From: a phage
DNA: 64,000 nt
Strand: one strand, 5' to 3'
Sequence record: PX880100.1
Of this stretch, positions 1 through 64,000 are shown in pieces. Numbering within the stretch: position 1 is the first letter of the stretch; the number at the start of each line of letters is the position of its first letter. A program made the position numbers and the translations under genes. The notes below the pieces were generated by a model. The model saw only the letters and a list, made by a program, of their open reading frames with translations, ran no database searches and was not told the origin of the DNA.

Positions 1-438
1 ATGGCAAGCAATATAAAATATAAACGCGATGCTATATCCCTTATGAGAGACGGAATAAAAAGTCAATATAAAAAAGACTCTCAATGCGCTATCTGCGGTT
101 GTGCTGAAGAATTAGAGCTTCATCATTACCATACGGTGTCTCTACTAGTTAAAAAATTTGCTAAAGAACTCCAGTTGGATTTCACTGACGAAGAAACAGT
201 CCTTTCAAATAGGACGGCATTCTATGATCGATATAGGCATGAGCTAGTAGAAGACACTGTTACCCTTTGTGTACACCATCACCAACTATTACATAAGGTT
301 TACACGAAAGAACCTCCATTATTTTCTGCTAATAAACAGAAAGCATGGGTTCAAAAGCAGAAAGACAAATTACAGAATCCTCAAGAAAAGACACAAGTCA
401 AGACTGAAATAAAATCAGGATTCGCAAGGTTCTTATAA
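1..438 (+). CDS. HNH endonuclease (145 aa), immediately upstream of portal
   Basis: Cys/His-rich HNH-type motifs (CAICGC, ELHHYH, CVHHHQLLHK). ATG sits exactly at window position 1, so the 5' end may be truncated by the window. Stop overlaps the portal start (TAATG). Confidence 0.55.
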   Translation: MASNIKYKRDAISLMRDGIKSQYKKDSQCAICGCAEELELHHYHTVSLLVKKFAKELQLDFTDEETVLSNRTAFYDRYRHELVEDTVTLCVHHHQLLHKVYTKEPPLFSANKQKAWVQKQKDKLQNPQEKTQVKTEIKSGFARFL

Positions 439-1655
439 TGGGTTTAAAAAGCTGGATTACTGAAAAGTTAAATCCGGGTCAACGTATTATAAGAGACATG
501 GAACCAGTTAGTCATCGCACTAACCGTAAGCCTTTTACCACTGGACAAGCCTATAGCAAGATTGAGATTCTCAATCGAACTGCCAATATGGTTATAGATA
601 GTGCGGCTGAGTGTTCTTATACTGTCGGAGATAAATATAATATTGTTACATACGCTAATGGCGTCAAAACAAAGACTCTAGACACTCTCTTAAATGTACG
701 ACCTAATCCATTCATGGATATAAGCACATTCCGTAGACTTGTAGTCACTGACCTACTTTTTGAAGGTTGTGCATACATCTATTGGGATGGCACATCGCTT
801 TACCATGTCCCGGCTGCTCTTATGCAGGTCGAGGCAGATGCCAATAAGTTTATCAAAAAATTTATATTTAATAATCAGATAAACTATCGCGTAGATGAGA
901 TTATCTTTATAAAGGATAATAGTTACGTGTGCGGCACAAATTCTCAAATTTCTGGACAATCTCGTGTTGCTACTGTTATTGATTCTCTTGAGAAGCGTTC
1001 TAAGATGCTTAACTTTAAAGAGAAATTCCTCGATAACGGAACCGTGATTGGTCTTATTCTTGAGACGGATGAAATCCTGAACAAGAAATTGCGTGAGCGT
1101 AAACAAGAAGAATTACAACTCGATTATAATCCTAGTACGGGTCAGTCTTCTGTCCTGATTCTAGATGGTGGTATGAAAGCTAAACCGTACTCCCAAATAT
1201 CCTCTTTTAAAGATCTAGACTTTAAGGAAGACATCGAAGGATTTAATAAATCTATTTGTCTAGCCTTTGGAGTTCCGCAAGTACTGCTTGATGGTGGTAA
1301 TAATGCGAATATTCGACCAAACATCGAATTGTTCTATTATATGACTATCATTCCTATGCTGAACAAACTGACTAGTTCTCTTACTTTCTTTTTTGGTTAT
1401 AAGATTACTCCTAATACTAAGGAAGTAGCTGCATTAACACCAGATAAAGAAGCTGAGGCTAAACATTTAACCTCATTGGTTAATAATGGTATTATGACTG
1501 GTAACGAGGCTCGTTTAGAGCTGAACCTTGAACCTTTAGATGATGAGCAGATGGATAAGATTCGTATTCCTGCTAACGTTGCTGGTTCTGCAACAGGTGT
1601 ATCTGGTCAAGAAGGTGGTAGACCTCAAGGTTCCACCGAGGGAGATAAAGAATGA
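438..1655 (+). CDS. portal protein (T5 pb7-like, 405 aa)
   Basis: Length and position match the T5 portal (about 403 aa) at the head of a capsid module (portal, decoration protein, protease, major capsid protein); ATG at 438. Confidence 0.8.
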   Translation: MGLKSWITEKLNPGQRIIRDMEPVSHRTNRKPFTTGQAYSKIEILNRTANMVIDSAAECSYTVGDKYNIVTYANGVKTKTLDTLLNVRPNPFMDISTFRRLVVTDLLFEGCAYIYWDGTSLYHVPAALMQVEADANKFIKKFIFNNQINYRVDEIIFIKDNSYVCGTNSQISGQSRVATVIDSLEKRSKMLNFKEKFLDNGTVIGLILETDEILNKKLRERKQEELQLDYNPSTGQSSVLILDGGMKAKPYSQISSFKDLDFKEDIEGFNKSICLAFGVPQVLLDGGNNANIRPNIELFYYMTIIPMLNKLTSSLTFFFGYKITPNTKEVAALTPDKEAEAKHLTSLVNNGIMTGNEARLELNLEPLDDEQMDKIRIPANVAGSATGVSGQEGGRPQGSTEGDKE

Positions 1656-2146
1656 TTGATTATAATGGTCTAAAGACCATTTTTGGTGAAAACCTGCCAG
1701 AATCTCATATCTTCTTTGCTACGGTTGCTGCGCATAAATATGTTCCTAGCTATGCTTTTCTGCGTAGAGAACTAGGGCTTTCATCTGCGCATACTAACCG
1801 TAAAGTATGGAAGAAATTTGTAGAGGCTTATGGTAAAGCAGTTCCTCCTGCTCCACCGGCTCCACCATTAACTCTTTCTAAAGATTTAACTGCGAGCATG
1901 TCAGTTGAAGAGGGAGCAGCATTAACACTTTCTGTTACTGCAACTGGTGGTACTGGTCCATATACTTATGCATGGACTAAAGATGGTTCTCCTATTCCGG
2001 AAGCTTCAGGAGCTACCTATACTAAGCCTGCAGCAGCTACGGAGGATTCTGGAGCCTATAAAGTAACTGTAACAGATAGTAAGCAAGTAAGCAAGGACTC
2101 TACTACATGTGCTGTGACAGTTAATCCTACTGTTCCTGGAGGCTAA
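1652..2146 (+). CDS. capsid decoration protein with Ig-like domain (T5 pb10-like, 164 aa)
   Basis: PPAPPAPP linker followed by an Ig-like segment (TATGGTGPYTYAWTKDGSPI...YKVTVTD); same length as T5 pb10 and same position between portal and protease. Confidence 0.7.
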   Translation: MIDYNGLKTIFGENLPESHIFFATVAAHKYVPSYAFLRRELGLSSAHTNRKVWKKFVEAYGKAVPPAPPAPPLTLSKDLTASMSVEEGAALTLSVTATGGTGPYTYAWTKDGSPIPEASGATYTKPAAATEDSGAYKVTVTDSKQVSKDSTTCAVTVNPTVPGG

Positions 2147-2149
2147 TAA

Positions 2150-2782
2150 ATGACACAAGCTGCTATTGACTATAACAAGTTAAAATCAGCACCCGTTCAT
2201 TTAGATGCTTATATTAAATCTATTGATAGCGAATCCAAAGAGGGCGTTGTAAAAATCCGTGGATTCGCTAATACAATTAGTAAAGATCGCGCTGGTGATG
2301 TAATTCCGGCTTCTGCATGGAAAACATCTAATGCACTTACTAACTATATGAAAAACCCGATTATTCTTTTCGGACACGATCATCGTCGTCCAATCGGTAA
2401 GTGTATTGATCTTAACCCTACTGAAATGGGTCTTGAAATTGAATGTGAGATCTATGAAAGTTCTGACCCAGCTATCTTTTCACTAATTAAAAACGGTGTA
2501 CTGAAAACTTTTAGTATCGGATTCCGCTGCCTAGACGCAGAATGGGATGAAGCTACTGATATATTTATTATTAAAGATTTAGAACTATACGAAGTTTCGG
2601 TAGTTTCTGTACCTTGTAATCAGGACTCAACGTTCAATCTCGCTAAGAGCATGAATGGTCATGATTATACTGAATGGCGTAAATCTTTTACTGCAATAAG
2701 TTCTAAAGCTGTCCCAGCTCAAGAACGTAATCTTTCTGAACTAGAAAAACTTGCGATAGCTTTAGGCTACGTTAAAGAATAA
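2150..2782 (+). CDS. prohead maturation protease (T5 pb11-like, 210 aa)
   Basis: Directly upstream of the major capsid gene; same length as the T5 head protease; HK97-family-like GHDHRRPIGK segment. Confidence 0.75.
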   Translation: MTQAAIDYNKLKSAPVHLDAYIKSIDSESKEGVVKIRGFANTISKDRAGDVIPASAWKTSNALTNYMKNPIILFGHDHRRPIGKCIDLNPTEMGLEIECEIYESSDPAIFSLIKNGVLKTFSIGFRCLDAEWDEATDIFIIKDLELYEVSVVSVPCNQDSTFNLAKSMNGHDYTEWRKSFTAISSKAVPAQERNLSELEKLAIALGYVKE

Positions 2783-2799
2783 CGGAGAATTATTTAAAA

Positions 2800-4176
2800 A
2801 TGACTATTGATATTAATAAGCTGAAAGAAGAACTTGGTCTGGGTGATCTGGCTAAATCTCTGGAAGGTCTGACCGCTGCTCAGAAAGCTCAGGAAGCTGA
2901 ACGTATGCGTAAAGAGCAGGAAGAAAAAGAACTGGCTCGTATGAATGACCTGGTTTCTAAAGCTGTTGGTGAAGACCGTAAGCGTCTGGAAGAGGCTCTG
3001 GATCTGGTTAAGTCCCTGGATGAGAAATCTAAGAAGAGCGCAGAACTGTTTGCACAAACTGTAGAAAAACAACAGGAAACTATTGTTGGTCTTCAAGACG
3101 AAATCAAATCTCTGTTAACAGCTCGTGAAGGTCGTTCCTTCGTTGGTGATAGTGTTGCTAAAGCACTGTACGGTACTCAGGAAAACTTTGAAGACGAAGT
3201 AGAAAAACTGGTTCTGTTGTCTTACGTAATGGAAAAAGGTGTATTCGAAACCGAACACGGTCAAAAACACCTGAAAGCAGTGAATCAGTCTTCTTCTGTA
3301 GAAGTTTCTAGTGAAAGCTATGAAACTATTTTCTCTCAGCGTATTATCCGTGACCTGCAGAAAGAGCTGGTAGTTGGCGCACTGTTCGAAGAACTGCCGA
3401 TGTCCAGTAAGATTCTTACTATGCTGGTTGAACCGGATGCTGGTAAAGCTACTTGGGTTGCTGCTTCTACTTATGGTACTGATGCAACTACTGGTGATGA
3501 AGTTAAAGGTGCTCTTAAAGAAATCCACTTCAGTACTTACAAACTGGCTGCTAAGTCCTTCATTACTGATGAAACTGAAGAAGATGCAATCTTCTCCCTG
3601 CTGCCACTGCTTCGTAAGCGTCTAATTGAAGCACACGCTGTTTCTATCGAAGAAGCCTTCATGACTGGTGATGGTTCCGGTAAGCCGAAAGGTCTGCTGA
3701 CTCTTGCTAGTGAAGATAGTGCTAAAGTTATTACTGAAGCTAAAGCTGATGGTTCCGTACTGGTAACTGCTAAAACTATCTCTAAACTGCGTCGTAAACT
3801 GGGCCGTCATGGTCTGAAACTGTCCAAACTGGTACTGATCGTATCTATGGATGCTTACTACGATCTGCTGGAAGATGAAGAATGGCAGGATGTTGCCCAA
3901 GTTGGTAATGATGCTGTTAAACTGCAGGGTCAGGTTGGTCGTATTTATGGTCTGCCGGTTGTAGTTTCTGAATACTTCCCAGCTAAAGCTACTTCTGCAG
4001 AGTTCGCAGTTATTGTTTATAAAGATAACTTCGTAATGCCACGTCAGCGCGCTGTTACTGTTGAACGTGAGCGCCAAGCTGGTAAACAGCGTGACGCATA
4101 CTACGTTACTCAGCGTGTTAACCTGCAACGTTACTTTGCAAATGGCGTTGTATCTGGTGCTTACGCTGCATCTTAA
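2800..4176 (+). CDS. major capsid protein precursor (T5 pb8-like, 458 aa) with N-terminal coiled-coil scaffold-like domain
   Basis: 458 aa as in T5 pb8; charged coiled-coil N-terminal region (EELGLGDLAKSLEGLTAAQKAQEAERMRKEQEEKELAR) typical of a fused scaffolding domain; strongly host-optimised codons (ctg, cgt, ggt); followed by a strong terminator. Confidence 0.9.
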   Translation: MTIDINKLKEELGLGDLAKSLEGLTAAQKAQEAERMRKEQEEKELARMNDLVSKAVGEDRKRLEEALDLVKSLDEKSKKSAELFAQTVEKQQETIVGLQDEIKSLLTAREGRSFVGDSVAKALYGTQENFEDEVEKLVLLSYVMEKGVFETEHGQKHLKAVNQSSSVEVSSESYETIFSQRIIRDLQKELVVGALFEELPMSSKILTMLVEPDAGKATWVAASTYGTDATTGDEVKGALKEIHFSTYKLAAKSFITDETEEDAIFSLLPLLRKRLIEAHAVSIEEAFMTGDGSGKPKGLLTLASEDSAKVITEAKADGSVLVTAKTISKLRRKLGRHGLKLSKLVLIVSMDAYYDLLEDEEWQDVAQVGNDAVKLQGQVGRIYGLPVVVSEYFPAKATSAEFAVIVYKDNFVMPRQRAVTVERERQAGKQRDAYYVTQRVNLQRYFANGVVSGAYAAS

Positions 4177-4195
4177 TACAGGCTTTTCAGCCGAT

Positions 4196-4222
4196 AAGGA
4201 GAGCTTCGGCTCTCCTTTTTTA
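4196..4222 (+). terminator. rho-independent terminator after the major capsid gene
   Basis: 9-bp GC-rich stem AAGGAGAGC/GCTCTCCTT with TTCG loop followed by TTTTTTATT. Confidence 0.75.
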
Positions 4223-4235
4223 TTGGGAAAAATAA

Positions 4236-4748
4236 ATGCAAATAATCACAGCTGAAGACTATAGATTATACGGCGGGTTAAAACGACCTGAACTAGAATC
4301 TGGAGTAGAAATGATGATTACTGCTGCCAATGCGCTGATTACTAGCCTTTTAGGTATGGATGATGCTGATGCGGTAGACCAGTTAATCAATACAAAACCT
4401 ACTCGTAAAAAATACTTCTTAAGTTCTCCCTCGGCTACTTCAGTAACCAAAATGACTATTAATGATAAGGAGATAGATCCCGAACAGTATAAGTTATACT
4501 CTGATGGGGTTATACTTCTTAAATTTAGTCCTCCAGAAGGTTATATGGATGTAGAGTACACACAAGGTGGATTTAACCCAATTCCTGAAGATCTCAAACT
4601 TGCAGCATGTATGCTAGTAGATCATTGGCATAAACAGGATTACCGTCAAGCTAAAACAATTGGCGGAGAAACAGTTACTTTTAATAATACTAAGTCTGGT
4701 ATTCCAGAGCATATTCGTACTATTATTGAAGTTTACAGGAGAGTATAA
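4236..4748 (+). CDS. head completion / head-tail connector protein (170 aa, putative)
   Basis: Position between major capsid and tail tube genes; co-oriented and tightly packed (ATGA overlap with next ORF). No motif evidence. Confidence 0.4.
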   Translation: MQIITAEDYRLYGGLKRPELESGVEMMITAANALITSLLGMDDADAVDQLINTKPTRKKYFLSSPSATSVTKMTINDKEIDPEQYKLYSDGVILLKFSPPEGYMDVEYTQGGFNPIPEDLKLAACMLVDHWHKQDYRQAKTIGGETVTFNNTKSGIPEHIRTIIEVYRRV

Positions 4749-5515
4749 TGTCTCTTTCTGATTTAGCTACACAAATTATTAAGGAGCAACTAGATAATGT
4801 TGGGCGTTCCGAGAACAATAAGAATACTGTTGTATATTCTGTTGAAACAGGACTAAAAGATCCTACTAGGGATGGTACTGTTGCTCAAGTATCTTTCAAG
4901 TTCTCAAAACCTGTATCCCAAGATCTCCTTAATGTTAGGACCGCTTCTATTCTAAAAGCTGTATCTTCTAGCTTAGATCTAACAGGAGATTTAGGTGCTC
5001 TAGAGAATTTAATACAAGCAACCGCTGGTAAAAAATCTGCTGTAGGTAAAAAACGTTCCTCTGGTAGAGTTCAAGTAAACTTCGGGGATCCTAGAGACGT
5101 AGAGGATGGATACTCGGGTGCAATAACAGGTGCTTCCGGACGTTTTGTATCAAATAGCAACATGAAGGTTATATTAGAGATAGTTGCTAAAGAGTACTTA
5201 ATAAAGGATATGAAAAAGACAGGAGCGCCATTAAAATTTAGAACTGGCAGATTTGCAAATTCTCTGAAAATTAAGGATGTTATGCTTAGAGATGCAGAGA
5301 CTAGTAAAGGCGCTCCTGAACTAAACGTGACGTATAATTATATGGTACGTCCATATTCTGTATTTAATCCAGCAGTATCTACATATCGAAGATTATCTCT
5401 ACGACCTTACCCAGGCGCTAGAAACCCCCAAAAACTTATTGGTGAGGCTATAGCAAAAGCTGCAAGAGACCTGATTCACTCTAGATATAAAATCAAGGTT
5501 AATCAAGGAACCTAA
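4748..5515 (+). CDS. tail completion / head-tail joining protein (255 aa, putative, T5 p143-like)
   Basis: Gene order (capsid, joining proteins, tail tube); no diagnostic motif. Confidence 0.35.
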   Translation: MSLSDLATQIIKEQLDNVGRSENNKNTVVYSVETGLKDPTRDGTVAQVSFKFSKPVSQDLLNVRTASILKAVSSSLDLTGDLGALENLIQATAGKKSAVGKKRSSGRVQVNFGDPRDVEDGYSGAITGASGRFVSNSNMKVILEIVAKEYLIKDMKKTGAPLKFRTGRFANSLKIKDVMLRDAETSKGAPELNVTYNYMVRPYSVFNPAVSTYRRLSLRPYPGARNPQKLIGEAIAKAARDLIHSRYKIKVNQGT

Positions 5516-5518
5516 TAA

Positions 5519-6004
5519 ATGGATCATAGAACAAGTATTGCACAAGCTCTGGTTGACCGTATATCTAAACAGTTGGATGGTTCTCAACCTGACGAATATT
5601 TTAATAACCTATATGGAAACGTTTCTCGTCAAACTTATAAATTTGAGGAAATACGAGAGTTTCCTTATGTGGCAGTTCATATCGGAACTGAAACTGGGCA
5701 GTATCTTCCTTCGGGCCAACAGTGGATGTTTTTAGAACTTCCAATCCTGGTGTACGATAAAGAGAAAACAGACATTCAAGAGCAACTTGAAAAACTCGTA
5801 GCGGATATAAAAACCGTTATTGACACAGGTGGAAATTTAGAATATACTGTTAGTAAACCTAATGGATCGACCTTCCCATGTGAGGCAACTGATATGATCA
5901 TTACATCAGTTAGTACAGATGAGGGTCTACTGGCCCCATATGGTTTAGCAGAAATAAATGTAACAGTGAGGTATCAGCCTCCACGTAGGTCACTTCGCAG
6001 ATAA
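5519..6004 (+). CDS. tail terminator protein (161 aa, putative, T5 p142-like)
   Basis: Immediately upstream of the tail tube gene; length consistent with the T5 tail terminator as I recall it. Confidence 0.4.
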   Translation: MDHRTSIAQALVDRISKQLDGSQPDEYFNNLYGNVSRQTYKFEEIREFPYVAVHIGTETGQYLPSGQQWMFLELPILVYDKEKTDIQEQLEKLVADIKTVIDTGGNLEYTVSKPNGSTFPCEATDMIITSVSTDEGLLAPYGLAEINVTVRYQPPRRSLRR

Positions 6005-6030
6005 GTTACAGATTAGGAGAAAATAACTAA

Positions 6031-7437
6031 ATGTCTTTACAACTATTACGTAATACTCGAATCTTCGTGTCTACGGTTAAGACTGGTCATAATAAGACCA
6101 ACACGCAAGAGATTCTAGTTCAGGATGATATTTCTTGGGGTCAGGACAGTAACTCAACAGATATTACTGTTAATGAAGCTGGTCCGCGTCCAACTCGTGG
6201 CTCTAAACGTTTTAACGACTCTTTAAACGCGGCTGAGTGGAGTTTCTCTACTTATATCCTGCCATATAAAGATAAAACTACTAACAAACAGATTGTCCCT
6301 GACTATATGTTATGGCATGCTCTTTCTAGTGGTAAAGCTCTTAACCTAGAAGGCGATACAGGAGCACATAATAACGAAACCAATTTTATGGTTAACTTTA
6401 AAGATAACGCGTACCACGAACTAGCAATGCTGCATATCTACATCCTGACTGACAAAGCATGGAGTTACATCGACTCTTGCCAGATCAACCAGGCAGAAGT
6501 TAACGTTGATATTGAGGATATTGGTCGTGTAACTTGGTCAGGTAATGGTAACCAGCTTATTCCTTTGGATGAGCAACCATTTGACCCGGATACTGTAGGT
6601 ATTGATGATGAAACTTATATGACTATTCAGAGTTCTTATATCAAGAACAAATTGACTATCCTGAAAATTAAGGATATGGATTCTGATAAGGCATATGATA
6701 TCCCTATTACTGGGGGTACTTTCACCATTAATAACAATATTACGTACCTAACCCCCAATATTATGTCCCGTGTAAATATTCCGATCGGTTCATTTACTGG
6801 TGCGTTTGAACTAACTGGTTCACTAACTGCCTATCTAAATGATAAATCTCTTGGTTCTATGGAACTGTACAAAGATCTTATCAAAACCTTGAAGGTAGTT
6901 AACAAGTTTGAAATCGCACTTATCCTTGGTGGTGAGTATGATGATGAACGCCCAGCAGCTGTATTAGTTGCTAAACAGGCGCATGTTAACATTCCTACTA
7001 TTGAGACTGATGATGTACTTGGTACTTCAGTAGAGTTTAAAGCTATTCCTACAGATCTGGATACTGGTGATGAAGGTTATCTTGGTTTCTCTAACAAGTA
7101 TACTAAAACCACTGTGGCTAATCTGATTACTACAGGAGATGGCGCTAAAGCTCCACCAAAACTAGTTGAATCAATCACAGTTAAATCTGCTGGTAATGCT
7201 ACTTCAGTACAGAACAGTAATACTCTACAGATGTCTGTTGAAGTAACTCCGCCAGATGCTACTAATAGTGCTGTAACTTGGTCTATTTCTAGTGGTGATG
7301 CAGCTACAATTGATCCAGAATCTGGTTTATTAACTGCGGACACTACTAAGACAGGTTCTATTACTGTCAAAGCTGTAGCTAAAGACGGTTCTGGTGTAGA
7401 AGGTACTAAGAGCATTACAGTTACTGCTGGTGGCTAA
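6031..7437 (+). CDS. major tail tube protein with C-terminal Ig-like (Big_2-type) domain (T5 pb6-like, 468 aa)
   Basis: Length close to T5 pb6 (about 464 aa); C-terminal segment SITVKSAGNATSVQNSNTLQMSVEVTPPDATNSAVTWSISSGDAATIDPESGLLTA resembles a bacterial Ig-like domain; RBS AGGAGA upstream. Confidence 0.8.
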   Translation: MSLQLLRNTRIFVSTVKTGHNKTNTQEILVQDDISWGQDSNSTDITVNEAGPRPTRGSKRFNDSLNAAEWSFSTYILPYKDKTTNKQIVPDYMLWHALSSGKALNLEGDTGAHNNETNFMVNFKDNAYHELAMLHIYILTDKAWSYIDSCQINQAEVNVDIEDIGRVTWSGNGNQLIPLDEQPFDPDTVGIDDETYMTIQSSYIKNKLTILKIKDMDSDKAYDIPITGGTFTINNNITYLTPNIMSRVNIPIGSFTGAFELTGSLTAYLNDKSLGSMELYKDLIKTLKVVNKFEIALILGGEYDDERPAAVLVAKQAHVNIPTIETDDVLGTSVEFKAIPTDLDTGDEGYLGFSNKYTKTTVANLITTGDGAKAPPKLVESITVKSAGNATSVQNSNTLQMSVEVTPPDATNSAVTWSISSGDAATIDPESGLLTADTTKTGSITVKAVAKDGSGVEGTKSITVTAGG

Positions 7438-7441
7438 TTAA

Positions 7442-8341
7442 ATGTACTACTCTCTAATGAGAGAGTCAAAAGTTATAGTTGAGTATGATGGTAGGGCATT
7501 TCATTTTGATGCCCTATCAAACTATGATATACAGACTTCCTACGAGGAATTCAAGACTCTTCGTAGGACTGTTCATCGTAGAACTAACTATGCAGACTCT
7601 ATTATAAATGCTCAAACCCCCTCTTCTATCTCTCTAGCAGTAAATTTCAGTAATACTCTTACTGAGGCTAACTTCTTTGAATGGTTAGGTTTTGATAGAA
7701 AAGGTAATACTTTCTTACTCCCACTATATAGTAGTAATATTGAACCTATTATGTTCAATATCTATATAGTAAATAAAGATAATAACTGTGTATATTTTGA
7801 AAACTGTTATGTATCTACAGTAGATTTTTCTTTAGATAAGAACATACCAATTCTTAATGTTGGTATTGAATCGGGGAAATTTTCCGAAGTATCTACATAT
7901 AGAGAAGCAGGTTCTATTATACAGGGTGAAGTAATGTCTTATAGCCCAGTAATAGCTTCTACTAATGGTAGCGTCTTACCAGGTCTTATCTCTGCCTCTT
8001 TATCTTTCCAGCAGCAGTGCTCTTGGAGAGAAGATAAGAGTGTTTTTGATATAAATAAAATCTATAATAATAAAAGAGCTTATGTAAATGAAATGAATGC
8101 TTCGGCAACCATTTCTCTATATTACTTAAAACGTTTTGCAGGAGATATGGTTTACAATATCGAACCAGAGGTAGATGTACCTTTAAATATAAGAAATAAT
8201 AATATTTCTATAGATTTTCCTTCAGCACGTATTACAAAACGCCTAGATTTCTCAGATGTGTATAGAGTTGAGTGGGATATTATACCTACTGCTTCTTCAG
8301 ACCCAGTGAGAATAGATTTCTTTGGAGAAATTAAAAAATGA
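7442..8341 (+). CDS. hypothetical tail-module protein (299 aa)
   Basis: Co-oriented ORF between tail tube and chaperone genes; AT-rich, Asn/Ile/Tyr-rich; function unknown. Confidence 0.3.
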   Translation: MYYSLMRESKVIVEYDGRAFHFDALSNYDIQTSYEEFKTLRRTVHRRTNYADSIINAQTPSSISLAVNFSNTLTEANFFEWLGFDRKGNTFLLPLYSSNIEPIMFNIYIVNKDNNCVYFENCYVSTVDFSLDKNIPILNVGIESGKFSEVSTYREAGSIIQGEVMSYSPVIASTNGSVLPGLISASLSFQQQCSWREDKSVFDINKIYNNKRAYVNEMNASATISLYYLKRFAGDMVYNIEPEVDVPLNIRNNNISIDFPSARITKRLDFSDVYRVEWDIIPTASSDPVRIDFFGEIKK

Positions 8342-8742
8342 TTAATTTAAAAGATATTACTCTTGATACTCGTACTATTACTCTTTCCTACCCAGGTATG
8401 CCGAACTTTAAACTAGAACTTAACTATATGTCTCGCGCTACCTCTAAACGTGTTATTTCTTCTGCTAAACGTGACGAATGGGTTAATGGTACACTGATAC
8501 AAGTGCAGGATGATGATAAGTTTATTGAAGCCTTTGTTGACGCAGCTATTAAAGGCTGGACTGGCTTAACTGTTGGTGACGTTGAAAAACTGATGCTGAT
8601 TGAAACTGATGCTGATCCTACTACTGAAGTTCCTTTTAGTCGCGATAATGCTGTAATGCTTATGCAGAACTCTGCTGCATTTGATTCTTGGATCAACCAG
8701 ACAGTGTTCCACTTAGACACTTTTCGTAGCTCAAAAGCGTAA
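8338..8742 (+). CDS. tail assembly chaperone (134 aa, putative)
   Basis: Acidic small protein immediately upstream of the tape measure gene, the usual chaperone position. Confidence 0.4.
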   Translation: MINLKDITLDTRTITLSYPGMPNFKLELNYMSRATSKRVISSAKRDEWVNGTLIQVQDDDKFIEAFVDAAIKGWTGLTVGDVEKLMLIETDADPTTEVPFSRDNAVMLMQNSAAFDSWINQTVFHLDTFRSSKA

Positions 8743-8803
8743 AGAACTTCTAGATGCTGTTGCTGATTTTGCAGATAAATGTATTAAAAGCTCAGCATCT
8801 AAA

Positions 8804-9172
8804 ATGACCAAACAACAATATTTAATACTTTGCGAGTCAATGGGTATAGAACCTGATCCAAAGGCTATGCCCGTTGAACTCGAAGATTTTCCACCTATTG
8901 TATCTATTAGTATGAATATTTATAACAGTCTGATTGACTGTTTCATACCGGGTGACTTTCCTATTTTTATAGGTAAGGATAAGGCTGCACTAGGTGTTTT
9001 ATTTGATATTTATGGGATTACTGATCCTATAGAAAAAGAATTTGTTCTACACATTATCAATATATTTGATGCTAAAGCTGTAGACGCTGCACGTAAACGT
9101 GCTGAGAAGCATAAACCACAAAACGGAAGGATTCCTAACGTTAAGCCACATGCTAGATCTCGTGCACGATAA
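8804..9172 (+). CDS. tail assembly chaperone, second ORF (122 aa, putative)
   Basis: Second small ORF before the tape measure gene; its reading frame is open upstream back to 8717 and overlaps the end of the preceding ORF in the +1 frame. Confidence 0.35.
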   Translation: MTKQQYLILCESMGIEPDPKAMPVELEDFPPIVSISMNIYNSLIDCFIPGDFPIFIGKDKAALGVLFDIYGITDPIEKEFVLHIINIFDAKAVDAARKRAEKHKPQNGRIPNVKPHARSRAR

Positions 9173-9207
9173 AAGTTTCCTCCAATGGGCGTTCCACGAT
9201 GAGGCTT

Positions 9208-9238
9208 GGCTCTGGGTGATTTGCCCAGAGCCTTTTTT
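9208..9238 (+). terminator. rho-independent terminator-like hairpin upstream of the tape measure gene
   Basis: Stem GGCTCTGGG/CCCAGAGCC with 7-nt loop followed by TTTTTT. Confidence 0.6.
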
Positions 9239-9255
9239 ATTGGGAAAAATAAAAC

Positions 9256-12200
9256 ATGACTGATAAGCTAATACGAGAATTACTAATAGACGTTAAACAG
9301 AAGGGGGCAACTCGTACTGCAAAGTCTATTGAAAACGTATCTGATGCGTTGGAAAATGCTGCTGCTGCTTCCGAACTGACAAATGAGCAGTTAGGTAAAA
9401 TGCCCAAAACTCTTTATTCCATTGAGAGGGCAGCAGACAGAGCAGCGAAAAGTCTTACTAAAATGCAAGCTAGCAGAGGTATGCTTAGTGTTACTAAATC
9501 TATTAATGATATAGGGGCTAAGTTAGACGACCTCGCTATTACAATGATTGAAGTAGCAGATAAATTAGAAGTCGGATTTGATGGAGTTTCTAGATCTGTT
9601 AAAACAATGGGTAATGATGTTGCAGCTGCAACAGAAAAAGTCCAGGATAGATTATATGATACTAATAGAGCATTAGGGGGCACAGCTAGGGGTTTTAATG
9701 ACACTGCTGGTGCCGCTGGCAGAGCATCTAGAGCTATTGGTAATACTTCTGGTTCAGCACGTGGTGCAACTCGTGATTTTGCGGCAATGGCTAAGATCGG
9801 TGGTAGTCTACCTATTATGTACGCAGCTCTTGCTTCTAACATCTTCGTTTTGCAATCTGCATTTGAACAACTTAAACTAGGTGATCAGCTAAATCGTCTA
9901 GAAAAATTTGGTGTTATAGTAGGTACTCAGACAGGTACTCCTGTTCAGACCCTTGCTAGATCACTACAAGAAGCTGCTGGATATGCTATTTCTTTTGAGG
10001 AAGCAATGAGACAGGCATCTTCAGCATCTGCTTATGGATTTGATGCTGAACAACTTAATAAGTTTGGTTTAGTAGCTCGTCGTGCGGCTGCTGTTCTTGG
10101 CGTTGATATGACTGATGCACTTAACCGTGTAATTAAGGGCGTATCTAAACAAGAAATCGAACTTCTGGATGAACTTGGTGTCACCATCCGTCTTAATGAC
10201 GCATACGCTGATTATGTTAAACAGTTAAATGCTGCAAACACAGGTATAACATATAATGTTAATAGTCTTACCACTTTCCAGAAACAACAAGCATACGCTA
10301 ACGCGGTAATTGCTGAATCTACTAAGCGTTTTGGCTACCTAGATGAAGTACTACGTGCAACTCCATGGGAGCAGTTTGCTGCTAATGCAGATGCTGCACT
10401 AAGAAAAATACAACAAGCTGCTGCTAAGTACTTAGGACCAGTAATTGATGCTATCAACACAGTATTTTATACATCTCAGGCTTCTATATCTGCTGAGGCA
10501 GCTAGGGCCCAAGAAAAAACTAATAGACAGATAGACCCTACCAACGTTGGTGCTGTTGCTTTAAGTTTAGCTGCTTCTGAAGAAGGCTATAATAAAGCTC
10601 TAGATATGTATAAGGAATCTCTTGATAAGCGTAATAAGCTAAAATCTGAGTTCGATAAACGAATGGAACAAGCAGATTTCTATACAAAACTAGCTATACG
10701 TCAAGTTGGTGAAGGTATTCCTGTTGGTATTGCAGCCGCGGGCGCTTCCGAAGCTAATAAAAAGTTTGTAGAAGAAACCGCAGCTATGGGTCTACAAGTA
10801 ACTAGACTCGGTAAGGAAGTAGAGGATTCTACAGAGAACCTCAATGCTTGGAAATCAGCTTATCAGGCTGCTGGAGCTGCTGCTGCAAAAGCTAATCCAG
10901 AGTTTCAGAAACAGATTAATCTACAGAGAGATACTACTGATCCTGATGCTGTATACGATTTTAACTCTACTGTATTAAAAGGACTAACTGAACAACAAAA
11001 AGCATATAATCAGACTAAGAAAACTGCTAGTGACTTAGCTAATGATATACAGAACGTTGCTCAGAATACAGATACTGCTGCTAAGACTAGTGCTACTTTA
11101 GCAGATGCTATAAAAAATATAGAATCACTATCTCAAGGTACTGGTAAAAGTGCAGACGAGTATGTTAAAAATCTCAACCTAGGCTACAACACTCTGTCTG
11201 AAATGAAAACTGCGTCTCAGGCCTTATCTGAGTACGTTAAACTAACTGGTAATGAGACTAAGAACCAGCTAGCAGTTCAACAGAAGATAGCTGATGTATA
11301 TAACCAAACTAAGGATAAAGAAAAAGCACAGGAAGCCGGTAGACGTTTAGAACTCCAACAGTTAGAAGAACAAGAAGCTGCTTTACGCCGTGTTCTTCAA
11401 ACAAACCAGGGAAATAAAGCTGTTGAGAAAGAAATTGAAAAAATTCAGCTAGAGAAACTTAAACTTACCAACCAGGGTATGGAAGCTCAGAAGAAGGTTA
11501 AGGATTACACAGATAAAATTCTGGGTGTAGATCGTGAGATAGCCCTTCTAAACGACCGTACTATGACTGCTACTCAGTATAGGTTAGCTCAGTTAAAACT
11601 AGAACTAACTATAGAGAAGGAGAAATACGAGTGGTATTCAAGACAAACTGACAAACAGAAAGAGGCTGAACAGTCTAGACGTGCCCAAGCACAAATAAGT
11701 AGAGAACTGTGGGAAGCAGAGAAACAAGCTACTGCCTCACATGTATCAGCTCTCATGGATGCCTTAGAGGTTAGCCAAACGCAGAGAAATGTCACTGGTC
11801 AGTCCCAGATTCTCACTGAAAGGTTATCCATTCTGCAACAACAGCTGGAGCTGTCTAAGGGCAATACTGAGGAAGAAATTAAATATCGTAATGAGATTTA
11901 TAAAACTTCAGCAGCCTTAGAACAGCTTAGGAAACAGAGAGATAGCCAGATGCAGCAACAGGTAGGGTCTTCTGTAGGTGCTGTATATACTCCTACAACT
12001 GGACTATCTGGAGAAGATAAAGATTTTGCTGATATGCAAAATAGAATGGCTTCTTATGACCAGGCAATCTCTAAATTATCTGAGCTAAACTCTGAAGCAA
12101 CCGCTGTGGCTCAAAGTATGGGTAATCTAACTAATGCCATGATCCAGTTCTCCCAGGGATCTTTAGATACTACTTCCCTGATTGCTTCTGGTATGCAGAC

Positions 12201-12936
12201 TGTGGCCTCTATGATTCAATATAGTACTAGTCAACAGGTTAGTGCAATTGATCAGGCTATTGCAGCAGAGCAGAAACGTGATGGTAAATCAGAAGCATCT
12301 AAAGCTAAGTTGAAGAAGTTGGAAGCTGAAAAGCTGAAAATTCAACAGGACGCAGCTAAGAAGCAGATTATCATCCAAACTGCAGTAGCAGTAATGCAAG
12401 CGGCAACAGCTGTTCCATACCCATTCTCTATTCCACTAATGGTGGCAGCAGGTTTGGCTGGTGCCTTAGCTCTTGCTCAAGCATCCTCTGCATCGAGTAT
12501 GTCGAGTATTGCTGATTCTGGAGCGGATACAACTAGTTACCTAACCTTAGGAGAGCGTCAGAAGAATATAGATGTGTCTATGTCTGCTAATGCTGGTGAA
12601 TTATCTTATATCCGTGGAGATAAAGGCATAGGCGGTGCTAACTCTTTCGTTCCTCGTGCTGAGGGTGGTAATATGTATCCAGGAGTTAGCTATCAGATGG
12701 GTGAGCATGGTACAGAAGTAGTTACCCCTATGGTTCCTATGAGAGCTACGCCTAATGATGAACTTAAAAACTCATCTAACTCAACTTCAGGAAGACCTAT
12801 CATCCTGAATATTAGTGCTATGGATGCTGCAAGTTTTAGAGAGTTTGCTTCTAGTAATAGTAGTGCTCTAAGAGACGCAGTGGAATTAGCTCTGAACGAG
12901 AATGGTGCAAGCCTGAAAACATTAGGAAATTCTTAA
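9256..12936 (+). CDS. tape measure protein (T5 pb2-like, 1226 aa)
   Basis: Largest ORF of the tail module; long alpha-helical, Ala/Gln/Lys-rich sequence; hydrophobic segment (VPYPFSIPLMVAAGLAGALALAQA) near the C-terminus; T5 pb2 is about 1219 aa. Confidence 0.9.
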   Translation: MTDKLIRELLIDVKQKGATRTAKSIENVSDALENAAAASELTNEQLGKMPKTLYSIERAADRAAKSLTKMQASRGMLSVTKSINDIGAKLDDLAITMIEVADKLEVGFDGVSRSVKTMGNDVAAATEKVQDRLYDTNRALGGTARGFNDTAGAAGRASRAIGNTSGSARGATRDFAAMAKIGGSLPIMYAALASNIFVLQSAFEQLKLGDQLNRLEKFGVIVGTQTGTPVQTLARSLQEAAGYAISFEEAMRQASSASAYGFDAEQLNKFGLVARRAAAVLGVDMTDALNRVIKGVSKQEIELLDELGVTIRLNDAYADYVKQLNAANTGITYNVNSLTTFQKQQAYANAVIAESTKRFGYLDEVLRATPWEQFAANADAALRKIQQAAAKYLGPVIDAINTVFYTSQASISAEAARAQEKTNRQIDPTNVGAVALSLAASEEGYNKALDMYKESLDKRNKLKSEFDKRMEQADFYTKLAIRQVGEGIPVGIAAAGASEANKKFVEETAAMGLQVTRLGKEVEDSTENLNAWKSAYQAAGAAAAKANPEFQKQINLQRDTTDPDAVYDFNSTVLKGLTEQQKAYNQTKKTASDLANDIQNVAQNTDTAAKTSATLADAIKNIESLSQGTGKSADEYVKNLNLGYNTLSEMKTASQALSEYVKLTGNETKNQLAVQQKIADVYNQTKDKEKAQEAGRRLELQQLEEQEAALRRVLQTNQGNKAVEKEIEKIQLEKLKLTNQGMEAQKKVKDYTDKILGVDREIALLNDRTMTATQYRLAQLKLELTIEKEKYEWYSRQTDKQKEAEQSRRAQAQISRELWEAEKQATASHVSALMDALEVSQTQRNVTGQSQILTERLSILQQQLELSKGNTEEEIKYRNEIYKTSAALEQLRKQRDSQMQQQVGSSVGAVYTPTTGLSGEDKDFADMQNRMASYDQAISKLSELNSEATAVAQSMGNLTNAMIQFSQGSLDTTSLIASGMQTVASMIQYSTSQQVSAIDQAIAAEQKRDGKSEASKAKLKKLEAEKLKIQQDAAKKQIIIQTAVAVMQAATAVPYPFSIPLMVAAGLAGALALAQASSASSMSSIADSGADTTSYLTLGERQKNIDVSMSANAGELSYIRGDKGIGGANSFVPRAEGGNMYPGVSYQMGEHGTEVVTPMVPMRATPNDELKNSSNSTSGRPIILNISAMDAASFREFASSNSSALRDAVELALNENGASLKTLGNS

Positions 12937-12943
12937 AACTGGA

Positions 12944-12970
12944 GGAGGACTTTGAGTCCTCCTTTTCTTT
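12944..12970 (+). terminator. rho-independent terminator after the tape measure gene
   Basis: 8-bp stem GGAGGACT/AGTCCTCC with 3-nt loop followed by TTTTCTTT. Confidence 0.7.
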
Positions 12971-12989
12971 ATGGAAAAATAAAAATTTC

Positions 12990-13018
12990 TTGATAAAATT
13001 TTCTAATACTATTATAAT
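12990..13018 (+). promoter_or_regulatory. sigma70-type promoter upstream of the distal tail protein gene
   Basis: TTGATA (12990-12995), 17-bp spacer, TATAAT (13013-13018); downstream RBS AAAGAGGAGAAATTAACT then ATG at 13046. Confidence 0.6.
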
Positions 13019-13045
13019 ATTGTTATTAAAGAGGAGAAATTAACT

Positions 13046-13660
13046 ATGAGATTACCAGACCCATACACGAATCCAGAACTTTCAGGCTTAGGATTCGAAA
13101 GTGTTAACCTGATTGATAATGACCCAGTAATTCGTGATGAGTTACCAAATGGTAAAGTTAACGAAGTTAAAGTATCTGCTCAATACTGGGGTATAAATAT
13201 TTCTTACCCAGAACTGTTTCCAGATGAGTATAGTGTTCTAGATTCTTTTATTTTAGAGTACAAAAGAACTGGGGGCTACATAGATGTCATATTACCACAA
13301 TATGAGGCTTTTAGGGTTAGAGGTAACACTGGCTTAGTAAATATACCTGCTGGACAGAAGGGTTCTAATATAACTATGGATACAAAAGGGCTTCTTACAG
13401 GTACCCCAAAACCGGGGGATCTATTTAAGCTGTCTAACCACCCAAAAGTATATAAAATAACATCATTTAACAAATCAGGTAATACATGGTCTATAAACTT
13501 ATACCCTGATTTATTTATAACTACTACTGGAGCGGAGAAGCCAGTATTTAATGGAATACTATTTAGAACAAAACTCATGAATGGTGATGCTTTTGGATCT
13601 ACACTAAATAATAACGGAACATACTCCAACATCTCATTAAATTTACGGGAAAGTCTATGA
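13046..13660 (+). CDS. distal tail protein (T5 pb9-like, 204 aa)
   Basis: Same length as T5 pb9 and same position directly after the tape measure and before the baseplate hub. Confidence 0.8.
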   Translation: MRLPDPYTNPELSGLGFESVNLIDNDPVIRDELPNGKVNEVKVSAQYWGINISYPELFPDEYSVLDSFILEYKRTGGYIDVILPQYEAFRVRGNTGLVNIPAGQKGSNITMDTKGLLTGTPKPGDLFKLSNHPKVYKITSFNKSGNTWSINLYPDLFITTTGAEKPVFNGILFRTKLMNGDAFGSTLNNNGTYSNISLNLRESL

Positions 13661-16506
13661 AAAAAATATTAGATAGTGCTAGAAACTACTTAAAAAATAA
13701 TAGCAGAATAAAAACTGCTAGTCTAATTTCTCTAGAATTACCCGGCTCTACTGGTACTAGTACTGCTTTTATTTACTTAACTGACTATTTTAGAGATGTA
13801 CTATATAATGGTATTTTGTACCAGGCCGGTAAAGTTAAGTCTATTAGCACACATAAACAAAATAGAGATTTATCTATTGGCAGCCTATCTTTTACTATTA
13901 CAGGTACAGCACAGGATGAAGTACTGAAATTAGTGCAGAATGGTGTATCCTTTTTAGATAGACTAGTATCAATCCACCAAGCAATTATTACAGAGAATGG
14001 TTCTATTTTACCTGTAGACCCAGACACAAATGGCCCTTTATTATACTTTAGAGGGAGAATTACTGGTGGAGGTATTAAGGACAATATCAATACTTCTGGG
14101 GTTGGAACCTCCACAATTACTTGGAATTGTTCTAACCAATTCTATGATTTTGATAGGGTTAATGGTAGATTTACTGATGATGCTTCTCATAGAGGGCTTG
14201 AGGTTGTAGCAGGACAATTAGTTCCCTCTAATGGGGCTAAAAGACTTGAGTACCAGGAAGATTATGGGTTCTTTCATGCCAATAAAAGTATCTCTATTTT
14301 AGCAAAATATCAGGTACAGGAAGAAAGATATAAGCTAAAGTCTAAGAAAAAACTATTTGGTCTATCTAGAAGCTATAGTCTTAAAAAGTACTATGAGACT
14401 GTTACTAAAGAAGTAGATATAGATTTTAACCTTGCTGCTAAGTATATACCAGTAGTTTATGGTGTACAGAAAATACCGGGAATACCTATTTTTGCGGATA
14501 CGGAATTACACAATCCTAATATAGTTTATGTAGTATATGCTTTTGCTGAAGGAGAGATAGACGGTTTTCTTGACTTTTCCTTTGGGGATAATCCCATGAT
14601 TTGTATGGACTCTAATGATAGTTCTGCTAGAACCTGTTTCGGTGTTAAAAAAGTAGCCGGAGACACCATGCAAAGAATAGCATCAGGAATATCTTCTAGT
14701 AGTCCTTCTGTGCACGGTCAGGAATATAAATATAATGATGGTAATGGTGATATAAGGATTTGGACTTATCATGGAAAAGCTGATCAAACGGCTTCTGAAG
14801 TATTAGTAAATATAGCGAAGGAACGTGGGTTCTATCTCCAAAATATGAACGGTAATGGGCCTGAGTACTGGGATGCTAGATATAAACTATTAGATACTGC
14901 ATACGCGGTAGTACGCTTTACTATTAATGAAAATAGAACTGAGATCCCAGAAGTTAGTGCTGAGATTCAGGGTAAGAAGATAAAAATCTATCATTCTGAT
15001 GGTAGAGTAACTGCTAATAGCACTAGTTTAAATGGTATCTGGCAAACACTTGACTACTTAACTTCAGATAGGTATGGCGCAAATATTACTATTGATCAGT
15101 TTCCTCTCCAACAATTAGTACAAGAAGCTGCTATCTTAGATATTATAGATGAATCTTACCAAGTATCCTGGCAGCCATACTGGAGATATGTTGGGTGGAC
15201 TGATCCATTAGCAGAAAATAGACAAATAGTACAAATGAATACTATTCTAGATACATCTGAATCAGTATTTAAAAACGTGCAGGGTTTGCTAGAGTCCTAC
15301 GGTGGGGCTATTAACAACTTATCTGGTCAATATAGGATTACTGTAGAAAAATATTCTAATACTCCATTAGAGATTAATTTTCTGGATACTTATGGTGATT
15401 TAGAGCTATCAGATACTACTGGTAGAAATAAATTCAACTCAGTTCAAGCATCCATAGTAGACCCAGCTCTTAGCTGGAAAACTAACTCTATTACCTTTTA
15501 TAACTCTAAATATAAAGAGCAAGATAAAAATTTAGATAAAAAATTACAATTATCTTTTGCAAATATAACTAACTACTATACTGCTAGAAGTTTTGCAGAC
15601 AGAGAACTTAAGAAATCTAGGTATTCTAGAACCCTCTCATTTTCTTTACCATATCAATTCATTGGTATTGAGCCTAACGATGCTATTGCATTTACATACG
15701 ACCGTTACGGATGGGATAAGAAGTACTTTTTAGTAGATGAAGTCGAAAACTCTAGGGAAGGAAAGATAAATGTTACTCTACAGGAGTATGGGGAAGATGT
15801 ATTTATCAACTCTGATCAAGTAGATAATAGTGGTAATGATATACCAGATATTAGTAACAACGTTCTTCCTCCTAGAGATTTTAAATATACTCCTACACCC
15901 GGTGGTTTAGTTGGTTCTATAGGAAAAAATGGTGAGCTATCTTGGCTTCCAAGCTTAACTAATAACGTAGTTTATTATTCTATCGTGCATTCCGGTCATG
16001 CTGAGCCTTATATTGTGCAGCAACTAGAAACAAATCCCAATGAACGCATGATCCAAGAGATAATTGGAGAGCCAGCAGGTTTAGCAATATTTGAAATAAG
16101 GGCTGTGGATATAAACGGTAGAAGAAGTTCTCCAGTAACATTATCTATAGAACTTAATTCTGCTAAAAACCTAAGCGTAGTATCTAATTTTAGGGTAACT
16201 AATACGGCTTCTGGGGATGTAACTGAGTTTGTAGGCCCAGATGTAAAACTAGCTTGGGATAGGATACCAGAAGAAGATATAATAGAAAGTATATTCTATA
16301 CTCTGGAAATCTATGATTCTCAGAATAGAATGCTAAGAAGTGTACGTATTGAAAATCAGTATACTTATGACTATTTATTAATATATAATAAGGCAGATTT
16401 TGCTCTCCATAACAGCGGTGCTCTAGGGATCAATAGAAAACTATATTTTCGTATTAGAGCAGAAGGAGATGATGGAGAACAGTCTGTGGAGTGGGCATCC
16501 ATTTAA
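13657..16506 (+). CDS. baseplate hub / tail tip protein (T5 pb3-like, 949 aa)
   Basis: Same length as T5 pb3 and conserved gene order (distal tail protein, hub, pb4). Confidence 0.8.
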   Translation: MKKILDSARNYLKNNSRIKTASLISLELPGSTGTSTAFIYLTDYFRDVLYNGILYQAGKVKSISTHKQNRDLSIGSLSFTITGTAQDEVLKLVQNGVSFLDRLVSIHQAIITENGSILPVDPDTNGPLLYFRGRITGGGIKDNINTSGVGTSTITWNCSNQFYDFDRVNGRFTDDASHRGLEVVAGQLVPSNGAKRLEYQEDYGFFHANKSISILAKYQVQEERYKLKSKKKLFGLSRSYSLKKYYETVTKEVDIDFNLAAKYIPVVYGVQKIPGIPIFADTELHNPNIVYVVYAFAEGEIDGFLDFSFGDNPMICMDSNDSSARTCFGVKKVAGDTMQRIASGISSSSPSVHGQEYKYNDGNGDIRIWTYHGKADQTASEVLVNIAKERGFYLQNMNGNGPEYWDARYKLLDTAYAVVRFTINENRTEIPEVSAEIQGKKIKIYHSDGRVTANSTSLNGIWQTLDYLTSDRYGANITIDQFPLQQLVQEAAILDIIDESYQVSWQPYWRYVGWTDPLAENRQIVQMNTILDTSESVFKNVQGLLESYGGAINNLSGQYRITVEKYSNTPLEINFLDTYGDLELSDTTGRNKFNSVQASIVDPALSWKTNSITFYNSKYKEQDKNLDKKLQLSFANITNYYTARSFADRELKKSRYSRTLSFSLPYQFIGIEPNDAIAFTYDRYGWDKKYFLVDEVENSREGKINVTLQEYGEDVFINSDQVDNSGNDIPDISNNVLPPRDFKYTPTPGGLVGSIGKNGELSWLPSLTNNVVYYSIVHSGHAEPYIVQQLETNPNERMIQEIIGEPAGLAIFEIRAVDINGRRSSPVTLSIELNSAKNLSVVSNFRVTNTASGDVTEFVGPDVKLAWDRIPEEDIIESIFYTLEIYDSQNRMLRSVRIENQYTYDYLLIYNKADFALHNSGALGINRKLYFRIRAEGDDGEQSVEWASI

Positions 16507-18563
16507 TGATTTCGAATAATGCACCAGCCAAAATGGTCTTAAATAGTATAATGACTGGATATACAATGGCATATGTCCAGCACTCTATATATACTGACTA
16601 TGACGTTATTGGTAGATCTTTTTGGTTAAAGATAGGAGAAAGTATAGATAGACGTGATTATACCGGTATAGATACTTTCTTCGTAATGATTAATAACCTG
16701 ACCCCTTCAACCTCTTACGAGATTCAGGGGGCTTTCTACGATTCTATTATAGACTCTGAACTATTAGAGGCTAAAATTGGTATCAATCTATCTAATGAAA
16801 CCAACTTTAAGACAAAAGAGAAGCCCACAATTGTTGCAGCAAGATCTGAATCAGAACCTGTGGATGTTGGGGTAGGTGCACCGATAGTTGTCGTAGAAAC
16901 AACTGGTGAAGCAAGCTATTGTACTATTGAATTAAAAAGTACAGCTACTGAAGACAGTCCTTGGACTAAGTATTACATTGGGGCTTTAGGTTCTACTATT
17001 AAATTTGGTGGAGTTCCTATCGGAGATTATAAGATCAGAATATCCGGTCAAGTAACTATGCCCGATGGTGTTACAGTCGATTCTTCTGGGTATTATGAAT
17101 TCCCTAATATTTTAACTGTAGCGTATAATTTTATTCCTCCTACCGCACCTATCAATATTGTTTTTAAAGCTGCACGAATTGCTGATGGTAAAGAACGCTA
17201 TGATGTTAGAATTGAGTGGGATTGGGAACGCGGTGGTGGTGCTAATGTTCGTGAGTTCTTGGTTACATATATAAATTCTGAAGAATACGCTAAGACTGGC
17301 TGGGCTAAAGCTCAAAAGATAAACGTTGGTGCTGCCAGAGCTGCAACAATTATATCGTTCCCCTGGAAAGTTGAACATACCTTTAAGGTTTCGTCAATTG
17401 CCTGGGGACCAAATAAACAAGATATAACAGAATCAGCTCCTGTAACATTTATATTGAATGAAGATACCCCTCTAGACAACAGCTTTGTCAATGAGACTGG
17501 TATTGATGTTAACTATGCCTTTATTAAGGGCAGCATGAAAGATGGAGAAATCTGGAGACAGACATTCTTAATCGATGCAGCTACTGGTGCTATTAACATT
17601 GGTCTGCTAGATGAAGAGGGAAAAGCACCTATTTCTTTTGATCCTATAAACCGTGTTGTTAACGTTGATGGTAAAGTAATTACTAGAGATATTAATGCTG
17701 CGAACTTTATCATGACTAACTTATCCGGTAAGGATAATCCAGCAATTTACACTCAAGGTAAATCTTGGGGTGATAATAACTCAGGTATTTGGATGGGGAT
17801 GGATAATACCTCTGCTAAAGCTAAATTAGACATTGGTAACGCTACACAATGGATTCGTTATGATGGTGATACTCTTCGTATATCTAGTGGAGTTGTTATT
17901 GGAACTCCTAATGGTGACGTAGATATTGGTACTGGGATGCAGGGTAAACAAACAGTATTTGTTTATAAGTTAGCAACATCTCTACCCGCTAAACCACTAG
18001 AACAAGATTATCCGCCTCCTGGTTGGTCAAAAACTCCACCTAATCGTACAGATATGACACAAAATATCTATGCGACTACTGGTACACTTGATCCAGTTAC
18101 TAATAGGTTATTAGAGGGTACTAGCTGGTCTGATGTAGTTCAGTGGAGTGGTACTGAAGGTACTATAGGACATGATGGACAACGTGGTCCTGGGATGTAC
18201 TCCTTAGGTATTCCTGGTCTTGGAGGCTGGGATGATGGACAAGCTAATGCCTTCTTCCAGAATAACTTTGGTAGTCCTCCTGTTAGATATGATGTATTAA
18301 CCGAATTTAATAGTAATGCTCCACAATCAGCATTTACCAGACAATGGAATGGATCTGGGTGGGTTAACCCTGCAATGGTTCTTCACGGGAACATGATTGT
18401 TAATGGAACAGTGACGGCAGATAAAATTGTAGCAGGAAATGCTTTCTTGTCTCAAATTGGTGTTAATATCATTTATGATAGAAATGCTGCGTTATCCGGG
18501 AATCCTGAGGCATACTACAAGATGAAGATAGACCTAAATAGTGGGTATATCCATATAAGGTAA
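16491..18563 (+). CDS. tail tip central fibre protein (T5 pb4-like, 690 aa)
   Basis: Length close to T5 pb4 (about 688 aa) and position after the hub gene. Confidence 0.75.
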   Translation: MGIHLMISNNAPAKMVLNSIMTGYTMAYVQHSIYTDYDVIGRSFWLKIGESIDRRDYTGIDTFFVMINNLTPSTSYEIQGAFYDSIIDSELLEAKIGINLSNETNFKTKEKPTIVAARSESEPVDVGVGAPIVVVETTGEASYCTIELKSTATEDSPWTKYYIGALGSTIKFGGVPIGDYKIRISGQVTMPDGVTVDSSGYYEFPNILTVAYNFIPPTAPINIVFKAARIADGKERYDVRIEWDWERGGGANVREFLVTYINSEEYAKTGWAKAQKINVGAARAATIISFPWKVEHTFKVSSIAWGPNKQDITESAPVTFILNEDTPLDNSFVNETGIDVNYAFIKGSMKDGEIWRQTFLIDAATGAINIGLLDEEGKAPISFDPINRVVNVDGKVITRDINAANFIMTNLSGKDNPAIYTQGKSWGDNNSGIWMGMDNTSAKAKLDIGNATQWIRYDGDTLRISSGVVIGTPNGDVDIGTGMQGKQTVFVYKLATSLPAKPLEQDYPPPGWSKTPPNRTDMTQNIYATTGTLDPVTNRLLEGTSWSDVVQWSGTEGTIGHDGQRGPGMYSLGIPGLGGWDDGQANAFFQNNFGSPPVRYDVLTEFNSNAPQSAFTRQWNGSGWVNPAMVLHGNMIVNGTVTADKIVAGNAFLSQIGVNIIYDRNAALSGNPEAYYKMKIDLNSGYIHIR

Positions 18564-18569
18564 TAAATA

Positions 18570-18992
18570 ATGAGTACAGAAAATAGAGTAATTGATATTG
18601 TTGTTGATGAGAAAGTGCCTTATGGTCTTATCATGCAGTTTATGGATGTTGATGATAGTGTATACCCTCCTTCTGAAATACCTGTTAATCTAACAGGTTA
18701 TTCACTTCGTGGAACAATTAAAGCAAGTCTTGACGAGGATGCGGAAACTTTAGCTACTTTTAAAACTCGTATAATCGATGCGGCTCAAGGAGCTGCTGCT
18801 ATTAGCCTTAGTGTTGGAGATGTTAATAATATCGGTATTAAGGCATCCAAAGAGCGTGATAAATATAATCCAAGACAACGTTTCGCAGGTTATTACGATA
18901 TTCTAATGACTCGCGATGTTATTGGTTCAGAAGTCAGTTCTTTCCGTATTATGGAAGGAAAGGTTTATGTGAGTGACGGGGTAACTCAATAA
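18570..18992 (+). CDS. collar protein (T5 p132-like, 140 aa)
   Basis: 140 aa ORF between pb4 and the L-shaped tail fibre gene, matching the T5 p132 position and size as I recall them. Confidence 0.5.
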
Positions 18993-21900
18993 TGGCACTT
19001 AAAACTAAAATTATTGTACAGCAGATCCTGAACATAGATGACACTACAACTACTGCTAGTAAGTATCCTAAATATACAGTAGTTTTAGGAAGTTCTATTA
19101 GCTCTATTACTGCTGGTGAATTAACTGCTGCTGTAGAAGCCACCGCTGCTTCTGCGGCAGCAGCAAAAGATTCTGAAATTGCTGCTAAAGATTCTGAGAA
19201 TAAAGCAAAAGATTCAGAAAACATGGCTGGTATCTATGCTACTTCCTCTGAAACATCTGCAACCCAATCAGCGGCATCTGCGGCCGAGGCTAAAAAACAA
19301 GCTAGTTTATCTCAGAAGAGTGCTGAAGCATCTGCTACATCGGCGGAAGAGTCTAAAGGATTTAGAGATTCTGCTGAATTAGCTGCTCAAAATGCTGAAA
19401 CTAGTCGTAGGCTTGCAGAACAAGCTAAAACAGCTGCGCAACAAGCTCAAACAGCTGCAGAAGCTGCTAAGACTGGTGCTGAAACAGCTAAAGATGGAGC
19501 TGATGCTGCTGCTACCACTGCTGGCGAACATGCTGCTGCTGCAAAGCAATCAGAACTAAACGCTAAGATTTCTGAAACTAATGCTGCTGGTTCTGCTACT
19601 GAAGCCGGTGATAAAGCTAATGATGCTACTACTGAGGCAGATCGTGCTAAAGCTGAGGCAGATCGTGCAACTCAGATTGTTGATAGTAAACTTGATAAAG
19701 TAGATATTTCTGGTTTTATCAAAGTTTATAAGACTAAAGCAGAAGCTGATGCTGATGTTGGAAGTCGTGTACTAGGGGAGAAGATCCTAGTATGGAATCA
19801 AACTGATTCAAAATATGGGTGGTATAAGGTCGCTGGTACTGCCGAGGCTCCTGTTCTAGAATTAGCAGAAATAGAGCAAAAGCTAGTTTCTATTAATAAC
19901 GTTCGTGCAGACGATGCAGGTAACGTACAGATCACGCTTCCCGGTGGTAACCCTTCTTTATGGCTGGGTGAAGTTACTTGGTTCCCCTATGATAAAGATT
20001 CAGGTGTTGGTTACCCTGGTGTTCTACCTGCTGATGGCCGTGAAGTTCTTCGTGTAGACTATCCAGATACTTGGGAGGCTATTGAGGCTGGCTTAATCCC
20101 CTCTGTTACGGAAGAACAATGGCAGGCTGGTGCAACACTCTACTTCTCCACTGGTGATGGTTCCACAACCTTTCGTTTACCAGATATGATGCAAGGACAG
20201 GCATTCCGTGCACCAACTAAAGGTGAAGAAGATGCTGGTGCTATCAAAGAACAAATCCCTTATATCACTACTGTGAATGGGATTGGTCCTGCTGACGATA
20301 CTGGAGCTATTAAGCTACCTTACGTGGCTATGGTTAACGGAGCTATTATACCAGATGAGAATGGTAACCTAACACTAGGTAACGTTGTTACTAAGAATGT
20401 TTGGAATGGTACTGATGGAGAAGTTCTACTTCGCGGTGCTTTTGGTTTAGGTGGTGCTGGTATTGCGTTAAATGAGCCAGATCTAGTATCCTTTTTTAAA
20501 GCTATGAGAGCTTTTGGTTCTGGGTATTATCGCAATGATACTGGATTTGATGGCTTGCCTGCATACGCTGCAGGTTTCTACTCCAGGGTAGCAGATACTA
20601 ACTCATTTATATGCCCAGCGTATGGTAGTGCTTCAGTATTTGTAGCTGCAATCAATGATGCTGGTTTAGATAGTGAAAACCCTATTGTTCATACTAATAT
20701 TCTTTATGGTACTGTTAATAAGCCAGATCTAAATGGTGATACTAATGGAGTTCTTAGTGTTGGTAAAGGAGGTACTGGAGCTACCACAGTTAATGCTGCT
20801 AAGAAAGCTTTAGAAGTTGGTGGAGTTTTCTGTAATGATAGCCCAGCTGATGCTGCTTTCAACTCTCTCCAGAGCCCTGCTGGTATTCATGAGTTTAGAC
20901 TAACTAATGATGGGTTATGGGGTGTATGGAAGAAGGAGGAAGAAACGGTAGCTGCGTTGCCTATAGGCTCTGGAGGTACAGGAGCTACTGATAAAGTTGC
21001 TGCACGTGACAACTTTGGATTGGGGTATCATAATACTCCTAGATTTACTGGGGTAGATCTATCTAACCCCGAAAGTATACCCAATAGTGGTATCCTTAAC
21101 CTAAACAGGCTAAAGGAATCTGATCAAAATGTTATTACTCAGGGTAGAATCTATCATGAGATGCAATCAGGCTTGGCTAAAATTACCCTTCATATTAACA
21201 ATACTTTAAATAGTGCAAACCGTTACATACAGTTTGTAGAAAATGGTGATTTAACTGGGCTACAGGATGTACATGCTGCTAACTACCTTGCAAGTGCTGG
21301 TGTTATATCCCAGGGGTGGATTAAAGGCGGAGAAAAAATCTTCATACAGCAAACAGGCGGGGGCAACAGGGAAATTAGTATGGTTGTACCTACTCCTAAT
21401 AATGACCCTGGTGCTGGTTCTTGGGTTAACTTACTACAGGGTAACTGGTATAACGGTTACTGGCAAGTAGGTGGTATCCGTGGTAGTGGACCGGACTTAG
21501 ACTGCTTACGTATTGGAGTTAACAACGCTGGTACAGATTGGAAAGAGTTTAACTTCTATAACTCTTCCGGTGGGCACATAACTGCTCAAAGAGGTTTTCG
21601 TGGTCAGTGTATCCAAGGATTTTGGGGCTTAGAGTGGAATTACATGGGTGCCCCGTTTCATGCAGAGTCTGTAATAAATAATGATGGTGGTTGGTCTCCA
21701 TTTGTTTCTGGTGGTACTGTATCTACAGGAGGCTACTCACTACGTGTTGGGCTTGGATGTATTTCTAATGGTAACGCTGCATGGCCTGATGCTGCTCTTA
21801 AGTTAAATGGGGATGGCCAGTTCCACCGTTCATTCACCTTTAGAACAAATGGTAGCATATATACTTGGGGTAATGATCCTTGGGGAGGTAATTATGACAT

Positions 21901-22342
21901 TGCTATGAACCCTTCTTCAGATAGAGATATCAAAAGAGATATTAATTATGATGATGGGTTAGCCTCCTATGAGAATATAAAGCAATTTAAACCTACCACA
22001 TTTATCTATAAACTAGATAAGTATAATCGTGTACGCCGTGGTGTTATTGCTCAAGATCTTTATAAAATTGACCCTGAGTACGTAAAACTGGTTCCTGGTT
22101 CTCCTATCATAGAAACTCCAGAACATCATTGCTGTGACGAAGAAACTGAAAACGTAGAAGGTAAGATCATTGATTACAATGATGATACTCTAGCCTTAGA
22201 TATCAACCCAATTGCTATTGATACAGCTTTAGCAGTTCGTTACTTATCTCTAAAGTTCGAAGAGTCCCAGGAAGAACTGAAATCCGTTAAGGCAGAGCTG
22301 GCAGAGTTAAAAGCTCTAGTGGCTACTCTGGTAAATAAGTAA
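18992..22342 (+). CDS. L-shaped tail fibre protein A with C-terminal intramolecular chaperone (autoproteolytic) domain (1116 aa)
   Basis: N-terminal Ala/Glu/Lys-rich coiled coil with AAKDSE repeats; C-terminal segment NPSSDRDIKRDINYDDGLASYENIKQFKPTTFIYKLDKYNRVRRGVIAQDLYKIDPEYVK matches the S-D-x-x-x-K self-cleaving chaperone domain of phage fibres/tailspikes. Confidence 0.85.
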   Translation: MALKTKIIVQQILNIDDTTTTASKYPKYTVVLGSSISSITAGELTAAVEATAASAAAAKDSEIAAKDSENKAKDSENMAGIYATSSETSATQSAASAAEAKKQASLSQKSAEASATSAEESKGFRDSAELAAQNAETSRRLAEQAKTAAQQAQTAAEAAKTGAETAKDGADAAATTAGEHAAAAKQSELNAKISETNAAGSATEAGDKANDATTEADRAKAEADRATQIVDSKLDKVDISGFIKVYKTKAEADADVGSRVLGEKILVWNQTDSKYGWYKVAGTAEAPVLELAEIEQKLVSINNVRADDAGNVQITLPGGNPSLWLGEVTWFPYDKDSGVGYPGVLPADGREVLRVDYPDTWEAIEAGLIPSVTEEQWQAGATLYFSTGDGSTTFRLPDMMQGQAFRAPTKGEEDAGAIKEQIPYITTVNGIGPADDTGAIKLPYVAMVNGAIIPDENGNLTLGNVVTKNVWNGTDGEVLLRGAFGLGGAGIALNEPDLVSFFKAMRAFGSGYYRNDTGFDGLPAYAAGFYSRVADTNSFICPAYGSASVFVAAINDAGLDSENPIVHTNILYGTVNKPDLNGDTNGVLSVGKGGTGATTVNAAKKALEVGGVFCNDSPADAAFNSLQSPAGIHEFRLTNDGLWGVWKKEEETVAALPIGSGGTGATDKVAARDNFGLGYHNTPRFTGVDLSNPESIPNSGILNLNRLKESDQNVITQGRIYHEMQSGLAKITLHINNTLNSANRYIQFVENGDLTGLQDVHAANYLASAGVISQGWIKGGEKIFIQQTGGGNREISMVVPTPNNDPGAGSWVNLLQGNWYNGYWQVGGIRGSGPDLDCLRIGVNNAGTDWKEFNFYNSSGGHITAQRGFRGQCIQGFWGLEWNYMGAPFHAESVINNDGGWSPFVSGGTVSTGGYSLRVGLGCISNGNAAWPDAALKLNGDGQFHRSFTFRTNGSIYTWGNDPWGGNYDIAMNPSSDRDIKRDINYDDGLASYENIKQFKPTTFIYKLDKYNRVRRGVIAQDLYKIDPEYVKLVPGSPIIETPEHHCCDEETENVEGKIIDYNDDTLALDINPIAIDTALAVRYLSLKFEESQEELKSVKAELAELKALVATLVNK

Positions 22343-22347
22343 GAGTA

Positions 22348-22372
22348 TAGGGGAGTAATTCTCCCCTATTTA
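22348..22372 (+). terminator. hairpin between the two tail-fibre genes (weak terminator or attenuator)
   Basis: 8-bp stem TAGGGGAG/CTCCCCTA with 5-nt loop followed by TTTACT; a short, interrupted T-run. Confidence 0.35.
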
Positions 22373-22385
22373 CTAAGGAAATACT

Positions 22386-24473
22386 ATGTCACGTAATTTA
22401 ATGCCTAAATCTGGCGCAATGGCGCCTTACGTAGTAGTTAACAGAGACGCTGCAGTTGCTGGTGTTTTCTCTGTCGATGGAGAGGCTGGTGCTGTTGTAC
22501 TAACTTCCAAATATCTACAAATTTCTAAATATACTACTGATAAAGCTGCTACTGATGCATCTATTAATAGTATTAATGAATCAATTGGTAATATTAATAC
22601 TGCATTAGGTGGTATTAATACTACTTTAGGTACTAAAGCTGCTAAAGGTGCTAATAACGATATTACAGAATTAAATGCACTGACTAAAGCTATTACACTT
22701 ACCCAGGGTGGTACTGGTGCCACTACGTTAGAGGGTGCTAGGAAAGCATTACAAGTTGAACGCCTACAACAGCGAGATAATGGAACTTTTGTTACCTCTA
22801 CAAATGGTAAGTATTCTTTATTTATATATGATAGTGGGGATTTTGGTCTAATTGACAGTTCTACGACAGCGGTACAAGCATTAAAAGTTGCATTTGGTGG
22901 TACTGGAGGAACTACTCCAAAAGTAGCAAGAAAAAATCTTAATGTTCCGGTTGGTGCCTTAGCTGAAAAAATAGCTGATGGAGAAAATGTTCTAAACCAT
23001 GTTGCAGTTGCAGGTCAAAGCGGGTATTATTCATCTGGTGAATTAGTAGTTAACGGGCCTCCTAAGCAAGAAGGTTGGTGGACATATAACTTCCACTGTC
23101 ATGGTGTGGATATTAACGGAGCTGCTCAATACGGGGTACTACATGCGGTTGGCTCATCTGGTAGTTCCTGGGTTAACGTTCTAGATGGTACTGGGAACTG
23201 GAGAGGATGGCAAGAGCAATTTAACGCCCAGTCTACCATACAGTTTTCGAATGGGGGTACTGGTGCAAATTCCAAAGATGGTGCCAGAACTAACCTAGAT
23301 ATTGACAGATTCAAACAAAGTGCTACTGAGACTATGATGTATGCTCCAGGGTCTGGATTCAGAATCACTGCTAGGCCTAATGGGGAATGGGGTAGCTGGA
23401 AAGAGGATACTGATACTTGGGTTCCTTTGGCTATTGCAGCTGGGGGTACGGGGGCTAATTCTGCCGACCAAGCTAGAAAAAATCTAGAATTAACAGAGTG
23501 GAACCTCTTGTCTTCTATGGATGGTAAATACCCAAATGGGTTTAATTTTGACACTCTTGCTGTAAATAGTAAGTTTACTGTTCCACCTACTGGAGGAAAT
23601 ATTGTTGGTACCCGACCACACCAACAAATAAACGGGTTGGAAGACGCTTGGTTTTTCCTAGAGACTCTAGTACACCCAGATCCTAACTATAGAATGCAAA
23701 GAGCCACCATGTTTACAGGAACTTGGAAAGGTTCAGTAAGCGTACGTATTATGGAGAATGGTACTTGGGGTGTATGGCAACAAGCTCATGGGGCTTTGGG
23801 GCAATTAGTTAACGCAATTTCTAATCGAGGGGCCATTAGAGTACAGGGGGCTGCAAGTGGGGAATCTGGATCACTAATAAGCGGTGCTATTAGTGGTGGT
23901 TCATTTACTGATTGGAGATCAAGACCTACAGGAATGCTAGTAGAACATACTGGATTGGATGCTGCATCTTCTGTATTTAAAAGCGTAATGTGGGGTGTAG
24001 ACTGGTTAGCCGGTATGGATGTAGTAGGCTGGAGTGCCGGCAGTGCACAGTTAAACATGTATTGCAGGGGGGCTGAGTTTCGTTTTGATAGCGCTGGTAA
24101 TGCTGTTGGTGGTAACTGGGTAAGCAGTTCTGATATTCGCATGAAAGCTAACCTCAAGGAGATTGAGAATGCCCGTGATAAGGTTAAGTCTCTAGTAGGC
24201 TATACATACTACAAGAGAAATACTCTAGCAGAAGAAAGAGATACCGTGTACAGTACTGAGGCTGGTGTTATCGCTCAAGATGTGCAATCTGTTCTCCCAG
24301 AAGCAGTGTACAAGATTGAGCCACAAAAAGAAGACAGTATGCTTGGTGTCTCCCATGCAGGTGTCAATGCTCTTCTAGTTAATGCTTTTAATGAACTTAA
24401 CGAAGTTGTTGAAAAGCAGCAACAAGAGATTGATGAGCTTAAGAAACTGGTAAAACAGTTACTTGATAAATAA
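22386..24473 (+). CDS. second tail fibre protein (LtfB-like, 695 aa) with C-terminal intramolecular chaperone domain
   Basis: C-terminal segment SSSDIRMKANLKEIENARDKVKSLVGYTYYKRNTLAEERDTVYSTEAGVIAQDVQSVLPEAVYKIEP is a second copy of the autoproteolytic chaperone module; repeated GGTGATT/GGTGAN motifs shared with fibre A. Confidence 0.8.
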   Translation: MSRNLMPKSGAMAPYVVVNRDAAVAGVFSVDGEAGAVVLTSKYLQISKYTTDKAATDASINSINESIGNINTALGGINTTLGTKAAKGANNDITELNALTKAITLTQGGTGATTLEGARKALQVERLQQRDNGTFVTSTNGKYSLFIYDSGDFGLIDSSTTAVQALKVAFGGTGGTTPKVARKNLNVPVGALAEKIADGENVLNHVAVAGQSGYYSSGELVVNGPPKQEGWWTYNFHCHGVDINGAAQYGVLHAVGSSGSSWVNVLDGTGNWRGWQEQFNAQSTIQFSNGGTGANSKDGARTNLDIDRFKQSATETMMYAPGSGFRITARPNGEWGSWKEDTDTWVPLAIAAGGTGANSADQARKNLELTEWNLLSSMDGKYPNGFNFDTLAVNSKFTVPPTGGNIVGTRPHQQINGLEDAWFFLETLVHPDPNYRMQRATMFTGTWKGSVSVRIMENGTWGVWQQAHGALGQLVNAISNRGAIRVQGAASGESGSLISGAISGGSFTDWRSRPTGMLVEHTGLDAASSVFKSVMWGVDWLAGMDVVGWSAGSAQLNMYCRGAEFRFDSAGNAVGGNWVSSSDIRMKANLKEIENARDKVKSLVGYTYYKRNTLAEERDTVYSTEAGVIAQDVQSVLPEAVYKIEPQKEDSMLGVSHAGVNALLVNAFNELNEVVEKQQQEIDELKKLVKQLLDK

Positions 24474-24477
24474 AAGA

Positions 24478-24510
24478 AAACCCCAGTGGATTGCCCACTG
24501 GGGTTTATTA
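24478..24510. terminator. bidirectional rho-independent terminator at the late/early module boundary
   Basis: 12-bp stem AAACCCCAGTGG/CCACTGGGGTTT flanked by A-run upstream and T-run downstream, placed between convergent genes ending at 24473 (+) and 24511 (-). Confidence 0.75.
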
Positions 24511-24780
24511 TTATCTGTTTCCAGCAATAATACCTAAGTTAAATACTGCTAACATAGCTCTAAGCGTAGGATCTTGAGACTTGCTACATAGCTCAACAAA
24601 AGCTTCTTCATTCCAATGGATTACATTGCCTTCATTATCTACTTTCAGAACTATATTATTTAGGTTAGGTTCAGCAACCGCAACGTGATAGTTCTTTGAG
24701 TGCTCAAAGTTAGCTACCATCTTAGGGTCTGAATATTCGTACTTATTTATTTCCTGAACTTCCAAATCCGCCTTCTCCAC
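24511..24780 (-). CDS. hypothetical protein (89 aa)
   Basis: Minus-strand ORF downstream of dUTPase; track start is a GTG codon and overlaps the dUTPase 3' end, so the start is uncertain. Confidence 0.3.
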   Translation of the reverse strand: MEKADLEVQEINKYEYSDPKMVANFEHSKNYHVAVAEPNLNNIVLKVDNEGNVIHWNEEAFVELCSKSQDPTLRAMLAVFNLGIIAGNR

Positions 24781-25189
24781 GATTAGTCTCTCCTAGTTCG
24801 TCAACGATTTCAAAATTATGAGTTGAGTAGTGTGGTACTACTACTAGCTGACAAAGTCTTTCAAAATTCTCCAGAGTTTGAATTTCAGAACCGTAGTTGA
24901 ACAGGTTCATCTTAATAGTCCCACGATAGTCTGAGTCGATCACCCCTGCGGTATTTGCAATCATCAGATGGCGTTTACCTAAAGAACTACGTGGAACTAC
25001 CAAACCGAACCAGCCTCGCGGAATTTCCACCGCGACACCTGTGTCAATCATTAAGGATTTGCCTGGTGCAATAGCACGTAAATCTGCAGCAGGGTTAGTA
25101 CCAAAGAATGCTCGCAGATCCATACCTGCGGCATCTTCGGAACCGATCTTAGGCATACAATCTGGATGAGTTAATTTAATTTTAATCAT
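24743..25189 (-). CDS. dut: dUTP diphosphatase (148 aa)
   Basis: dUTPase motifs: AGMDLRA, VPRSSLGKRHLMIANTAGVIDSDYRGTIK, C-terminal RGEGGFGSSG. Confidence 0.8.
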   Translation of the reverse strand: MIKIKLTHPDCMPKIGSEDAAGMDLRAFFGTNPAADLRAIAPGKSLMIDTGVAVEIPRGWFGLVVPRSSLGKRHLMIANTAGVIDSDYRGTIKMNLFNYGSEIQTLENFERLCQLVVVPHYSTHNFEIVDELGETNRGEGGFGSSGNK

Positions 25190-26061
25190 TGTTCTGCAAT
25201 CTCCAAAATATCTTTTGTAAACTTATCTAATACGTCTTGACCTACAGCAGCAATAGCATCCACACAGTAGGTAGGTAAATCAACCAGAATTAGGTTTCGA
25301 TAAAGCAATTCTTCCGAAGCATTTAAATTCTGTATATATTTCTGTTTTCCAGGCAGTGGAAGCTGATCAATAATATCTAGAACGTTACCAAATTCACGAA
25401 TAATATTATATCCGCGTTTTGCCCCAATACCTTCAACACCACGGATATTATCCCCTAAATCACCCATAATTGCTTTCAGAGAGATAAACTGCTCTACATC
25501 GTCAACATTATGATGCTCGTACATATCACGAAGATGATATTCACGACGTGTTGTGAAAGAGAAGCGTGAAACTTTATCAGTTAATAAGGTATCCCAGTCA
25601 CCGTCAGTAGAAATCAACCAAACGTGATCATATAGATGCCCAATGAGCTTAACAATATAAGCTGCCATATCATCTGCTTCTACGCCACGAATAGTGAAAG
25701 TTGGGAATGTAGTTTCACATAATTCGAAAGCATCTTTCAAATACTCGAAGAACTGCTCATCTAACGCTTTCTCCTCTTCCGTACGCTGCGAGTATTTCTC
25801 ATCTCGGTTCCCTTTATACTCGGGGAGATGTTCTAAGCGGAATGCAGACTTCCCTTTATCTCCTAAAACTATTGTAGTTCTAGCAGAATAAGATTTTGCT
25901 AGAGACTGAATAGTGGAAACATAACTTGAGGCAAATGGTTTTTTACTATTGTTGTGTTTGAAGCGAAAGCCTAAGTTAGTTCCATCGACAATCATTAGGT
26001 TACGACGGGAAGCCATTTCAGCTTCCTCTTCTTCAATAAATTTTCCCCAGGATTTACTCAT
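25186..26061 (-). CDS. 5'-3' exonuclease / flap endonuclease (T5 D15-like, 291 aa)
   Basis: Same length as the T5 flap endonuclease; N-terminus MSKSWGKFIEEEEAEMASRRNLMIVDGTNLGFRF with acidic catalytic clusters typical of the FEN family. Confidence 0.85.
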   Translation of the reverse strand: MSKSWGKFIEEEEAEMASRRNLMIVDGTNLGFRFKHNNSKKPFASSYVSTIQSLAKSYSARTTIVLGDKGKSAFRLEHLPEYKGNRDEKYSQRTEEEKALDEQFFEYLKDAFELCETTFPTFTIRGVEADDMAAYIVKLIGHLYDHVWLISTDGDWDTLLTDKVSRFSFTTRREYHLRDMYEHHNVDDVEQFISLKAIMGDLGDNIRGVEGIGAKRGYNIIREFGNVLDIIDQLPLPGKQKYIQNLNASEELLYRNLILVDLPTYCVDAIAAVGQDVLDKFTKDILEIAEQ

Positions 26062-26543
26062 TATTTAATTAAGTCCTCAACAGATGCATGATGTAGCCAC
26101 GGCTCAAATAAACCAATTACGATTTCCATATCTTTCTTATTTAACACCATATGGGTACGACTCATTAAGTTGTCAACCATCGGGTCTGAGCTATCCAAAG
26201 CTATTAACCACTGTCCTCTGTCTTTTTTGAATATTAATGCAGGCTTGGAGTTCATCTGCTCACCTTCACGTGAGCACTGCTGCCACCACTTCTCTAGAGT
26301 GGATTCACCAACATTAAATAAATTACTTGATATATTATCATCTTTATACCACTTAACCTCGAAGCAGTATTTACTAATGTGTCCGCTTTGTGGTGGAAGG
26401 TAGATGTCACCCTTCAGTCCATGGCTCTGACCAAAAGCACCAGAGCCAGGAACACGTTCCCACTCAAGACCTGTACGTTCACGTAAAATATCTCTTACTT
26501 GATACTCACCACGTTTACCTTTCTCTCTACTATCTACGGCCAT
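26061..26543 (-). CDS. putative PD-(D/E)XK-type nuclease (160 aa, T5 D14 position)
   Basis: Candidate D...E-x-K arrangement (GDIYLP ... CFEVKW) after a basic N-terminus; positioned between the flap endonuclease and SbcCD-like genes. Weak motif evidence. Confidence 0.35.
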   Translation of the reverse strand: MAVDSREKGKRGEYQVRDILRERTGLEWERVPGSGAFGQSHGLKGDIYLPPQSGHISKYCFEVKWYKDDNISSNLFNVGESTLEKWWQQCSREGEQMNSKPALIFKKDRGQWLIALDSSDPMVDNLMSRTHMVLNKKDMEIVIGLFEPWLHHASVEDLIK

Positions 26544-26546
26544 GTT

Positions 26547-28385
26547 TTATTCTAAGTAGGAAAATCCTTCTGCATCTTTTTTGACAGTAATCTTATGGGC
26601 TAATGGATGCGTATGCCCATGAGAAACAATGATAGAGTTTAGACTTTCTTCCTCATTTAATAGTTCAACAAGGGTGTCAAGTCCTTTAGTATCAATAAAG
26701 CTAATTACTTCATCAAGGAATAGAAGATTAATATTAACTTTACTAATAGATGTTAGTAGCATTCGAATAGCTAACAGGGTTGCTAGGTTGATTCGACTTT
26801 GCTGACCAGTAGAGCAGTTCTCCATACTGGTACGGTTTCCATCATTGAAGATTACTACCTGTAATTTCGTTTCATCAAGCTCAAATCCAAGTGCGAACTT
26901 ACCACCAGTCATAATAGAAAGGTATTTATTAATTAGCTCTTCAAATACTTTCACACTATGCTCTAGTTTATATCCTACTAGATTCTTTAATGCAGCAATC
27001 AGAATATCGAGATCAGCAACAGCTTCGGATACTCCATCCAGTTTGGAAGTAATCTCGGACATTTCTGCTTCAGCTTTCTCAATCTGCTCTAGTTTCGCTT
27101 TATATTTTGCATTGGCTAACTCAACATTTGCATTATGTTCTTTAGCAATTGCAACCTTAGAACGTCCATCAGCGATTTCCTGTTCTAATTGTCGGATTTG
27201 CACCTGTAGGATTTGCACATTGAGTTCTTCAAAAGAAGCATCACTCATTGAATTTTTGAACTCGTCTCTAGCTACCACTGCTTTATCCAAAGCATCCTTT
27301 GCTCTAGTATACGCAACATACTCAAGTTGTTCTTTCTTCAACTGTTCTAGCTTAGCTTCAAGAGATTGCTTCTCTTTGAACAGAGGATCATATTCTGTTC
27401 TAGCCATATCCATTGCTTTTTGAGCAGCAGTTGTATCTAGATGAGTACCACAGGTAGGGCATTCAGTATTTGAAGCCTCTTGCTTGAACTTCTGATAACG
27501 TTTCTTAACTTCGCCCGCACGTGAGGTCACAATCGTTAGGTCACGCGTAACACTCGAGATCTCTTCATTTTGGTCAGTGGGCGCGGGTAAATTTTTGAAA
27601 GGCTCGAAAGATTGTTCGGCAACTTGTACAGCTTTGTCCAAATTACGCAACTTAGTAATATTAGCCTCTTGAGACTTGGCTAATGCCGCCTTAATTTTCG
27701 ATTCAGTAAGTTCTTGAGCTAATGGTTCTTCATCAAATTCTGGTACTTCTACAGGTTCCTGCAAAGTCCCCAGATTATTCTTTCCATTAAGGATTTTCGT
27801 AATTACAGCCATTTGGCCCTGCAAATTATTTAAGGTATTTGCTATTTCTTTACGGTCAGCCTTAATAGTTTCCGACATTTCTTTATACTGTTCTTGATTG
27901 AACAAGTTAACAAGAAAAGCCTTACGTGTCGCATCTGTTGCTTTTAGAAAGTCTAGATTTGAACCCACTGATTGATAGATTAGTTTAGTGAATGTTTGGA
28001 AGTCACCGCCCATAATCTCTTCAATCATCTTGTATGTTTGGGTTGCCGTATGCCCACTAATATCTTCTCCATTCTTAATAAGAGTTACTTTAGCAGTTGA
28101 TTTAACTACTTTATGCAGTTCGTACTCATCTTCATCTTTCGAGAAGTAAGCGTGCATATCGTATTCTTTTTTCGGAGAAGACCAGGAGAACAGAGCATCC
28201 TTCTTAATACCGCGTGAGTTCTTATTATAAAACAATTCCTCGATAACCGTGGCGATGGTGGATTTCCCTAGTCCATTGCCACCAATTAATTGAGTAACTG
28301 GGTTCTTATCGAAATGAATTACGATGTCCTTACCGTAAGACATAACGTTACTAAATTTTAGTGTCTTAATTGTAATCTTTGACAT
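26547..28385 (-). CDS. SbcC/Rad50-like recombination ATPase (T5 D13-like)
   Basis: Walker A GGNGLGKST near the N-terminus, long coiled-coil middle with a CPTCG zinc hook, C-terminal signature and Walker B (LLFLDEVISFID). Start moved to ATG 28385 (MSKITIKTLKF). Confidence 0.8.
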   Translation of the reverse strand: MSKITIKTLKFSNVMSYGKDIVIHFDKNPVTQLIGGNGLGKSTIATVIEELFYNKNSRGIKKDALFSWSSPKKEYDMHAYFSKDEDEYELHKVVKSTAKVTLIKNGEDISGHTATQTYKMIEEIMGGDFQTFTKLIYQSVGSNLDFLKATDATRKAFLVNLFNQEQYKEMSETIKADRKEIANTLNNLQGQMAVITKILNGKNNLGTLQEPVEVPEFDEEPLAQELTESKIKAALAKSQEANITKLRNLDKAVQVAEQSFEPFKNLPAPTDQNEEISSVTRDLTIVTSRAGEVKKRYQKFKQEASNTECPTCGTHLDTTAAQKAMDMARTEYDPLFKEKQSLEAKLEQLKKEQLEYVAYTRAKDALDKAVVARDEFKNSMSDASFEELNVQILQVQIRQLEQEIADGRSKVAIAKEHNANVELANAKYKAKLEQIEKAEAEMSEITSKLDGVSEAVADLDILIAALKNLVGYKLEHSVKVFEELINKYLSIMTGGKFALGFELDETKLQVVIFNDGNRTSMENCSTGQQSRINLATLLAIRMLLTSISKVNINLLFLDEVISFIDTKGLDTLVELLNEEESLNSIIVSHGHTHPLAHKITVKKDAEGFSYLE

Positions 28386-29343
28386 ATTTCGCAGCTCTAG
28401 CCAAGATTCTATCAATGTCGCCTTGAGATAGCTTCTCGACTTCACGGAAGTAAAGTTCAAGTTCGCCCAGCATATCAAGATCAACAAGATTTAACTTAGC
28501 ATCTTTAGTAACTCGATGGTTAATCTTCTTATCTAATAAATCAGAGTCTTTGATAGACTTTAGTTGAACAACGTCACCAGTAACTTCATAGACTACACGA
28601 TCATAATCACTAGGTTCCATCTCTTCACCAGCTCCGATTGTTTTACGAATCAGTTGTGGTAAATCCCCTAGTTCAATCCATTCTACTTTTAATGTGTCGG
28701 TATCAATGATAAAGCAACCATTTGTACCTTTTGTGCGTTCTCTATGGAACGATGTAGTTAATGGAGAGCCTGGATAGAGGAGTCTAGTAGATCCGATAGT
28801 CTGGCTATTAGTATAAGAATGTAAATCGCCAGCAATTACAGTATTATAACAGTTGTACTTAGTTAGATCAATTTCTGGTTTTACATGTGGAGGGATTTCA
28901 CCACGAACATGCGTGAAACATAGTTTTGATTCAGATGGTTTCCACTTAGACTTATGGATCTCATCATACGGAACAATATCAAATTCAGGGGAACGATATG
29001 GTTTGGTAATTACTTCCCACTTCCCACTAGTTACTTTATTAATAACTCCTGCATAGTGATATAGACATGAAATGGTTTTAGTTAGCATTTCATGATTTCC
29101 AGTAAAGATTTTGCCTGGATGGTCAAGTCTTGACATGAACTGTTCAAGAAGTTCTATTTCTTCTGACGACGGGTCGGCAACATCAAGTATATCACCACCA
29201 GCAATATGAAGATCACAGTTATGATTATGGAATATATCATTTAACCGTTCTCCTAGCATCAGGAAGCGACGCTTCTGCCATTCTTTGGGTATCTTATCTT
29301 GGCCCAGCTTAATATGATGATCAGCACTAAATAGTATTTTCAC
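28366..29343 (-). CDS. SbcD/Mre11-like nuclease (T5 D12-like, 325 aa)
   Basis: Calcineurin-like phosphoesterase motifs (SADHH, GDILD, GNHE, GDLH); upstream of and overlapping the SbcC-like gene. Track start is GTG. Confidence 0.8.
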   Translation of the reverse strand: MKILFSADHHIKLGQDKIPKEWQKRRFLMLGERLNDIFHNHNCDLHIAGGDILDVADPSSEEIELLEQFMSRLDHPGKIFTGNHEMLTKTISCLYHYAGVINKVTSGKWEVITKPYRSPEFDIVPYDEIHKSKWKPSESKLCFTHVRGEIPPHVKPEIDLTKYNCYNTVIAGDLHSYTNSQTIGSTRLLYPGSPLTTSFHRERTKGTNGCFIIDTDTLKVEWIELGDLPQLIRKTIGAGEEMEPSDYDRVVYEVTGDVVQLKSIKDSDLLDKKINHRVTKDAKLNLVDLDMLGELELYFREVEKLSQGDIDRILARAAKYVKDYN

Positions 29344-29803
29344 TTAATAGACTATCATATACTGCATTTGCTACAGTCTCTGCTTCATGTATGGAATCTG
29401 TATATCCATAATGCTTACCTTTAATTTGAACAAAATATCTACCAGTTGAATGTTTTAAGAAAACACCTTTTGGTAATTCTTTATTACCATTCTTGTTTCT
29501 ATTCAACTGATTGCGTGACTTAGAAGAGTCTAGTAAATTATCTATGGCATTATTTAATGGATTCCTATCCTTATGGTCAATTTCTTCTGGAGTATATCCA
29601 TACACATATAAGAAAGCTAGCTGATGTGCTTTATACCTTTTACCATCAATTCGGATTTCCAATCTGATATAGTTATCAGATACCCATACTTCCGTCCCTG
29701 CTATGGAGCCTTTTGATACTCTTCCCCTTGAGACTTTCCATCTAAATATACCCGTTAGAGGATCATAGTCCAATAGCTCTTTAAGTCTATCTTGTGTAAT
29801 CAT
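29327..29803 (-). CDS. HNH homing endonuclease (158 aa)
   Basis: HNH motif YKAHQLAFLYVYGYTPEEIDHKDRNPLNNAIDNL; paralogue of the ORF at 55767-56249; inserted between the SSB-like and SbcD-like genes. Confidence 0.7.
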   Translation of the reverse strand: MITQDRLKELLDYDPLTGIFRWKVSRGRVSKGSIAGTEVWVSDNYIRLEIRIDGKRYKAHQLAFLYVYGYTPEEIDHKDRNPLNNAIDNLLDSSKSRNQLNRNKNGNKELPKGVFLKHSTGRYFVQIKGKHYGYTDSIHEAETVANAVYDSLLSENTI

Positions 29804-29810
29804 AAAGATA

Positions 29811-29834
29811 TAAGAAAAGGGGCCGAAGCCCCTC
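29811..29834 (-). terminator. rho-independent terminator after the SSB-like gene
   Basis: On the minus strand, stem AGGGGC/GCCCCT with TTCG loop followed by TTTTCTT. Confidence 0.55.
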
Positions 29835-29840
29835 TATTTA

Positions 29841-30614
29841 TTAGTCGTCCAGATCGCTTGCAGCTTCTGTGTCAATACCTTTCTGGGAGCCTGCATTGCT
29901 ATTACCAGATTTGGCATCATCATCTTTATTCTCACGACCCTCCATGAAGGCTTGAATTGCTTCTTTCTGCTCTTCATAGGTAGGAACCGGATAGGTTTGT
30001 TCCAGAGAAGGAACTTTTTCGAACTTAATGATGTCGCCATCTTCATCACACATAGCTTCACCGATCAGATCTACGTCTGCAGCATATTGCTTAGATTCTG
30101 CACTGTTAGGATCTTGCAGCTTAATCTGGAACTGCATAGCAGCAATCTGCTGTACATCATACTCAGTATCGAAACCTTTACCTTTTTTCTCGATAGAAAT
30201 ATCAATATCAAACGGAGTTGCCAGATTCAACTGCTTCATGATAGACTGGATGCCTTTCAGAATCGTAGCCTTGACTTCCATTACTTTCAGTTTGTTATCA
30301 GAACGGTCGATAACAAAAGCGATATAGTTTTTCTTCGGTTTCAGCGGAACACGATTACCATCTTTATCCAGCTCTTTCTCGAAGAAGCCCATCTCATGAA
30401 CCGGATCAGCTTTACCACGAACAAAGCTCTCTTTGTCACGGTTAAAACGGAGACATTCGAAAGGAGCTACATTACCTTCTTTATTAGTCAGCCAATAGAC
30501 ATAACGTGGAAGAACACCAGAAACGATACGAACACGGGTGATACCGTTGTTGAACTTCAGGAATTCGATTTTATCGTTAGAACCGCCAGTAGTTTCGCCC
30601 CAAGACTTAGCCAT
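29841..30614 (-). CDS. putative single-stranded DNA-binding protein (257 aa)
   Basis: Sits in the replication gene cluster; acidic C-terminal tail (DTEAASDLDD) as in phage and bacterial SSBs. No fold-level confirmation. Confidence 0.4.
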   Translation of the reverse strand: MAKSWGETTGGSNDKIEFLKFNNGITRVRIVSGVLPRYVYWLTNKEGNVAPFECLRFNRDKESFVRGKADPVHEMGFFEKELDKDGNRVPLKPKKNYIAFVIDRSDNKLKVMEVKATILKGIQSIMKQLNLATPFDIDISIEKKGKGFDTEYDVQQIAAMQFQIKLQDPNSAESKQYAADVDLIGEAMCDEDGDIIKFEKVPSLEQTYPVPTYEEQKEAIQAFMEGRENKDDDAKSGNSNAGSQKGIDTEAASDLDD

Positions 30615-30891
30615 ATTTTATTTCCTCTTTAAAGATTAATTTCGATTTGTTAATTGCGATTAGTGGGTTAGTGTCGATTACTAAACGTGGTATCCATACT
30701 GGAACATATTGTATGTCCAAACTAGGATCGTTTGTAAACTTGTATTCGGCATAATTTCGTAGACTTAAAATTCCTAGATATTCTGCCAGTTGTCTATTAG
30801 ACAATTTATTTGGATTATCAACTATTGTTGATTCATTCAAAATGAATGAAGAACCGACCAATAATTGGTGAGCATCAGGCTCTGTAAGCAT
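30607..30891 (-). CDS. hypothetical protein (94 aa)
   Basis: First ORF downstream of the tandem promoters at 30999-31128; ATG at 30891. Confidence 0.3.
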   Translation of the reverse strand: MLTEPDAHQLLVGSSFILNESTIVDNPNKLSNRQLAEYLGILSLRNYAEYKFTNDPSLDIQYVPVWIPRLVIDTNPLIAINKSKLIFKEEIKYG

Positions 30892-30998
30892 TCTTTTGAA
30901 TAGCTTAATAATTAGGTCGGAATTTCCTCTAGCTAGTAAGTATAGCTTTTCATAATCGAAGAATTTAATTTTTGTTTTCTCCTCGAATTTATGTATAT

Positions 30999-31028
30999 AT
31001 TATACTAGATTTCGAGAGAATTTAGCAA
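30999..31028 (-). promoter_or_regulatory. sigma70-type promoter (copy 2 of a tandem pair)
   Basis: Minus strand: TTGCTA, 18-bp spacer, TATAAT, then leader ATATACATAAATTCGAGGAG. Confidence 0.55.
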
Positions 31029-31099
31029 CTAAAATTTTTATTTTTCTGCTTCGGACTTTCTTATCAATCCGAAACTTTCTCTCTCAAATTTATGTATAT

Positions 31100-31128
31100 A
31101 TTATACATCATTTATGAGCTGTTGCCAA
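31100..31128 (-). promoter_or_regulatory. sigma70-type promoter (copy 1 of a tandem pair)
   Basis: Minus strand: TTGGCA, 17-bp spacer, TATAAT, then leader ATATACATAAATTTGAGAGAG; the -35 lies in the last codons of the helicase gene. Confidence 0.5.
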
Positions 31129-32464
31129 ATGCAATTTTAGCTAATTGAACTGCTTTCTCCGGAGTCATAGTAATAGTTTTCCACCCGTTATTACGATATA
31201 CTGCCATACGTCCAGAAGCCTGTCTTAGTCCAGTGCCACCTTTCATAATTAGATCTACAACAATAGGGTCGAGTTTACCATCGACAATACGTTGAACACG
31301 TCCTGCAAGCTGTTCAATGAGAGATTCATTATTAATGAGACTTCCCATTATTAAACAAGACAGCTCATTAAGGGAAATACCTTCAGAGAAGATACTTTGA
31401 GCTGCTGCAAGTACACAAGGGCCACCTTTTGCTATATCTTCCTGAATTTTTAATCGGTCATCCAAGTGGGTTGCCCCTATAATTTCATATGTTGTAACAC
31501 CACGCTGTGCAAGAGCTTCTAGTACTGTTTGGATTAACTCTGTTCTATCACTTACAATGAGTACTTTATGCCCCATATTCACGTATAAATGTGCTAGATT
31601 TATAATAGTCTCTCGATATTCAGGATGGTTGTACACATCATTAGCACGTAATGCCCATGGTACGTTTTGGTTTCCTGATAGCTCAACAGGTACTGAGTAC
31701 CTATGGATTGTAGGTGCAATAGTATTATTAACAGGTGGGCTAAAGATCTTATATCCAAAGAAATCTTTGAACATGACTTGTAGACCATCTTTCCGTTTTA
31801 ATGTTCCAGATAGTCCAATCTTATAGCGAGCACATGATATTTCTAGGAAGTTAGTGAAAGTTGTAGCCACACAATGGTGAACTTCATCAACTATAACAGT
31901 ACCGAATACTTTAGAAAGATTATTCGCATGTTTATTTACTGTTTGAATATTACTGACCACAATTGGTGGATCAATATTATATTTCCCAGAACCTATGATA
32001 CCTGGCTCAAACCCAAACCATTTACGAACTTCTGCAGCCCACATTTCACGAATAGATGTATTCGTACAGATTACCAAAGTTTTCTGGCCAAATTTATACG
32101 CAAGCGCAAGGGCTAGGATAGTTTTACCAAATCCAGGCTTACCATTAATAATACAGGTATCATCGCATTCTTCGTATATTGGAAGCTGATCTTCTTCACG
32201 CAGCTTGAACTTAGGTTCTGGTATATCTACCGGAGCTAATGTGCGTTTATCAACTAATTCGTATTTTACTCCTTTAGCATCTAATAAATCCAGACGCGTG
32301 ATAGGAATCCACTTAATCTCTTTAGCAACAACACCACTATTCTTATACATAATAGGGTATTTACTAGTCATTGTCTCTATGTGATAAGTGGTTTGCTTAC
32401 TACAATAATCCCAAAGTTCATCATCGGGCTTGAAATAGGCTTTATTAGATATAACAACCTTCAT
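31112..32464 (-). CDS. SF2 DNA helicase (T5 D10-like, 450 aa)
   Basis: Walker A GKPGFGKT, DEVH box (VIVDEVHH), C-terminal helicase motifs (QLAGRVQR). Confidence 0.8.
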   Translation of the reverse strand: MKVVISNKAYFKPDDELWDYCSKQTTYHIETMTSKYPIMYKNSGVVAKEIKWIPITRLDLLDAKGVKYELVDKRTLAPVDIPEPKFKLREEDQLPIYEECDDTCIINGKPGFGKTILALALAYKFGQKTLVICTNTSIREMWAAEVRKWFGFEPGIIGSGKYNIDPPIVVSNIQTVNKHANNLSKVFGTVIVDEVHHCVATTFTNFLEISCARYKIGLSGTLKRKDGLQVMFKDFFGYKIFSPPVNNTIAPTIHRYSVPVELSGNQNVPWALRANDVYNHPEYRETIINLAHLYVNMGHKVLIVSDRTELIQTVLEALAQRGVTTYEIIGATHLDDRLKIQEDIAKGGPCVLAAAQSIFSEGISLNELSCLIMGSLINNESLIEQLAGRVQRIVDGKLDPIVVDLIMKGGTGLRQASGRMAVYRNNGWKTITMTPEKAVQLAKIAFGNSS

Positions 32465-32958
32465 AATTTTATTCTAAGTCTAGGAATTTCAGGCTCCTCT
32501 TGATGGACTTGATAAATAACAGGGCTATTATTTACCAGAATATAGCTTATATAAGCTGGAACATAGGATAATACAAATGGATATGGAACTTTAGCTACAT
32601 AGCATTGGTATTTTCCGTTATAAATTCTAGCTGAATGCAAAACTTTAGAGGTGACAACATCATAGAACGTAGTTTTCTTCCAGTTAATAAGATTTCCATC
32701 AGAATCTATAAATTGGCTACGCTTTGACCCAACTAATTGAGACAACATTGATATTCTACCTCTAATAGGATAGAGCTTGTATGGTAATTCTTTCCGTTTC
32801 TCAAATAGAATAAGCCTACGTTGAGAAAAAGTGCCAGGCAACTTCCTGTTATCTAGCACATATTTATTATACCTTGTTGTAATTACGGAATAATCACCTT
32901 CTTGTTCAATTGATACAAATGCCCGTAAAGCATATACGGGCAATTTGAAATCAAGCAC
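32461..32958 (-). CDS. hypothetical protein (165 aa)
   Basis: ORF between the polymerase and helicase genes on the same strand; track start is GTG and overlaps the polymerase stop. Confidence 0.3.
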   Translation of the reverse strand: MLDFKLPVYALRAFVSIEQEGDYSVITTRYNKYVLDNRKLPGTFSQRRLILFEKRKELPYKLYPIRGRISMLSQLVGSKRSQFIDSDGNLINWKKTTFYDVVTSKVLHSARIYNGKYQCYVAKVPYPFVLSYVPAYISYILVNNSPVIYQVHQEEPEIPRLRIKL

Positions 32959-35518
32959 CGAGAATCCTTCTCACGTTATCCAAATCTTTACATACAGCAA
33001 TAAACTTATCATCCTTGTATTTGCTATGATCTGGATGCTCTTTATCCATTGCAGCTAGTTTCTTATACTCGAACTCTGCATCAAGTAATACACCCTTGAC
33101 ATAACGAGTATATTCATCATCATCAATACAAGCGATTGATGGGTGCTGTTTCTTCATCTTACCACAAGAATAGTCACGAGAACCTCCAGCTTCAGAATCT
33201 GAGTCAATACCAATCGGACAACCAGGAATACTGATACCACGGTCTTTCTGAATATTACGAATCAGGATTTCATTGTATTGGTCGATCAAATCCTCACGAA
33301 CAATAGCAACTACGGAGTCGTGAACCAGCATAACAATCTTCATCTCTTGTTCTAGGCCAAGAGAAATGATCTCATTATCTGCATCTACAGCACCTAAAAG
33401 GAGACTATCAGAAGAAGCAGACTGAATGATTGCGTTAAATCCAGAACGGATTTCTTCACCCTGAACACCACGGTCTTCGGAATGGATATTATGCAGACGA
33501 CGTTTACGCCCAAAGTGACTATAGATAAATCCATGATTCTTGATCTGGTCGTGACATTTATCAATCCAACGCTTAAGCTGCGGGAACTGACCGAAGTAAG
33601 TTTCGATATAGTCCTTCGCATCCGCAACAGTACACTCTACAAACGGTTCTCCTGTCTTAGCAGCCTGTTCCAAAAGAGCTTCGTTAACAGAATGAGCTAC
33701 CTTAGCCGGGCCAGAACCATACAAAATACCAAAGGTGATTGCTTTAGCTGCTTGACGCAGAGCTGGGAATAACTTTTTAACATCACGAGGCTCGCATTGG
33801 AGCTTAAATACCATGTGTGCGATGTTAGAGTGGAAGTCAGGGTATTTATCTGGTTCATTTCTCATGTTGATAAATACTTGTTGCATATTTCTATCACCAG
33901 ATAGAACAGCAGCATAATAAACTTCCGCAGTTGTTAAGTCCCATGCAATTACACGATACCCGGGAGGGGCTACTACACAACCCTTGATAATAGATTCATC
34001 ACGAGGTAACTGTTGCAGATTCAGTTTACCAGAAGAACTCAGACGACCAGAAGTAGTCATATGTTCATGGAAGCCAGTACGAATGCAACCATCAGCATCA
34101 ATGCTCAGAAGAATCTTCTCAACGTAAGTAGAGATCAGCTTAGTCAGCTTACGAATCTCTAGTAGGGTCTTAGCAATTGGATGCTGCGTAGACAATTCGT
34201 TCAGAGCTTCTGCATCTGTAGAGTCTGCTCCAGTATCCGTCAATTTACCTGTTGGAGTTAAGCCAACATAATCAAACAGAAGAACACGGAGTTGTTTAAC
34301 AGAGTTTGGGTTAAACGCTTCGTTCTGATCTTTCTCTAGCTGAACGACTTCTGGATAAGTATACAGCTTTTCACGAGCTTTATTCAGATTATGAGTTAAC
34401 TGGTACTGTGCTTCTTTCAAGCGATCAATAGAAATTGGTACACCACGATCTTCAACACGCTGGAGAAATACGCAACCAGGCATTAGAACATCATAATACA
34501 GACTGCAAAGTTTTTCATTCTTCTCAATTTTTGGTAAGAAGAAATTGTGCAAACGTAGGGTGGCATCGGTATCTTTTGCAGCGTAAGGCCACATAATATC
34601 AAACGGAATTAAATCATAGGTGAAATCTTCTTTCTTGATCTTATGTGCTTTGCAGTAATCATCCTTGAACTTATCTAGTTCAAAGTCATAGTCACCCATA
34701 TCGGTATACTTCATTGCTAGAGATTTCAAGCCATGAGTACCACGACGTTCATCTAGAACATAATGCTGCAACATAGTATCATGGAGCCTGCGTTCTTTAT
34801 GCGCTTTATCAAAAGTAAGTCCCAGATGGTACTTATAAAAGTGCATATCAAACTTCAAGTTGTGAAAAACAATAGTGTGGTTTTCACTATCCAGAATTTT
34901 CTGGAGATAATATACTGCAACCTCTGTGAGACAATCAGAATCGATATATACACCCTGATATTCTTGGTGAGACATAGAAACACCAAGCAGATAACCATCT
35001 CGACAGTATAGTGCTGAGGTTTCGGAGTCGAATGCGACAGGTCCGATAACCATATTATACACCATCTTGATATATTCTTCCGCCTCGTCAGGGTCAGTAA
35101 TAGGACGGTAATCACCAGCTTTTGCAATCTTCTCACGACCATTGATAATATCGTGGATATTTTCTACTGTTGCATCGAAAACTGGTTTCATTTCAGGCTT
35201 AAAGTGTAACTGGGCTGGGCTGATACTCGCAATCCAGTTAGCATATCCATTATACTCTACACGTTTACCAGTATAGTCACCAATGCCTTTCTTACCTGCG
35301 AAATACAGGAAAGGTTCAGCACCTACCAGTATAACAAAATCATAATCATTCGGGTCAAATGGGTTTTCCGGAGTCCCAATAGTAATATGCTTTTTGAGCA
35401 AACGACCGGATAACTTCTCGTTACACATATGGAATACATCAACTTCCTCGCCGTATAGCTGGAAATGTTTATCGTAACGAGTGTTATTTAGAGCTTTATC
35501 AACTACTGCGATTTTCAA
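32951..35518 (-). CDS. family A DNA polymerase with 3'-5' exonuclease domain (T5 DNA polymerase-like, 855 aa)
   Basis: Same length as T5 DNA polymerase; Pol I-type motifs (RRLHDTML..., KxxxFGxxYG-like AKAITFGILYGSG, VHDS); TTG start preceded by RBS AGAGGAG. Confidence 0.9.
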   Translation of the reverse strand: MKIAVVDKALNNTRYDKHFQLYGEEVDVFHMCNEKLSGRLLKKHITIGTPENPFDPNDYDFVILVGAEPFLYFAGKKGIGDYTGKRVEYNGYANWIASISPAQLHFKPEMKPVFDATVENIHDIINGREKIAKAGDYRPITDPDEAEEYIKMVYNMVIGPVAFDSETSALYCRDGYLLGVSMSHQEYQGVYIDSDCLTEVAVYYLQKILDSENHTIVFHNLKFDMHFYKYHLGLTFDKAHKERRLHDTMLQHYVLDERRGTHGLKSLAMKYTDMGDYDFELDKFKDDYCKAHKIKKEDFTYDLIPFDIMWPYAAKDTDATLRLHNFFLPKIEKNEKLCSLYYDVLMPGCVFLQRVEDRGVPISIDRLKEAQYQLTHNLNKAREKLYTYPEVVQLEKDQNEAFNPNSVKQLRVLLFDYVGLTPTGKLTDTGADSTDAEALNELSTQHPIAKTLLEIRKLTKLISTYVEKILLSIDADGCIRTGFHEHMTTSGRLSSSGKLNLQQLPRDESIIKGCVVAPPGYRVIAWDLTTAEVYYAAVLSGDRNMQQVFINMRNEPDKYPDFHSNIAHMVFKLQCEPRDVKKLFPALRQAAKAITFGILYGSGPAKVAHSVNEALLEQAAKTGEPFVECTVADAKDYIETYFGQFPQLKRWIDKCHDQIKNHGFIYSHFGRKRRLHNIHSEDRGVQGEEIRSGFNAIIQSASSDSLLLGAVDADNEIISLGLEQEMKIVMLVHDSVVAIVREDLIDQYNEILIRNIQKDRGISIPGCPIGIDSDSEAGGSRDYSCGKMKKQHPSIACIDDDEYTRYVKGVLLDAEFEYKKLAAMDKEHPDHSKYKDDKFIAVCKDLDNVRRILGA

Positions 35519-35579
35519 ATTTAATCTCCTCTTGGTAAGTAAGTATAACTTCAGTGTTTCTTCTCTAACTTACCAATAT

Positions 35580-35609
35580 ATTATACCAAATCTTTAAGCG
35601 ATTCAGCAA
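35580..35609 (-). promoter_or_regulatory. sigma70-type promoter for the DNA polymerase gene
   Basis: Minus strand: TTGCTG, 18-bp spacer, TATAAT; the -10 overlaps the primase stop codon. Confidence 0.5.
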
Positions 35610-36471
35610 CTAAAATTTCAATACGTTTTGCTAACATATCAATTTCATCTTTGTTTAAGTCACCTGGATCTTTGCCTTCTGGTAGAAGAAAGTTAGCAAC
35701 TACAGGTGTTAAACGCGTTTTTGTACGAATTAGCTTAGCCAATGCTTGTGCAGCCTTATTACCAGAAGCATCATTATCTAATAAGATAACAACAACTTTA
35801 ACACCAGCAATAATATAAGGACTGAACTTATCTGCAATGTTATCCGAGGTAAACTGATGTGTACCAAAGCAGCAAGAAGCATAGTCTATACCATTATCCT
35901 CTAGGTTCAGCATATCAAAGATACCTTCAACTAGAATAAGAACTGGAGTATTATATCGTACAGGGAAAATCGGTGGTGAAACTTGTTTTGGTTTTACTAA
36001 GTATTTAGGAGGGGCAGAACTGTTTATAGAACGACCCAAAAATAGGATATTGCGTCCAACAGCATCTGTGATTGGGAATACAATTCTGCCTTCCCAGTCT
36101 GCTTGGTGTTGGAAAGCAAAATATTTCTTCAAGGTCTTAGAACTTATACCTCGGAAATCACCTTCGAAAAGGTAAGCAGATTCAGGAATTGCAAGATTTG
36201 TAGATCCATTCCTAATCTCTGAAATCTTTTTACGTACCTGCGATAGTCTTGGGGACTGTCGGTACTGAGTCTCATTAAAATAATGGTAAATGCTCGGTAT
36301 ACCTTTACCGAAGCCACAACTCAAGCAGTGCATAATACCTGTTTCAGGATCAATACGCAAACTTGGGTGTTTATCGTCATGATCTGGATTGAGACAACAG
36401 ATGAGGATGTCCCCACCTGTGTCTTTATATTCAATGCCTTTCAGATCAAGTAGTTCTGTTATTCTACTCAT
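35581..36471 (-). CDS. DnaG-like DNA primase (296 aa)
   Basis: N-terminal zinc ribbon (CCLNPDHDDKHPSLRID...HCLSCG) and Toprim motifs (LVEGIFDML, LLDNDASG). Confidence 0.75.
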   Translation of the reverse strand: MSRITELLDLKGIEYKDTGGDILICCLNPDHDDKHPSLRIDPETGIMHCLSCGFGKGIPSIYHYFNETQYRQSPRLSQVRKKISEIRNGSTNLAIPESAYLFEGDFRGISSKTLKKYFAFQHQADWEGRIVFPITDAVGRNILFLGRSINSSAPPKYLVKPKQVSPPIFPVRYNTPVLILVEGIFDMLNLEDNGIDYASCCFGTHQFTSDNIADKFSPYIIAGVKVVVILLDNDASGNKAAQALAKLIRTKTRLTPVVANFLLPEGKDPGDLNKDEIDMLAKRIEILVAESLKDLV

Positions 36472-37991
36472 ATATCGCTGGCCTGTTCACCTGTTGAATT
36501 TTCAGTTTTGTCTTTCTTAGCACGTTTAGGTTGAGCCGGCTTATCCTTCTCAATAGGGATAACGAACTCAGCTTCCATTTGAGATATATCTTCCATTGCT
36601 AGGTTGGTAGTGTTATCCATTCGCAGAGTTTCCCAGTTCATTTTAGGCATAAACTTCACGCTATCAGAAGAACGAGTCTTAACGAAGTCAAACATAATAG
36701 CACCTTGACCATTATCAGCTTTTGCAGCGTTAAGATTAGCAGCCATGTCGGCGGAATCAAGAATCCCCTTTGACATACGTGTTCTACCATCTTGATCAAT
36801 CTGGTAAGGAGCTACACCAGCCACGTTATGTTTCTGGCAGATAGATTTGAAAGACGAGCTAACAACCATCTGTTCTTTCCAGTCATACATATCAATGGTT
36901 TTAGAGTCTGGAAGTCGGGTTTGGTTAATATAGTCCAGTAAAGCTACTGTAACTTTATCTCCATATCTAGCAACTAATTTATTTAATTCTACGTCAACTG
37001 TTGTAATAGATAGCTCAGGGTCATAAACAATAATCATAGGAGTATGTAGCTCATACCCTTCTATTAGCTTACTTTCCATATCGTAGAAATCACTCATCTT
37101 AGCCATTGTGTACTGTTTAACGAAGTTATCGAAAAGCTCTTCACCCCCATTAAACATTCTAGCTCTAGTTCTGGCTAATCTCAATAGAGCTGCACCTTCT
37201 AGAGTATTATTACGCATTGCTAATGCTGATACACCAGCTAACATGGCTAGATTACGTCTAAATACTTCATGTTCTTTCATCTCAATTGAGAAGTATGGAG
37301 CAATATCTCCATTCAAATATTGCTGAACCTGTATGTTTGAACAGATAATGGATTTACCAGTACCACGCCAACCACCAAGCAGTAACGTTTCTGTGCGAGC
37401 TAAACCAATTTGAGCGTCGAACTCATTACAAATACCAAGAGCGATTAAGTTCAGTTTGGTATCTTCTTCTCTCTGGAAAATACGCATGTTATCTGCGTTG
37501 AATACTTTTCCAGTATTCGTTACTTTCTCTTCTAATTTTAAGTGAAGGGAGGCAACTCGGTTGAGAATTTCTCCCTGATCCAGCATTGTTAAATCTTGAA
37601 GCACGTCTGTTTCTAGAAGCTTCAGGAATAAATCTTGTGTATATTCGGCTTCTAGGACTTCAAGTGCCTGTTCCATGCTCACTTCTGGAATTTGAGTGTT
37701 AGCTAAGACGACTAGAGCTTGAGAAAGGCGGGCGTTCCTATTAGCTTCAAGCATAAGTGCGTCAATGGACGGCATTGTGTTATATTTTTTATAATAATTC
37801 TGGACGGCTTGGTAAATTGAGGAGAAAGCGTCATTAAAATGATCTTTATGCAGTTTTGAGAATGTTTCCAATGCTATTTGCTTCTGTTCGGAAGCTAGAA
37901 GCATCTTCAACACTACAGCTTGCACGTTAAACAAGGTCATTCTCCTTTGCACGCTTTCGTGCCTTCTAAATGCAAAAAGGGGAAGGAGCAT
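36468..37991 (-). CDS. DnaB-like replicative helicase (507 aa)
   Basis: RecA-fold P-loop GGWRGTGKS in the C-terminal half with an N-terminal helical domain; overlaps the primase gene start. N-terminus uncertain (alternative ATG at 37940). Confidence 0.6.
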   Translation of the reverse strand: MLLPLFAFRRHESVQRRMTLFNVQAVVLKMLLASEQKQIALETFSKLHKDHFNDAFSSIYQAVQNYYKKYNTMPSIDALMLEANRNARLSQALVVLANTQIPEVSMEQALEVLEAEYTQDLFLKLLETDVLQDLTMLDQGEILNRVASLHLKLEEKVTNTGKVFNADNMRIFQREEDTKLNLIALGICNEFDAQIGLARTETLLLGGWRGTGKSIICSNIQVQQYLNGDIAPYFSIEMKEHEVFRRNLAMLAGVSALAMRNNTLEGAALLRLARTRARMFNGGEELFDNFVKQYTMAKMSDFYDMESKLIEGYELHTPMIIVYDPELSITTVDVELNKLVARYGDKVTVALLDYINQTRLPDSKTIDMYDWKEQMVVSSSFKSICQKHNVAGVAPYQIDQDGRTRMSKGILDSADMAANLNAAKADNGQGAIMFDFVKTRSSDSVKFMPKMNWETLRMDNTTNLAMEDISQMEAEFVIPIEKDKPAQPKRAKKDKTENSTGEQASDI

Positions 37992-38022
37992 AGCCCCCTC
38001 CCCTTAGGTTTAATTTACCAGA

Positions 38023-38790
38023 TTATTCAGCAGCCGCAGCTTTTGCATCCAGTTTAGCACGCTTAGCGGCACCATCATAGTCCTTAGCAACCAGACCGCG
38101 ACGAGACAGCATAGATTTAACACCGCGCTCAGACTTACCAGTTTTCTCAGCGATCTCAGCAACAGTCATGTTAACCAGATCCAGACCTTCTAACAGATCT
38201 TCACGAGTTTTAGCACTTGAAGTTTCCTGTACCGGCATAGCAGCGATACGACCTTCACGAAGTAGGCTCAGAGCTTTACCACGGATCTGCTTGATATTAC
38301 GACCGAAGTGAGCAGCGATAGCTTCAATAGTAGCACCAGCAACAACCTGATTAACAAAATCAGTTTCTTCATCCGGAGTGAAGGAACGAACAGCAGCAGC
38401 TTTTTCAGTTGGCTTAACAGAAGCGGTCATTTCCAGACTCAGGATCTTACCCTGTACCTGTTTAGCACCGAACTGACCACCAGCTACAGCAGCAGCGATT
38501 TCAGCATAGGTATACTGACCAGCATGAGCGTTCAGGAAATCAACCAGTTCAGCTTCCTGCTCAGGAGTCCACGGGGATTTCTGCACTTCGTTAGCTTTTT
38601 GTACTTCAAAACCTTCTTTACGCAGTTTAGAGCCAACAGAGCGAGCAGTAACATCTTTGCCAGTTTCAGCAGCCAGTTCAGCAGCAATAGCAGCTACTTG
38701 TTCTTGAGAGATTACAGAAACACCCAGAGCAGTGGCTTTTGCTTTCAGAGACTCGGTTACACCTTCTACGTTCCAGTTCAGTTTAGACAT
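38023..38790 (-). CDS. putative DNA-binding protein with repeated helix-rich modules (255 aa, T5 D5 position)
   Basis: Three to four repeats of a ~30 aa Ala/Lys-rich module (e.g. MTVAEIAEKTGKSERGVKSMLSRRGL); host-optimised codon usage; a related module occurs in ORF 41699-42109. Confidence 0.4.
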   Translation of the reverse strand: MSKLNWNVEGVTESLKAKATALGVSVISQEQVAAIAAELAAETGKDVTARSVGSKLRKEGFEVQKANEVQKSPWTPEQEAELVDFLNAHAGQYTYAEIAAAVAGGQFGAKQVQGKILSLEMTASVKPTEKAAAVRSFTPDEETDFVNQVVAGATIEAIAAHFGRNIKQIRGKALSLLREGRIAAMPVQETSSAKTREDLLEGLDLVNMTVAEIAEKTGKSERGVKSMLSRRGLVAKDYDGAAKRAKLDAKAAAAE

Positions 38791-39553
38791 TATTATTTTT
38801 CTCCAATAGTTCTTTAATCGACAGGATTTCTATCCCATTCGTTTCGGCTTTCTTATAAGATGAGGAAGAACGTTTTGATTCATCCTCACAGATTAGGTAT
38901 TTGACGTCTTTGGTAACGGATTTCTTAACCGTATATCCTAGACCTTCTAAATAGTTTGTTGCATCCGTTCGATTTGCAAAATCTTGCAAAGATCCGGTAA
39001 TACATACCGCGATTCCATTTGGCTGGGCAACTAAATCATCAGTAACGACGGTTTTAGCTTTAGCACCAGTTGAGAATTTCCACGGTAGTTCGATAACATC
39101 CTTGCCTTGTGGGGAATTTAGCCAGGCTTTATAATTTTCTCCAGCCTTGCCGTCAGCCTTCACATCGTGGAAGCTAGTGCAATTTTGGGATAATTTCTTT
39201 GCTGCAACCTCTCCAATTAGAGGGATTCCTAAAGAACCGAGAACTGAACCAAAGTCAATGTCTCCGCGAACTTTAGTATTTAATTCGCTAATTAACTTAG
39301 CGGCAACCTTGCTACCCACGGCTCTAACCAAATCTTCTTCGGTTAGGTAAAATAGTTCTGAAATCTTCGTCAGCTCCAGCTTCTCAATAGTTTTCGGGCC
39401 AAAGCCCTTTAACTTCATTTTTGTACAGAAGTTCTCAATTAACTTACTTGATTGCGCTGAACAGTTGGACTTATTACGACAGAATAATTGTCCGTTGACA
39501 AGATCTAGCTTAGAACCACAAGAGGGACATTGTGTTGGAATTTCGATTTTCAT
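38783..39553 (-). CDS. ligB: NAD-dependent DNA ligase, C-terminal subunit (Zn finger, HhH, BRCT-like)
   Basis: CPSCGSKLDLVNGQLFCRN zinc-finger motif followed by helix-hairpin-helix-like region; start moved to ATG 39553 with RBS AAGGAAG. Confidence 0.75.
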   Translation of the reverse strand: MKIEIPTQCPSCGSKLDLVNGQLFCRNKSNCSAQSSKLIENFCTKMKLKGFGPKTIEKLELTKISELFYLTEEDLVRAVGSKVAAKLISELNTKVRGDIDFGSVLGSLGIPLIGEVAAKKLSQNCTSFHDVKADGKAGENYKAWLNSPQGKDVIELPWKFSTGAKAKTVVTDDLVAQPNGIAVCITGSLQDFANRTDATNYLEGLGYTVKKSVTKDVKYLICEDESKRSSSSYKKAETNGIEILSIKELLEKNNNV

Positions 39554-39583
39554 CAAATTTCTTCCTTATCAATTTATATAGAT

Positions 39584-39612
39584 ATTATAGCAAGTATTTA
39601 AGCATTTAGCAA
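39584..39612 (-). promoter_or_regulatory. sigma70-type promoter between the two ligase genes
   Basis: Minus strand: TTGCTA, 17-bp spacer, TATAAT. Confidence 0.55.
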
Positions 39613-39676
39613 CTACAATTTTAACTAACTTTGCTTACCCTCGCCATAACTTTCTATCCCTCAACTGAATGATAAT

Positions 39677-39705
39677 AGTATATACCTAAGCGGCGAAAAT
39701 GTCAA
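39677..39705 (-). promoter_or_regulatory. second promoter between the two ligase genes
   Basis: Minus strand: TTGACA, 17-bp spacer, TATACT. Confidence 0.45.
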
Positions 39706-39755
39706 TAACCACTTTATAATTCCGATATGGTAGATGGGTAGCAAAGGGTTATGTA

Positions 39756-40730
39756 TTAATCGTATACTCGTTCTACTATGCATGGGATTACACCACCAGC
39801 ACGAATCACTCGAATCTGGCAACCGATCTCTAGATCAAGAGAGTTAATATAATCAACGTTATTAAGAGTCGCTTTAACAATTGTAGCATCATCAATAATT
39901 ACTGGTTCAAAATAACCTACTGGAGTTACTTTACCAGAAGCCCCTACCTGCCATTCAACTTTAGTAAGAGTTGTAATCTCGCCTTCTTCATCCTCTTTAA
40001 TGGCGAATGCTCCACGAGGGAATTTATTAGTCCAGCCTTCACGGAAGAATTTGTTGTTGTCATTAATACGAACAACTTTACCGTCCGTCGGAATCCATTT
40101 AAAAAAGGAACGCACATTAACAACTGTTAAGAAGTTCTCATTCTCTAGCCAAAGCATATCTTTTAAATATGCTTCTGTAATACCTACAGATTCAGCAGAA
40201 CACTGGATACCGTATGCAACGAAGATTAAGCCACCTTCCCCGATACGTTGTACGAAATCATCGCTATCTTTGAGGTTAATAGCACCAGAGGCAAAGTTAC
40301 GTTTATTTTCTACTTCTTTTGTAATTAGAACTTCACCAGTGATTTGAGTAGGTACTTTTTGGGAAATCTTTTTAGGGATGTTCAGCAATCTTACGTTGCT
40401 TGTGACATCATTTCCCAGAATACCGTTACCACGAGTTAATGCTTGAACAAATTCACCGTTAATATATAATAGAGAAATTGCACAACCATCTAACTTATCT
40501 GTTTCTACCTGACCTAAAGGATTAAATGGTGGTTTATCCCCACGATTATAATAAACTTTCTGTAAAGAATACATACGGTACAGATGTGGAATATCACCCT
40601 TAGGCCCGATCTCTTCTTCTAATGGGAAGCGTTTTACCAGGCAATCATACTCCTCATCAGAGATTAAAGACATGCCTTGATAATATGCTTCTTGACAACG
40701 CTTAATAAAGCCTTTTACATTATTCATCAT
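39756..40730 (-). CDS. ligA: NAD-dependent DNA ligase, N-terminal adenylation subunit (324 aa)
   Basis: KxDG adenylation motif (ETDKLDGCAISLLY) and OB-fold region; separate ORF from the C-terminal subunit, with about 200 bp of promoter-containing spacer between them. Confidence 0.8.
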   Translation of the reverse strand: MMNNVKGFIKRCQEAYYQGMSLISDEEYDCLVKRFPLEEEIGPKGDIPHLYRMYSLQKVYYNRGDKPPFNPLGQVETDKLDGCAISLLYINGEFVQALTRGNGILGNDVTSNVRLLNIPKKISQKVPTQITGEVLITKEVENKRNFASGAINLKDSDDFVQRIGEGGLIFVAYGIQCSAESVGITEAYLKDMLWLENENFLTVVNVRSFFKWIPTDGKVVRINDNNKFFREGWTNKFPRGAFAIKEDEEGEITTLTKVEWQVGASGKVTPVGYFEPVIIDDATIVKATLNNVDYINSLDLEIGCQIRVIRAGGVIPCIVERVYD

Positions 40731-40920
40731 CGGCGATTTCCATCTTGAGTTCTTTATTATATTGTGTAACCATATCCATCAAATCAGCAGATTCTTTCAG
40801 AAACGAATCTTTGTACGCCTTTTGATTTACTGTGCCTATGCTATCTTGATAATTAATACGTGCTGTGGAAAGTAGATTAAGTTTTGCTTGAATCTTGGGA
40901 AGTGTTACTGTCATAGCCAT
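40720..40920 (-). CDS. hypothetical protein (66 aa)
   Basis: ATG at 40920 preceded by RBS GAGAGGA and the promoter at 40950-40978; overlaps the ligA start. Confidence 0.35.
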   Translation of the reverse strand: MAMTVTLPKIQAKLNLLSTARINYQDSIGTVNQKAYKDSFLKESADLMDMVTQYNKELKMEIADDE

Positions 40921-40949
40921 GATTGATCCTCTCATTAATTTATATAAAT

Positions 40950-40978
40950 ATTATATAACAAAACTGAGTTGAAAGCAA
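40950..40978 (-). promoter_or_regulatory. sigma70-type promoter
   Basis: Minus strand: TTGCTT, 17-bp spacer, TATAAT, then leader ATTTATATAAATTAATGAGAGGA. Confidence 0.6.
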
Positions 40979-40987
40979 ATACATTTA

Positions 40988-41021
40988 TAAAGAAAAAGCC
41001 AAGAACTAGGCATTCTTGGCT
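40988..41021 (-). terminator. rho-independent terminator at the 3' end of the PC4-like gene
   Basis: 9-bp stem AGCCAAGAA/TTCTTGGCT overlapping the stop codon, followed on the minus strand by TTTTTCTTT. Confidence 0.6.
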
Positions 41022-41314
41022 TTTAGTTCTTCAGCTCGTTTCTGTACTTCATGTAAAACCTCAGATTCACTAAGAATCTGTGTAAACGCATAGAAAAGCT
41101 GTGATGTTGTTTCTAGGGTGTAAGGAAAAGAGAAGCCAGATTTCGTTGGAAACCATTCATCATTAATATCAAGAAGCCAGTAACGAATACCCATGTATAG
41201 ATTCCCACGAAATTCAGATACTGTTAATCTTACTTGTTCCCCCTCCTTCTCCCAAAGTATGATGGACTGGTCATCAACGTGTCCTTCATAGTTTTGATTT
41301 ACCTGTTCGCTCAT
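41006..41314 (-). CDS. PC4/Sub1-like ssDNA-binding protein (102 aa)
   Basis: Central segment ILWEKEGEQVRLTVSEFRGNLYMGIRYWLLDINDEWFPTKSGFSFP resembles the PC4 coactivator ssDNA-binding fold; a PC4-like protein has been described in phage T5. Confidence 0.5.
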   Translation of the reverse strand: MSEQVNQNYEGHVDDQSIILWEKEGEQVRLTVSEFRGNLYMGIRYWLLDINDEWFPTKSGFSFPYTLETTSQLFYAFTQILSESEVLHEVQKRAEELKAKNA

Positions 41315-41364
41315 TTACATATCCCAAATACACAAAAAGCCCCATATAGGGGCTAATTGTTTTC

Positions 41365-41661
41365 TTATCGGCCTACTGGAGAAGCACGATCTAACTCTGA
41401 TTGGAGGCTAGTCACACGACGGACTTTCTCGACAGGAATAAAACGGAAGCTATCATTAGTACGAGAGAAGACAAGGATTTCATCATCTTTCGCTTTACGG
41501 ATACGTTCGCGTTTAATACGCTCAGCCAGATATTTATCTTGGGCCGGATCAAATTCCATTGTACCCTGAAGGTACGTGGTTCCTTTCTGACGAAGTTTCT
41601 CGTAATGAAGATAAAACTCACCAAATTTTTCGCACTGTGCAATAATTTCAGCTTTAGTCAT
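41365..41661 (-). CDS. hypothetical protein (98 aa)
   Basis: ATG at 41661; followed by a hairpin (AGCCCC/GGGGCT) plus T-run terminator at about 41322-41345. Confidence 0.35.
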   Translation of the reverse strand: MTKAEIIAQCEKFGEFYLHYEKLRQKGTTYLQGTMEFDPAQDKYLAERIKRERIRKAKDDEILVFSRTNDSFRFIPVEKVRRVTSLQSELDRASPVGR

Positions 41662-41698
41662 AGCTATAGTTCCTTTTGTTGGTGGATTTATCTAAATA

Positions 41699-42109
41699 TT
41701 ACTTAGTGATAGCTCGGATTGCTTCTGCCAGATGAGCAGCCGCTTTACCGGTCAGTTTGTCGATAATTGCATCATCCAGAAAATCTGGTGCTAGGCCAGC
41801 ATCAGAGAATGCTGAACGAAGGTCGGCATGAGCTTGGGCTTTGGAAGTACGAGAACCGCCAGAAGCTTTTTCTCCAGTAGATGCGCTAGATTTAGAAGCA
41901 GAGCCAGCAGCTTTCTTGATATACAAACCTGCTTTAGTCAGCTTCATACGAAAACCGTTCGGAGTTACACCATTTTCCTGGGCAATTTCGCTAACAATTT
42001 CCATGCTAACACCCGGACGTTCATCCTCTGGGAATTGCTCCATACGAGCAACGTATTCGGAAGACATTTTTTCGAACAGTTCATCAGTCCACTGAGTTGG
42101 AGTAGTCAT
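41699..42109 (-). CDS. putative DNA-binding protein (136 aa) sharing a module with ORF 38023-38790
   Basis: Segments VSMEIVSEIAQENGVTPNGFRMKLTKAGL and DAIIDKLTGKAAAHLAEAIRAI resemble the repeated module of the 255 aa protein; first gene after the promoter at 42167-42195. Confidence 0.35.
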   Translation of the reverse strand: MTTPTQWTDELFEKMSSEYVARMEQFPEDERPGVSMEIVSEIAQENGVTPNGFRMKLTKAGLYIKKAAGSASKSSASTGEKASGGSRTSKAQAHADLRSAFSDAGLAPDFLDDAIIDKLTGKAAAHLAEAIRAITK

Positions 42110-42166
42110 ATTTTATATTTCCTTAATTAAGAATTAAACAGAATAGTTCTTTCAAACTATGAGAAT

Positions 42167-42195
42167 ATTATATCAAGAATTATAGGATTAAGCAA
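42167..42195 (-). promoter_or_regulatory. sigma70-type promoter
   Basis: Minus strand: TTGCTT, 17-bp spacer, TATAAT. Confidence 0.6.
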
Positions 42196-42212
42196 CTGAA
42201 ATTTTTCAGTAG

Positions 42213-42488
42213 TTACTCCACCAGGCCAACAGCGAGCATATCATCAATGCTGGCAATCTCCCAATCGTCGGCAATAGCTTCGCATACTGTTAATGTAACA
42301 ATCTCACTATAGGGATAATTACCAGCTACCCAGGTATGTTGGGTAACTACATCCGAATCAGTATCCAAAGTTAATAATACTAAACCGTTATTATCGTTAT
42401 TCCAACTTTTACGATACACGGTTTTTGTTTCACCATCTTTGAGCAAATCTGTTAGTTTACTCACGGCGTTTTCCTTTTTCTTTATCAA
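42213..42488 (-). CDS. hypothetical protein (83-91 aa)
   Basis: Track start is TTG; an in-frame GTG at 42464 with RBS AAGGAAA looks more plausible. Confidence 0.3.
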   Translation of the reverse strand: MIKKKENAVSKLTDLLKDGETKTVYRKSWNNDNNGLVLLTLDTDSDVVTQHTWVAGNYPYSEIVTLTVCEAIADDWEIASIDDMLAVGLVE

Positions 42489-43161
42489 GTTTCAGGGCAG
42501 CCTTAACAGCTTCGTTAATCAACGTAATAATTTCTTCACGAGTCCATTTATACCCCAGAGACTTTACATCAACCCCTAGCTTTTCCAGATGTTTAACAGA
42601 GGCCAACTCGTAATTCATATAATGAACGTTCTGTTGTTTGCCTTCTGATAAAAGCCATACACGGTAGCAACCAACAGGATTATCCATTGCTTTTTTGATT
42701 TCACCGATACACTGGTATCCAGGAACCCAAACAAGCTCACCAACTGCAAATTCTTCTGCTACAGCATCATCAGGAATAATCGGAGGATTCAATGGATCTA
42801 CAATATCATTCAAACGAAGTAGAGCACCGTAGCGTTCCAGAACAGATTTAACCATTGCTACAGAGCGATAATTACGATCGGCAATTTCTTCAAAAGAATC
42901 ACCAGATAAATACTGCTCAATAACGTTGGCTAACTCGATGCCTTCAATAAGTGTGCCACGTTTCTTTTTCTTCATTTCGGCAACTTGAATCTGGCGGTCT
43001 TGCCATTCTTCAATCATCCTTTCCATAGTTGGATTGGATGATACGCCGAGCATTTCACATGCTGCTTTCTTAGTACCACCGTTCTCCAGATGCTCTATAA
43101 CCTTTTTAAAGACTTCATCCGGAATTTCATGGATATGTTTCTTTCTACGAGAACCAGCCAT
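42457..43161 (-). CDS. putative HTH transcriptional regulator (234 aa)
   Basis: Two helix-turn-helix-like segments (TKKAACEMLGVSSNPTMERM; SFEEIADRNYRSVAMVKSVLERYG); ATG at 43161 preceded by RBS GAGAGGAG and the PN25-like promoter. Confidence 0.4.
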   Translation of the reverse strand: MAGSRRKKHIHEIPDEVFKKVIEHLENGGTKKAACEMLGVSSNPTMERMIEEWQDRQIQVAEMKKKKRGTLIEGIELANVIEQYLSGDSFEEIADRNYRSVAMVKSVLERYGALLRLNDIVDPLNPPIIPDDAVAEEFAVGELVWVPGYQCIGEIKKAMDNPVGCYRVWLLSEGKQQNVHYMNYELASVKHLEKLGVDVKSLGYKWTREEIITLINEAVKAALKLDKEKGKRRE

Positions 43162-43192
43162 ATTTAAACTCCTCTCTCAAATTTATGAATCT

Positions 43193-43221
43193 ATTATACA
43201 GAAATTTTTTGCACTATGCAA
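43193..43221 (-). promoter_or_regulatory. strong sigma70 promoter closely resembling the phage T5 PN25 promoter
   Basis: Minus strand reads AAAAATTTATTTGCATAGTGCAAAAAATTTCTGTATAATAGATTCATAAATTTGAGAGAGGAG: TTGCAT, 17-bp spacer, TATAAT, with the PN25-type AT-rich upstream block and CATAAATTTGAGAGAGGAG leader. Confidence 0.7.
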
Positions 43222-43229
43222 ATAAATTT

Positions 43230-43496
43230 TTACGATTCCTTGAGTAAAGAAGCAAGTTCAGCATAGACTTTATCTAACTCAAAGCCGATGCGAAGAGACA
43301 CGTTTGTTTTCCGTTGTTTAAGTAACCACTCGGATATGTTAGGGATGCCAGCTAATCTATGCGGTACCACCCTACATAGCTTTTCCGAAGTGTCGTAAAC
43401 AGGAACTTTACGTTCCTTTACTGGGAACTTCCTTGTTTCCCATTTTTTATTCTTCACTGTCATTTCTAGCACCCAGCTCTGCCATTGCTTCATCAT
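43230..43496 (-). CDS. hypothetical protein (88 aa)
   Basis: Start moved to ATG 43496 (MMKQWQ...) with GGAGA upstream; overlaps the 3' end of the large helicase gene. Confidence 0.3.
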   Translation of the reverse strand: MMKQWQSWVLEMTVKNKKWETRKFPVKERKVPVYDTSEKLCRVVPHRLAGIPNISEWLLKQRKTNVSLRIGFELDKVYAELASLLKES

Positions 43497-46236
43497 GCAT
43501 ATGTTTCTCCTCATCAGTCATAAACTTATACGGGATTGGCATACACTCGATTTTACAATAGGTTCTGTACCAGTCTACAATATTCTCCGTGTTCATATCC
43601 TTACCAATACCCATCATACCAAGATACATTCTTGCATATTTTGGGTTAGCACTCTGACCTGTTTTAAGGAAGAAATCTTTCTTCTTACCTTTCAGAGCTT
43701 CTATGAATGGTTTGATAGTGACATTTGAACACTTCTTAATATCTTCCCAGAACATCTCGTGCATCTTATGGAAGAATGCAGCTCGATCATTCGGTTTATC
43801 CTTGATATATTGTTCAACATGCTCAACTGTTACATCTTTAATAGACTCAAGATGATAGTAGCGAACAAGAAGTAGTTTAGCTTCATACGCATCTGCATGG
43901 CGTGGAGCACAATAATCAGGAGTTGAATACAAAATAGCTTTGATTCGCTCTTCCGTATATTCCTTCCCAGCACCTTCGATAGTTCCCCAGCTTTCACTGA
44001 AAATATCAATAGTTGCACCCTGATCAAGCAAGTAATAACGTAAAGTACTAGTATAATTCCTAGACTCCAGCTCCCTGCGACGTGCGTATAATTGCTGTGC
44101 TAACTCCAGCCAACCTTCATCAATGTTATATTGCTCAGAACCTGCGGAGAATCCACTCGTAGATTTATCAATAAAATAATAAATGTTCTGAGCGCCACGG
44201 TCGCGCCTGATTGCTTGGAAACGCATGTTTGGCGCTTGGTTGCTGGTTCTAGTAATAACGAATACGTTATCAAAATAGTTGAAATCAACACCACTAGTTA
44301 CGGATGGGCTACATAATAAGCAATCAATTTGTTGGTCAATTAGCTCATTAGTTGTGTAATCCAGAATACGTCGAATATCCACATCAGATGTGGAGTTTGA
44401 GTGGATTTCCTTAACTAACGCACCCGTATTACGACGCAGCGCCATGCCCTTCTCATTCAGTTCATCAGGACCACAATCAGATACCAGAATAGATTTCTCA
44501 CCCATTTCTAGAGAAGTCTGAAGTGCAACCCAAATACTGGATTCATCCGGGAACTCATAAGCATGAGCTTTTGACAGCATCTTACGGTGATGATTATAAA
44601 ATGCTACTGGTTTATCAAACTCAATCAAAGAGCCATATGCTTCAATTGTTTCTGCACTAATATCCCCATCAGATAATATAATAATTTTTGCAGTTGCAAG
44701 AATGTCCCGAAGAACCTGAATACATTCACGACGTTGTTTAACAACCGGGGCGAATAATAGGTCATTCATTACAGCATCACATTCATCGATAAAGATTGCA
44801 TCAATTTGACCAATAAAACTCTTGAACTTATGCAAAGAGTGAATAGTTGTGGACATACGGTCAATAGCACCACGCTTAAAATTAAGCATATCTACAGACT
44901 TATCATATTGTCCTGCACTGAATTTCTTAGCATTTGAAGACACCAGCGCTCTAGTATTGGTAATTGCTAAGAAATTACCTTTAATAACTCCCGAATCTAA
45001 CCAACGCACAACCGCCGTAGTTTTACCTGTACCTAGACTTGCTTTTACAAAAGTCATATAACCTTCTGGTGGCACAGTATTTAATTTCAAGAAGTTATCA
45101 GTTTCTAGAGAATTAGTTTCTAGCTTTTTAAGTGGAATACCTTTTAAAACATCTGGTATATCACGTTTAGAATTATTAACAAATGCTTTCAGAGCCTGTT
45201 TACGACCATTATTAAAGTAATCTTGAATATTGCGACTATTATCTTTAGTTGCAATATATTCTGATAAGGCTGGACGAATTTCTTTTTCTAGCCATGCAAA
45301 ATCAACACCATCCTCCAAAGCTCTATGATAGAGTTTAGGGATAATACGTAGATACACCCCATCCTCAGCTTCTTCTAGTTCGCTGATAGTTTCCTCTACT
45401 TTATCAGAGGCAGCTTTTTTACCTTTAATTTGATCGAGTAAAGAGTAAAACTCCTCCTTAAACTCACCTCTAGTTGTTTCATAGTCAACCAGATTATTGG
45501 GTAAATTTACTTTAGAACCCTTAACAAATACCAGACGTGAAGCACCCTCCGCTTTAAACGGATCTACTATACCATCAATAAATAACGGATCTGCAAAATA
45601 ATGGAGCTGTACGGAAGAGTAATAAGCTAAGTCGGCAATATCAAAGCCATACTTTTGTCTACTACTTTCGTTGATAGATGTAAATAAGAATTTGATTTGA
45701 CCCTGAGTTACTTTAACATTAGATTCTAGTATTAAGTGCATTCGGATACCTGGTTTTAGCCCAGCCGAAGACGATGCATGAGCAATAAACCCTGCATCAA
45801 GAGGAAACATATCCTCACTAATACTATTTAACATTCTAATAATATGTCGAGCCATGCCAACAAGATCAAACTTGTTACAACCACCTGTATCTACAATACC
45901 ATCCACGTCCATTGCAATTATATGACTTGGGTTAGATACATTAAAGTTGCCCTTCTTACGTCGCACATTATTTTTAGGTGCAAGACATCGACCTCGTACC
46001 GCAACGATATGAGGGTCAGACGTTAAACGTCTCATAAGAGGAAGCATTTCTACTAGGGTTTGAGGATCAACTTCATCAATTACATCAAACTTGAAGGGCA
46101 TTGAAGCTGGTTTACCTTCAGGATGCTTTGAGGAAAATCTTTTAGCAAAAAGATAGTCTTCTGCTTTAACTTCTCGCCAATTGCCTGTGGCTAAATCGCG
46201 ATGAAATCCTGCATGACCTTGTAGGATTGAGAACAC
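43447..46236 (-). CDS. large P-loop NTPase / putative replication-initiation helicase (929 aa from GTG 46236; track ORF 955 aa from TTG 46314)
   Basis: Walker A FVKASLGTGKTT and Walker B/DExx AIFIDECD in the middle of the protein; N-terminal ~400 aa carries acidic clusters (IIAMDVDGIVDTGG) that could be a primase-polymerase-type domain. GTG 46236 is preceded by AGGAG at a 7-nt spacing. Confidence 0.55.
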   Translation of the reverse strand: MFSILQGHAGFHRDLATGNWREVKAEDYLFAKRFSSKHPEGKPASMPFKFDVIDEVDPQTLVEMLPLMRRLTSDPHIVAVRGRCLAPKNNVRRKKGNFNVSNPSHIIAMDVDGIVDTGGCNKFDLVGMARHIIRMLNSISEDMFPLDAGFIAHASSSAGLKPGIRMHLILESNVKVTQGQIKFLFTSINESSRQKYGFDIADLAYYSSVQLHYFADPLFIDGIVDPFKAEGASRLVFVKGSKVNLPNNLVDYETTRGEFKEEFYSLLDQIKGKKAASDKVEETISELEEAEDGVYLRIIPKLYHRALEDGVDFAWLEKEIRPALSEYIATKDNSRNIQDYFNNGRKQALKAFVNNSKRDIPDVLKGIPLKKLETNSLETDNFLKLNTVPPEGYMTFVKASLGTGKTTAVVRWLDSGVIKGNFLAITNTRALVSSNAKKFSAGQYDKSVDMLNFKRGAIDRMSTTIHSLHKFKSFIGQIDAIFIDECDAVMNDLLFAPVVKQRRECIQVLRDILATAKIIILSDGDISAETIEAYGSLIEFDKPVAFYNHHRKMLSKAHAYEFPDESSIWVALQTSLEMGEKSILVSDCGPDELNEKGMALRRNTGALVKEIHSNSTSDVDIRRILDYTTNELIDQQIDCLLCSPSVTSGVDFNYFDNVFVITRTSNQAPNMRFQAIRRDRGAQNIYYFIDKSTSGFSAGSEQYNIDEGWLELAQQLYARRRELESRNYTSTLRYYLLDQGATIDIFSESWGTIEGAGKEYTEERIKAILYSTPDYCAPRHADAYEAKLLLVRYYHLESIKDVTVEHVEQYIKDKPNDRAAFFHKMHEMFWEDIKKCSNVTIKPFIEALKGKKKDFFLKTGQSANPKYARMYLGMMGIGKDMNTENIVDWYRTYCKIECMPIPYKFMTDEEKHMHDEAMAELGARNDSEE

Positions 46237-46735
46237 AACAATACTCCTGTGTTGGAAATGAAATAAGTTTTCTTTAGGACTATTCAGAAAGAATAGAACA
46301 ACTGTTACTGTCAATTTCTCAACAAATTAATTGCAAATACTGAAGTGGGGTGGCAACTTCCACTTTCACGCTACACTGCCGCTTCACTATACCGCACAAA
46401 TCCTTGAGGATGGCCGCTAAGCCAGATTTGCTCACCTAATGCTTCATGTACTAGCTCATACTAGATGTAGTATACCTTACGTCATCACTTCTCAGAGTTT
46501 TTCACTCTTCCCGTCTCACTTCACAACCACCTCACACTAGGTTGCTTCGAGGCCTTACCAGGGTTCCTACGGGATGTAGATCGCTAAGTATTCTATTAAT
46601 TATTTGTTTAAAAACCAACACGTAACAGTTAAAACAACCCTTAATGGGGCAGCCTAACTGTTCCGTATCGCGGATTGTAAACAAGAAAAATTAGCAAAAT
46701 CAATTTTTACTAATGTCTCTCGATTCAATATAAAT
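46237..46735 (-). other. long ORF-free 5' leader / intergenic region upstream of the large helicase gene
   Basis: About 500 nt between the promoter at 46736-46764 and the helicase start contain only 2-3 codon ORFs and are GC-richer than flanking DNA, with purine-rich GTGA/AGTGA repeats on the transcribed strand. Confidence 0.5.
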
Positions 46736-46764
46736 ATTATATCAAGATTTTGGGCATCCTGCAA
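46736..46764 (-). promoter_or_regulatory. sigma70-type promoter
   Basis: Minus strand: TTGCAG, 17-bp spacer, TATAAT, with AAAATTTT upstream. Confidence 0.5.
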
Positions 46765-46803
46765 GTAAAATTTTCCGGATGGTGCTATCATTGGTCTTGA
46801 GTA

Positions 46804-46831
46804 CGAGTAAAACCGAGCCAAAATGACTCGG
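46804..46831 (-). terminator. terminator-like hairpin after the Sir2/HAD operon
   Basis: Minus strand: stem CCGAG/CTCGG with 9-nt loop followed by TTTTACTCG; short stem, weak. Confidence 0.35.
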
Positions 46832-46840
46832 TTATGTAGA

Positions 46841-47038
46841 TTAGACACTTAAAATACTTCTAATCTCTTCTATATACTTATCTACTTTTTTAGCATCTAC
46901 TTTACTTAGTTTTCCTATGTCAAAATCAGGATCAGTAAACATTCTAGCTATCTCTATCTCTAGAGACTTACTAATTTTCCCTGTAGTATTCCACTTAGAA
47001 ATCTTACCTTTTATCTTCCAAAATTCCTTATTCATCAT
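46841..47038 (-). CDS. hypothetical protein (65 aa)
   Basis: Last ORF of the operon; Lys-rich; ATGATG start at 47038 overlaps the end of the frameshifted paralogue. Confidence 0.35.
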   Translation of the reverse strand: MMNKEFWKIKGKISKWNTTGKISKSLEIEIARMFTDPDFDIGKLSKVDAKKVDKYIEEIRSILSV

Positions 47039-47421
47039 TTAACCCCGGAACATATATCCCAACACGGTTTAATTGTTCTTTAGCTTCTTTGAGAATATCT
47101 GGAGTGTACTCCCAAATATCATCTTCCACCTGTAAAAAAATGGGGCGAACAACCATCATCCGGCACACGACATATGGCCAAACAACGTGGATGGAACAAA
47201 GAGAAATTTAGGGCAACAATTAAACCCATAGCAGACAATTCATTCCAATCCAATTCCCATTCCCCGGCGTATCCAGACAGGAAAACGCCAATGCATGGAT
47301 CATCTATTTGCTGCTCAGGAAAAGTGAAAGAGACTTGTCTTACCCCCAACCAACGTTGTAGCAGCTTCTCCGCACGTTTCACCAAACTAGGATCAATCTG
47401 ACGCCAATATACTTGTTCCAT
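47028..47421 (-). pseudogene. frameshifted paralogue of ORF 47431-47859 (frame change at an A7/T7 run at 47134-47140)
   Basis: Track ORF 47119-47421 aligns with the neighbouring paralogue only up to SPHFF, then stops; the homologous C-terminus (LQVEDDIWEYTPDILKEAKEQLNRVGIYVPGLNDE vs FQVNERYGWSYSPEEVNDGIQKLRRFGYMIPGLTA) continues in another frame from the homopolymer run to 47028. Confidence 0.55.
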
Positions 47422-47430
47422 TCTGCCTCC

Positions 47431-47859
47431 TTAAGCAGTTAAACCTGGGATCATATACCCGAAACGGCGAAGTTTTTGGATACCATCATTCACTTCTTCT
47501 GGTGAGTAAGACCAACCATAACGTTCATTAACCTGAAAACCAGGAGATTCACTAGTTTTATAGTTAACAACGAGGCGATGCTTAGCAGACATAAACAGCT
47601 TATAGTTTAACGCAAAAACTAAGCCCATTTCATCTAACTCTTTCCAGCCGACAATCTCTTCAAGGCCCTCTTCTACCTGAACAATTAAACCAATACAGGG
47701 GGCCTCATCAATATCATCTTTAAAAGCAAAGGAGATTTCGTTATTCTCACACCATATTTTCAAGGAGTTAATAGCCTCATTATACAGGCTAGCCGGGAGA
47801 GTACGCCAAAAGTTAACCAAAATTGGGTTAGCTTCTTTAGAGAAGACATTATTAAACAT
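47431..47859 (-). CDS. hypothetical protein (142 aa), intact paralogue
   Basis: Shares the central motif PCIG(L/V).....(V/S)GWKELDEMGL(V/I)(F/V)ALN with the frameshifted neighbour. Confidence 0.45.
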   Translation of the reverse strand: MFNNVFSKEANPILVNFWRTLPASLYNEAINSLKIWCENNEISFAFKDDIDEAPCIGLIVQVEEGLEEIVGWKELDEMGLVFALNYKLFMSAKHRLVVNYKTSESPGFQVNERYGWSYSPEEVNDGIQKLRRFGYMIPGLTA

Positions 47860-47861
47860 AT

Positions 47862-48374
47862 TTACACCTTAAATTGTTGTAGGGCTTTACACATTTCAAG
47901 ATCTGGACTAAATTCTAACATATAGCTAACAGCTTTTAAATCCTGAAGATTTATCCCGGTCCTACCGTTGACTATAACCGTTGGATACTGATACATCATA
48001 GCACCCCCATCATCAAGCACACACCAATGTTTGAGCTTATGCTTTTCAACGAAGCGAAGAACAGAATTACCCCTAGATAATCCACCCCCAGTAAAATCCG
48101 TTGTACCAAGAAAACGATCGATAAGACCTAATCCGGTCATAATCTGAACGTTCTCCATCTCATTTCTGACAGAGAACCAAGATGATACTCCAACAATCAT
48201 TATCGGAGAAGGACGAATAAAGTCCTGAAAAGCCTTGAGAAGCGGTTTGAAAACCCAGTCACTTCCAAAGAAAATCTTTTCATCATCAGGTGCATGATGG
48301 TGGGAGATGCTTGAATTGAGCACCCCATCAATGTCCAGAAAAATAATTGGAGTATTACTTATTTCCTGACACAT
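47862..48374 (-). CDS. HAD-superfamily phosphatase-like protein (170 aa)
   Basis: HAD motif I FLDIDGVLN near the N-terminus and motif IV-like CVLDDGG; substrate not inferable. Confidence 0.5.
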   Translation of the reverse strand: MCQEISNTPIIFLDIDGVLNSSISHHHAPDDEKIFFGSDWVFKPLLKAFQDFIRPSPIMIVGVSSWFSVRNEMENVQIMTGLGLIDRFLGTTDFTGGGLSRGNSVLRFVEKHKLKHWCVLDDGGAMMYQYPTVIVNGRTGINLQDLKAVSYMLEFSPDLEMCKALQQFKV

Positions 48375-49170
48375 GAGGTCTACCCCCTAAATGAGCTTCT
48401 ACACGAGCAATAAAATCAGGATCACTGAAAGCATCTACCGCACCTTTACTCCAGTAAGGGATACCGCGTTCTTCCAGCTGGTACATCTCACTACGAGTCA
48501 TACCTTGATAGCCAGGTTCCGCCGCTAGGGCACTATCATAGTAGTTAACAACCATTAGCTTGGCAGCAGTCAAATTAAGAACAGGAAATAGTTCCCAGTA
48601 GAAGTTAATTACTTGGTTAGAGCAACCAACCACAATGATCATATCTTGACTGGTAATACCATCAAAAACATTGTACATTTCCGCATATGCTGGAGCATGC
48701 TCTCCAAAGAAGATTACATTAGGTTTAACCCATTTATAATCATCTGGATCAATAGAATTGTATCCTACATCAATAATCCGTTTATTGCTACTATTGTAGC
48801 TATCAGCTACAACAACCTCTTTTAAATATCCGTGAATGTGCAGAATGTCACTATGTGGAACGCCAGCACGCTCAATAAGGTCATCAACGTTGGTAGTCAA
48901 GTTTACTACTTGACCTGGATATTGTTTATACCATTCACCAATACGCAAATGCGCAAGATTGGGTTCAACAGTTTTTAGCTCTTCACGACGCCTGTTGTAA
49001 AACATATGGGTTTTATGATAAAAATTACCACGAAAGGCATGAATATTGCATACCTCTTCTAAGTCATAATCATCCCACAATGCTTTACCACTAGCAGTAT
49101 CAGTACGGAAGGCTCGTACACCGCTTTCAACACTCAAACCTGCACCGCTAATAACAATTAATCTACGCAT
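48355..49170 (-). CDS. Sir2 (sirtuin)-family NAD-dependent protein, Zn-ribbon-less (271 aa)
   Basis: Sirtuin signature blocks: GAGLSVESGVRAFR (GAGIS-ESGIP-FR), TTNVDDLIERAG (TQNID-LH-RAG), catalytic HIHG, VKPNVIFFGE, IVVGCS; no CxxC...CxxC zinc module. Confidence 0.65.
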   Translation of the reverse strand: MRRLIVISGAGLSVESGVRAFRTDTASGKALWDDYDLEEVCNIHAFRGNFYHKTHMFYNRRREELKTVEPNLAHLRIGEWYKQYPGQVVNLTTNVDDLIERAGVPHSDILHIHGYLKEVVVADSYNSSNKRIIDVGYNSIDPDDYKWVKPNVIFFGEHAPAYAEMYNVFDGITSQDMIIVVGCSNQVINFYWELFPVLNLTAAKLMVVNYYDSALAAEPGYQGMTRSEMYQLEERGIPYWSKGAVDAFSDPDFIARVEAHLGGRPHVSGNK

Positions 49171-49384
49171 TTTTCACCTGTTCTCTGAAGTTTTGCCCAA
49201 TACTGTCTAATAGCTCAGCTAATTCTTTATTGCCTTTCTCCATTAAGGTATTAGCAATAACTTCTAGCATAGTAGCGCAGGATTCAATACCATCCTTATA
49301 GCCAGTTTCCCAGTGCTGCATTAATGCGTTTTCCAAAGCGGCGTTTAAACCCTTATCTGGTAGCATCGGCTTCGAGAATGCCAT
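49163..49384 (-). CDS. hypothetical protein (73 aa)
   Basis: Co-oriented small ORF in the operon, ATG at 49384. Confidence 0.3.
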   Translation of the reverse strand: MAFSKPMLPDKGLNAALENALMQHWETGYKDGIESCATMLEVIANTLMEKGNKELAELLDSIGQNFREQVKNA

Positions 49385-49559
49385 AAAGTTTCTCCTCTAG
49401 TTCCATAACACGATTTTCATAAGAGGCACGCAACTTTTCAATTGCCAGCGCACGCACTGTAACCTCATTAGAATTAATAGCTAACTGGGCCAGATCTTCT
49501 GTTTCCATACGTCCGTTGTAAATTAAGCGATATTTAAGGTGCTTCACATTCTTAGTCAT
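49353..49559 (-). CDS. hypothetical protein (68 aa)
   Basis: Start moved to ATG 49559 (MTKNVKHLKY) with GGAG 7 nt upstream; track start is TTG. Confidence 0.3.
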   Translation of the reverse strand: MTKNVKHLKYRLIYNGRMETEDLAQLAINSNEVTVRALAIEKLRASYENRVMELEEKLYGILEADATR

Positions 49560-49932
49560 TATTAAACTCCACTGCAACTGTTTCTAGGTCTTCATCAGAA
49601 AAACTAGAGTATATATCTTTAAGATACTGTTTAATACTCCAAGTAATATCTTCATACCCATTGGGGCTACGTTGGTATACTTTTAACACTCTATTATACA
49701 CAAATTCAAGATTACATTTTACTTCATCTCTGTCTTCATCAAACAAGCAATATGGGTTATAAGGCGATACATCTAGATTTGTTCCTACCCAATCGCCAAT
49801 AATGGTAGGGTATGCAACACCCTCTATACGCGAGTAATCACCTGTGGCAGCAAAGACAGCCTCCGCAATATCATCCACACCCAGATGGAAACTACCACAT
49901 GTAGATTCAACTATATAAGGCTTTAATTTCAT
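49552..49932 (-). CDS. hypothetical protein (126 aa), first gene of the Sir2/HAD operon
   Basis: ATG at 49932 preceded by RBS GAGAGGAG and the PN25-type promoter at 49961-49989. Confidence 0.4.
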   Translation of the reverse strand: MKLKPYIVESTCGSFHLGVDDIAEAVFAATGDYSRIEGVAYPTIIGDWVGTNLDVSPYNPYCLFDEDRDEVKCNLEFVYNRVLKVYQRSPNGYEDITWSIKQYLKDIYSSFSDEDLETVAVEFNND

Positions 49933-49960
49933 ATTTTTCTCCTCTCAAATTTATAAATCT

Positions 49961-49989
49961 ATTATATATAAATTTTTGGCTGAAAGCAA
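49961..49989 (-). promoter_or_regulatory. strong sigma70 promoter (PN25-type)
   Basis: Minus strand: TTGCTT, 17-bp spacer, TATAAT, then AGATTTATAAATTTGAGAGGAG leader. Confidence 0.65.
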
Positions 49990-50024
49990 ATAAAATAAAA
50001 GCCAGGTCGACTAGCAACCCGGCT
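49990..50024 (-). terminator. terminator-like hairpin after nrdD
   Basis: Minus strand: imperfect 7-bp stem AGCCGGG/CCTGGCT followed by TTTTATTTTATTT. Confidence 0.45.
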
Positions 50025-50031
50025 GATTAGC

Positions 50032-51906
50032 TTATTTAGCTCGAATATCCTGATGTTTCACCCTGCCCATAACCTCGTGCTGTTTGCCGGGGTTAAATGG
50101 ACGAGCACCCGGATTTCCAAGATACCCACAAACTCGACGAGTTACTTCAAGAGTTTCGGGGTCATGATTACCACAGATAGGGCACTTAAATCCATCTTCG
50201 GATGCTATTGTTTCACCTAAGAATCCACATTTACCACAAGAATCCACTGGAGTATTAATACCGAAGTAATGAACCTTACTAGCCGCATAATTAATAACCC
50301 ATTCCAGTGCATCTGGGAATCGTTTCATATCCGGTAGTTCTACATAGGAAATGCACCCACCAGAAGCAATCGGAGTAAAGTTAGACTCATAATCAAATTT
50401 CACGTTAGGAGCAACTTTACGTTCCACATCAAGGTGGTGAGAGTTAGTGTAGTATCCTTTGGACAGAATATCTTCATGCTCCGGGAAATATTCACGGTCT
50501 AGACGACAAAAACGGTCGCATAGGGATTCTGATGGTGTAGCATACAGACTATAACCTAGTTTAGTTTCTTCCTTCTTCTGATCGACTCTATCCCGCATGT
50601 ACTGCAATACACGCTGAACAAACTTGATGCAGGTCTCGGACATTGTGTCTACATCTTTGCCAAACATGAACTGTAGCATTTCATGGCAGCCAATATACCC
50701 TAGAGATACAGAAGCACGGTTATAGAAATGATCGAATACATATTCCTCAGGCCCCAAGCGTAACCCAAAGGCTCCTGACATATAGAGGATGGGTGCAGCT
50801 TTAGCTTGAATGTATTTTAAGCGATCAACTCTCCACTCCAACGCTTTTAATGCTGTATCCACACGTAGCTCAAGCAAATCAAAGAATAGGTCAATATTTC
50901 CCTCAGCTTCGATAGCAATTCTAGGCAAGTTTACAGAAACAACACCTAAGTTATTACGACCGGCAGTTTCACCATCTTCTGTAGCAGCTAGGAATGAACG
51001 ACAGCCCATAGAAACTTTGTAGTCCCCAGTAACTTCCACAACCTTATCATAGCTGATATAATCTGGATACATACGTTCAGCAGTACATTTCATAGCTAAC
51101 TTCTTGATGTCATAATTAACATCTCCTGGTTTCATGTTAACACCATCACGAAGTACAAATACCAGTTTCGGGAAGATAGCTGTACGTTTATTGATACCTA
51201 AACCATCCATGCGTACTTTCAGTATTGCTTTCTGTACTAGACGTGCTTCCCAAGAAGTTCCTAGACCAAAACCAAAGGTAATAAATGGACTCTGACCGTT
51301 AGAGTTGAACATTGTATTGATTTCATACTCTAGACCCTGACAGGCATCATAGACTTCCTTTTCAGTCATCTCCGTAGCCATTACTGATGCTTTGGCTTCA
51401 TCCTTAGTCCAACGTTTTGCAAACGCATGATTTTTGTCATAGGATTTACGAACATAAGGGGCTAATACTTCATCAAGGCGATCTACAGAAGTACCACCAT
51501 ACTGATGGGAGCTAACCTGAGTGATAATCTGAGCAGTAATAGCCGCCGCAGTAGTAATAGAGTTTGGAGTGCTAATTTCAGCATTACCAACCTTCATACC
51601 ATTCTTCAACATATCTTCCAGAGCTACCAGACAACAGTTAGTCATGCCTAATGCAGCATAATCAGCATCATGGAAATGAATATCCCCAATCATATGAGCA
51701 TTTCGAATCTGAATTGGCATTTCTTCTAGAATCAGATACTTACTCAATTCACCTGCAAGCATATCCCTTTGTGTAGGGAAACGTTCTGAGGGTTTATTAG
51801 CATTATTAAACAGCAGCTCTTCATCTGCTGACCCTTCGATAATCTCTTTGCAGTTTCTAATTAACGCCTGCATTTCTTTATACTTTAGTTCTTCATTGCG
51901 ATTCAT
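50032..51906 (-). CDS. nrdD: anaerobic ribonucleoside-triphosphate reductase (624 aa)
   Basis: C-terminal glycyl-radical motif RVCGYLG and Zn-binding CxxC pairs (CGKCGF...CPICG). Confidence 0.85.
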   Translation of the reverse strand: MNRNEELKYKEMQALIRNCKEIIEGSADEELLFNNANKPSERFPTQRDMLAGELSKYLILEEMPIQIRNAHMIGDIHFHDADYAALGMTNCCLVALEDMLKNGMKVGNAEISTPNSITTAAAITAQIITQVSSHQYGGTSVDRLDEVLAPYVRKSYDKNHAFAKRWTKDEAKASVMATEMTEKEVYDACQGLEYEINTMFNSNGQSPFITFGFGLGTSWEARLVQKAILKVRMDGLGINKRTAIFPKLVFVLRDGVNMKPGDVNYDIKKLAMKCTAERMYPDYISYDKVVEVTGDYKVSMGCRSFLAATEDGETAGRNNLGVVSVNLPRIAIEAEGNIDLFFDLLELRVDTALKALEWRVDRLKYIQAKAAPILYMSGAFGLRLGPEEYVFDHFYNRASVSLGYIGCHEMLQFMFGKDVDTMSETCIKFVQRVLQYMRDRVDQKKEETKLGYSLYATPSESLCDRFCRLDREYFPEHEDILSKGYYTNSHHLDVERKVAPNVKFDYESNFTPIASGGCISYVELPDMKRFPDALEWVINYAASKVHYFGINTPVDSCGKCGFLGETIASEDGFKCPICGNHDPETLEVTRRVCGYLGNPGARPFNPGKQHEVMGRVKHQDIRAK

Positions 51907-51935
51907 TATACTCTCCTTCTCTAACTAAGACTACT

Positions 51936-51964
51936 ATTATAACTCATTCGAGGGCGGATGTCAA
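51936..51964 (-). promoter_or_regulatory. perfect-consensus sigma70 promoter for nrdD
   Basis: Minus strand: TTGACA, 17-bp spacer, TATAAT, then RBS GAGAAGGAGAG and ATG at 51906. Confidence 0.65.
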
Positions 51965-52015
51965 CAATATTTTACTATAAAGTTCTGTAACATGATCTGA
52001 GTCAAAAAATTTTAT

Positions 52016-52044
52016 TTGCCAATCTCTATTAAAAATTGTATAAT
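52016..52044 (+). promoter_or_regulatory. sigma70-type promoter (upstream copy of a tandem pair before phoH)
   Basis: TTGCCA, 17-bp spacer, extended -10 TGTATAAT. Confidence 0.45.
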
Positions 52045-52156
52045 CACGCACTCGTGCACGCGATATAAAATGATTATCTAGTATCACACATCTCACGTTA
52101 AAAGCAAGCAAATTTTTTATTTAAATGCAATATCATAGGCTTATTTAAAATTGTAG

Positions 52157-52185
52157 TTGCTTTTTACTGTATATATTGGTATAAT
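52157..52185 (+). promoter_or_regulatory. sigma70-type promoter for phoH
   Basis: TTGCTT, 17-bp spacer, TATAAT; RBS TAGGAG 8 nt before ATG 52259. Confidence 0.6.
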
Positions 52186-52258
52186 ATATTTGTAAGTTGA
52201 TAAACAAGATCTTTTTGTTGATCCTCTGTTAGCGAAGTACACTATAGGAGTGTTATTT

Positions 52259-53011
52259 ATGGGAAAAGCACGTCAAAAAAGAGAGAACCGCAATGGTTCA
52301 AGAAAGCGTGGCAACAAGTATGAGAATAACGTAATTCAGGCTGATTTTTCTAATGATTACGCTAACCCAGTTGCTAAATCCCTAGTAGGTAAAAACCGCG
52401 AGCAAAAATCATATATCAATATGATCAAGAACAACACAGTGACTGTGGGTATTGGTGAGCCAGGTACAGGTAAAACCTTTATTCCGTCTGTTCTTGCAGC
52501 TCAGGAACTTGTAGACATTCACTCAGATATTGAGCAAGTGATCCTCGTACGTCCTAATGAACCTCTAGGTAAGTCTCTTGGTATGCTTCCTGGTGATCTA
52601 GCGGAAAAGCTAGAGCCTTGGTTGGAGCCAATAGCTGATGGTATGAAATGGGCCATCGGCGATCATGCATATAAAGGATATGTCGAACGTCAGAAAATTA
52701 AATTTTTGGCTATCGAACATGCTCGTGGCAGAACTTTCAACAACTCCTATGTAATTGTCGACGAAGCTCAGAATATTTCCGTTGAGGCAATGATTTGTCT
52801 CCTAACTCGTGTAGGGCAAGACTGCCGTTTAATTATCTGCGGAGATATAGCTCAGAAAGACATTAAAGGTGACTCAGGTCTAGCACTCCTTATGGAAGTC
52901 TATGAGAAATACGAAAATGCCCCCTTCTCAATGATCGAATTGATTGATAACGTTCGTTCTGTTGAGTCTAAAGCATTCTATGATATTTTTAAAGACATGG
53001 GGAAGGTGTAA
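52259..53011 (+). CDS. phoH: PhoH-like ATPase (250 aa)
   Basis: Walker A GEPGTGKTF and Walker B YVIVDEAQN; start moved from track GTG 52250 to ATG 52259. Confidence 0.8.
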   Translation: MGKARQKRENRNGSRKRGNKYENNVIQADFSNDYANPVAKSLVGKNREQKSYINMIKNNTVTVGIGEPGTGKTFIPSVLAAQELVDIHSDIEQVILVRPNEPLGKSLGMLPGDLAEKLEPWLEPIADGMKWAIGDHAYKGYVERQKIKFLAIEHARGRTFNNSYVIVDEAQNISVEAMICLLTRVGQDCRLIICGDIAQKDIKGDSGLALLMEVYEKYENAPFSMIELIDNVRSVESKAFYDIFKDMGKV

Positions 53012-53012
53012 T

Positions 53013-53255
53013 ATGGGAAACGTCGTTCATCTGAGCCGTAAAACTAAAATACATCGTACTTCACTGAGTGCTGCTAATATGATTACACGTAAGGAAGGGG
53101 AAGAAAGTCCTAAGACAACCCTAGCGTGGAAAATTGTAACCTCAAATCCAAATAAACCATTCAATTATAACGAGCTAAGCACCTCTATAGATATTCTATT
53201 AAAAGAAGTAGCTAGAGCTAAAGTAATTGAACAAGCTAAAAAGCTAGACTGGTAA
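53013..53255 (+). CDS. hypothetical protein (80 aa)
   Basis: ATG at 53013 directly after the phoH stop with GGGGAAGG upstream; the longer track ORF (from 52944) overlaps phoH in another frame. Confidence 0.3.
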   Translation: MGNVVHLSRKTKIHRTSLSAANMITRKEGEESPKTTLAWKIVTSNPNKPFNYNELSTSIDILLKEVARAKVIEQAKKLDW

Positions 53256-53376
53256 TATACAGGGCCTGGGTATGAAAATACTCGGGCCTTTTCTATCAGA
53301 AAATTTTATTTGCCTAATGACCGATAATAAAGTAGAATATTCCTTAAATCCTGATAACTATAAAAAGGAAAGCCAA

Positions 53377-55707
53377 ATGAGCCATCGCATTGAAAAAGTA
53401 ATTAAACGTGACGGTACTGTAGAAGACTTTGCTCCTGAAAAACTCAATGGTTGGGCAGAGTATGGTTGCAAAACAGTTGATGTAAGTTGGTCAGCCATTA
53501 CTATGGCTGCTCAAAAAACTCTACCTAAAGGGGTTGTAGATTCCGATACTCTGATGGACGCATTAATTAAGGCTGCCGAAAGTCTTATCAAAGATAACCC
53601 AGCATATGATGTGCCCGCAAAGGAATTACGTCTTGCGCAAATGCGTAAACGTCTTTATGACTCTTTCGAACCGCCTTCTCTGCGCTTCTTCCACGACCAT
53701 ATGGTTAGCGTAGGTGCATGGGAAGACATGAGTGCATGGATTACCGATGAGCAATTTGAAGCTCTGAATCAGGTTATCGACCATGATCGTGACCGTCTTT
53801 TTACTAGTGGTGGACTGAAGCAGTTCTTTGATAAGTATTCCCGGCGTAACATAGCCACTGGTGAAATTTATGAAACTCCGCAGTTTGCCTACATGGGTAT
53901 GGCAATGGCGATGCTATCTCAACCTAACTGGACAATTCTAGATGCAATCGACCTCTACAACGCAATGTCACTCCACAAAATCAACGTTCCTACGCCGCCA
54001 CTGGTTGGTCTGCGCTCTAGTGACCGTGGATTTGCTAGTTGCTGCCTCGTGGATTCCACTGACACGTTGGATTCAATCGACACCGCCGAGCACATCGTCT
54101 TCAAAATGGTCGCAGCCAGAGCGGGAATCGGGTATCATCTTGAAAGCCGATCAATTGCTGATCCGGTGCGAAATGGGGCATTCCCGCATTCCGGAAAACT
54201 GCCATATTATCGACACATTGACCGCTCAGTAAAGGCTAATACTCAGCAAACTCGTGGTGGTTCTGCTACAGTGTCTTATCCATACTTCGATCCTGAAATC
54301 ATTCAATTGATGCAGGTTAAGCAACAACGTGCTACAGATGAGAATAAAATCGATAAGATGGATTATTCTCTGAGCTTCAACAATCTTTTGTTAAAACGTT
54401 ATCTGAAAAATGAAGATATTACGCTAATGTCATACTTCTATGCTCCAGAAGTTCATGAAGCGTTTTATAGTGATGACGAGGCTAAATTTGAAGAAATCTA
54501 CGTGGCAGCGGAGAAACGTGTGGCATCTCTTACAAAGATCGACCACGAAGGAAAAACAGTTCCAGCAGCTCCTAAAGTCTGTGCAAAAGAAATCCTAGAT
54601 ACTTGGCTACGTATCCGAATGGAAACAGGACGTATGTATGCTCATCACATCGGGGAATCTAATCGTCACGGTAACTTCCTTGATCCGATCCGTATGACAA
54701 ACCTTTGTGTTGAAATTACTCAGCCTACACGCCCGTTCCATCATATCACAGAGCTGTATAAGACAAAAGAGCAGCTTGATCAAATGAAGCCGGAGGATAT
54801 TGGTGAAGTATCTCTGTGTAACTTAGGTGGTGTTGTACTTGGACGCATGGAATCTCTGGCTGAGTGGGAAAAAACTTGCTACATCCTTCTGAAATTCGTT
54901 GATACAATTATTGAAATTCAGGATTATCCATTCCCAACTATGGAATATACGGCTAAGAAACGTCGTAATGTTGGTATTGGCCTGATGAACGCAGCAGGTG
55001 CAATGGCAGCAGAAGGTCTGGCTTATGAAGGTATTGAAGCCCGTAACTGGATTCACCGTGAGGCTGAAAAACTGTCTTACTTTCTGCATAAAGCCTCTGT
55101 ACGCCTAGCTAAAGAACAGGGTGCATGTGAGTGGTTTGATCGTACTAAACCATCTAAAGGAATTCTGGTAATCGACACTTACAAGAAAACTGTTGATGAA
55201 CTGGTATCCGTAGGTCTAGAAATGGATTGGGAGTCTCTGCGTGCAGATATTCTGAAATATGGTATGCGTAACTCTGTTCTGACTGCTCAGATGCCGGGAG
55301 AAAGTTCTTCTGTTCTGTTAGGTGTTACTAACTCTATTGAACCGCCTCGTAAGATTGTATCTATCAAAGGTAGTGCAGTGAATAAAGTAATTGCAATTGC
55401 TCCGGGTGCAACCGATTGGGAAACGTTAATGAGCTATAAACTGGCTTATGATGTAGATCGTATTGAGTGGATCAAATGGGTAGCAACTATGCAGAAATTC
55501 TTCAGTCAGTCTATCAGTACGAATATGTACTATGACTACACCAAGTTTGAGAATGAAATCATTCCTGGCCCAGTAGTAGTTCGTGATTTCATGACTGCTG
55601 TTAAGTATGGTTGGAAGACTTTCTATTACGCAAACTTCAACACCGCTAATGGTGGTGGTGCAGGAGAAGAATCCGCAGGCTGCGCTTCTGGTGGTTGTAC
55701 CATCTAA
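53377..55707 (+). CDS. nrdA: ribonucleoside-diphosphate reductase large subunit (776 aa)
   Basis: N-terminal ATP-cone (MSHRIEKVIKRDGTVEDF), class I active-site blocks (CNLGGV-like SLCNLGGVVL) and C-terminal redox Cys pair (CASGGC); start moved to ATG 53377 with RBS AAAAAGGAAAG. Confidence 0.9.
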   Translation: MSHRIEKVIKRDGTVEDFAPEKLNGWAEYGCKTVDVSWSAITMAAQKTLPKGVVDSDTLMDALIKAAESLIKDNPAYDVPAKELRLAQMRKRLYDSFEPPSLRFFHDHMVSVGAWEDMSAWITDEQFEALNQVIDHDRDRLFTSGGLKQFFDKYSRRNIATGEIYETPQFAYMGMAMAMLSQPNWTILDAIDLYNAMSLHKINVPTPPLVGLRSSDRGFASCCLVDSTDTLDSIDTAEHIVFKMVAARAGIGYHLESRSIADPVRNGAFPHSGKLPYYRHIDRSVKANTQQTRGGSATVSYPYFDPEIIQLMQVKQQRATDENKIDKMDYSLSFNNLLLKRYLKNEDITLMSYFYAPEVHEAFYSDDEAKFEEIYVAAEKRVASLTKIDHEGKTVPAAPKVCAKEILDTWLRIRMETGRMYAHHIGESNRHGNFLDPIRMTNLCVEITQPTRPFHHITELYKTKEQLDQMKPEDIGEVSLCNLGGVVLGRMESLAEWEKTCYILLKFVDTIIEIQDYPFPTMEYTAKKRRNVGIGLMNAAGAMAAEGLAYEGIEARNWIHREAEKLSYFLHKASVRLAKEQGACEWFDRTKPSKGILVIDTYKKTVDELVSVGLEMDWESLRADILKYGMRNSVLTAQMPGESSSVLLGVTNSIEPPRKIVSIKGSAVNKVIAIAPGATDWETLMSYKLAYDVDRIEWIKWVATMQKFFSQSISTNMYYDYTKFENEIIPGPVVVRDFMTAVKYGWKTFYYANFNTANGGGAGEESAGCASGGCTI

Positions 55708-55715
55708 TATTAACA

Positions 55716-55738
55716 AGGGGACGTATGTCCCCTTTATT
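55716..55738 (+). terminator. rho-independent terminator after nrdA
   Basis: 7-bp stem AGGGGAC/GTCCCCT with GTAT loop followed by TTATT. Confidence 0.6.
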
Positions 55739-55766
55739 AGGCCTTTTATGGCTGTAATTTTAAATT

Positions 55767-56249
55767 ATGGAAGAAAAATACAAAGAAATAGCGGGGTTAT
55801 TTGATTATAATCCAGAAACAGGGATATTTACCCATAAAGCTAGAGAAGATAAATCCTTCAATACTAGATTTGCTGGCAAAGAGGCTGGTTCTCTAGAAAA
55901 ATGCTCTGGATATATTGTAATGCAAGTAAAAGGCACTAAGTATTACGCGCATATCCTAGCATTCCTTATCGTTAATGGGTATATTCCAAAAGAAGTAGAT
56001 CACGATAATAGAATACGGCATGATAACCGAGCTATTAATTTAAAGGCCTCTGACAGACACAGTAATGGTAAAAATGTCGGGGCGCACAAAGATAATAAAT
56101 TAGGTATTAAAAATATTCACCAAAAAGCTAGTGGATCTTACCAGGTACAGATAGCCCGTAAAGGTGTAAAATATACTAAAACATTCAAAGAACTTGAGGA
56201 TGCTATAGAGTGGCGCGATATGAAACTATTGGAGCTTGATAGTTTATAA
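55767..56249 (+). CDS. HNH homing endonuclease (160 aa), free-standing between nrdA and nrdB
   Basis: HNH motif YAHILAFLIVNGYIPKEVDHDNRIRHDNRAINL; N-terminus (DYNPETGIFTHK) parallels the paralogue at 29327-29803 (DYDPLTGIFRWK). Confidence 0.7.
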   Translation: MEEKYKEIAGLFDYNPETGIFTHKAREDKSFNTRFAGKEAGSLEKCSGYIVMQVKGTKYYAHILAFLIVNGYIPKEVDHDNRIRHDNRAINLKASDRHSNGKNVGAHKDNKLGIKNIHQKASGSYQVQIARKGVKYTKTFKELEDAIEWRDMKLLELDSL

Positions 56250-56255
56250 TTTTAC

Positions 56256-56284
56256 TTGCTAATCGCTACCTGATTTGCTATAAT
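56256..56284 (+). promoter_or_regulatory. sigma70-type promoter for nrdB
   Basis: TTGCTA, 17-bp spacer, TATAAT; RBS GAGAAAGAGGAAAA before ATG 56316; the -35 lies just downstream of the HNH stop. Confidence 0.6.
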
Positions 56285-56315
56285 ATTCCTGAAATAGTGA
56301 GAAAGAGGAAAATCA

Positions 56316-57461
56316 ATGACTACTTTACTAAACCTGAATTGGGATCATACTAACGCTGATCTTTTCCTGGGCGATTCTCTAGGTATCGCAGATTATGTAC
56401 GTGTAGCACATCCAGAACTAGAACGTCTGGCACTTCTGCAACGCTCTCAATTTTGGACTGAAACTGAAATCAGTCTGGAAGCAGATAAGAAACAATGGCC
56501 CAATCTCCCACGTGAAATCCAGGAAATCACACTCCTGAACTTAGCATGGCAGACTCAAACAGATTCCTTTATCAGTCGTGCTCCTGAAGCAGCTATTATG
56601 CCGCTTGTAAGCCGTCCAGAATTGGAAGGTATGCTCAAGCAGTGGAGCTATTTTGAAGACCTGCATAGTCGTGCTTATAGTAATATTATTCGTAATGTGC
56701 TGACTGATCCAGCAGAATTTATTGATTCTGTAACCAAAAACCAAGAAGCATTCGCACGTATCGCTGATTCTGTTGAGCTGTTCGATGAACTGTACCAGTT
56801 AGGTCAGTATTTCATCGCGGTACGTGATCATCGTGGTGACAATACATATCCAGAAACTGAGTTCCCTGAAGTTAAGCGTGAAACTCAGGCTAAACTGTTA
56901 GATGCTTATTTTGCAATCTACGGTCTGGAAGCAATGCAGTTCTACGCATCCTTTGCATGTACTTTTGCTCTAGCAGAGAACGATATTCTGCAAGGTATTG
57001 CTAAAAATCTGCAATTAATCGCTAAAGATGAGGCTCTGCACACCCAGATGTCTAAAACAATCATCCAGATTATGTTCCAGCAGTTTGACAAAGATCTGGT
57101 AGATGAAGCAGTGGCTAAAGCACCAGCACAGCTCCTGAAAACTCTAAAAACTGAGATTGAATGGGGTCATTTCATTTTCAAAGGTCGTAGTCTGATTGGT
57201 TTGAATGCAGAACTTCTAGAAGAATACTTGTACTTTGTGGGGCGTAATGCATTTATGCACATTGGTGTAGAATGGCCTAGTCACTTACCAGTAATCACTA
57301 AAAACCCTATTCCGTGGATCATGAACTGGTTGGATACTACTTCTCTACAGCCTGCTCCACAAGAAATCCAGATTGGTGCAGCCTACCGTGTAGGTCAGGT
57401 AACTGAGACCTCTACTGATACTCTGGAAGATCTGGGCAATGAATTTGGAGATTTCCTATGA
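56316..57461 (+). CDS. nrdB: ribonucleoside-diphosphate reductase small subunit (381 aa)
   Basis: Di-iron/tyrosyl radical subunit blocks (FEDLHSRAYSNII; EALHTQM) and correct position after nrdA. Confidence 0.85.
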   Translation: MTTLLNLNWDHTNADLFLGDSLGIADYVRVAHPELERLALLQRSQFWTETEISLEADKKQWPNLPREIQEITLLNLAWQTQTDSFISRAPEAAIMPLVSRPELEGMLKQWSYFEDLHSRAYSNIIRNVLTDPAEFIDSVTKNQEAFARIADSVELFDELYQLGQYFIAVRDHRGDNTYPETEFPEVKRETQAKLLDAYFAIYGLEAMQFYASFACTFALAENDILQGIAKNLQLIAKDEALHTQMSKTIIQIMFQQFDKDLVDEAVAKAPAQLLKTLKTEIEWGHFIFKGRSLIGLNAELLEEYLYFVGRNAFMHIGVEWPSHLPVITKNPIPWIMNWLDTTSLQPAPQEIQIGAAYRVGQVTETSTDTLEDLGNEFGDFL

Positions 57462-57991
57462 TTACAGCAATGTATGCAGTTGGGCCGAATGGGGAGTTCG
57501 GCCTCCGAGGTAAGCTTCCCTGGGGTTCTTTTAAAGAAGAACTAGATGCTTTTTATTCACAATTAGATGTACTAAATCCTGATAATATTATTATTGGGGC
57601 AGGTACTTATTTAGCTCTTCCATATGCCGTTAGGGAACGTATGATTGGAGCTTCTGACCTATTTATTCGTGCTGATCGTCCACTGCCAGATGATATTACA
57701 CATGATATTTACACTCCCATATCAATGATAGGTGATACATTACCTACTTTTCTAAAAGATCAGCAAACAGTAGTTCTAGGTGGAGCTAATCTTCTTCTAG
57801 AAATGTATCAACATGGGCATATTGAAAGTGCTTTTGTATCTACAATCTTTAGTGAACAGAAGCTAGAGGCAGATACACACCTAGATAGTATGATACTGGA
57901 TTATAACTATGAATCCACTCGATTAGTCTATGCAGTTGGCGCAAACAGTGATAACAGCCTGCGATTTGTACAGGAATTGGTTACTTATTAA
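57458..57991 (+). CDS. dihydrofolate reductase (177 aa)
   Basis: DHFR-like blocks: N-terminal ...GKLPW, IIIGAGTY, VVLGGANLL, DTHL; sits between nrdB and thyA. Confidence 0.6.
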   Translation: MITAMYAVGPNGEFGLRGKLPWGSFKEELDAFYSQLDVLNPDNIIIGAGTYLALPYAVRERMIGASDLFIRADRPLPDDITHDIYTPISMIGDTLPTFLKDQQTVVLGGANLLLEMYQHGHIESAFVSTIFSEQKLEADTHLDSMILDYNYESTRLVYAVGANSDNSLRFVQELVTY

Positions 57992-58830
57992 TGCAACAAT
58001 ACTTAAAAATTTTGACAGATGTAATTTTACTAGGTGAACCCCGTAATGACCGTACAGGAACAGGCACAGTTTCAATTTTTGATTCCTATGCTAAGTTTGA
58101 CCTACGTGAAGGGTTCCCGGCTGTAACTACTAAACGCCTGGCCTGGAAATCAGTAGTAGGAGAACTCTTATGGTTCCTATCTGGGTCTACAAATCTCCAT
58201 GATCTGCGTGTATTCACATTTGGTCGTGACGAAGGACAGTGGACTATCTGGACCCCAAATTATGAAGACCAAGCTATAAGTATGGGGTATGATAAGGGTA
58301 ACCTAGGACCAGTATATGGTAAACAGTGGCGTAACTTTGGTGGGCGAGATCAGATTCTAGAACTTATTGAAGGACTCAAGAATAATCCTCATGGCCGCAG
58401 ACATCTAGTTTCTGCATGGAACGTAGCTGAACTAGACAAAATGGCGTTACCACCATGTCACTACGGCTTCCAGTGTTATGTAAGTAACGATGGATACCTA
58501 GATCTTAAATGGACACAACGTTCTGTAGATTGTTTCCTCGGTTTACCTTTCAATATTGCTAGTTATGCTTTATTAACGCATATATTAGCAAAACTGACAG
58601 GATTAAAACCTCGTTATCTTATCTTTAGTGGCGGTGATACTCATATCTATAATGACCACATGGAACAGGTAGAAGAACAGGTAAAACGTAAACCTCGTGC
58701 TTTACCTACTCTAGTAATGCCAGAGTTTGTAGATCTTTACGATTTATTAGAAAATAATACGGCAGCTTGGTCATTCCATTTAGAGGGGTATGATCCTCAC
58801 CCAGCTCTTAAAGCTAAGATGTCTTCTTAA
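57991..58830 (+). CDS. thyA: thymidylate synthase (279 aa)
   Basis: Active-site region MALPPCHYGFQCYV with catalytic Cys, plus other ThyA blocks (GDTHIYNDH). Confidence 0.9.
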   Translation: MQQYLKILTDVILLGEPRNDRTGTGTVSIFDSYAKFDLREGFPAVTTKRLAWKSVVGELLWFLSGSTNLHDLRVFTFGRDEGQWTIWTPNYEDQAISMGYDKGNLGPVYGKQWRNFGGRDQILELIEGLKNNPHGRRHLVSAWNVAELDKMALPPCHYGFQCYVSNDGYLDLKWTQRSVDCFLGLPFNIASYALLTHILAKLTGLKPRYLIFSGGDTHIYNDHMEQVEEQVKRKPRALPTLVMPEFVDLYDLLENNTAAWSFHLEGYDPHPALKAKMSS

Positions 58831-58835
58831 CTCAA

Positions 58836-58860
58836 ATAGCCCTTCGGGGCTATTATATTT
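58836..58860 (+). terminator. rho-independent terminator after thyA
   Basis: 7-bp stem ATAGCCC/GGGCTAT with TTCG loop followed by TATATTT. Confidence 0.6.
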
Positions 58861-58868
58861 AAATTTCA

Positions 58869-58898
58869 TTTGCTTACTGAGTGAAATTTAGATATAAT
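58869..58898 (+). promoter_or_regulatory. sigma70-type promoter
   Basis: TTGCTT, 18-bp spacer, TATAAT. Confidence 0.55.
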
Positions 58899-58922
58899 AT
58901 ATTTTATAAATCGGAGACAACT

Positions 58923-59177
58923 ATGGGACTCTTTAAAAAGAAAGTTTATTTAACACAAAGTCAAGAACGTAGGTTCTTAGCTCTGTCTCAATATTATCAC
59001 TTACCTTTCGATCATTTTGTAGAACGGGCGTTAGAACAATTCCTAGAAAAGGAATTAAAGGCAATTAGACCTGAACCGCCAAGAGTACCAAATGATGCAC
59101 AGAGAGGTCATCCATGTATTCCTCCTATGCCGCCAATTCCTCCAGCGACTAGGGTAATTATAGAAGGCGAAAACTAA
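58923..59177 (+). CDS. hypothetical protein, possible ribbon-helix-helix DNA-binding fold (84 aa)
   Basis: ATG at 58923 with RBS GGAG; beta-strand-like KKVYLTQSQ followed by two predicted helices; Pro-rich C-terminus. The track ORF starts at a GTG inside the promoter. Confidence 0.3.
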   Translation: MGLFKKKVYLTQSQERRFLALSQYYHLPFDHFVERALEQFLEKELKAIRPEPPRVPNDAQRGHPCIPPMPPIPPATRVIIEGEN

Positions 59178-59446
59178 TGTCTATTCTTTTATCTGCTTTA
59201 GAAGCAAAACAAAATACTATTGCTGTTATTAAACAGGAAGTACTTAATCTAGAGTCACTTATTGCCGTAGAGATTGATAAAGCAATCAAAGAAAAAGAAT
59301 TTAACTGCCATATTCAGGGATTAACTGAATATTCAGAAAACGCCAGAAACAGCGTTATGCAACGACTCACTAAACTAGGCTATGTCGTAGAAGCTAAGTA
59401 TGAGCAGCGTGAAGGTTTTTGGCTTGAAATTGACTGGAGCAAATAA
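59177..59446 (+). CDS. hypothetical protein (89 aa)
   Basis: TAATG-coupled to the flanking genes. Confidence 0.3.
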   Translation: MSILLSALEAKQNTIAVIKQEVLNLESLIAVEIDKAIKEKEFNCHIQGLTEYSENARNSVMQRLTKLGYVVEAKYEQREGFWLEIDWSK

Positions 59447-59922
59447 TGTCGGTTTTCCACATTTACACAGATGGTGCTTGTAAGTCTAACCCAGGTCCAG
59501 GTGCTTGGGGTTTTATTGTCTATGATGATAACGACGATCGTTTAGGTTCTAAATCTGGTTATAATCCTAAAACTACAAATAATGAGATGGAACTCACAGC
59601 TATTGTAGAAGCTCTACGTTGGTCTGTTAAAAAAGATAATAGACCAATTGCTATCTATACTGACTCTGCTTATTGCAAAAATGGCATGGAAAGTTGGATG
59701 TTTTCTTGGCAAAAGAAAGGCTGGAAGAAAGCAGATGGTGAAGTTCCTCTTAATCTAGAACTTTGGCAGGAAGCATTTAAATTAACACAGCAGTATATCA
59801 ACTTTCATAATACTAATCCTACCTTTATTAAGGTTAAAGGGCATTCTGGTATTAGTGGTAATGAAGCTGTAGATGCATTGTGTAATACAGTTATTACCGA
59901 GCAAGAACTTGCCGATATGTAA
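59446..59922 (+). CDS. rnhA: ribonuclease H (158 aa)
   Basis: RNase HI blocks: IYTDGACKSNPGPGAWGF, TNNEMELTAIVEAL, IYTDSAY, VKGHSGISGNEAVDAL. Confidence 0.85.
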   Translation: MSVFHIYTDGACKSNPGPGAWGFIVYDDNDDRLGSKSGYNPKTTNNEMELTAIVEALRWSVKKDNRPIAIYTDSAYCKNGMESWMFSWQKKGWKKADGEVPLNLELWQEAFKLTQQYINFHNTNPTFIKVKGHSGISGNEAVDALCNTVITEQELADM

Positions 59923-59943
59923 TAAATAAATTAAAAATTTTCT

Positions 59944-59971
59944 TGCTTAAAGCCCTCTAATTTAGTATAAT
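59944..59971 (+). promoter_or_regulatory. sigma70-type promoter
   Basis: TTGCTT, 16-bp spacer, TATAAT; RBS GTGAGGAGGG before ATG 59999. Confidence 0.5.
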
Positions 59972-59998
59972 ATTCGTATTGAAAGTGAGGAGGGCTTT

Positions 59999-60277
59999 AT
60001 GCGAATTTATAACTCAAATTCACTAGGATTTAAACCATTGAGAAAACGTGCACAATCACCTCGTCAAATAAGAAAGGCTAATATTGGTGAGCCAGAAACA
60101 CGTCTTCCACCCCCTCCAGAACAACGTTTAGTTTATCTGGACGAAGAATTAGCTAAACGCGAAAGAAAAGCTCAAGAAGAGATTGAGCGTAAGAAAATGT
60201 GTACTGCTCCGGCGTATAATAAAGGAGCGTATCAATATGTCTCAGATGCTGAACAAGCTAAGATGGTTGGTAGATAA
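59999..60277 (+). CDS. hypothetical protein (92 aa)
   Basis: Monocistronic unit with its own promoter and RBS. Confidence 0.35.
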   Translation: MRIYNSNSLGFKPLRKRAQSPRQIRKANIGEPETRLPPPPEQRLVYLDEELAKRERKAQEEIERKKMCTAPAYNKGAYQYVSDAEQAKMVGR

Positions 60278-60293
60278 TTTTTAAAAAATTCAT

Positions 60294-60322
60294 TTGCTAA
60301 ACGCTTCAAATTCTCGTATAAT
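60294..60322 (+). promoter_or_regulatory. sigma70-type promoter with conserved leader
   Basis: TTGCTA, 17-bp spacer, TATAAT, leader TTCATAAATTGATAAACAAAAAGGAAAACAAATA before ATG 60361. Confidence 0.6.
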
Positions 60323-60360
60323 ATACTTCATAAATTGATAAACAAAAAGGAAAACAAATA

Positions 60361-60876
60361 ATGGCTAAGCAGAAAAACGCAAAAACTCAAGCAGCTCCGG
60401 CAGTTAAAACTTTCCCGCAGACTGAGGCTAATCGCAAAGCTCGTCTGGAACGTCACCTGCGTAAGCATCCTACCGATGCTCAGGCTGCTCAAGCACTGAA
60501 TAATCCGGCTCCGATTCGTCAGAAGCCTAAAGCTAAAAATGCCACCCGTAAATCCTACAAAATGGTTATGTATGTAGAAAATTACGGACACAAATCTGTC
60601 CCAGTTTCCCTGAGCTTCAACGCTGGGGCTGAATTGTTCTCTCGTAATGGTATGTCTATGAAAGACTATGAGAAGGCAGTTAACCAGAAACGTAAACCAA
60701 CAGCAGATGTATTGCGTGATACTCGTGGACAGTTTGGTTCTGTTAAGCCAAATATCTTTGGCGTAGAGTATAGTAAAGATAATGTTCGTGCTCTGTGTTA
60801 CGGTGTAGGCATTAAGTTCACGGGTGATTCTGCTCGTAAATCTGCTAAACCAGCTCGCAAGCGTAAAGCGAAGTAA
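60361..60876 (+). CDS. highly basic protein (171 aa) with host-optimised codon usage
   Basis: Lys/Arg-rich termini (AKQKNAKTQAAPAVK...; ...SARKSAKPARKRKAK); codon usage dominated by cgt/ctg/aaa. Confidence 0.45.
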   Translation: MAKQKNAKTQAAPAVKTFPQTEANRKARLERHLRKHPTDAQAAQALNNPAPIRQKPKAKNATRKSYKMVMYVENYGHKSVPVSLSFNAGAELFSRNGMSMKDYEKAVNQKRKPTADVLRDTRGQFGSVKPNIFGVEYSKDNVRALCYGVGIKFTGDSARKSAKPARKRKAK

Positions 60877-60939
60877 TAGATAAATAGGGGCAGAAGCCCC
60901 TACAATCTACTAATTCTCTAACTAATCAAGGATATTTTT

Positions 60940-61155
60940 ATGTTCTCTAAGAAACCACGCTCCGTTACTGAAATCGTTGCTTCCTTTACCACTATCACTG
61001 ATGAGCTTCAAGCTCGTATTGAGGCTGATCAAAAAATTGCTGCGGATATTCAGAAACAGCAGGAAGAACTCGCTTTAAAGTTGGCTGAAACCAACAAGAG
61101 TGAAAAATCTGCCCAAACTATTATGGAAAATATCCTTAAACTGCTGGGCAAGTGA
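60940..61155 (+). CDS. hypothetical protein (71 aa)
   Basis: Small helical ORF; followed by the hairpin at 61164-61187. Confidence 0.3.
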   Translation: MFSKKPRSVTEIVASFTTITDELQARIEADQKIAADIQKQQEELALKLAETNKSEKSAQTIMENILKLLGK

Positions 61156-61163
61156 TTTAAATC

Positions 61164-61187
61164 AGGGGGCGAAAGCCCCTCTTATTT
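61164..61187 (+). terminator. terminator-like hairpin
   Basis: Stem GGGGC/GCCCC with GAAA loop followed by CTTATTT. Confidence 0.45.
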
Positions 61188-61196
61188 GGAGAAACT

Positions 61197-61433
61197 ATGC
61201 GTAATTTTGTAGCAAAGAATGATTTTAACCGTGCTAGCACTCATAAGTCCGCTAGAGATTATACACGACTTTCTAGTCATGAGGTAATGGATACCTGTTA
61301 TGAAGAGCTGGAAGGTAGCTGGAATGAGTGGCCCGACTTCTCTATGGAAGAGAACTGGGATGTCAGTGAGGATATGCTTCCTGGTTTTAAAGACCCCAAG
61401 AAGTGGGAGTCTATTAAAGAGACAGCTCTTTAA
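61197..61433 (+). CDS. hypothetical protein (78 aa)
   Basis: ATG 61197 with GGAGAAA upstream. Confidence 0.3.
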   Translation: MRNFVAKNDFNRASTHKSARDYTRLSSHEVMDTCYEELEGSWNEWPDFSMEENWDVSEDMLPGFKDPKKWESIKETAL

Positions 61434-61461
61434 TAGTTTTCTACACAATAAAGGATAAGTT

Positions 61462-62163
61462 ATGAAAGTAAAACCATTTGGTATGCTAGATATTGAATCT
61501 CTGGGAACTCCAGGAGATTGTGGTACTACTCATATCGCAATGCCTTCTTTCGCTTTTGTGGCTATGCATGGAATTGATAAAGACCCTGATCTAATATTTG
61601 TTACTTTGGATGTACAAGATCAGCTTAATTCTGGTGCCAAAGTTACAGCATCTACTCTAGCATTCTGGATGGATCAAGCTAAAAATAGCCCGTCTGCTAT
61701 CCACATTATGGAAGCTATGAAGGAACGTAATCCAAAACTGATTGCCTTCCAAAATGGTAAACATCATTGCACTAATAAACTCGGCTCTAACTATGCTGCC
61801 TACTCTATGGCTAAAAATATTATGGAGTTGGCTTTAGGCGAAAATGCTTTGTATTATGGCAACGGTCCAGAGTTTGATATGACTATCTACTCTGCAAACA
61901 CGTTCCATGCTGGAACCAATGAAGAGGTAGTTCCGTGGAAATTCTGGAATTTGGGTAATGTTCGATCTCTTCGTAACCTCTGGATGCAAGCTGGATACAG
62001 TTATAAAGCTCTAGAGACCGAAGGTATTAGCTGGGCAATAGCTAAAATGGAGAAGATGGACACCATTCGTTATGGGATCTATCCGGTTAAGCACGACCCA
62101 GCATTTGATGCCTTAGTTGAAAGCTATTGTGTTGCAGCTATGATCGAAAAAATGAAAATTTGA
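61462..62163 (+). CDS. putative DEDDh-type 3'-5' exonuclease (233 aa)
   Basis: N-terminal Exo I-like MLDIESLGT and C-terminal Exo III-like H-x4-D (VKHDPAFDALVESY); the middle motif was not identified. Confidence 0.4.
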   Translation: MKVKPFGMLDIESLGTPGDCGTTHIAMPSFAFVAMHGIDKDPDLIFVTLDVQDQLNSGAKVTASTLAFWMDQAKNSPSAIHIMEAMKERNPKLIAFQNGKHHCTNKLGSNYAAYSMAKNIMELALGENALYYGNGPEFDMTIYSANTFHAGTNEEVVPWKFWNLGNVRSLRNLWMQAGYSYKALETEGISWAIAKMEKMDTIRYGIYPVKHDPAFDALVESYCVAAMIEKMKI

Positions 62164-62164
62164 T

Positions 62165-62193
62165 TTGCTTCCGGCCCCAAAATTCTGTATAAT
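62165..62193 (+). promoter_or_regulatory. sigma70-type promoter with conserved leader
   Basis: TTGCTT, 17-bp spacer, extended -10 TGTATAAT, leader TTCATAAATTTGAGAAAACAACAAAAGGAAAACAAAT before ATG 62234. Confidence 0.6.
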
Positions 62194-62233
62194 ATATTCA
62201 TAAATTTGAGAAAACAACAAAAGGAAAACAAAT

Positions 62234-62416
62234 ATGCCAGTATCTAAAAATGTTCGTAAAAATGGTAAGAAAGCTACTCGTAATCTGGGTATCCGTCGTA
62301 TGGCTGAACGTCAATCAGGTGTCCAGAAAATCTTTGATCTGCTAAATCGTGCTAATCCTAAAATTGATAACAGTAAAGATACTGTTCTGCGTACCTTACT
62401 GGCAATGGGTCTGTAA
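62234..62416 (+). CDS. small basic protein (60 aa)
   Basis: Lys/Arg-rich N-terminus; host-optimised codons; own promoter. Confidence 0.35.
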   Translation: MPVSKNVRKNGKKATRNLGIRRMAERQSGVQKIFDLLNRANPKIDNSKDTVLRTLLAMGL

Positions 62417-62468
62417 TAGACCAACTTTAAACAAATTCAAATCTTAAACTTCATATAAGGAAGAAACA

Positions 62469-63107
62469 ATGACCACTCGTATTTCTAAAACTCGTGCTCT
62501 GGCAACCATCAAATCTCTGGAAGCTAAAATCCGTAAAGCTACTGAACAACAGCTTCTGATCGCTGTTGGTGAAGGTAAGGATAAAAACCAGGTTGTAGTT
62601 GGCGCTGCAATCGAAGTAGCTGATCTGTCTACTCGTATTAAGACTGATTTCCAGTCTCTGCTGGATATGATGTCCCAGCGCGATCGTATCAAAGCTGCTC
62701 TGATTAAAAGCAATGCGGAAACAATCGTTGAGATTGGCTCTCGTAAGATGACTGTTGCGGAAGCAATTGAAGCTAAGCGTTCTATGGAACTTAAAGCTCA
62801 ACTGCTGGCTAACATGCGTAAGCAGTTCCATGCCGCTACAGTTAAGTTTAATGCGCAGAAAGCACAGTTTGATGCTAAATATGAGCGTTTGCAGGATAGC
62901 ATGGCTACCCGCGATAAGAAAACTTCCGAAGATGAAGTTAAAATGCAGCTCAACCTGCTGGAACTCAAGAATACTCCATTCTTGATTGATCCGCTGGAAC
63001 TGGAGAAGCTGATTAAGCAGCATGACGAGGAATACCAGGACTTTGCAACAAATGTTGACTTTGTTCTGTCCGAGTCTAACGCCTCTACCTTCATTGAAGT
63101 AGAGTAA
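62469..63107 (+). CDS. hypothetical alpha-helical protein (212 aa) with host-optimised codon usage
   Basis: RBS AAGGAAGAAAC before ATG 62469; helix-rich sequence; cgt/ctg-dominated codons. Confidence 0.45.
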   Translation: MTTRISKTRALATIKSLEAKIRKATEQQLLIAVGEGKDKNQVVVGAAIEVADLSTRIKTDFQSLLDMMSQRDRIKAALIKSNAETIVEIGSRKMTVAEAIEAKRSMELKAQLLANMRKQFHAATVKFNAQKAQFDAKYERLQDSMATRDKKTSEDEVKMQLNLLELKNTPFLIDPLELEKLIKQHDEEYQDFATNVDFVLSESNASTFIEVE

Positions 63108-63490
63108 TAATTTAAAAGCTAGTAAATCGGTAGACGAAAGCCCAAGCATCTTACCTCGCAGCAGCGGTTGAAATACGAGGTTAAATAAGACCGCTGACCA
63201 TACTATAAAGTATAATCTATTGGAGATTATGTTTATTACACCAGCCTTTTAAGCTGACACGTAAGAACAAAGCGTCGTTGATATTACCGACACAACTTCA
63301 AAGATCAACATTTAAGTATGAAAGCTGAAAAGTTTAAAGAACTCAAACTTCTAAACTTCTAAAGCTAAAAGATGCAAAGTATTCGTTGATGATTCAAACC
63401 CTAGATCAAAGGTACATGGCTCATAAGATATGGCCTGTGGCGCCTCTAGGCTGTTTATCGGTTTACTAGTTTCACAATTTAAAAATGTAT

Positions 63491-63519
63491 TTGCTAATTT
63501 ATTAAGTTATCTGTATAAT
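63491..63519 (+). promoter_or_regulatory. sigma70-type promoter
   Basis: TTGCTA, 17-bp spacer, extended -10 TGTATAAT; RBS-like GAGG before ATG 63550. Confidence 0.6.
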
Positions 63520-63549
63520 ATATTTTTAAATTGATGAAACGAGGCTATT

Positions 63550-63867
63550 ATGACTTTTCATATTTTGATTGATGATGTGCGTAATCTTCACGGAATGGAC
63601 ATTATCATTCGAACCCCAGAAGCCGCTGTAGAGTTTCTGAATAAAACTGATACCACCGGCCATTTCGTTTATATGGATAATGACTTGGCTGTAGATGGTA
63701 TGGAAGGTTATCAAATTCTTCGTTTACTCTTAGAATTTGGGCAGAGACCAAAGAAAGTGGTACTAGTAACCTCGAACCCAGTAGCTAAGCAAAATATGCG
63801 TAATGATTTGCTTGACTTAGGGTATAAAGAAAATCCCAATCGTGTTGAATATGATTGGCAGGAGTAA
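63550..63867 (+). CDS. hypothetical protein (105 aa), possible receiver (CheY-like) fold
   Basis: Spacing of ILIDDV (acidic pair), FVYMDNDLAVDGMEGYQIL (candidate phospho-acceptor Asp) and KVVLVTSNP (Thr/Ser) mimics a response-regulator receiver domain; no output domain. Confidence 0.3.
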   Translation: MTFHILIDDVRNLHGMDIIIRTPEAAVEFLNKTDTTGHFVYMDNDLAVDGMEGYQILRLLLEFGQRPKKVVLVTSNPVAKQNMRNDLLDLGYKENPNRVEYDWQE

Positions 63868-63872
63868 AAAGA

Positions 63873-64000
63873 ATGAAGGCAGCTTTGCTTTTAGTAGCTG
63901 CCCTTACCTTCAGCTTTAGTAGTCAGGCATCGCACGATGCAAAAGAAATAGATTGCATTGCTAAAAATATCTATTTCGAAAGTCGTGGTGAGGGCATAAA
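63873..64000 (+). CDS. secreted cell-wall hydrolase-like protein, 3'-truncated by the window
   Basis: Signal-peptide-like N-terminus (MKAALLLVAALTFSFSSQAS) followed by CIAKNIYFESRGEG, which resembles the start of SleB-type hydrolase domains; only 42 codons are visible. Confidence 0.35.
   Translation, partial: MKAALLLVAALTFSFSSQASHDAKEIDCIAKNIYFESRGEGI

Follow-up and report, generated by a model that had tools for sequence, protein, structure and literature searches.

The 20-nt motif that recurs in the late structural operon of this T5-like phage is a composite of ordinary signals and not one special signal. Most probably, the T-runs of terminators are joined to weak ribosome sites at two places and, at a third, to the A-rich stretch that precedes the core of the known late promoter P_G25. 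The window that we analyzed (i.e., the whole stretch of 64,000 nucleotides) shares 93-95% identity with Tequintavirus genomes, and its gene order matches the T5 order pb8, T5p144, pb6, pb2, pb9. The genes that frame the motif are as follows:

2800-4176, + strand: major capsid gene (stop codon 4174-4176)
4236-4238, + strand: ATG of the head-completion gene, the product of which matches PF24163 (head completion protein, E = 4e-80)
9256-9258, + strand: ATG of the tape-measure gene (pb2 homologue, 1226 aa; stop codon 12934-12936)
13046-13048, + strand: ATG of the distal tail protein gene (pb9 homologue)

Our search of the window located exact copies of the 20-mer TTTTTTATTGGGAAAAATAA at 4216-4235 (site 1), after the capsid gene and leading into the ATG at 4236, and at 9233-9252 (site 2), leading into the tape-measure ATG at 9256. 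The chance expectation for this 20-mer is 0.03, at least two matches appeared in 0 of 100 shuffles, and the window holds no further match with up to three mismatches. Site 3 (12963-12986), which leads into the promoter TTGATA-17-TATAAT upstream of the distal tail protein gene, differs from the 20-mer at 4 of its 20 positions and retains the exact 11-mer GGAAAAATAAA. This 11-mer has exactly three matches on both strands of the 64 kb (0.12 expected), all of them directly after a terminator hairpin. Each motif copy begins at the 3' foot of its hairpin, and the hairpins are the three best terminator-like ones in positions 1-20000. The first-pass annotation had reported the 20-mer pair together with its site-3 variant, a GC-rich hairpin before each copy, and a continuation into the next start codon or promoter; we found the sequences exactly where it had placed them, and their contexts are as it had described.

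That annotation also suggested looking for the motif in the rest of the genome and in T5-like relatives, and this search gave the following: close T5-like relatives keep sites 1 and 2 (site 2 is lost in T5 itself), distant relatives lack the block, and the close relative STP-SP2 has no extra copies. More specifically, the remaining 76 kb of STP-SP2 yielded no extra 20-mer with up to four mismatches and no extra GGGAAAAATAAA with up to one mismatch. In matching T5-like IMG/VR contigs, the pattern is confined to the two homologous sites (sites 1 and 2), and the non-T5 IMG/VR matches to an 18-mer are mostly chance matches within genes.

The TTTTTTATT part of the motif is, judging from the sequence, an ordinary terminator T-tract. 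The hairpins and T-tracts in question are the following:

4181-4192, + strand: small hairpin GGCU-UUUC-AGCC predicted by RNAfold, between the capsid stop codon and the site-1 terminator
4196-4224, + strand: site-1 intrinsic terminator, with stem-loop AAGGAGAGC-UUCG-GCUCUCCUU at 4196-4217 and T-tract TTTTTTATT at 4216-4224
9208-9241, + strand: site-2 intrinsic terminator, with stem-loop GGCUCUGGGU-GAUUU-GCCCAGAGCC at 9208-9232 and T-tract TTTTTTATT at 9233-9241
12941-12972, + strand: site-3 intrinsic terminator, 3' of the tape-measure gene, with stem-loop at 12941-12965 and T-tract TTTTCTTTAT

At all three sites, a GC-rich stem-loop with a U-rich tract lies 3' of a stop codon (20, 36, and 5 nt from stop codon to hairpin start at sites 1, 2, and 3, respectively), and the structure is kept. 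The hairpins comprise 9 pairs at site 1 (5 GC pairs, -14.5 kcal/mol, with the first two T's of the T-tract also closing the stem), 11 pairs at site 2 (7 GC pairs, -19.1 kcal/mol), and 11 pairs at site 3 (-15.5 kcal/mol). Among relatives, the site-2 stem displays compensatory changes at alignment columns 51/75 and 54/72. In distant Demerecviridae, stable hairpins (-11 to -22 kcal/mol) with different stem sequences occupy all three positions, and the T-tract TTTTTTATT is kept across the family behind these differing stems. From the site-1 intergenic regions, MAFFT and RNAalifold derived no consensus structure, as they misaligned stems of unequal length; our comparison of site-1 structures is based on per-sequence folds instead of an alignment-based consensus. 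The GGC...GCC hairpin upstream of the site-1 terminator is preserved in relatives L017, L029, L031, and L032. A bidirectional terminator was rejected because the A-run lies 3' of the T-tract and not 5' of the hairpin. The arrangement of hairpin, T-tract, and ATG also occurs at 41354 and 29835 (minus strand), the former with a GGGA core as well. No 3'-end or transcript-end maps for T5-like phages were found in the literature searched, which did not cover key older papers.

Directly after the T-tract, sites 1 and 2 continue with GGGAAAAATAA, which by its complementarity and placement is a weak Shine-Dalgarno (SD) core with an A-rich spacer and would be used as such. The initiation regions are given here along with the strong SD of the distal tail protein gene, which contrasts with them:

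4225-4238, + strand: initiation region of the head-completion gene, with SD core GGGAA at 4225-4229 and A-rich spacer at 4230-4235
9242-9258, + strand: initiation region of the tape-measure gene, with SD core GGGAA at 9242-9246 and A-rich spacer at 9247-9255
13030-13048, + strand: strong SD AGAGGAG and ATG of the distal tail protein gene (anti-SD duplex -9.1 kcal/mol)

Both initiation regions are complementary to the 3' end of 16S rRNA at the usual distance of an SD from the start codon (~5-10 nt). The UGGGAA anti-SD duplex reaches -4.2 kcal/mol at both, with a spacer of 6 nt at site 1 and 9 nt at site 2; since the genome median is -5.9 kcal/mol, these cores are weak. A G-rich core located directly after the T-tract and 2-10 nt from the ATG was observed in 14 lineages at site 1 and in 10 lineages at site 2, the latter being those in which the tape-measure gene is still preceded by the site-2 terminator. 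The cores at this same place vary among lineages (UGGGAA, AGAGG, GGAG, GAGG, GGGG, GGAGG, AAGGA), with anti-SD duplex energies from -3.3 to -10.6 kcal/mol, and the site-2 spacer among close relatives is 6, 8, 9, or 10 nt. The earlier proposal of a translation-initiation element is supported at sites 1 and 2, where GGGAAAAATAA stands at the place at which every relative has an SD core and spacer, and it fails at site 3, where the block falls in a promoter region. Similar GGA-plus-A-rich sites also exist at other genes of the window, such as TTGGAGAAAAATAATAATG at 38790.

The gap between T-tract and ATG amounts to 11-14 nt at sites 1 and 2, and a promoter scan between terminator and ATG found none at either. 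A hidden promoter was likewise rejected by eye, the best candidate at site 2 being TTGCCC-17-GAAAAT (8 of 12 consensus positions) and site 1 offering nothing usable. With no promoter between T-tract and ATG, the head-completion and tape-measure genes would be transcribed only by read-through, which would require the terminators at sites 1 and 2 to be partial.

At site 3, the block is, by its position, the upstream region of P_G25, where alphaCTD may contact it. This promoter and a second one with the same block are arranged as follows:

12973-12989, + strand: A/T-rich UP-element-like region GGAAAAATAAAAATTTC, at -52 to -36 if +1 = 13025
12990-13018, + strand: core sigma-70 promoter P_G25 (TTGATA, 17-nt spacer, TATAAT; 11 of 12 consensus positions)
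31032-31046, - strand: second exact copy of the 15-mer GAAAAATAAAAATTT, ending 3 nt upstream of the sigma-70 promoter TTGCTA-18-TATAAT (31028-30999)

The site-3 block lies inside the P-G25 feature annotated in the T5 record AY692264, and T5 P_G25 is a validated late promoter, for which primer extension revealed transcripts from 30 min post-infection onward (PMC7472727). The A/T-rich block at -52 to -36 lies directly 5' of the -35 hexamer, where a UP element (approximately -59 to -38) would be expected. The A-runs within it, at -50 to -46 and -44 to -40, agree with the published picture of a UP element, in which the A/T tracts include critical adenines at -41 to -43 (PMC4390567). In addition, the block goes with promoters rather than terminators: no terminator precedes the second copy of GAAAAATAAAAATTT at 31046-31032, for which 0.02 copies are expected by chance. 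Most of the distant relatives have an A-run or A-tract 5' of the site-3 -35 hexamer, and in other strong promoters of the window an A-run and then T's (AAAA(A)TT) come just before this hexamer.

According to the composite explanation, TTTTTTATT and, at site 3, TTTTCTTTAT would be the U-tracts of three Rho-independent terminators in a tightly packed late operon, one behind the major capsid gene, one behind the tail-tube/chaperone block, and one behind the tape-measure gene. The GGGAAAAATAA(A) of sites 1 and 2 would constitute the ribosome-binding region, with a GGGAA core and an A-rich, unstructured spacer that extends up to the ATG. Together, partial termination and a weak SD would keep the yield of low-copy proteins below that of the upstream capsid and tail-tube proteins, which are abundant; this suggests a role in stoichiometry. 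At site 3, GGAAAAATAAAAATTT would form the A/T-rich, UP-element-like region at -52 to -37 of P_G25, a strong late sigma-70 promoter that would restart transcription for the tail-tip genes.

Some observations run against the composite. The three exact 11-mer copies exceed what it strictly requires, the GG at site 3 is given no role in it, and the block is well kept in the T5 clade even though the SD is weak. The strong conservation of hairpin and tail at site 1, detailed below, could reflect additional constraint. A U:A hairpin (UUUAUU/AAUAAA), which could also contribute, is marginal (-1.5 to -2.3 kcal/mol), and we dropped it as an argument because its energy is too weak.

It is unlikely that the junction of hairpin, U6AUU, GGGAAAAAUAA, and AUG is a selected "attenuator-coupled initiation module." In such a module, the U-tract of read-through transcripts would be an enhancer of the S1 type or, alternatively, base-pair with the A-run so that the weak SD is displayed in a loop, and low translation output would be fixed for the head-completion and tape-measure proteins; if true, sites 1 and 2 would be identical for a functional reason and not incidentally. 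At site 2, the module might cooperate with a CCUCC-containing element:

9173-9207, + strand: conserved non-coding element AAGTTTCCTCCAATGGGCGTTCCACGATGAGGCTT, between the stop codon of a 122-aa ORF and the site-2 terminator

The sequence of this element is conserved among lineages, and it is present even where another gene follows the terminator; we regard it as the one item worth following up. A coding function was rejected because indels between lineages break the frame. The search for a long-range partner gave a 12/15 match at 5875-5889, which was rejected as being at chance level and was not singled out by a duplex scan. As for GGGCGTTCCAC, it has one exact copy only and is not a repeated site.

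We also deem it improbable that the similarity is mainly historical, i.e., that a duplicated terminator-plus-RBS cassette or recombinational homogenization has left an identity without extra meaning. Sites 1 and 2 are both near TTTTTTATTGG(G)WAAAAT in deep lineages (the window, L030, L032, and L042), and an identical 23-mer that includes the ATG is common to both sites in L025, L026, and L028. Moreover, an unrelated 167-kb contig has a hairpin followed by TTTATTAGGAAAAATAAAT and ATG (L058, L061), indicating that such junctions arise readily; a PHROGs search of the L058 neighbors found nothing. However, the three hairpin stems are unrelated, so a duplication would be ancient and only the tails constrained. 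Nor do sites 1 and 2 show signs of evolving in concert or of gene conversion: their edit distances within genomes are not smaller than those between genomes (42 versus a permutation mean of 45.4; p = 0.18). A historical origin is, in any case, compatible with the composite explanation rather than opposed to it.

Very unlikely, in our estimate, is the idea that GGAAAAATAAA represents one dedicated cis-acting signal common to the three sites and read by a phage or host factor, such as an antitermination/read-through modulator, Hfq on A-R-N repeats, or a regulator of late genes linking termination with expression downstream. Three exact 11-mers, each in identical register behind its terminator hairpin, would fit such a signal, as would the absence of the block elsewhere in the ~140 kb examined and its good preservation in 29 close relatives (T5 clade). 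At site 1, the block is also more conserved than the flanking genes, with 82-97% conservation over the 40 nt of hairpin and tail versus 62-78% for flanking coding DNA in several diverged lineages. Nevertheless, distant relatives retain the terminators and genes and not the block; the G/A block is replaced by other SD sequences in L029, L031, L034-L036, L041, L044, and L048. In T5 itself, a 270-aa ORF (T5p137) is inserted exactly after TTTTTTATT at site 2, and the block is lost. The register is not fixed either, given that the ATG distance at site 2 is 6-10 nt and that no ATG follows for 60 nt at site 3, where the copy extends as the 15-mer common to the terminator-less promoter. Sites 1 and 2 lack within-genome co-variation in the permutation analysis above, and a covariance-model search of 4000-13200 against Rfam 15 gave only three chance-level matches (E = 5.5-9.2). 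The first-pass annotation's view of a single conserved element at three sites does not survive these results, as the T-tract is ordinary, distant relatives have replaced the block, T5 lacks it at site 2, the ATG distance varies, and the site-3 block recurs at a promoter that has no terminator.

As a general context, RNase E favors A/U-rich, unstructured RNA near a stable stem-loop. Least likely of all is that the block is an endonucleolytic processing site (e.g., for RNase E) in a single-stranded stretch after the hairpin, where cleavage would part a stable, hairpin-protected upstream mRNA from the downstream message. The stretch is indeed A/U-rich, predicted to be unstructured, and adjacent to a stable stem-loop. 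Against such a site, GGGAAAAAUAAAUG contains by eye no R-N-W-U-U type motif, a cut within the block would leave the downstream gene with no ribosome site, RNase III needs stems longer than the 9-11 bp of these hairpins, distant relatives have not kept the block, and at site 3 the next transcription unit starts only after it. Nothing here supports this earlier suggestion, which is retained only as a rival.

The composite explanation gives a statistically striking repeat ordinary functions, with little new biology, and it cautions that repeated motifs can come about at the junctions of two generic signals. It also provides a map of the late operon, in which the capsid block would be followed by a leaky terminator and then by the head-completion gene and the genes after it; P_J5 by the tail-tube block, a leaky terminator, the tape-measure gene, and a terminator; and P_G25 by the tail-tip genes. 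This regulatory map helps the annotation and engineering of T5-like phages.

Among known systems, HK022 put and lambda nut have only a general idea in common with the window, namely that a near-terminator sequence in an early or late phage operon controls read-through. The put and nut elements are structured or protein-binding and lie upstream of the terminators that they suppress, whereas the window block lies 3' of its hairpin, lacks conserved structure, is not kept across the family, and matches nothing in Rfam. The site-3 block resembles the UP element or "-43 region" (rrnB P1; T5 P_G25) in its A/T tracts at -52 to -37, its A-runs over -41 to -43, and the near-consensus -35 hexamer that directly follows, with the same block occurring at two promoters; it departs from a UP element in that its distal half coincides with part of the T-tract of the terminator before it. 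The likeness of sites 1 and 2 to SD initiation regions is that the core lies 6-9 nt from the ATG, its position is conserved while its sequence varies, and the spacer is A-rich and predicted to be unstructured. In contrast to a typical SD, the core is weak (-4.2 vs. a median of -5.9 kcal/mol), and the upstream U-tract may provide S1-type enhancement.

A partial terminator is located after the major capsid gene of T7. Leaky terminators that balance phage operon expression have been documented for LUZ7 and T7 (PMC9163698). As with the T7 terminator and the stepwise read-through terminators of Pseudomonas phage LUZ7, the hairpin and U-tract in the window directly follow an abundant structural gene, and the downstream genes are promoterless and would depend on read-through, so that graded expression would be expected by analogy. 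Unlike in T7 and LUZ7, the U-tract of the window phage is fused gaplessly to the ribosome site of the next gene.

The 20-mer TTTTTTATTGGGAAAAATAA occurs exactly at 4216-4235 (site 1) and 9233-9252 (site 2), with 0.03 expected by chance and no third match in the window at up to 3 mismatches. Site 3 (12963-12986) has the exact 11-mer GGAAAAATAAA in common with both; the window contains exactly three matches to this 11-mer, every one of them + strand, versus 0.12 expected. Every copy starts at the foot of a hairpin (4196-4217, 9208-9232, and 12941-12965), and these three are the best terminator-like hairpins within 1-20000. The repeat is beyond chance, and the first-pass annotation described its sequences, positions, and preceding stem-loops correctly. 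Our search of related T5-like genomes covered the remaining 76 kb of STP-SP2, a close relative, and found zero copies there when as many as 4 mismatches to the 20-mer were allowed; matching T5-like contigs in IMG/VR have the pattern at the two homologous sites only. Rfam holds no match to the repeat region. The interpretation first offered holds in part: two of the copies are regions of translation initiation, and no copy is a dedicated signal common to all sites. The motif parts are ordinary and largely annotated already in T5.

The 2800-13700 region shares 93-95% identity with complete genomes of Tequintavirus, Salmonella phage STP-SP2, Shigella phage SSP1, and T5_ev212 among them, and gene order and lengths agree with the T5 record AY692264, as follows.

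Genes of the region, assigned by T5 gene order and length
2800-4176, + strand: major head protein pb8
4236-4748, + strand: T5p144 counterpart
between T5p144 and pb6: T5p143 and T5p142 counterparts
6031-7437: tail tube protein pb6
after pb6: T5p140, T5p139, and T5p138 counterparts, the last at 8804-9172
9256-12936: pb2, tape measure / pore-forming protein
13046-13660: pb9

The 4236-4748 product matches Pfam PF24163, a head completion protein (E = 4e-80). Separately, the 122-aa ORF (8804-9172) belongs to a frame that is open from position 8717 onward, overlaps the 3' end of a 134-aa ORF (8338-8742), and lies +1 relative to it; the overlap at 8717-8742 could represent a tail-chaperone frameshift fusion, for which a +1 or -2 shift, not -1, would be needed.

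We compared 51 related loci spanning all three sites, namely 29 close relatives and 22 progressively more distant Demerecviridae retrieved using a diverged capsid protein as query. In nearly every lineage, each position carries a stable hairpin (-11 to -22 kcal/mol) with a T-run directly after it. Site-1 stems vary by lineage (GGAGAGC/GCUCUCC, GGAGUGGGGC/GCUCCACUCC, GGGCAGGGC/GCCUUGCCC, and GGCUACCC/GGGUAGCC), those of site 3 are unrelated among lineages, and the site-2 consensus fold has compensatory pairs (UA, CG, and UG) at columns 51/75; TTTTTTATT is common to most lineages at sites 1 and 2. Judged by sequence and predicted fold, the three structures are positionally conserved intrinsic terminators, the T-rich half of the motif being their T-tract. 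A smaller hairpin, GGCU-UUUC-AGCC (4181-4192, +), follows the capsid stop codon and precedes the site-1 terminator, and a GGC...GCC hairpin is kept there in four of the compared loci (L017, L029, L031, and L032). Elsewhere, a 12-13 bp hairpin at 24478-24506 (AAACCCCAGUGG...CCACUGGGGUUU) scores as a terminator on both strands and is likely bidirectional, since it lies between convergent genes ending at 24473 (+) and 24511 (-).

In all lineages, a G-rich core of variable sequence stands directly 3' of the T-tract at sites 1 and 2, 2-10 nt before the ATG of the conserved downstream gene. Site-1 cores are UGGGAA (window), AGAGG (L029/L030), GGAG (L031, L034, L044), GGGG(G) (L035, L039, L048), GAGGAA (L036), GGAGG (L041), and GGGUA (L032, L042); those at site 2 include GGAA, GAGG, AAGGAA, GGUG, and GGAGG. 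Duplex energies with the anti-Shine-Dalgarno (anti-SD) sequence range from -3.3 to -10.6 kcal/mol across lineages. In the window, both sites reach -4.2, a weaker pairing than the median of -5.9 for 72 putative genes of the genome, and the pb9 site, at -9.1, pairs far more strongly. Similar ribosome sites precede other window genes, for example TTGGAGAAAAATAATAATG at 38790 and AAAAAGGAAAACAAATAATG at 60361. Among close relatives, the site-2 spacer is 6, 8, 9, or 10 nt, which fits the spacing tolerance of an SD and misfits a fixed-register signal. T5 itself provides a natural deletion of the G/A block: T5p137, a 270-aa ORF with CapR-homology and treble-clef zinc-finger domains (about 15012-15824 in L014; 8736-9548 in L053), is inserted exactly after the site-2 TTTTTTATT, eliminating GGGAAAAATAAAAC, and its stop codon adjoins the pb2 ATG. 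T5p137 is missing from the window and most relatives and is therefore probably a mobile insertion. We thus read the G/A half at sites 1 and 2 as the ribosome-binding region of the next gene, and for these copies the proposed translation-initiation role is supported.

That role fails at site 3, whose block is promoter sequence. More specifically, GGAAAAATAAAAATTTC, 3' of the T-tract, adjoins a promoter at 12990-13018 (TTGATA-17-TATAAT; 11/12 consensus positions), and the T5 record annotates the stretch from TATGGAAAAATAAAAAT as 'promoter P-G 25'. If position 13025 is +1, the block covers -52 to -36 and includes two A-runs, one from -50 to -46 and one from -44 to -40. UP elements have been described as A/T tracts located 5' of the -35 hexamer, in which the adenines at -41 to -43 are critical (PMC4390567), and transcripts from P_G25 and P_J5 were seen by primer extension 30 min after T5 infection (PMC7472727). 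Decisively, the 15-mer GAAAAATAAAAATTT has exactly two copies in the window (0.02 expected), and the second (31046-31032, -) likewise stops 3 nt short of a strong promoter, TTGCTA-18-TATAAT, with no preceding terminator. Other strong window promoters have an A-run and then T's, AAAA(A)TT, just 5' of the -35 hexamer, and at site 3 the majority of distant relatives retain an A-run a few bases 5' of that hexamer even though the remaining sequence differs. In 2005, Wang et al. reportedly described a motif, AAA-TTT(T), located 5' of the -35 hexamer in strong T5 promoters. The minus-strand stretch 31140-30990 has tandem strong sigma-70 promoters (TTGGCA-17-TATAAT at 31128 and TTGCTA-18-TATAAT at 31028) with nearly identical downstream sequences (TATAATATATACATAAATT...GAG), the second carrying P_G25's 15-mer. 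Downstream of P_G25, ATTAAAGAGGAGAAATTAACTATG (13023-13048, +) comprises the leader of the pb9 homologue together with its start; it is identical to the ribosome-binding site of pQE/pDS-type expression vectors. A 21-mer of this stretch occurs in 14 published papers, apparently as primer or vector sequence.

A dedicated signal common to the three copies is made unlikely by the lineage-variable core, the variable site-2 spacing, and the promoter at site 3. The composite of a terminator T-tract with a ribosome site (sites 1 and 2) or promoter upstream region (site 3) requires less than an exact 11-mer at three sites and assigns the site-3 GG no role. In four diverged lineages, conservation across the 40 nt of the site-1 hairpin and tail is 82-97%, versus 62-78% in flanking coding DNA, and L042 matches the window at 39/40 positions. 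The tails may share ancestry, or may reflect parallel selection for one specific initiation region of low efficiency; a test for gene conversion linking sites 1 and 2 gave no support (p = 0.18). A hairpin (-17 kcal/mol), then TTTATTAGGAAAAATAAAT, then ATG also occurs in two unrelated IMG/VR contigs, L058 (1889-1960, -) and L061 (about 1870-1935, +). This looks like an independent instance and implies that terminator-to-ribosome-site junctions arise independently. In L058 (from a 167-kb contig), the junction sits between 309-aa and 331-aa ORFs, whose proteins have no match in a PHROG search.

Upstream of the site-2 hairpin, after the 122-aa ORF has stopped, comes AAGTTTCCTCCAATGGGCGTTCCACGATGAGGCTT (35 nt, 9173-9207, +), which is conserved in sequence across Demerecviridae and contains CCUCC, resembling the 16S rRNA anti-SD. 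Indels between lineages rule out coding. RNAalifold pairs its CCUC with GAGG, with no compensatory changes in the alignment; searches elsewhere gave no pairing partner or repeat, and Rfam no match. Using eight lineages to build a covariance model, we also detected the element in L034, L035, L039, L041, L044, and L049. In L034 and L041, a ~250-aa gene, not the tape-measure gene, follows the site-2 terminator, and the same probably applies to L035, L039, and L049; in L044, no tape-measure-sized ORF was called. Being kept where another gene follows, the element goes with the upstream gene or terminator rather than the tape-measure ribosome site.

The T-tract-to-ATG gap is 11 nt at site 1 and 14 nt at site 2, and our scan found no promoter-like site within either; the closest promoters of the + strand are P_J5 (5820-5848, annotated in T5) and a putative promoter around 4660-4688. 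Given this layout, the head-completion and tape-measure genes would be transcribed only by read-through, and both terminators would have to be leaky. The same compact hairpin, T-tract, and ATG layout appears twice on the minus strand, at 41354 and at 29835. In the former (41354-41338), the T-tract is followed by a GGGA core within UUUGGGAUAUGUAAAUG and ATG 41314; in the latter (29835-29816), it directly joins ATG 29803, with no SD visible. In addition, a terminator-like hairpin at 38005-37977 (-) has the SD GGGGAGGGGG as its 5' arm and an ATG (37991) in its loop. Upstream of sites 1 and 2 lie genes whose products are abundant (capsid; tail tube and chaperones), and downstream lie those for low-copy proteins; a leaky terminator together with a weak SD would be a coherent way of setting their ratio. 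Leaky terminators grade expression along a phage operon in LUZ7 (PMC9163698), and the same paper cites a like use in T7.

Follow-up and report, generated by a model that had tools for sequence, protein, structure and literature searches.

A terminator, a predicted sigma-70 promoter and a leader identical to vector RBSII upstream of dit in a T5-like phage: a probable orthologue of T5 promoter P-G25

The sequence analyzed here, referred to as the window, is a 64,000-nt stretch of phage DNA (PX880100.1). It belongs to a Tequintavirus that is not T5 itself (approximately 94.6% identity to Shigella phage SSP1 over 20 kb and 94.7% to Salmonella phage SPC35). The locus under study is a gap of 109 nt on the + strand (12937–13045), located between an ORF of 1226 amino acids, the tape measure protein gene, and an ORF of 204 amino acids, dit. 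The product of the latter was matched to PDB entries of the distal tail protein (8hqz_H, 5.5e-132; 7qg9; 4jmq, "Distal tail protein pb9"). The ORF of pb3 overlaps the dit stop codon (ATGA) and, because of this overlap, the two genes are probably co-transcribed and translationally coupled. The features of the locus are collected in Table 1.

Table 1. Features in and around the gap between the tape measure protein gene and dit (positions are those of the window).
Feature	Position	Strand	Basis
Tape measure protein gene (pb2 orthologue)	9256..12936	+	ORF; T5.140 and phage matches annotated likewise
Intrinsic terminator	12941..12975	+	Hairpin 12941–12965 (GGAGGAGGACT-TTG-AGTCCTCCTTT), then TCTTTATGGA (12966–12975)
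A/T-rich block TCTTTATGGAAAAATAAAAATTTC, possible UP-like element	12966..12989	+	Read from sequence
-35 hexamer TTGATA	12990..12995	+	Promoter scan
-10 hexamer TATAAT, spacer 17 nt	13013..13018	+	Promoter scan
Predicted transcription start A, 7 nt past the -10 hexamer	13025	+	Standard sigma-70 geometry, ± 2 nt
27-mer ATTAAAGAGGAGAAATTAACTATGAGA, identical to RBSII + ATG AGA of pQE/pDS vectors	13025..13051	+	Sequence match
Shine-Dalgarno (SD) sequence GAGGAG, 9 nt 5' of ATG	13031..13036	+	Read from sequence
dit, distal tail protein (pb9 orthologue), first gene under the promoter	13046..13660	+	ORF; PDB matches; T5.139
Baseplate hub / pb3 orthologue	13657..16506	+	ORF; T5.138 = tail protein Pb3

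The gap opens with a G+C-rich hairpin followed by a T-run, which is the composition of an intrinsic terminator. In the terminator scan and folding, the hairpin had a free energy of −18.4 kcal/mol (z = −3.3 against shuffles), and the T-run begins within the 3' arm of the stem. The promoter scan placed TTGATA-17-TATAAT downstream of it, with 11 of the 12 consensus positions matched and the highest score of any site between 8 and 18 kb of the window. Both the hexamers and their distance are those of a sigma-70 promoter (TTGACA-like and TATAAT-like, 16–18 nt apart). An earlier note on this DNA had placed this promoter between the tape measure terminator and dit, and its description of the arrangement was borne out (promoter at 12990–13018, hairpin at 12941–12965, dit from 13046). 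At about −50 to −37 from the predicted start lies the A/T tract AAAAATAAAAATTT, invariant in the relatives, and the A/T-rich block 5' of the −35 hexamer may possibly act as a UP-like element. The Rfam scan of 12700–13300 gave sub-threshold chance matches only.

The 27-mer at 13025–13051 covers the entire predicted leader of 21 nt and the first two codons of dit. It occurs once in the window, and the shuffles expect no match to it at three mismatches or fewer. The duplex of the dit SD with the anti-SD was calculated at −9.1 kcal/mol, ranking 7 among the window's 72 ORF starts. Almost no structure is predicted for the initiation region, with a minimum free energy (MFE) of −1.3 kcal/mol compared with −3.5 ± 1.6 kcal/mol for shuffles and a mean of −6.8 kcal/mol over the initiation regions in the window.

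The RefSeq record of T5 (NC_005859) carries a 75-nt feature, "promoter P-G 25" (92013..92087), flanked by T5.139 (distal tail protein) on one side and, on the other, by the terminator that follows T5.140. That terminator, annotated as putative and rho-independent, follows the tail length tape measure protein gene and occupies the same place as the one in the window. From the terminator end to the ATG, the window and T5 differ by a single base (T/C at 13004, in the spacer), and two further differences are both found in the terminator loop. Since the position is that of the annotated T5 feature and the sequence is nearly identical, the site is read as the P-G25 orthologue. The −35 and −10 hexamers, their spacing, the upstream A/T block, the leader, the SD sequence, the first codons and the genomic position are all common to T5 P-G25 and the window, whereas the surrounding genome is that of another Tequintavirus: identity to T5 is 95.4% in the gap, 77% in the 3' end of the tape measure gene and 72% (nucleotide) in both dit and pb3. 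The scan and the T5 annotation thus agree with the suggestion of the earlier note that a strong sigma-70-type promoter lies inside the late tail gene cluster, and the comparison with T5 that it had proposed shows the site conserved, one spacer base apart. The spacer base at 13004 might have an effect on the promoter. On this sequence comparison, the segment combines an orthologue of the long-known T5 promoter P-G25 with the natural dit leader, and as such it is already known. P-G25 is reportedly owed to Gentz and Bujard in 1985.

Two other T5 promoters offer a comparison. The late promoter P-J5, likewise close to the sigma-70 consensus, also belongs to the late region and shows late kinetics. 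Unlike P-G25, it is situated in T5 within the coding sequence of the tail terminator gene (T5.146), with neither a terminator before it nor a strong RBS module. Its orthologue in the window is TTGACA-17-TATACT (11/12) at 5820–5848 on the + strand. PN25, an early promoter that pQE vectors carry as their "T5 promoter", resembles the present site in its sigma-70 type, in the A/T-rich block upstream and in a spacer motif of the AAATTT type, and differs from P-G25 in its locus, strand, early class and initial transcribed sequence. On the − strand of the window, TTGCAT-17-TATAAT followed by AGATTCATAAATTTGAGAGAGGAG (43150–43245) constitutes the PN25 orthologue (about 43170–43240), and AGATTCATAAATTTGAGAGAGGAG is presumably an exact match to PN25. 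The two phage elements from which the pQE expression cassette very probably descends, PN25 and the P-G25 leader, both lie in the window.

Conservation was assessed in 28 T5-like loci from IMG/VR, using a 3.6-kb alignment. All 28 loci, and T5 as well, have the same two hexamers 17 nt apart, and the SD sequence and the ATG are kept in 27/28. The A/T-rich block at 12966–12989 is nearly invariant, with a single T-to-A change in one locus. The exact 27-mer was found in 14/28 loci, while 13 carry variants of one to three bases 5' of the SD sequence; in T5 it is present unchanged. No other part of the alignment is as well conserved as the gap, which is 94–100% identical to the window in 27/28 loci and 81% in the remaining one (L007, which lacks 24 nt, see below). 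For T5 and its closest relatives, the flanking genes are 72–78% identical to the window and the gap still 94–95%. A 91-nt query comprising the promoter and the first dit codons matched 440 phage records.

The same architecture is retained in distant Demerecviridae, where the gap sequence and the G+C-rich hairpin are unrelated to those of the window. Klebsiella (Sugarlandvirus), Proteus (Novosibvirus), Vibrio (Thalassavirus, D308) and Yersinia relatives have a hairpin terminator with its T-run, a promoter matching 10–11 of the 12 consensus positions and an SD sequence in the same gap; Dit is 39–64% identical in Klebsiella Sugarlandvirus, Proteus Novosibvirus, Vibrio Thalassavirus and Vibrio phage D308. 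Because the position is conserved despite the turnover of the sequence, this comparison provides strong evidence that the terminator and the promoter are both functional. Identity to the window changes abruptly in two of the IMG/VR loci: L017 is 77% identical in the 3' end of the tape measure gene and 90% in dit, and L028 is 76% identical in dit and 94% in pb3. These breaks suggest that recombination has joined sequences at, or close to, conserved stretches between genes or at gene boundaries.

According to Klimuk et al. 2020 (PMC7472727), the sigma-70 holoenzyme is used by every T5 gene class, with strong sigma-70 promoters in front of early and late genes alike. In multiplex primer extension performed in T5, the products of PG25 and PJ5 were detected from 30 min after infection and then accumulated, unlike those of the early Ppol and P15A (PMC7472727). 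A transcript 5' end of the kind that the earlier note had suggested looking for has been mapped for PG25 by primer extension, in T5. By analogy, the promoter at 12990–13018 would fire late in this phage. A canonical "early-type" promoter had been called unexpected at this place, and that view does not stand, because strong sigma-70 promoters precede T5 late genes, with PG25 itself being of the sigma-70 type and its transcripts late (PMC7472727). In Cupriavidus necator, Pg25 serves routinely as a constitutive promoter and therefore needs no phage factor. The motif ATATT in the discriminator is said to mark T5 early promoters (Klimuk et al., PMC7472727); here, ATATT is found at 13017–13021, straddling the −10 hexamer and the discriminator, in a register that may differ from theirs.

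How the timing is achieved in T5 is given as unknown (PMC7472727), and the delay of near-consensus sigma-70 promoters until late infection is a recognized puzzle. The conserved gap could carry an extra determinant holding the promoter silent until then, such as a phage late-factor site or a DNA-structure signal, as the conservation extends to the spacer, the discriminator and the upstream block, none of which is read by sigma-70; we consider this rather doubtful. If it were true, the T5 early-to-late switch could profitably be sought in the gap module, which is retained in more than 400 genomes.

The identity between the RBS and start region and the vector element RBSII, to which the earlier note had drawn attention, held on alignment in 27 of 27 bases, while the coordinates had to be shifted by one base (13025–13051, not 13024–13050). 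The 27-mer was scanned against 185,579 species genomes, and the matches were two contigs of a cyanobacterial (Cuspidothrix) draft genome that read GAATTCATTAAAGAGGAGAAATTAACTATGAGAGGATCGCATCACCATCACCATCACGGATCC / CTCGAGAAATCATAAAAAATTTATTTGCTTTGTGAGCGGATAACAATTATAATAGATTCAATTGTGAGCGGATAACAATTTCACACAGAATTCATTAAAGAGGAGAAATTAACTATGAGAGGATCGCATCACCATCACCATCACGGATCC as in pQE-30/-40-type vectors. The RBSII sequence, ATTAAAGAGGAGAAATTAACTATG(AGA), is thus present in the window in full (27/27 against L036 and L037). The contigs (L036, NZ_PGEM01000173.1, 100–250; L037, NZ_PGEM01000014.1, 2940–3090) represent pQE-30/pQE-40-type contamination in Cuspidothrix issatschenkoi CHARLIE-1: both contain RBSII and MRGS-His6 along with the T5 PN25-lacO promoter, and a DHFR-like insert is present in one. 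The EcoRI-RBS-ATG string of pQE80 quoted in two papers spans the first 24 nt of the 27-mer. In PLSDB, queries of 71 and 39 nt mostly matched A/T-rich sequence by chance; one plasmid, of pQE type, was also found and shares 25 nt of the 27-mer. This 4.7-kb plasmid, recorded as "E. coli BE311 plasmid unnamed3" with piglet faeces as its origin (L001, NZ_CP097216.1, 330–560), contains a truncated PN25/lacO and RBSII; its insert looks like an Lpp-OmpA surface-display fusion, and the plasmid appears to be a laboratory vector.

The identity ends at 27 nt, where the vector continues into GGATC and the phage into the codons of dit in frame. RBSII of pDS56/RBSII and pQE consists of the same 27 bases, including the ATG AGA that encodes the "MR" of MRGS-His6. 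It differs from the phage segment in standing behind EcoRI and the T5 PN25/lacO promoter, in having a different transcribed 5' end, and in being followed by GGATCC and His-tag codons instead of dit. RBSII is termed "synthetic" by vendors and in papers. In the literature searched for its origin, no statement deriving RBSII from T5 or PG25 was found, and neither the string of RBSII + GGATC nor a T5 spacer string had a match there. The predicted start A13025 coincides with the first base of the RBSII segment; if this start is right, the vector element equals the complete natural leader plus the Met-Arg of Dit. The P-G25 leader is very probably the source of the vector RBSII, in the direction from phage to vector, a strong inference from the 27/27 identity together with patent text. 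RBSII and the pQE vectors are reportedly due to Bujard et al. in 1987 and Stueber et al. in 1990, and the Roche pDS/RBSII patents, the Gentz thesis of 1984 and Bujard et al. 1987 reportedly describe RBSII as derived from the RBS under PG25.

The match to the hexamers is not decisive by itself, because approximately 2.8 sites with at least 11/12 matches are expected by chance per 64 kb. On both strands of the window, 7 such sites were counted compared with 2.76 ± 1.5 in dinucleotide shuffles, and at the threshold of 9/12 there was no enrichment (27 sites found, 32 expected). The chance expectation and the lack of enrichment at 9/12 would suit non-functional hexamers arising in A/T-rich DNA, with dit expressed by read-through from upstream late promoters. 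Yet such read-through would have to pass the terminator directly upstream, and a coincidence accounts poorly for hexamers and spacing that do not vary in any of the 28 loci, for a gap more conserved than its flanking genes, for distant genera keeping a promoter there despite sequence turnover, and for a T5 orthologue that is annotated and mapped by primer extension; this explanation is extremely improbable. Position, conservation and the published T5 data together lead to the conclusion that the promoter at 12990–13018 is real. A real promoter could still be truly "early-type", firing once the second-step-transfer DNA enters and giving early expression of dit and the baseplate genes. Its near-consensus sequence, the activity of Pg25 without phage factors in other hosts and the ATATT overlapping the −10 hexamer and discriminator point that way, but the T5 PG25 product appears only from 30 min, in parallel with PJ5 and unlike Ppol and P15A, and the genes served encode virion baseplate proteins, so that early firing is regarded as very unlikely.

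That the gap is conserved mainly as a homologous-recombination junction between tail-gene modules would fit the mosaic breakpoints flanking it in L017 and L028. However, in distant genera the functional elements persist while the sequence does not, a pattern that points to selection on function, and recombination may equally result from the conservation; the proposal, although compatible with the P-G25 reading, is considered unlikely. The 27-nt identity might also be attributed to contamination or chimeric assembly with a pQE-type vector, as contamination of this kind does exist in public assemblies. In the window, however, the identity stops exactly at 27 nt, a phage promoter and not lacO/EcoRI lies upstream, and dit continues in frame downstream; moreover, the 27-mer is shared with T5 and half of the independent loci, with variants in 13, and the 91-nt query is matched across the 440 phage records. 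Vector contamination of the window was rejected, being refuted by the independent phage genomes, and its probability is practically nil.

The joint reading of the locus as the P-G25 orthologue with the natural dit leader, including the mechanism and the vector link that follow, is held with high confidence. Transcripts entering from the tape measure gene would be stopped or attenuated at 12941–12975, the terminator possibly being partial in strength. Host sigma-70 RNA polymerase would re-initiate at TTGATA-17-TATAAT, with a start near A13025 and probably aided by the A/T-rich upstream block. The resulting leader of 21 nt, A/U-rich and unstructured, with GAGGAG 9 nt before the ATG, would allow efficient translation of dit, and the overlapping baseplate genes downstream (pb3 and others) would be carried on the same transcript. 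The promoter is expected to fire late in infection, as in T5; both the sigma-70 dependence and the late kinetics are taken from the T5 literature. RBSII of pDS/pQE would then be the dit leader plus ATG AGA, re-synthesized as an EcoRI/BamHI cassette.

The locus can be described as a clean, deeply conserved terminator-promoter-RBS module within a late structural gene cluster. Nothing in this finding is new to specialists, and the observation is correct but ordinary. For annotation and quality control, it means that T5-like genomes share up to 27 nt with an element very common in expression vectors. Genuine phage sequence can therefore be flagged or clipped in vector screens and, conversely, contamination can pass for phage signal. 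In L007 (IMGVR_UViG_2974606035_000001, 1480–1512), exactly the 24 nt ATTAAAGAGGAGAAATTAACTATG corresponding to 13025–13048 of the window are absent, which equals the EcoRI-to-ATG segment of pQE and removes the SD sequence and start codon of dit. Among the top GenBank matches, no record had this deletion; all those listed align in two pieces and so carry the 24 nt. The deletion in L007 looks like a vector-screening or trimming artifact and not biology, because the missing piece is the vector match and dit is presumed essential.

Further promoter-like sites were observed elsewhere in the window. On the − strand at 31100–31128, TTGGCA-17-TATAAT (11/12) is followed by ATAAATTTGAGAGAG, the initial transcribed motif being that of the PN25-type promoter at 43169–43198. 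At 51930–52050, TTGACA-17-TATAAT (12/12, − strand, from 51964) and TTGCCA-17-TATAAT (11/12, + strand, from 52016) are arranged back-to-back, and the pair probably marks a divergent transcription boundary.

Follow-up and report, generated by a model that had tools for sequence, protein, structure and literature searches.

A known type of two-gene lateral tail fibre locus in a T5-like phage, with an S74 chaperone domain at the end of each fibre protein

Introduction

The lateral tail fibres of phage DT57C comprise two proteins, LtfA and LtfB (Golomidova et al., 2016, PMC4728585; Ayala et al., 2023, PMC10713586). LtfB was concluded, in silico and from mutants, to be joined to the tail through LtfA, and a domain of LtfA resembling gp14 of phage phiEco32 was proposed as the docking site for the second fibre (PMC4728585). 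Cryo-EM of DT57C gave only weak density attributed to LtfB and no LtfA–LtfB junction at the atomic level (PMC10713586). The receptors given for DT57C are O22-like for LtfA and the O81-type O-antigen for LtfB (PMC4728585, PMC10713586). Phage SPC35, already listed in 2016 as carrying two ltf genes (PMC4728585), is blocked by O-antigen glucosylation in Typhimurium (bioRxiv 10.1101/2023.11.08.566301). Here we describe the fibre locus in a window of 64,000 nucleotides of phage DNA (record PX880100.1).

Results and discussion

Organization of the locus

The window is a T5-like genome, approximately 96–97% identical to many Tequintavirus records, in which the gene order (pb2, pb9, pb3, pb4, LtfC, fibres) is as in DT57C and T5. 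A sequence-only reading had proposed two consecutive fibre genes (1116 and 695 amino acids), each ending in an S-D-x-x-x-K module and separated by a hairpin, and the coordinates, Pfam matches and hairpin fold all agree with it. This is very probably a Tequintavirus lateral (L-shaped) fibre locus in its two-gene DT57C/SPC35 form, encoding a branched fibre with two tips and S74 maturation. Its elements are as follows.

18570..18992, + strand: ltfC, 140 amino acid collar protein anchoring the lateral fibres (Pfam PF23926 LtfC, E 3.1e-14)
18992..22342, + strand: ltfA (ORF1), ATG start, 1116 amino acid precursor of the proximal, main lateral tail fibre protein
22347..22369, + strand: intergenic hairpin, 9-bp stem (ATAGGGGAG/CTCCCCTAT), 5-nt loop and weak T tail
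22375..22379, + strand: ltfB Shine-Dalgarno sequence AAGGA, 6 nt upstream of the ltfB ATG, read from the sequence
22386..24473, + strand: ltfB (ORF2), ATG start, 695 amino acid precursor of the second (branch) tail fibre protein
24478..24506, no strand assigned: strong bidirectional intrinsic terminator, 12–13-bp stem with T runs on both strands

Both fibre ORFs are intact and lie 43 nt apart, while ltfC is immediately 5′ of them, its stop codon sharing one base with the start of ltfA (TAATG, read from the sequence). The 61-nt stretch containing the intergenic hairpin folds at −17.2 kcal/mol (z = −2.5 versus shuffles); the hairpin is identical in Th1, Kenya-K37, TUMS_E3 and SPC35, and that of DaisyDussoix deviates in the loop alone. 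It probably acts as a leaky terminator or stabilises the 3′ end of the mRNA. The terminator at 24478..24506 closes the late tail operon, with ltfB on one side and a convergent DUF7369 gene on the other.

The likeness to DT57C suggested by the sequence-only reading is supported, with 94% identity for LtfC, 88% for LtfA residues 1–442 (441 amino acids, residues 2–442) and 94% for the first 50 amino acids of LtfB, and with both gp14-like and gp15-like modules present.

Relatives and exchange of alleles

The two-gene fibre locus is already known, being the ordinary LtfC–LtfA–LtfB locus of a T5-like phage of the SPC35/chee24/Kenya-K37 type. Its DNA is 92–96% identical over all 6.2 kb to some 30 GenBank phages, SPC35 among them, and essentially the same fibre locus occurs in SPC35, Th1, Kenya-K37/K43, chee24/pork29, SSP1, NR01, vB_Sen-E22 and smaug. 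The five relatives examined for their annotation, among them Th1, Kenya-K37 and SPC35, have the same ORF lengths (1116/695 amino acids; 1116/696 in TUMS_E3), and SPC35-type relatives differ by 2–8% of amino acids in short patches, e.g. residues 500–550 and 750–800 of ORF1 relative to Kenya-K37. The exact LtfA and LtfB sequences were absent from a collection of 15 billion proteins. The earlier expectation that the receptor-binding regions would be the likeliest to be novel was wrong: these regions are 97–98% identical to those of known phages.

The LtfA and LtfB alleles assort independently among the relatives. DaisyDussoix combines an LtfA like the one described here (95%) with an unrelated LtfB that shares only the N-terminal adaptor (residues 1–45); oldekolle and S131 carry a similar LtfB (96–98%) next to a different LtfA tip (53%), and in TUMS_E3 the LtfA is similar (98%) but the tip of LtfB has diverged (64%). 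Some 40 T5-like phages, most of them infecting Salmonella, carry this LtfB tip allele with at least 90% conservation, next to varying LtfA partners.

The LtfA protein

LtfA matches phrog_5481 end to end and the DT57C LtfA structure (PDB 8hqz_d, E 4e-246), and is 98.0% identical to its counterpart in vB_Sen_TUMS_E3, 96.2% in Kenya-K37, 95.1% in DaisyDussoix and 92.7% in SPC35. Its mature form is predicted to be approximately 975 amino acids long after cleavage. It comprises the following regions.

18992..19711, + strand: residues 1–240, N-terminal strands followed by an Ala-rich trimeric coiled coil
19658..20317, + strand: residues 223–442, phiEco32 gp14/SU10 fibre-like domain, proposed LtfB docking site (branch point)
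20318..21916, + strand: residues 443–975, distal shaft with GGTGA..AR..L motifs and all-beta tip
21917..22339, + strand: residues 976–1116, S74 chaperone followed by a long C-terminal helix

At the N-terminus 55 of 86 residues are identical to T5 pb1, and the coiled-coil region contains two 21-nt (heptad) tandem repeats (19162–19221 and 19419–19458). Residues 223–442 align with residues 239–461 of phiEco32 gp14 (42% identity, E 2e-49), and residues 229–457 with PDB 7z47_D (E 1.2e-42). Residues 443–975, the presumed glycan-binding region, share 98.3% identity with TUMS_E3 and reach 90% or more in 38 records. Within this region, the fibres of T1-like phages of ~50 kb, e.g. egaa and tonnikala, are approximately 50% identical to ORF1 residues 667–975 (query residues 225–533), and some 50 more fibre proteins from contigs of ~50 kb, that of FritzSarasin included, match at 45–51% identity. 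AF2 pLDDT is mostly above 80 at residues ~662–762 and ~802–962. Outside the chaperone domain, the model of the LtfA tip had no convincing relative among solved structures.

The LtfB protein

LtfB matches phrog_12321 over its whole length (1–695/695), with identities of 95.8% to Kenya-K37, approximately 92% to SPC35 and Th1, and 96% to oldekolle. Cleavage is predicted to leave a mature protein of approximately 581 amino acids. Its regions are given below.

22386..22520, + strand: residues 1–45, adaptor predicted to attach LtfB to LtfA
22521..24128, + strand: residues 46–581, helical segment (41–86), repeated small beta domains separated by GGTGA, and distal tip (~351–581)
24129..24470, + strand: residues 582–695, S74 chaperone followed by a C-terminal helix

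The adaptor is 66% identical to the N-terminus of phiEco32 gp15 (E 3e-20); its modelled pLDDT lies below 50, which is normal for a stretch that takes up its fold only within a complex. The distal tip (~351–581) is presumed to be the receptor-binding region. Receptor-binding proteins and fibres of phages are matched by the LtfB model, the structure models being monomers of trimeric proteins with a mean pLDDT of 67–70.

The C-terminal S74 chaperones

Both proteins end in a domain matching Pfam PF13884 (Peptidase_S74), at residues 976–1032 of ORF1 (E 7.9e-10; 39.3 bits against a cut-off of 22) and 582–642 of ORF2 (E 1.9e-13; 50.9 bits against the same cut-off). Each ORF contains one S-D-x-x-x-K motif, SDRDIK at 976–981 and SDIRMK at 582–587 respectively, which aligns with ‘TSDARLK’ of T5 pb1. 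As such a motif would arise by chance approximately 0.2 times per 1100 amino acids (a rough estimate from typical residue frequencies), its weight rests on its position at the first residue of the PF13884 match. The Ser/Lys dyad is invariant in 58 LtfA homologues (S976/K981) and 50 LtfB homologues (S582/K587). The chaperone fold and terminal trimerising helix are present in both proteins and known chaperone structures were matched, the LtfB copy hitting PDB 6f45 (long tail fibre distal subunit, E 7.6e-11) and, with Foldseek, the MyRF ICA domain (7dc3). The LtfA copy has an insertion of about 35–40 residues (PGSPIIETPEHHCCDEETENVEGKIIDYND...) relative to that of LtfB. Self-cleavage is predicted directly before Ser976 in LtfA (Ser976/Lys981 dyad) and directly before Ser582 in LtfB (Ser582/Lys587 dyad).

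A branched fibre and its alternatives

LtfA and LtfB probably form one branched fibre. LtfA trimers would be threaded by their N-terminal strands into the collar that LtfC makes around the tail tip, a role taken from the DT57C cryo-EM work in which the strands insert into the LtfC ring (PMC10713586), and would leave it as a coiled coil. The gp14-like domain (~223–442) would then bind the 45-residue adaptor of LtfB trimers, giving branched side fibres with two different distal tips each. Each precursor may fold and trimerise with the help of its own S74 chaperone, which would cut itself off at the Ser–Lys dyad, before Ser976 or Ser582, and expose the mature tip. The two tips would reversibly bind surface glycans, most likely O-antigens, which would speed adsorption and get the phage past the O-antigen barrier before the receptor-binding protein of the central fibre engages the outer-membrane receptor. 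For the physical branching, the self-cleavage and the identity of the bound glycans, we infer these steps from work on DT57C, T5 and SPC35; every module involved has homologues.

A frameshift or truncation in a single long T5-type fibre gene could leave a remnant such as ORF2, or ORF2 could be a duplicate without function, given that its reading frame differs from that of ORF1, that the spacer is only 43 nt long and that both carry the same kind of end domain. The sequence data refute such an origin: the S74 domain that closes ORF1 is complete and followed by the terminal helix; ORF2 starts at an ATG behind a Shine-Dalgarno sequence of its own, with the conserved adaptor typical of LtfB/gp15 N-termini; similarity between the two is weak and local (24–32% identity); and full-length LtfB orthologues of 695–696 amino acids are kept in dozens of phages.

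LtfB might instead attach directly to the tail tip (e.g. to LtfC, pb3 or pb4), making two separate sets of side fibres, since the weak DT57C densities assigned to LtfB touch the tail tip and the junction with LtfA was never resolved (PMC10713586). The N-terminus of LtfB, however, resembles none of the T5 tail proteins and yet is 66% identical to phiEco32 gp15, and the gp14-like domain that co-occurs with it is located in LtfA; LtfB of DT57C was described as joined to the tail via LtfA (PMC4728585), and the cryo-EM authors read the tail-tip contact as the C-terminal end of a folded-back LtfB (PMC10713586). Separate attachment is very unlikely. Slightly less improbable is that LtfB sits on LtfA but is mainly conditional or regulatory, folded back and released by environmental cues, with specificity coming mostly from one protein. 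The cryo-EM authors suggested that LtfB is folded back and might be an environmental sensor (PMC10713586), and loci of the DT57C type are often reduced spontaneously to a single gene, with one receptor-recognition centre kept (PMC4728585). Against this, both DT57C proteins were described with receptor recognition domains (PMC4728585), the O81-type O-antigen was named as the LtfB receptor (PMC10713586), and the conservation of the LtfB tip in those ~40 mostly Salmonella-infecting phages, despite a varying LtfA, argues for selection on LtfB's own binding function. A branched fibre with two binding tips remains our preferred reading.

Specificity of the tips

In the searched literature we found no receptors determined for these particular alleles. 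As a tentative reading, more likely wrong than right, the tips may split their work by genus, LtfB binding a backbone epitope of the Salmonella O-antigen and LtfA another, possibly E. coli, glycan; the LtfA tip is 95% common with coliphage DaisyDussoix and approximately 50% with T1-like coliphage fibres. The LtfB epitope could perhaps be that hidden when GtrABC glucosylation confers resistance to SPC35. If true, this split would account for the E. coli and Salmonella host range recorded for SPC35-type phages. As neither tip has a solved structural relative, either could be a new glycan-binding fold.

The main value of the analysis is correct annotation, with confident ltfC, ltfA and ltfB labels and predicted maturation sites before Ser976 and Ser582. 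The phage is expected to act like SPC35, Kenya-K37 and chee24 in its O-antigen-dependent host range. LtfA and LtfB tips are swapped independently of each other within the T5-like phages, and in part with T1-like ones; any prediction or engineering of host range for such phages must therefore score the two tips separately.

Comparison with known systems

DT57C and DT571/2 (PMC4728585; PMC10713586; PDB 8hqz) have the same ltfC–ltfA–ltfB order, adjoining pb4 and convergent with dut. Both DT57C fibres end in S74 chaperones, as here, with an insertion comparable to that of our LtfA copy, and a spacer hairpin of different sequence occupies the same place. The distal parts, in contrast, are unrelated alleles (14–26% identity in LtfA after residue ~450; 18–44% in LtfB after ~100), so that binding of other glycans than in DT57C is expected.

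The contrast first drawn with the single fibre gene of T5 stands, T5 ltf being one gene encoding pb1 (1396 amino acids; C-terminal domain and chaperone in PDB 4UW7/4UW8). T5 lacks the gp14-like docking domain and LtfB, and its tip is another one, with polymannose O-antigen as the annotated ligand. An ‘efficient bidirectional rho-independent terminator’ is annotated in T5 at the place syntenic with 24478..24506.

The Kuravirus podophages share the junction modules, in phiEco32 gp14/gp15 and the long and short fibres of SU10 (PDB 7z47), with LtfA (42%) and LtfB (66%); phiEco32 genes 14 and 15 are likewise adjacent, with a hairpin of different sequence between them. They differ in having a podovirus tail rather than a siphovirus tail tip, other N-terminal anchoring and other tips. 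Finally, the Peptidase S74 domains of K1F endosialidase, GA-1 gp12 (PDB 3GUD), a phage fibre tip (6F45) and MyRF ICA (7DC3) resemble both proteins in the Ser–Lys i/i+5 spacing, the terminal helix and structural matches.

Two fibre genes at the end of the late-gene run

Two fibre ORFs close the plus-strand late-gene run, in a gene order as in T5 and DT57C:

Features of the tail-gene region
9256-12936, +, tape measure pb2
between pb2 and pb3 in listed order, +, Dit pb9
13657-16506, +, pb3
16491-18563, +, pb4
18570-18992, +, LtfC (collar protein), 140 aa
18992-22342, +, ORF1 (ltfA), 1116 aa, ATG start
22386-24473, +, ORF2 (ltfB), 695 aa, ATG start

These ORFs lie exactly where the sequence-only reading had placed two fibre genes of 1116 and 695 aa, and the contrast that it drew with T5 also holds, since a single ltf gene (1396 aa) occupies this position in that phage. 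Over its 25-kb replication region the window shares ~96-97% identity with many genomes of Tequintavirus, which identifies the DNA as that of a T5-like phage; a tRNA scan of the window found none. The longest ORF for pb4 has a GTG start, shares its first 16 nt (16491-16506) with the end of pb3 and encodes 690 aa versus 685 aa annotated in DT57C; its real start may be a downstream ATG.

Convergent DUF7369, dUTPase and flap-endonuclease genes lie 3' of ltfB. The DUF7369 ORF, just past ltfB (24511-24780, minus strand; 89 aa; Pfam match with E 1.5e-35), is small and kept across T5-like phages. Two antisense ORFs within ltfB (23786-24157 and 23126-23554, minus strand) were rejected as spurious: neither matches a Pfam family or resembles T5.134, an antisense ORF of equal length in T5 ltf.

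Junction modules and distal parts of the fibres

By sequence comparison, ORF1 is an LtfA and ORF2 an LtfB. Residues 1-442 of LtfA share 88% identity with DT57C LtfA, whose N-terminal part has been solved (PDB 8hqz); the first 86 residues share 64% with pb1, the L-shaped fibre of T5. Within this part, residues 223-442 share 42% identity with phiEco32 gp14 and also match the SU10 fibre (7z47). The N-terminal adaptor of LtfB is similarly conserved (94% identity to DT57C LtfB over the first 50 residues; 66% to phiEco32 gp15 over the first 45), and LtfC is 94% identical to that of DT57C. The gp14-like and gp15-like modules are the signature behind the proposal of a branched fibre, with LtfB hanging on LtfA (Golomidova et al., 2016; PMC4728585), and LtfA threads into LtfC, a dodecameric collar (PMC10713586). 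The DT57C-like arrangement claimed from the sequence is thus borne out as to kind.

Beyond the junction modules both fibres diverge fully from those of DT57C (14-44% identity), the pattern expected of receptor-binding parts. A monomer model of the distal part of LtfA (pLDDT 67.5) contained two confident all-beta regions, and its comparison with solved structures gave no convincing relative outside the chaperone; being monomer models of trimeric fibres, the structure models are taken as weak support only. The Ala-rich coiled-coil part of ltfA contains two 21-nt (7-codon) tandem repeats (19162-19221 and 19419-19458), and such heptad-length repeats could let the proximal fibre rod vary in length via slippage or recombination.

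Each fibre ends in its own chaperone

The motif S-D-x-x-x-K, expected at the end of each fibre, occurs once per ORF (SDRDIK at ORF1 976-981; SDIRMK at ORF2 582-587). By our rough estimate ~0.2 occurrences would arise by chance in a protein of such length, making the motif alone weak evidence. Both proteins, however, have it exactly at the start of a match to the intramolecular chaperone family Peptidase_S74 (PF13884) that exceeds the curated threshold (E 7.9e-10 for ORF1; 1.9e-13 for ORF2). Its Ser and Lys do not vary across 58 (ORF1) and 50 (ORF2) aligned homologues, and the motif aligns with S-D-A-R-L-K of T5 pb1 and with the matching S...K of DT57C LtfA and LtfB. The predicted C-terminal structures of both fibres resemble solved chaperones (MyRF ICA, 7dc3; GA-1, 3gud; T5 pb1, 4uw8), and the fibre C-termini match 6f45 by sequence.

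An acidic insertion of ~35-40 residues (window 22070-22190, ORF1 ~1030-1068) sits in the S74 domain of LtfA and includes an H-H-C-C cluster (PGSPIIETPEHHCCDEETENVEGK...), a possible metal site. The insertion is missing from the LtfB chaperone; the chaperones of DT57C also contain one at this position, but it lacks the HHCC cluster.

That ORF2 might be a frameshifted fragment, a pseudogene or a remnant of a single fibre gene is ruled out by its own ribosome-binding site, ATG and conserved N-terminal adaptor, by the full-length 695-696-aa orthologues in many phages and by the complete C-terminus of ORF1, with chaperone domain and terminal helix. Nor are the two ORFs recent duplicates: the similarity between them is weak and local (24-32% identity), at GGTGA motifs and the chaperone only.

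Hairpin and terminator

The hairpin noted between the genes is present in the 43-nt ltfA-ltfB spacer as a 9-bp stem at 22347-22369; the 61-nt stretch that includes it folds at -17.2 kcal/mol (z -2.5), and AAGGA lies 6 nt upstream of the ORF2 ATG. Its sequence is identical among close relatives, and different in DT57C (ltfA-ltfB) and phiEco32 (genes 14-15), where a hairpin occupies the same place. A stem-loop sits in the short fibre-gene spacer of every genome checked, and what the two-gene fibre module seems to carry along is its structure rather than its sequence. The plus-strand T tail is poor, and between the fibre genes the hairpin most likely causes partial termination or stabilises the transcript. 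A far stronger bidirectional intrinsic terminator (24478-24506; 12-13-bp stem, T runs on both sides) ends the operon between the convergent ltfB and DUF7369 genes; a syntenic terminator, annotated as 'efficient bidirectional', likewise ends it in T5.

Modular exchange of the two fibres

LtfA and LtfB have been exchanged independently among relatives. DaisyDussoix has an LtfA 95% identical to the one studied here and an LtfB that is unrelated except for the first ~75 residues, and vB_Sen_TUMS_E3 pairs a 98% identical LtfA (98.0%, the closest LtfA protein) with an LtfB tip of only 64% identity. Conversely, the LtfB tip is 97-98% identical in oldekolle, S130/S131 and Cit2, and the distal region of oldekolle LtfA shares only 53% identity. 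From the distal shaft through the tip to the chaperone (20318-22339; ORF1 ~590-1116), LtfA is ~45-50% identical to ~890-aa lateral fibres of ~50-kb T1-like Drexlerviridae (such as egaa, tonnikala, FritzSarasin) and many ~50-kb contigs, which indicates that T5-like and T1-like phages have exchanged tip modules. Other phages and metagenomic contigs in the protein database have the LtfB-type adaptor (22386-22610) joined to non-S74 C-terminal modules (PF25670; PF07484 collar domain), and by these fusions it behaves like a portable 'plug' to which different tips can be attached.

Proposed function

By homology, the LtfC ring would anchor LtfA trimers, and their gp14-like domain would be the docking site of LtfB trimers. 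Each precursor is predicted to fold by means of its own S74 chaperone, and this would then self-cleave to leave mature proteins of ~975 (LtfA) and 581 (LtfB) residues. The two tips would reversibly bind O-antigen-type glycans before the central-fibre receptor protein binds irreversibly. SPC35 provides the sole functional hint for this allele pair in the literature searched, and that evidence fits a fibre that binds O-antigen.

The great majority of phages with the LtfB tip allele were isolated on Salmonella. SuperGirl was the only phage of the BASEL study to form plaques robustly on S. Typhimurium, which means that the coliphage DaisyDussoix did not; as DaisyDussoix has the LtfA studied here without the LtfB, we infer that LtfB is the better candidate for a Salmonella-specific arm. 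Phage 37 (bioRxiv 2023.11.08.566301) was rejected as a direct functional analogue, as this Epseptimavirus is described with a single ltf gene; it therefore offers a general analogy only, for Ltf-O-antigen co-evolution.

Comparison with known phages

The sequence-only reading identified the kind of locus correctly and erred only in expecting its receptor-binding regions to be novel: 38 records share at least 90% identity with LtfA 443-975, and 40 with the LtfB tip (351-581). The exact LtfA and LtfB sequences were absent from a large protein collection by exact-sequence search, which therefore indicates an isolate or variant not yet on record rather than a new kind. The DNA of the 6.2-kb locus, at least 80% of which is covered by 35 records, is 95.7% identical to Salmonella phages Kenya-K37 and K43 (LtfB protein, 95.8% to Kenya-K37), 95.6% to food isolates chee24, pork27/29, saus47N/111K and poul124, and 92-94% to vB_Sen-E22, SSP1, smaug, NR01, Th1, SPC35 and others. 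The fibre locus is already described, at textbook level, and is not novel: the 2016 paper named SPC35 as having the two-gene arrangement and stated that about half of sequenced T5-like phages have it (PMC4728585), and a 2025 paper gives LtfA plus LtfB as the usual fibre composition of T5-like phages (PMC12752171).

Follow-up and report, generated by a model that had tools for sequence, protein, structure and literature searches.

A two-gene NAD+-dependent DNA ligase in a T5-like phage and the conserved, promoter-bearing spacer between its halves

Why does a phage encode its DNA ligase as two genes, and what occupies the roughly 200 bp that separate them? The question is posed by a stretch of 64,000 nucleotides from sequence record PX880100.1 (the whole stretch is called the window below), for which an earlier note had proposed an NAD-dependent ligase split in two, as in T5, with two promoter-like elements in the spacer. 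The window derives from a T5-like phage: 474 phage records matched the region in a search of a phage collection and, among the matches listed, the annotation was either ligA/ligB or two DNA ligase genes. The genes and the spacer lie as follows.

38023..38790, minus strand: gene for a D5-like DNA-binding protein (ORF; HTH and sigma-70 region 4 hits)
38783..39553, minus strand: ligB, 256 aa, with Cys4 zinc finger, HhH and BRCT (ORF, Pfam, 9hu3 chain B)
39554-39755: spacer between ligA and ligB, 202 nt, made up of P1, leader, P2 and ribosome-binding site
39756..40730, minus strand: ligA, 324 aa, with adenylation and OB domains (ORF list, Pfam PF01653 and PF03120)

The adenylation domain and OB fold of the LigA family were both found in ligA, which matched DNA_ligase_aden (PF01653, E = 2e-23) and, with residues 253-322, DNA_ligase_OB (PF03120, E = 4e-22). 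The KxDG lysine motif is present as KLDG (residues 79-82) and lines up with the corresponding motif region in many structures of LigA. Alignment and sequence reading place residues 4-60, a candidate domain Ia for NAD+/NMN recognition, against the N terminus of LigA from Providencia phage PR1 (9hu3_A), with an AYY...SDEEYD-type motif; for the start of ligA, the T5 annotation uses the second ATG. The zinc finger, HhH and BRCT of the family are in ligB: BRCT (PF00533) was matched at E = 9e-8 (32.7 bits, the cut-off being 21.3), the HhH matches were weak, just under the Pfam cut-offs, and the four cysteines (C9, C12, C25 and C31) show no variation among nine diverse LigB proteins. Although the ORF list opens ligB at a TTG (38783..39556, minus strand, 257 aa), the ATG at 39553 that the earlier note had used is the likelier start, preceded by an AAGGAAG ribosome-binding site. 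Both products were matched over their full length by a two-chain structure (ligA by PDB 9hu3 chain A, E = 3e-103; ligB by chain B, E = 4e-82), chain B being 100% identical to PR1 LigB. Against single-chain E. coli LigA (2owo), ligA residues 215-321 align with residues 284-390 and ligB residues 3-122 with residues 402-529, and only about six residues of the E. coli linker are missing between the two termini. Where the LigA family has a single polypeptide, the window has two ORFs that differ in reading frame and are separated by 202 nt; as in the LigA and LigB of Demerecviridae, the break falls in the linker between OB fold and zinc finger and both halves are of full length. The ORFs, the Pfam domains and the 9hu3 matches bear out a split ligase of the T5 kind, and it is very probable that the product is the two-subunit NAD+-dependent enzyme that T5-like phages (Demerecviridae) typically have, with the spacer as a transcription-unit boundary.

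An ancestral single-chain LigA would have been broken in the short linker between OB fold and zinc finger, leaving the NAD-binding, adenylation and OB domains to LigA and the DNA-binding zinc-finger, HhH and BRCT domains to LigB. Presumably both polypeptides come together in a single enzyme, on the model of the two-chain PR1 ligase structure; for the present phage this assembly is suggested by analogy, and the 9hu3 chains themselves probably form an active heterodimer, to judge from their deposition in one entry.

Neither the two-gene ligase nor the two spacer promoters is a new discovery, as both are known from T5. The split of the T5 ligase is treated as a known discovery in PMC1684257, its citations go back to the 2005 T5 genome paper, and the genes are called subunits A and B in PMC3632103. 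T5 ligA/ligB (dnlj1/dnlj2; AY587007) agree with the window in genes, order and the 202-nt length of the spacer, which differs at two positions, and T5P36, T5P37 and ‘repeat b copy 5’ are all marked within it in the T5 record; the window differs in having one more ORF, of 71 aa, after the upstream promoter and before ligA. The ligase of Providencia phage vB_PreS_PR1 (PDB 9hu3 and 9i5i) consists of two chains with the same break point at about 53-56% amino-acid identity, and its spacer holds P1 and P2 in the same registers; the PR1 record, however, annotates a terminator directly after ligA, where none was predicted in the window. Single-chain LigAs (E. coli 2owo and the fused enzymes of Clostridium phage c-st, CST032, and Pseudoalteromonas phage KB12-38) share the window's domain set and its order (Ia, a candidate only in the window, then adenylation, OB, zinc finger, HhH, BRCT), but form one polypeptide of about 650-670 aa, whereas the window's ligase is cut in the OB/zinc-finger linker and has a promoter for each half.

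Within the spacer, the following elements were distinguished, in the direction of transcription.

39706..39755, minus strand: linker from the ligA stop to P1, the sole variable stretch of the spacer; relatives carry their inserted genes here
39705..39677, minus strand: putative promoter P1 (T5P36), TTGACA-17-TATACT (scan, 11 of 12 positions; AY587007)
39613..39676, minus strand: inter-promoter leader, with a purine block, a mini-ORF and a 5' hairpin arm pairing with the P2 region (alignment, folding)
39657-39662, minus strand: purine block GAGGGA (SD-like), in the leader
39621-39647, minus strand: mini-ORF MARVSKVS*, in the leader
39612..39584, minus strand: putative promoter P2 (T5P37), TTGCTA-17-TGcTATAAT (scan, 10 of 12 positions plus the extended -10 TG; AY587007)
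39568..39592, minus strand: core of ‘repeat b copy 5’, the -10 and initial transcribed sequence (AY587007 repeat_region)
39561..39567, minus strand: ribosome-binding site AAGGAAG of ligB, 7 nt 5' of the ATG (sequence reading)

A promoter scan of the region reported exactly two sites in the spacer, P1 and P2, both on the coding strand and both with the hexamers and 17-nt spacing of T5 early sigma-70 promoters; strong sigma-70 promoters stand ahead of T5 early and late genes (PMC7472727). Hexamers by themselves did not rise above chance (3.5 kb held 7 promoter-like sites, and shuffles gave 8.2), and the case for real promoters therefore rests on position and strand, near-identity to T5, a register kept across the family and low divergence of the spacer. 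With the scan match, the near-identity to T5 and the family-wide retention combined, the two promoter-like elements claimed for the spacer stand. Transcription is predicted to start near 39670 from P1, giving a leader of about 117 nt, and near 39577 from P2, giving one of about 24 nt. P2 resembles the classic (Bujard-type) T5 early promoters in its -35 (TTGCTA), its extended -10 and its downstream ...ATAAATTGA, and shares the motif conserved in their discriminator and initial transcribed region (ATATT... / ...ATAAATTGA), whereas P1 has a consensus -35 but no such motif, its -10 being followed by ATTATCATTCAG in place of the conserved downstream element. The ‘ATATT’ discriminator of T5 early promoters is described in PMC7472727; in this region of P2 one base differs, the window reading ATC and T5 ATT. 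The window holds ten sites with the downstream motif ...ATAAATTGA; the ‘repeat b’ core has two copies only in the 64 kb (39568..39592 and 40934-40958). Both P1 and P2 probably fire in vivo. We know of no experimental mapping of either. The T5 record AY587007 itself labels T5P36 and T5P37 ‘putative’ early promoters, a literature search for transcript 5' ends and for RNA-seq or proteomic values of ligA and ligB yielded none, and ligase entries are absent from the supplements of one Tequintavirus RNA-seq/proteomics paper. Promoter function of P1 and P2 alone leaves the two-promoter arrangement and the nearly invariant segment between them unexplained.

The arrangement was followed through 96 related loci, including 54 IMG/VR loci of a second scan. 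The ligase was split in all 96, and no fused ligase was found among them (an automatic ‘fused’ flag on one locus, L094, proved false). A promoter match whose -10 ended 20-40 nt before ligB was present throughout the first set of loci and in 48 of the 54 IMG/VR loci; these matches are in the register of P2, include relatives at about 40% identity and, in divergent lineages, have -10 ends 24-32 nt before ligB, often with 11-12 of 12 positions matching. P1 is kept in T5-like, Klebsiella, Pectobacterium, Providencia, Proteus-like and Vibrio phages, where it lies 116-126 nt ahead of ligB, and P1 with its leader of about 117 nt is confined to a clade of cultured phages, all lineages of which keep the P1 and P2 registers regardless of any insert after ligA. 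In the most divergent relatives the gap between ligA and ligB (55-118 nt) consists of one promoter and a 5' UTR. Spacer divergence was 1.2%, more than 10-fold below the 14-16% at third codon positions, the spacer forms the longest low-diversity trough in 7.6 kb, and most of its 18 variable sites are found in the ~32 nt that come first after the ligA stop. Purifying selection on the spacer is strong, and it ranks among the most constrained sequences of the locus; fission of the ligase with a promoter of its own is a fixed, family-wide design and no accident of one genome. The nearest relatives of the window's ligA and ligB differ, and the possibility was considered that ligA and ligB modules had been joined by recombination at the spacer; this was rejected because ligB nt 1-300 co-vary with the 3' half of ligA (rho = 0.64) and nt 301-600 do not (rho = 0.14), which puts the breakpoint inside ligB.

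That the split reflects decay of a pseudogenized ligase, or that the ORFs are rejoined into one protein by read-through, frameshifting or splicing, is extremely improbable: nothing beyond the existence of two ORFs speaks for it, both halves are intact and conserved in every locus, the two frames differ with in-frame stops in the spacer, no intron signature was found there with Rfam, the PR1 enzyme was deposited as two separate chains, and the two termini run right up to the E. coli linker, lacking only some six residues, which leaves no room for intein halves. The earlier note had further suggested that the spacer is the remnant of an excised mobile element. In its favor, the junction of the ligA stop and P1 is a recurrent insertion site: one close relative (L032) carries a GIY-YIG endonuclease gene there (Pfam E = 1e-5), a smaug ORF is inserted at the same point (the ATGs of both inserts overlap the ligA stop), and other relatives carry NADAR, a gene annotated as DprA-like, or small ORFs. 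The inserts nevertheless vary in kind, are specific to lineages and without exception lie upstream of P1, which makes them later arrivals in a gap that already existed, and the most divergent lineages have the split with a minimal, promoter-only gap. At the relatives' insertion point the window has only ~26 nt, without endonuclease-derived sequence. No Rfam intron or other RNA family matched the spacer at E ≤ 1, and no gene-strand ORF of at least 40 aa lies wholly inside the spacer; the single ORF listed at this place, of 53 aa from a TTG (39661-39822, minus strand), overlaps the 3' end of ligA. As P1, leader, P2 and ribosome-binding site account for the spacer completely, and selection on it is the opposite of decay, the remnant proposal is not supported. 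We consider a scar of the intron or homing-endonuclease element that first split the gene very unlikely, and return to the two-subunit ligase with the spacer as a transcription-unit boundary.

The boundary reading also draws on the flanks of the two genes. Upstream of ligA are three further features.

40720..40935, minus strand: 71-aa ORF (phrog_8267; PHROGs E = 3e-42), between the ligA-unit promoter and ligA
40934..40985, minus strand: putative ligA-unit promoter (equivalent of T5P35, ‘repeat b copy 4’), a near-duplicate of P2 (alignment, pattern search, T5 annotation)
40994..41024, minus strand: predicted intrinsic terminator, a 13-bp stem followed by a T run (terminator scan)

The terminator lies immediately upstream of the ligA-unit promoter and marks the upstream boundary of the unit; the 71-aa ORF overlaps the start of ligA, and T5, which lacks it, has 88 nt in its place. 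In this reading ligA would close an upstream unit driven by an early promoter that is nearly a copy of P2, and the tandem sigma-70 promoters P1 and P2 would start a second unit of ligB and a translationally coupled D5. In the window the start of D5 and the stop of ligB overlap by 8 nt, which places D5 in the transcription unit of ligB; the order ligA - ligB - D5 holds in the window and in annotated relatives, and 52 of the 54 loci of the second scan have a D5 homologue immediately downstream of ligB. The terminator scan predicted no terminator in the window's spacer, including directly after ligA. Read-through would therefore add to initiation at P1 and P2, and ligB/D5 mRNA is probably equal to or above ligA mRNA in vivo. 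Since P1 and P2 appear real and are conserved, it is plausible that ligB can in principle be transcribed independently of ligA; the promoter unit includes D5, however, so an excess of the C-terminal half is only one possible purpose.

The T5 protein D5 is an abundant early DNA-binding protein required for late gene expression. The promoters may accordingly serve chiefly to supply this dsDNA-binding regulator, having become fixed in the OB/zinc-finger linker of a ligase gene just upstream of D5, with fission of the ligase a by-product and any excess of LigB incidental. The adjacency of ligB and D5, often with stop/start overlap, in the second-scan loci and the window, the promoter-plus-5' UTR gap of the most divergent lineages and the HTH and sigma-70 region 4-like hits in D5 are consistent with this, although a promoter for D5 could instead have arisen 3' of an intact ligase; a supply of D5 is compatible with the two-subunit reading, from which it differs only in the product that selection benefits, and we regard it as possible but somewhat unlikely. 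A different purpose is suggested by the leader. P1, the conserved leader and a hairpin over P2 could together form a dedicated cis-regulatory device that sets the timing or amount of LigB/D5 against LigA, either as an RNA leader (5' stabilizer, RNase III site or attenuator) or as a palindromic operator. The segment between the promoters is almost invariant across 28 haplotypes, the distance from P1 to P2 stays within 86-97 nt from genus to genus, the P1 leader of the window folds at a dG of -32 kcal/mol (z = -5.4), and ten lineages, which are not independent of one another, showed a hairpin tendency near the -35 of P2 with differing arms (Fisher P = 3e-5; a control region gave 0.13). Taken singly, however, three to five of these lineages were non-significant, among them the window with its inner hairpin, single-sequence leader folds were significant in some lineages only, RNAalifold recovered no consensus structure of the P1 leader across six genera (0 pairs), A-tract/T-tract palindromes of UP-like elements can yield such hairpins, and P1 is altogether absent from the most divergent relatives. 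A conserved leader peptide after GAGGGA was also considered and rejected, as alignment showed the mini-ORF to be conserved neither in sequence nor in presence. We judge the dedicated device unlikely. The promoter-early stem-loop (PeSL) cassettes of T4-type phages, reportedly described by Arbiol et al. in 2010, likewise combine a repeated early-promoter module and a stem-loop at junctions that small accessory ORFs enter and leave; the likeness is one of analogy only, with no homology or sign of mobility in the window, where inserts lie upstream of P1 and not between hairpin and P2.

By itself, the original observation rediscovers a documented feature of T5-like phages and is of small importance. 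The comparative results are of modest value, in that they give ground for asking about the stoichiometry and timing of LigA : LigB : D5 in T5 and single out a defined element of ~64 nt between the promoters. In its fullest and quite doubtful form, the nearly invariant stretch of about 240 nt from P1 through the ligB start would be a cis-regulatory device that uncouples the supply of LigB/D5 from that of LigA, and the ligase would be regulated by the availability of its subunits. Were this true, one possible purpose would be that the characteristic single-strand nicks of T5 DNA are left unsealed late in infection; alternatively, LigB may have a LigA-independent role together with D5.

Two separate open reading frames (ORFs) on the minus strand encode the halves of the NAD-dependent DNA ligase, and the 202-nt spacer between them carries two promoter-like elements, which the promoter scan recovered exactly as an earlier note on this DNA had described them:

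39756–40730, minus strand: ligA, N-terminal half of the ligase, 324 aa (ORF listing)
38783–39553, minus strand: ligB, C-terminal half, 256 aa counted from ATG (the ORF lister begins one codon upstream, at TTG)
39705–39677, minus strand: promoter-like element P1, TTGACA-17-TATACT (promoter scan)
39612–39584, minus strand: promoter-like element P2, TTGCTA-17-TATAAT with an extended −10 TG (promoter scan)

Pfam placed the NAD-dependent ligase adenylation domain (PF01653, E = 2 × 10−23) and the ligase OB fold (PF03120, E = 4 × 10−22) in the ligA product, and a BRCT domain (E = 9 × 10−8) with weak HhH matches in the ligB product, four cysteines of which are invariant across nine diverse homologues. 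LigA residues 215–321 aligned with residues 284–390 of E. coli LigA (2owo) and LigB residues 3–122 with residues 402–529; because the alignments end and begin there, the chain is cut in the short linker joining OB fold to zinc finger. Only about six linker residues are unaccounted for, leaving no space for intein halves. The different reading frames of the two ORFs, in-frame stops in the spacer and the lack of any Rfam match there speak against rejoining into a single protein by read-through or splicing.

That a split ligase is known in T5, as the earlier note stated, was borne out. Megablast-level matches to the region came from 474 phage records, nearly all T5-like phages of Escherichia, Salmonella or Klebsiella, and among the matches listed the ORFs are annotated either as subunits A and B of DNA ligase or as a pair of DNA ligase genes. 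Compared with T5, the spacer shows two differing positions, and where P1 and P2 lie the T5 record (AY587007) has the entries “putative early promoter T5P36” and “T5P37”, with a 25-bp “repeat b copy 5” within P37. PMC1684257 cites the split T5 ligase as a discovery already known from the 2005 genome paper. LigA and LigB each match one chain of PDB 9hu3/9i5i end to end (E = 3 × 10−103 and 4 × 10−82; entered as “DNA ligase (NAD(+))” and “DNA ligase subunit B”), and chain B has the very sequence of LigB from Providencia phage vB_PreS_PR1 (100% identity; also Demerecviridae), so a structure of the family's two-chain enzyme already exists; a literature search did not find the paper describing the deposit.

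The split was present in every Demerecviridae representative examined (T5-like, Klebsiella, Pectobacterium My1, Providencia PR1, Proteus-like and several Vibrio lineages). A second search of IMG/VR, using a LigB profile, gave 80 loci (L044–L123); in the 54 analyzed (L070–L123, identity down to ∼40%) the ligase was split without exception, the single automatic “fused” flag proving false. In phages further removed, such as Clostridium phage c-st and Pseudoalteromonas phage KB12-38, one gene of ∼650 aa encodes the ligase.

By themselves, hexamer matches were no more frequent than chance predicts for DNA this rich in AT (7 vs. 8.2 expected); it is position that argues for P1 and P2 as conserved features rather than chance hexamers. 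In every cultured lineage the −10 of P1 ends 116–126 nt, and that of P2 29–31 nt, ahead of the ligB start, registers kept even at ∼50% protein identity and regardless of cargo inserted after ligA. A promoter match with its −10 ending 20–40 nt before ligB was found in 48 of the 54 loci. In divergent environmental lineages the entire gap is only 55–118 nt, with a single promoter, at the P2 register, that often matches consensus at 11–12 of 12 positions (e.g., TTGACA-17-TATAAT). Because these lineages keep it, the promoter immediately before ligB looks ancestral to the split clade, and P1 with its ∼117-nt leader looks like an addition in the clade containing the cultured phages. P2 is of the T5 early type, with a conserved downstream ...ATAAATTGA motif; the discriminator motif of T5 early promoters is noted in PMC7472727. 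The P2 core occurs at only one further place in the 64-kb window, within the promoter that precedes the ligA unit (“repeat b” copy 4 in the T5 annotation); the two ligase halves thus carry matched early promoters. Strong promoter matches also lie at 5820 (+), 43222 (−) and 60294 (+), with downstream sequences that we take to resemble P_D/E20, P_N25 and P_H207, classic T5 promoters used in expression vectors.

The spacer is under strong constraint. Among 28 distinct close haplotypes its mean pairwise divergence was 1.2%, against 15.9 and 14.1% at third codon positions, and 2.6 and 8.2% at positions 1+2, of ligA and ligB, respectively; most of its 18 variable sites fall within the first ∼32 nt past the ligA stop. 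A sliding-window scan across the 7.6-kb locus placed the longest low-diversity trough at 39720–39481 (π ≤ 0.007 vs. a median of 0.045); shorter ones coincide with a further promoter region and with the ligB/D5 (38731–38850) and D5/helicase (38041–38100) junctions on the minus strand; these junctions are near-invariant (π ≤ 0.005), consistent with constraint from overlapping stop/start signals and translational coupling. Separately, a hypervariable segment at 42240–42450 (−; π up to 0.36 among close relatives), within or around a 91-aa ORF (42213–42488), adjoins an almost invariant promoter-like trough (42031–42180).

The 64 nt separating P1 and P2 are nearly invariant and the P1–P2 distance stays at 86–97 nt, neither of which is accounted for by promoter function alone. 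The P1 leader of the window folds far better than shuffles (ΔG −32 kcal/mol, z −5.4), the upstream sequence pairing with the P2 −10 region in a long predicted stem. A hairpin tendency with differing arm sequences was found in 66 nt around the P2 −35 across ten lineages, which are not independent (combined P = 3 × 10−5; control region at P1, P = 0.13); several lineages were individually not significant, no consensus structure could be aligned, and A-tract/T-tract palindromes could contribute. In every aligned lineage P1 is succeeded by a purine block, GAGGGA; the mini-ORF behind this block is not conserved. We treat the leader fold and hairpin as a lead, not a finding.

The ligA–ligB gap is a recurrent insertion site. 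Genes found after ligA were:

L032 (close relative), 2684–3340: GIY-YIG endonuclease gene, between ligA and P1
L038 (Proteus-like phage), 2653–3309: NADAR-domain protein gene, between ligA and P1
Vibrio phage Chester: three genes between ligA and P1, one annotated DprA-like (Pfam hit sub-threshold only)
smaug, L040 and Vibrio 70E37-2: small ORFs between ligA and P1, function unassigned
Coordinates for the last two groups: L003, 1724–2942; L002, 2058–2252; L040, 3134–3316; L004, 1559–2019

Wherever aligned or scanned, inserts sit past the ligA stop and ahead of P1. Those of L032 and smaug end ∼25 nt upstream of the P1 −35, and their ATG overlaps the ligA stop, by which the insert joins the ligA unit. 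The ligA 3′ end of L032 is more diverged beside the endonuclease gene. The earlier note had proposed that the spacer could be the remnant of an excised mobile element, to be sought by comparing relatives for intron or endonuclease remnants. The comparison yielded the GIY-YIG gene of L032, but just ∼26 nt lie at the insertion point in the window, with nothing endonuclease-like, and the spacer has no Rfam match; because divergent lineages also have promoter-only gaps and constraint is strong, the spacer is not a decaying scar. The inserts are instead later, lineage-specific arrivals into a pre-existing gap. Between the ligA-unit promoter and ligA lies a 71-aa ORF (40720–40935, −; phrog_8267) that shares 11 nt with the start of ligA; the corresponding stretch of T5 is just 88 nt long, marking the ORF as a presence/absence accessory gene.

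Downstream, the gene for a D5-like DNA-binding protein overlaps the ligB stop by 8 nt in the window, and 52 of 54 loci carry a D5 homologue behind ligB, −14 to +27 nt from it (the other two run off contigs), which makes promoter–ligB–D5 the conserved unit. No terminator was predicted between ligA and ligB by the terminator scan; ligB and D5 would also be fed by P1 and presumably receive read-through from ligA. From this arrangement we infer ligB/D5 mRNA equal to or above that of ligA; a literature search found no expression data bearing on the ratio. The suggestion that LigB is made independently, perhaps in excess, is thus plausible, and D5 may just as likely be the beneficiary of the promoters. 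The D5-like protein (38023–38790, −) gave several weak-to-moderate HTH hits (best, sigma-70 region 4_2, E = 1 × 10−6, residues 204–230), which would fit a DNA-binding transcription-regulator role.

In the window, the nearest relatives of ligA are not those of ligB. Recombination within the conserved spacer was considered, but distance correlations put the breakpoint inside ligB (39000–39210, −), near a diversity peak (π = 0.14) and an indel of 9 nt that falls between the HhH and BRCT regions. LigB genes come in two allelic types, ∼1–3% or ∼14–17% divergent from the window, distributed independently of ligA relatedness. Short GenBank records including OR848168.1, OR847187.1 and OR848135.1 carry the T5-like ligase region (98–99.6% identity) under the labels “Listeria phage LM 4-14-1” or “LM 4-11-1”, and Campylobacter-labelled records also occur among the matches; such records probably name the wrong host, or else derive from mixed samples.

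What the earlier note observed is correct and its reading holds in part, but a split ligase with internal promoters is an already known feature. The comparative additions made here are incremental: a universal internal promoter, a ligB–D5 unit, extreme constraint on the spacer and an insertion hotspot upstream of P1.
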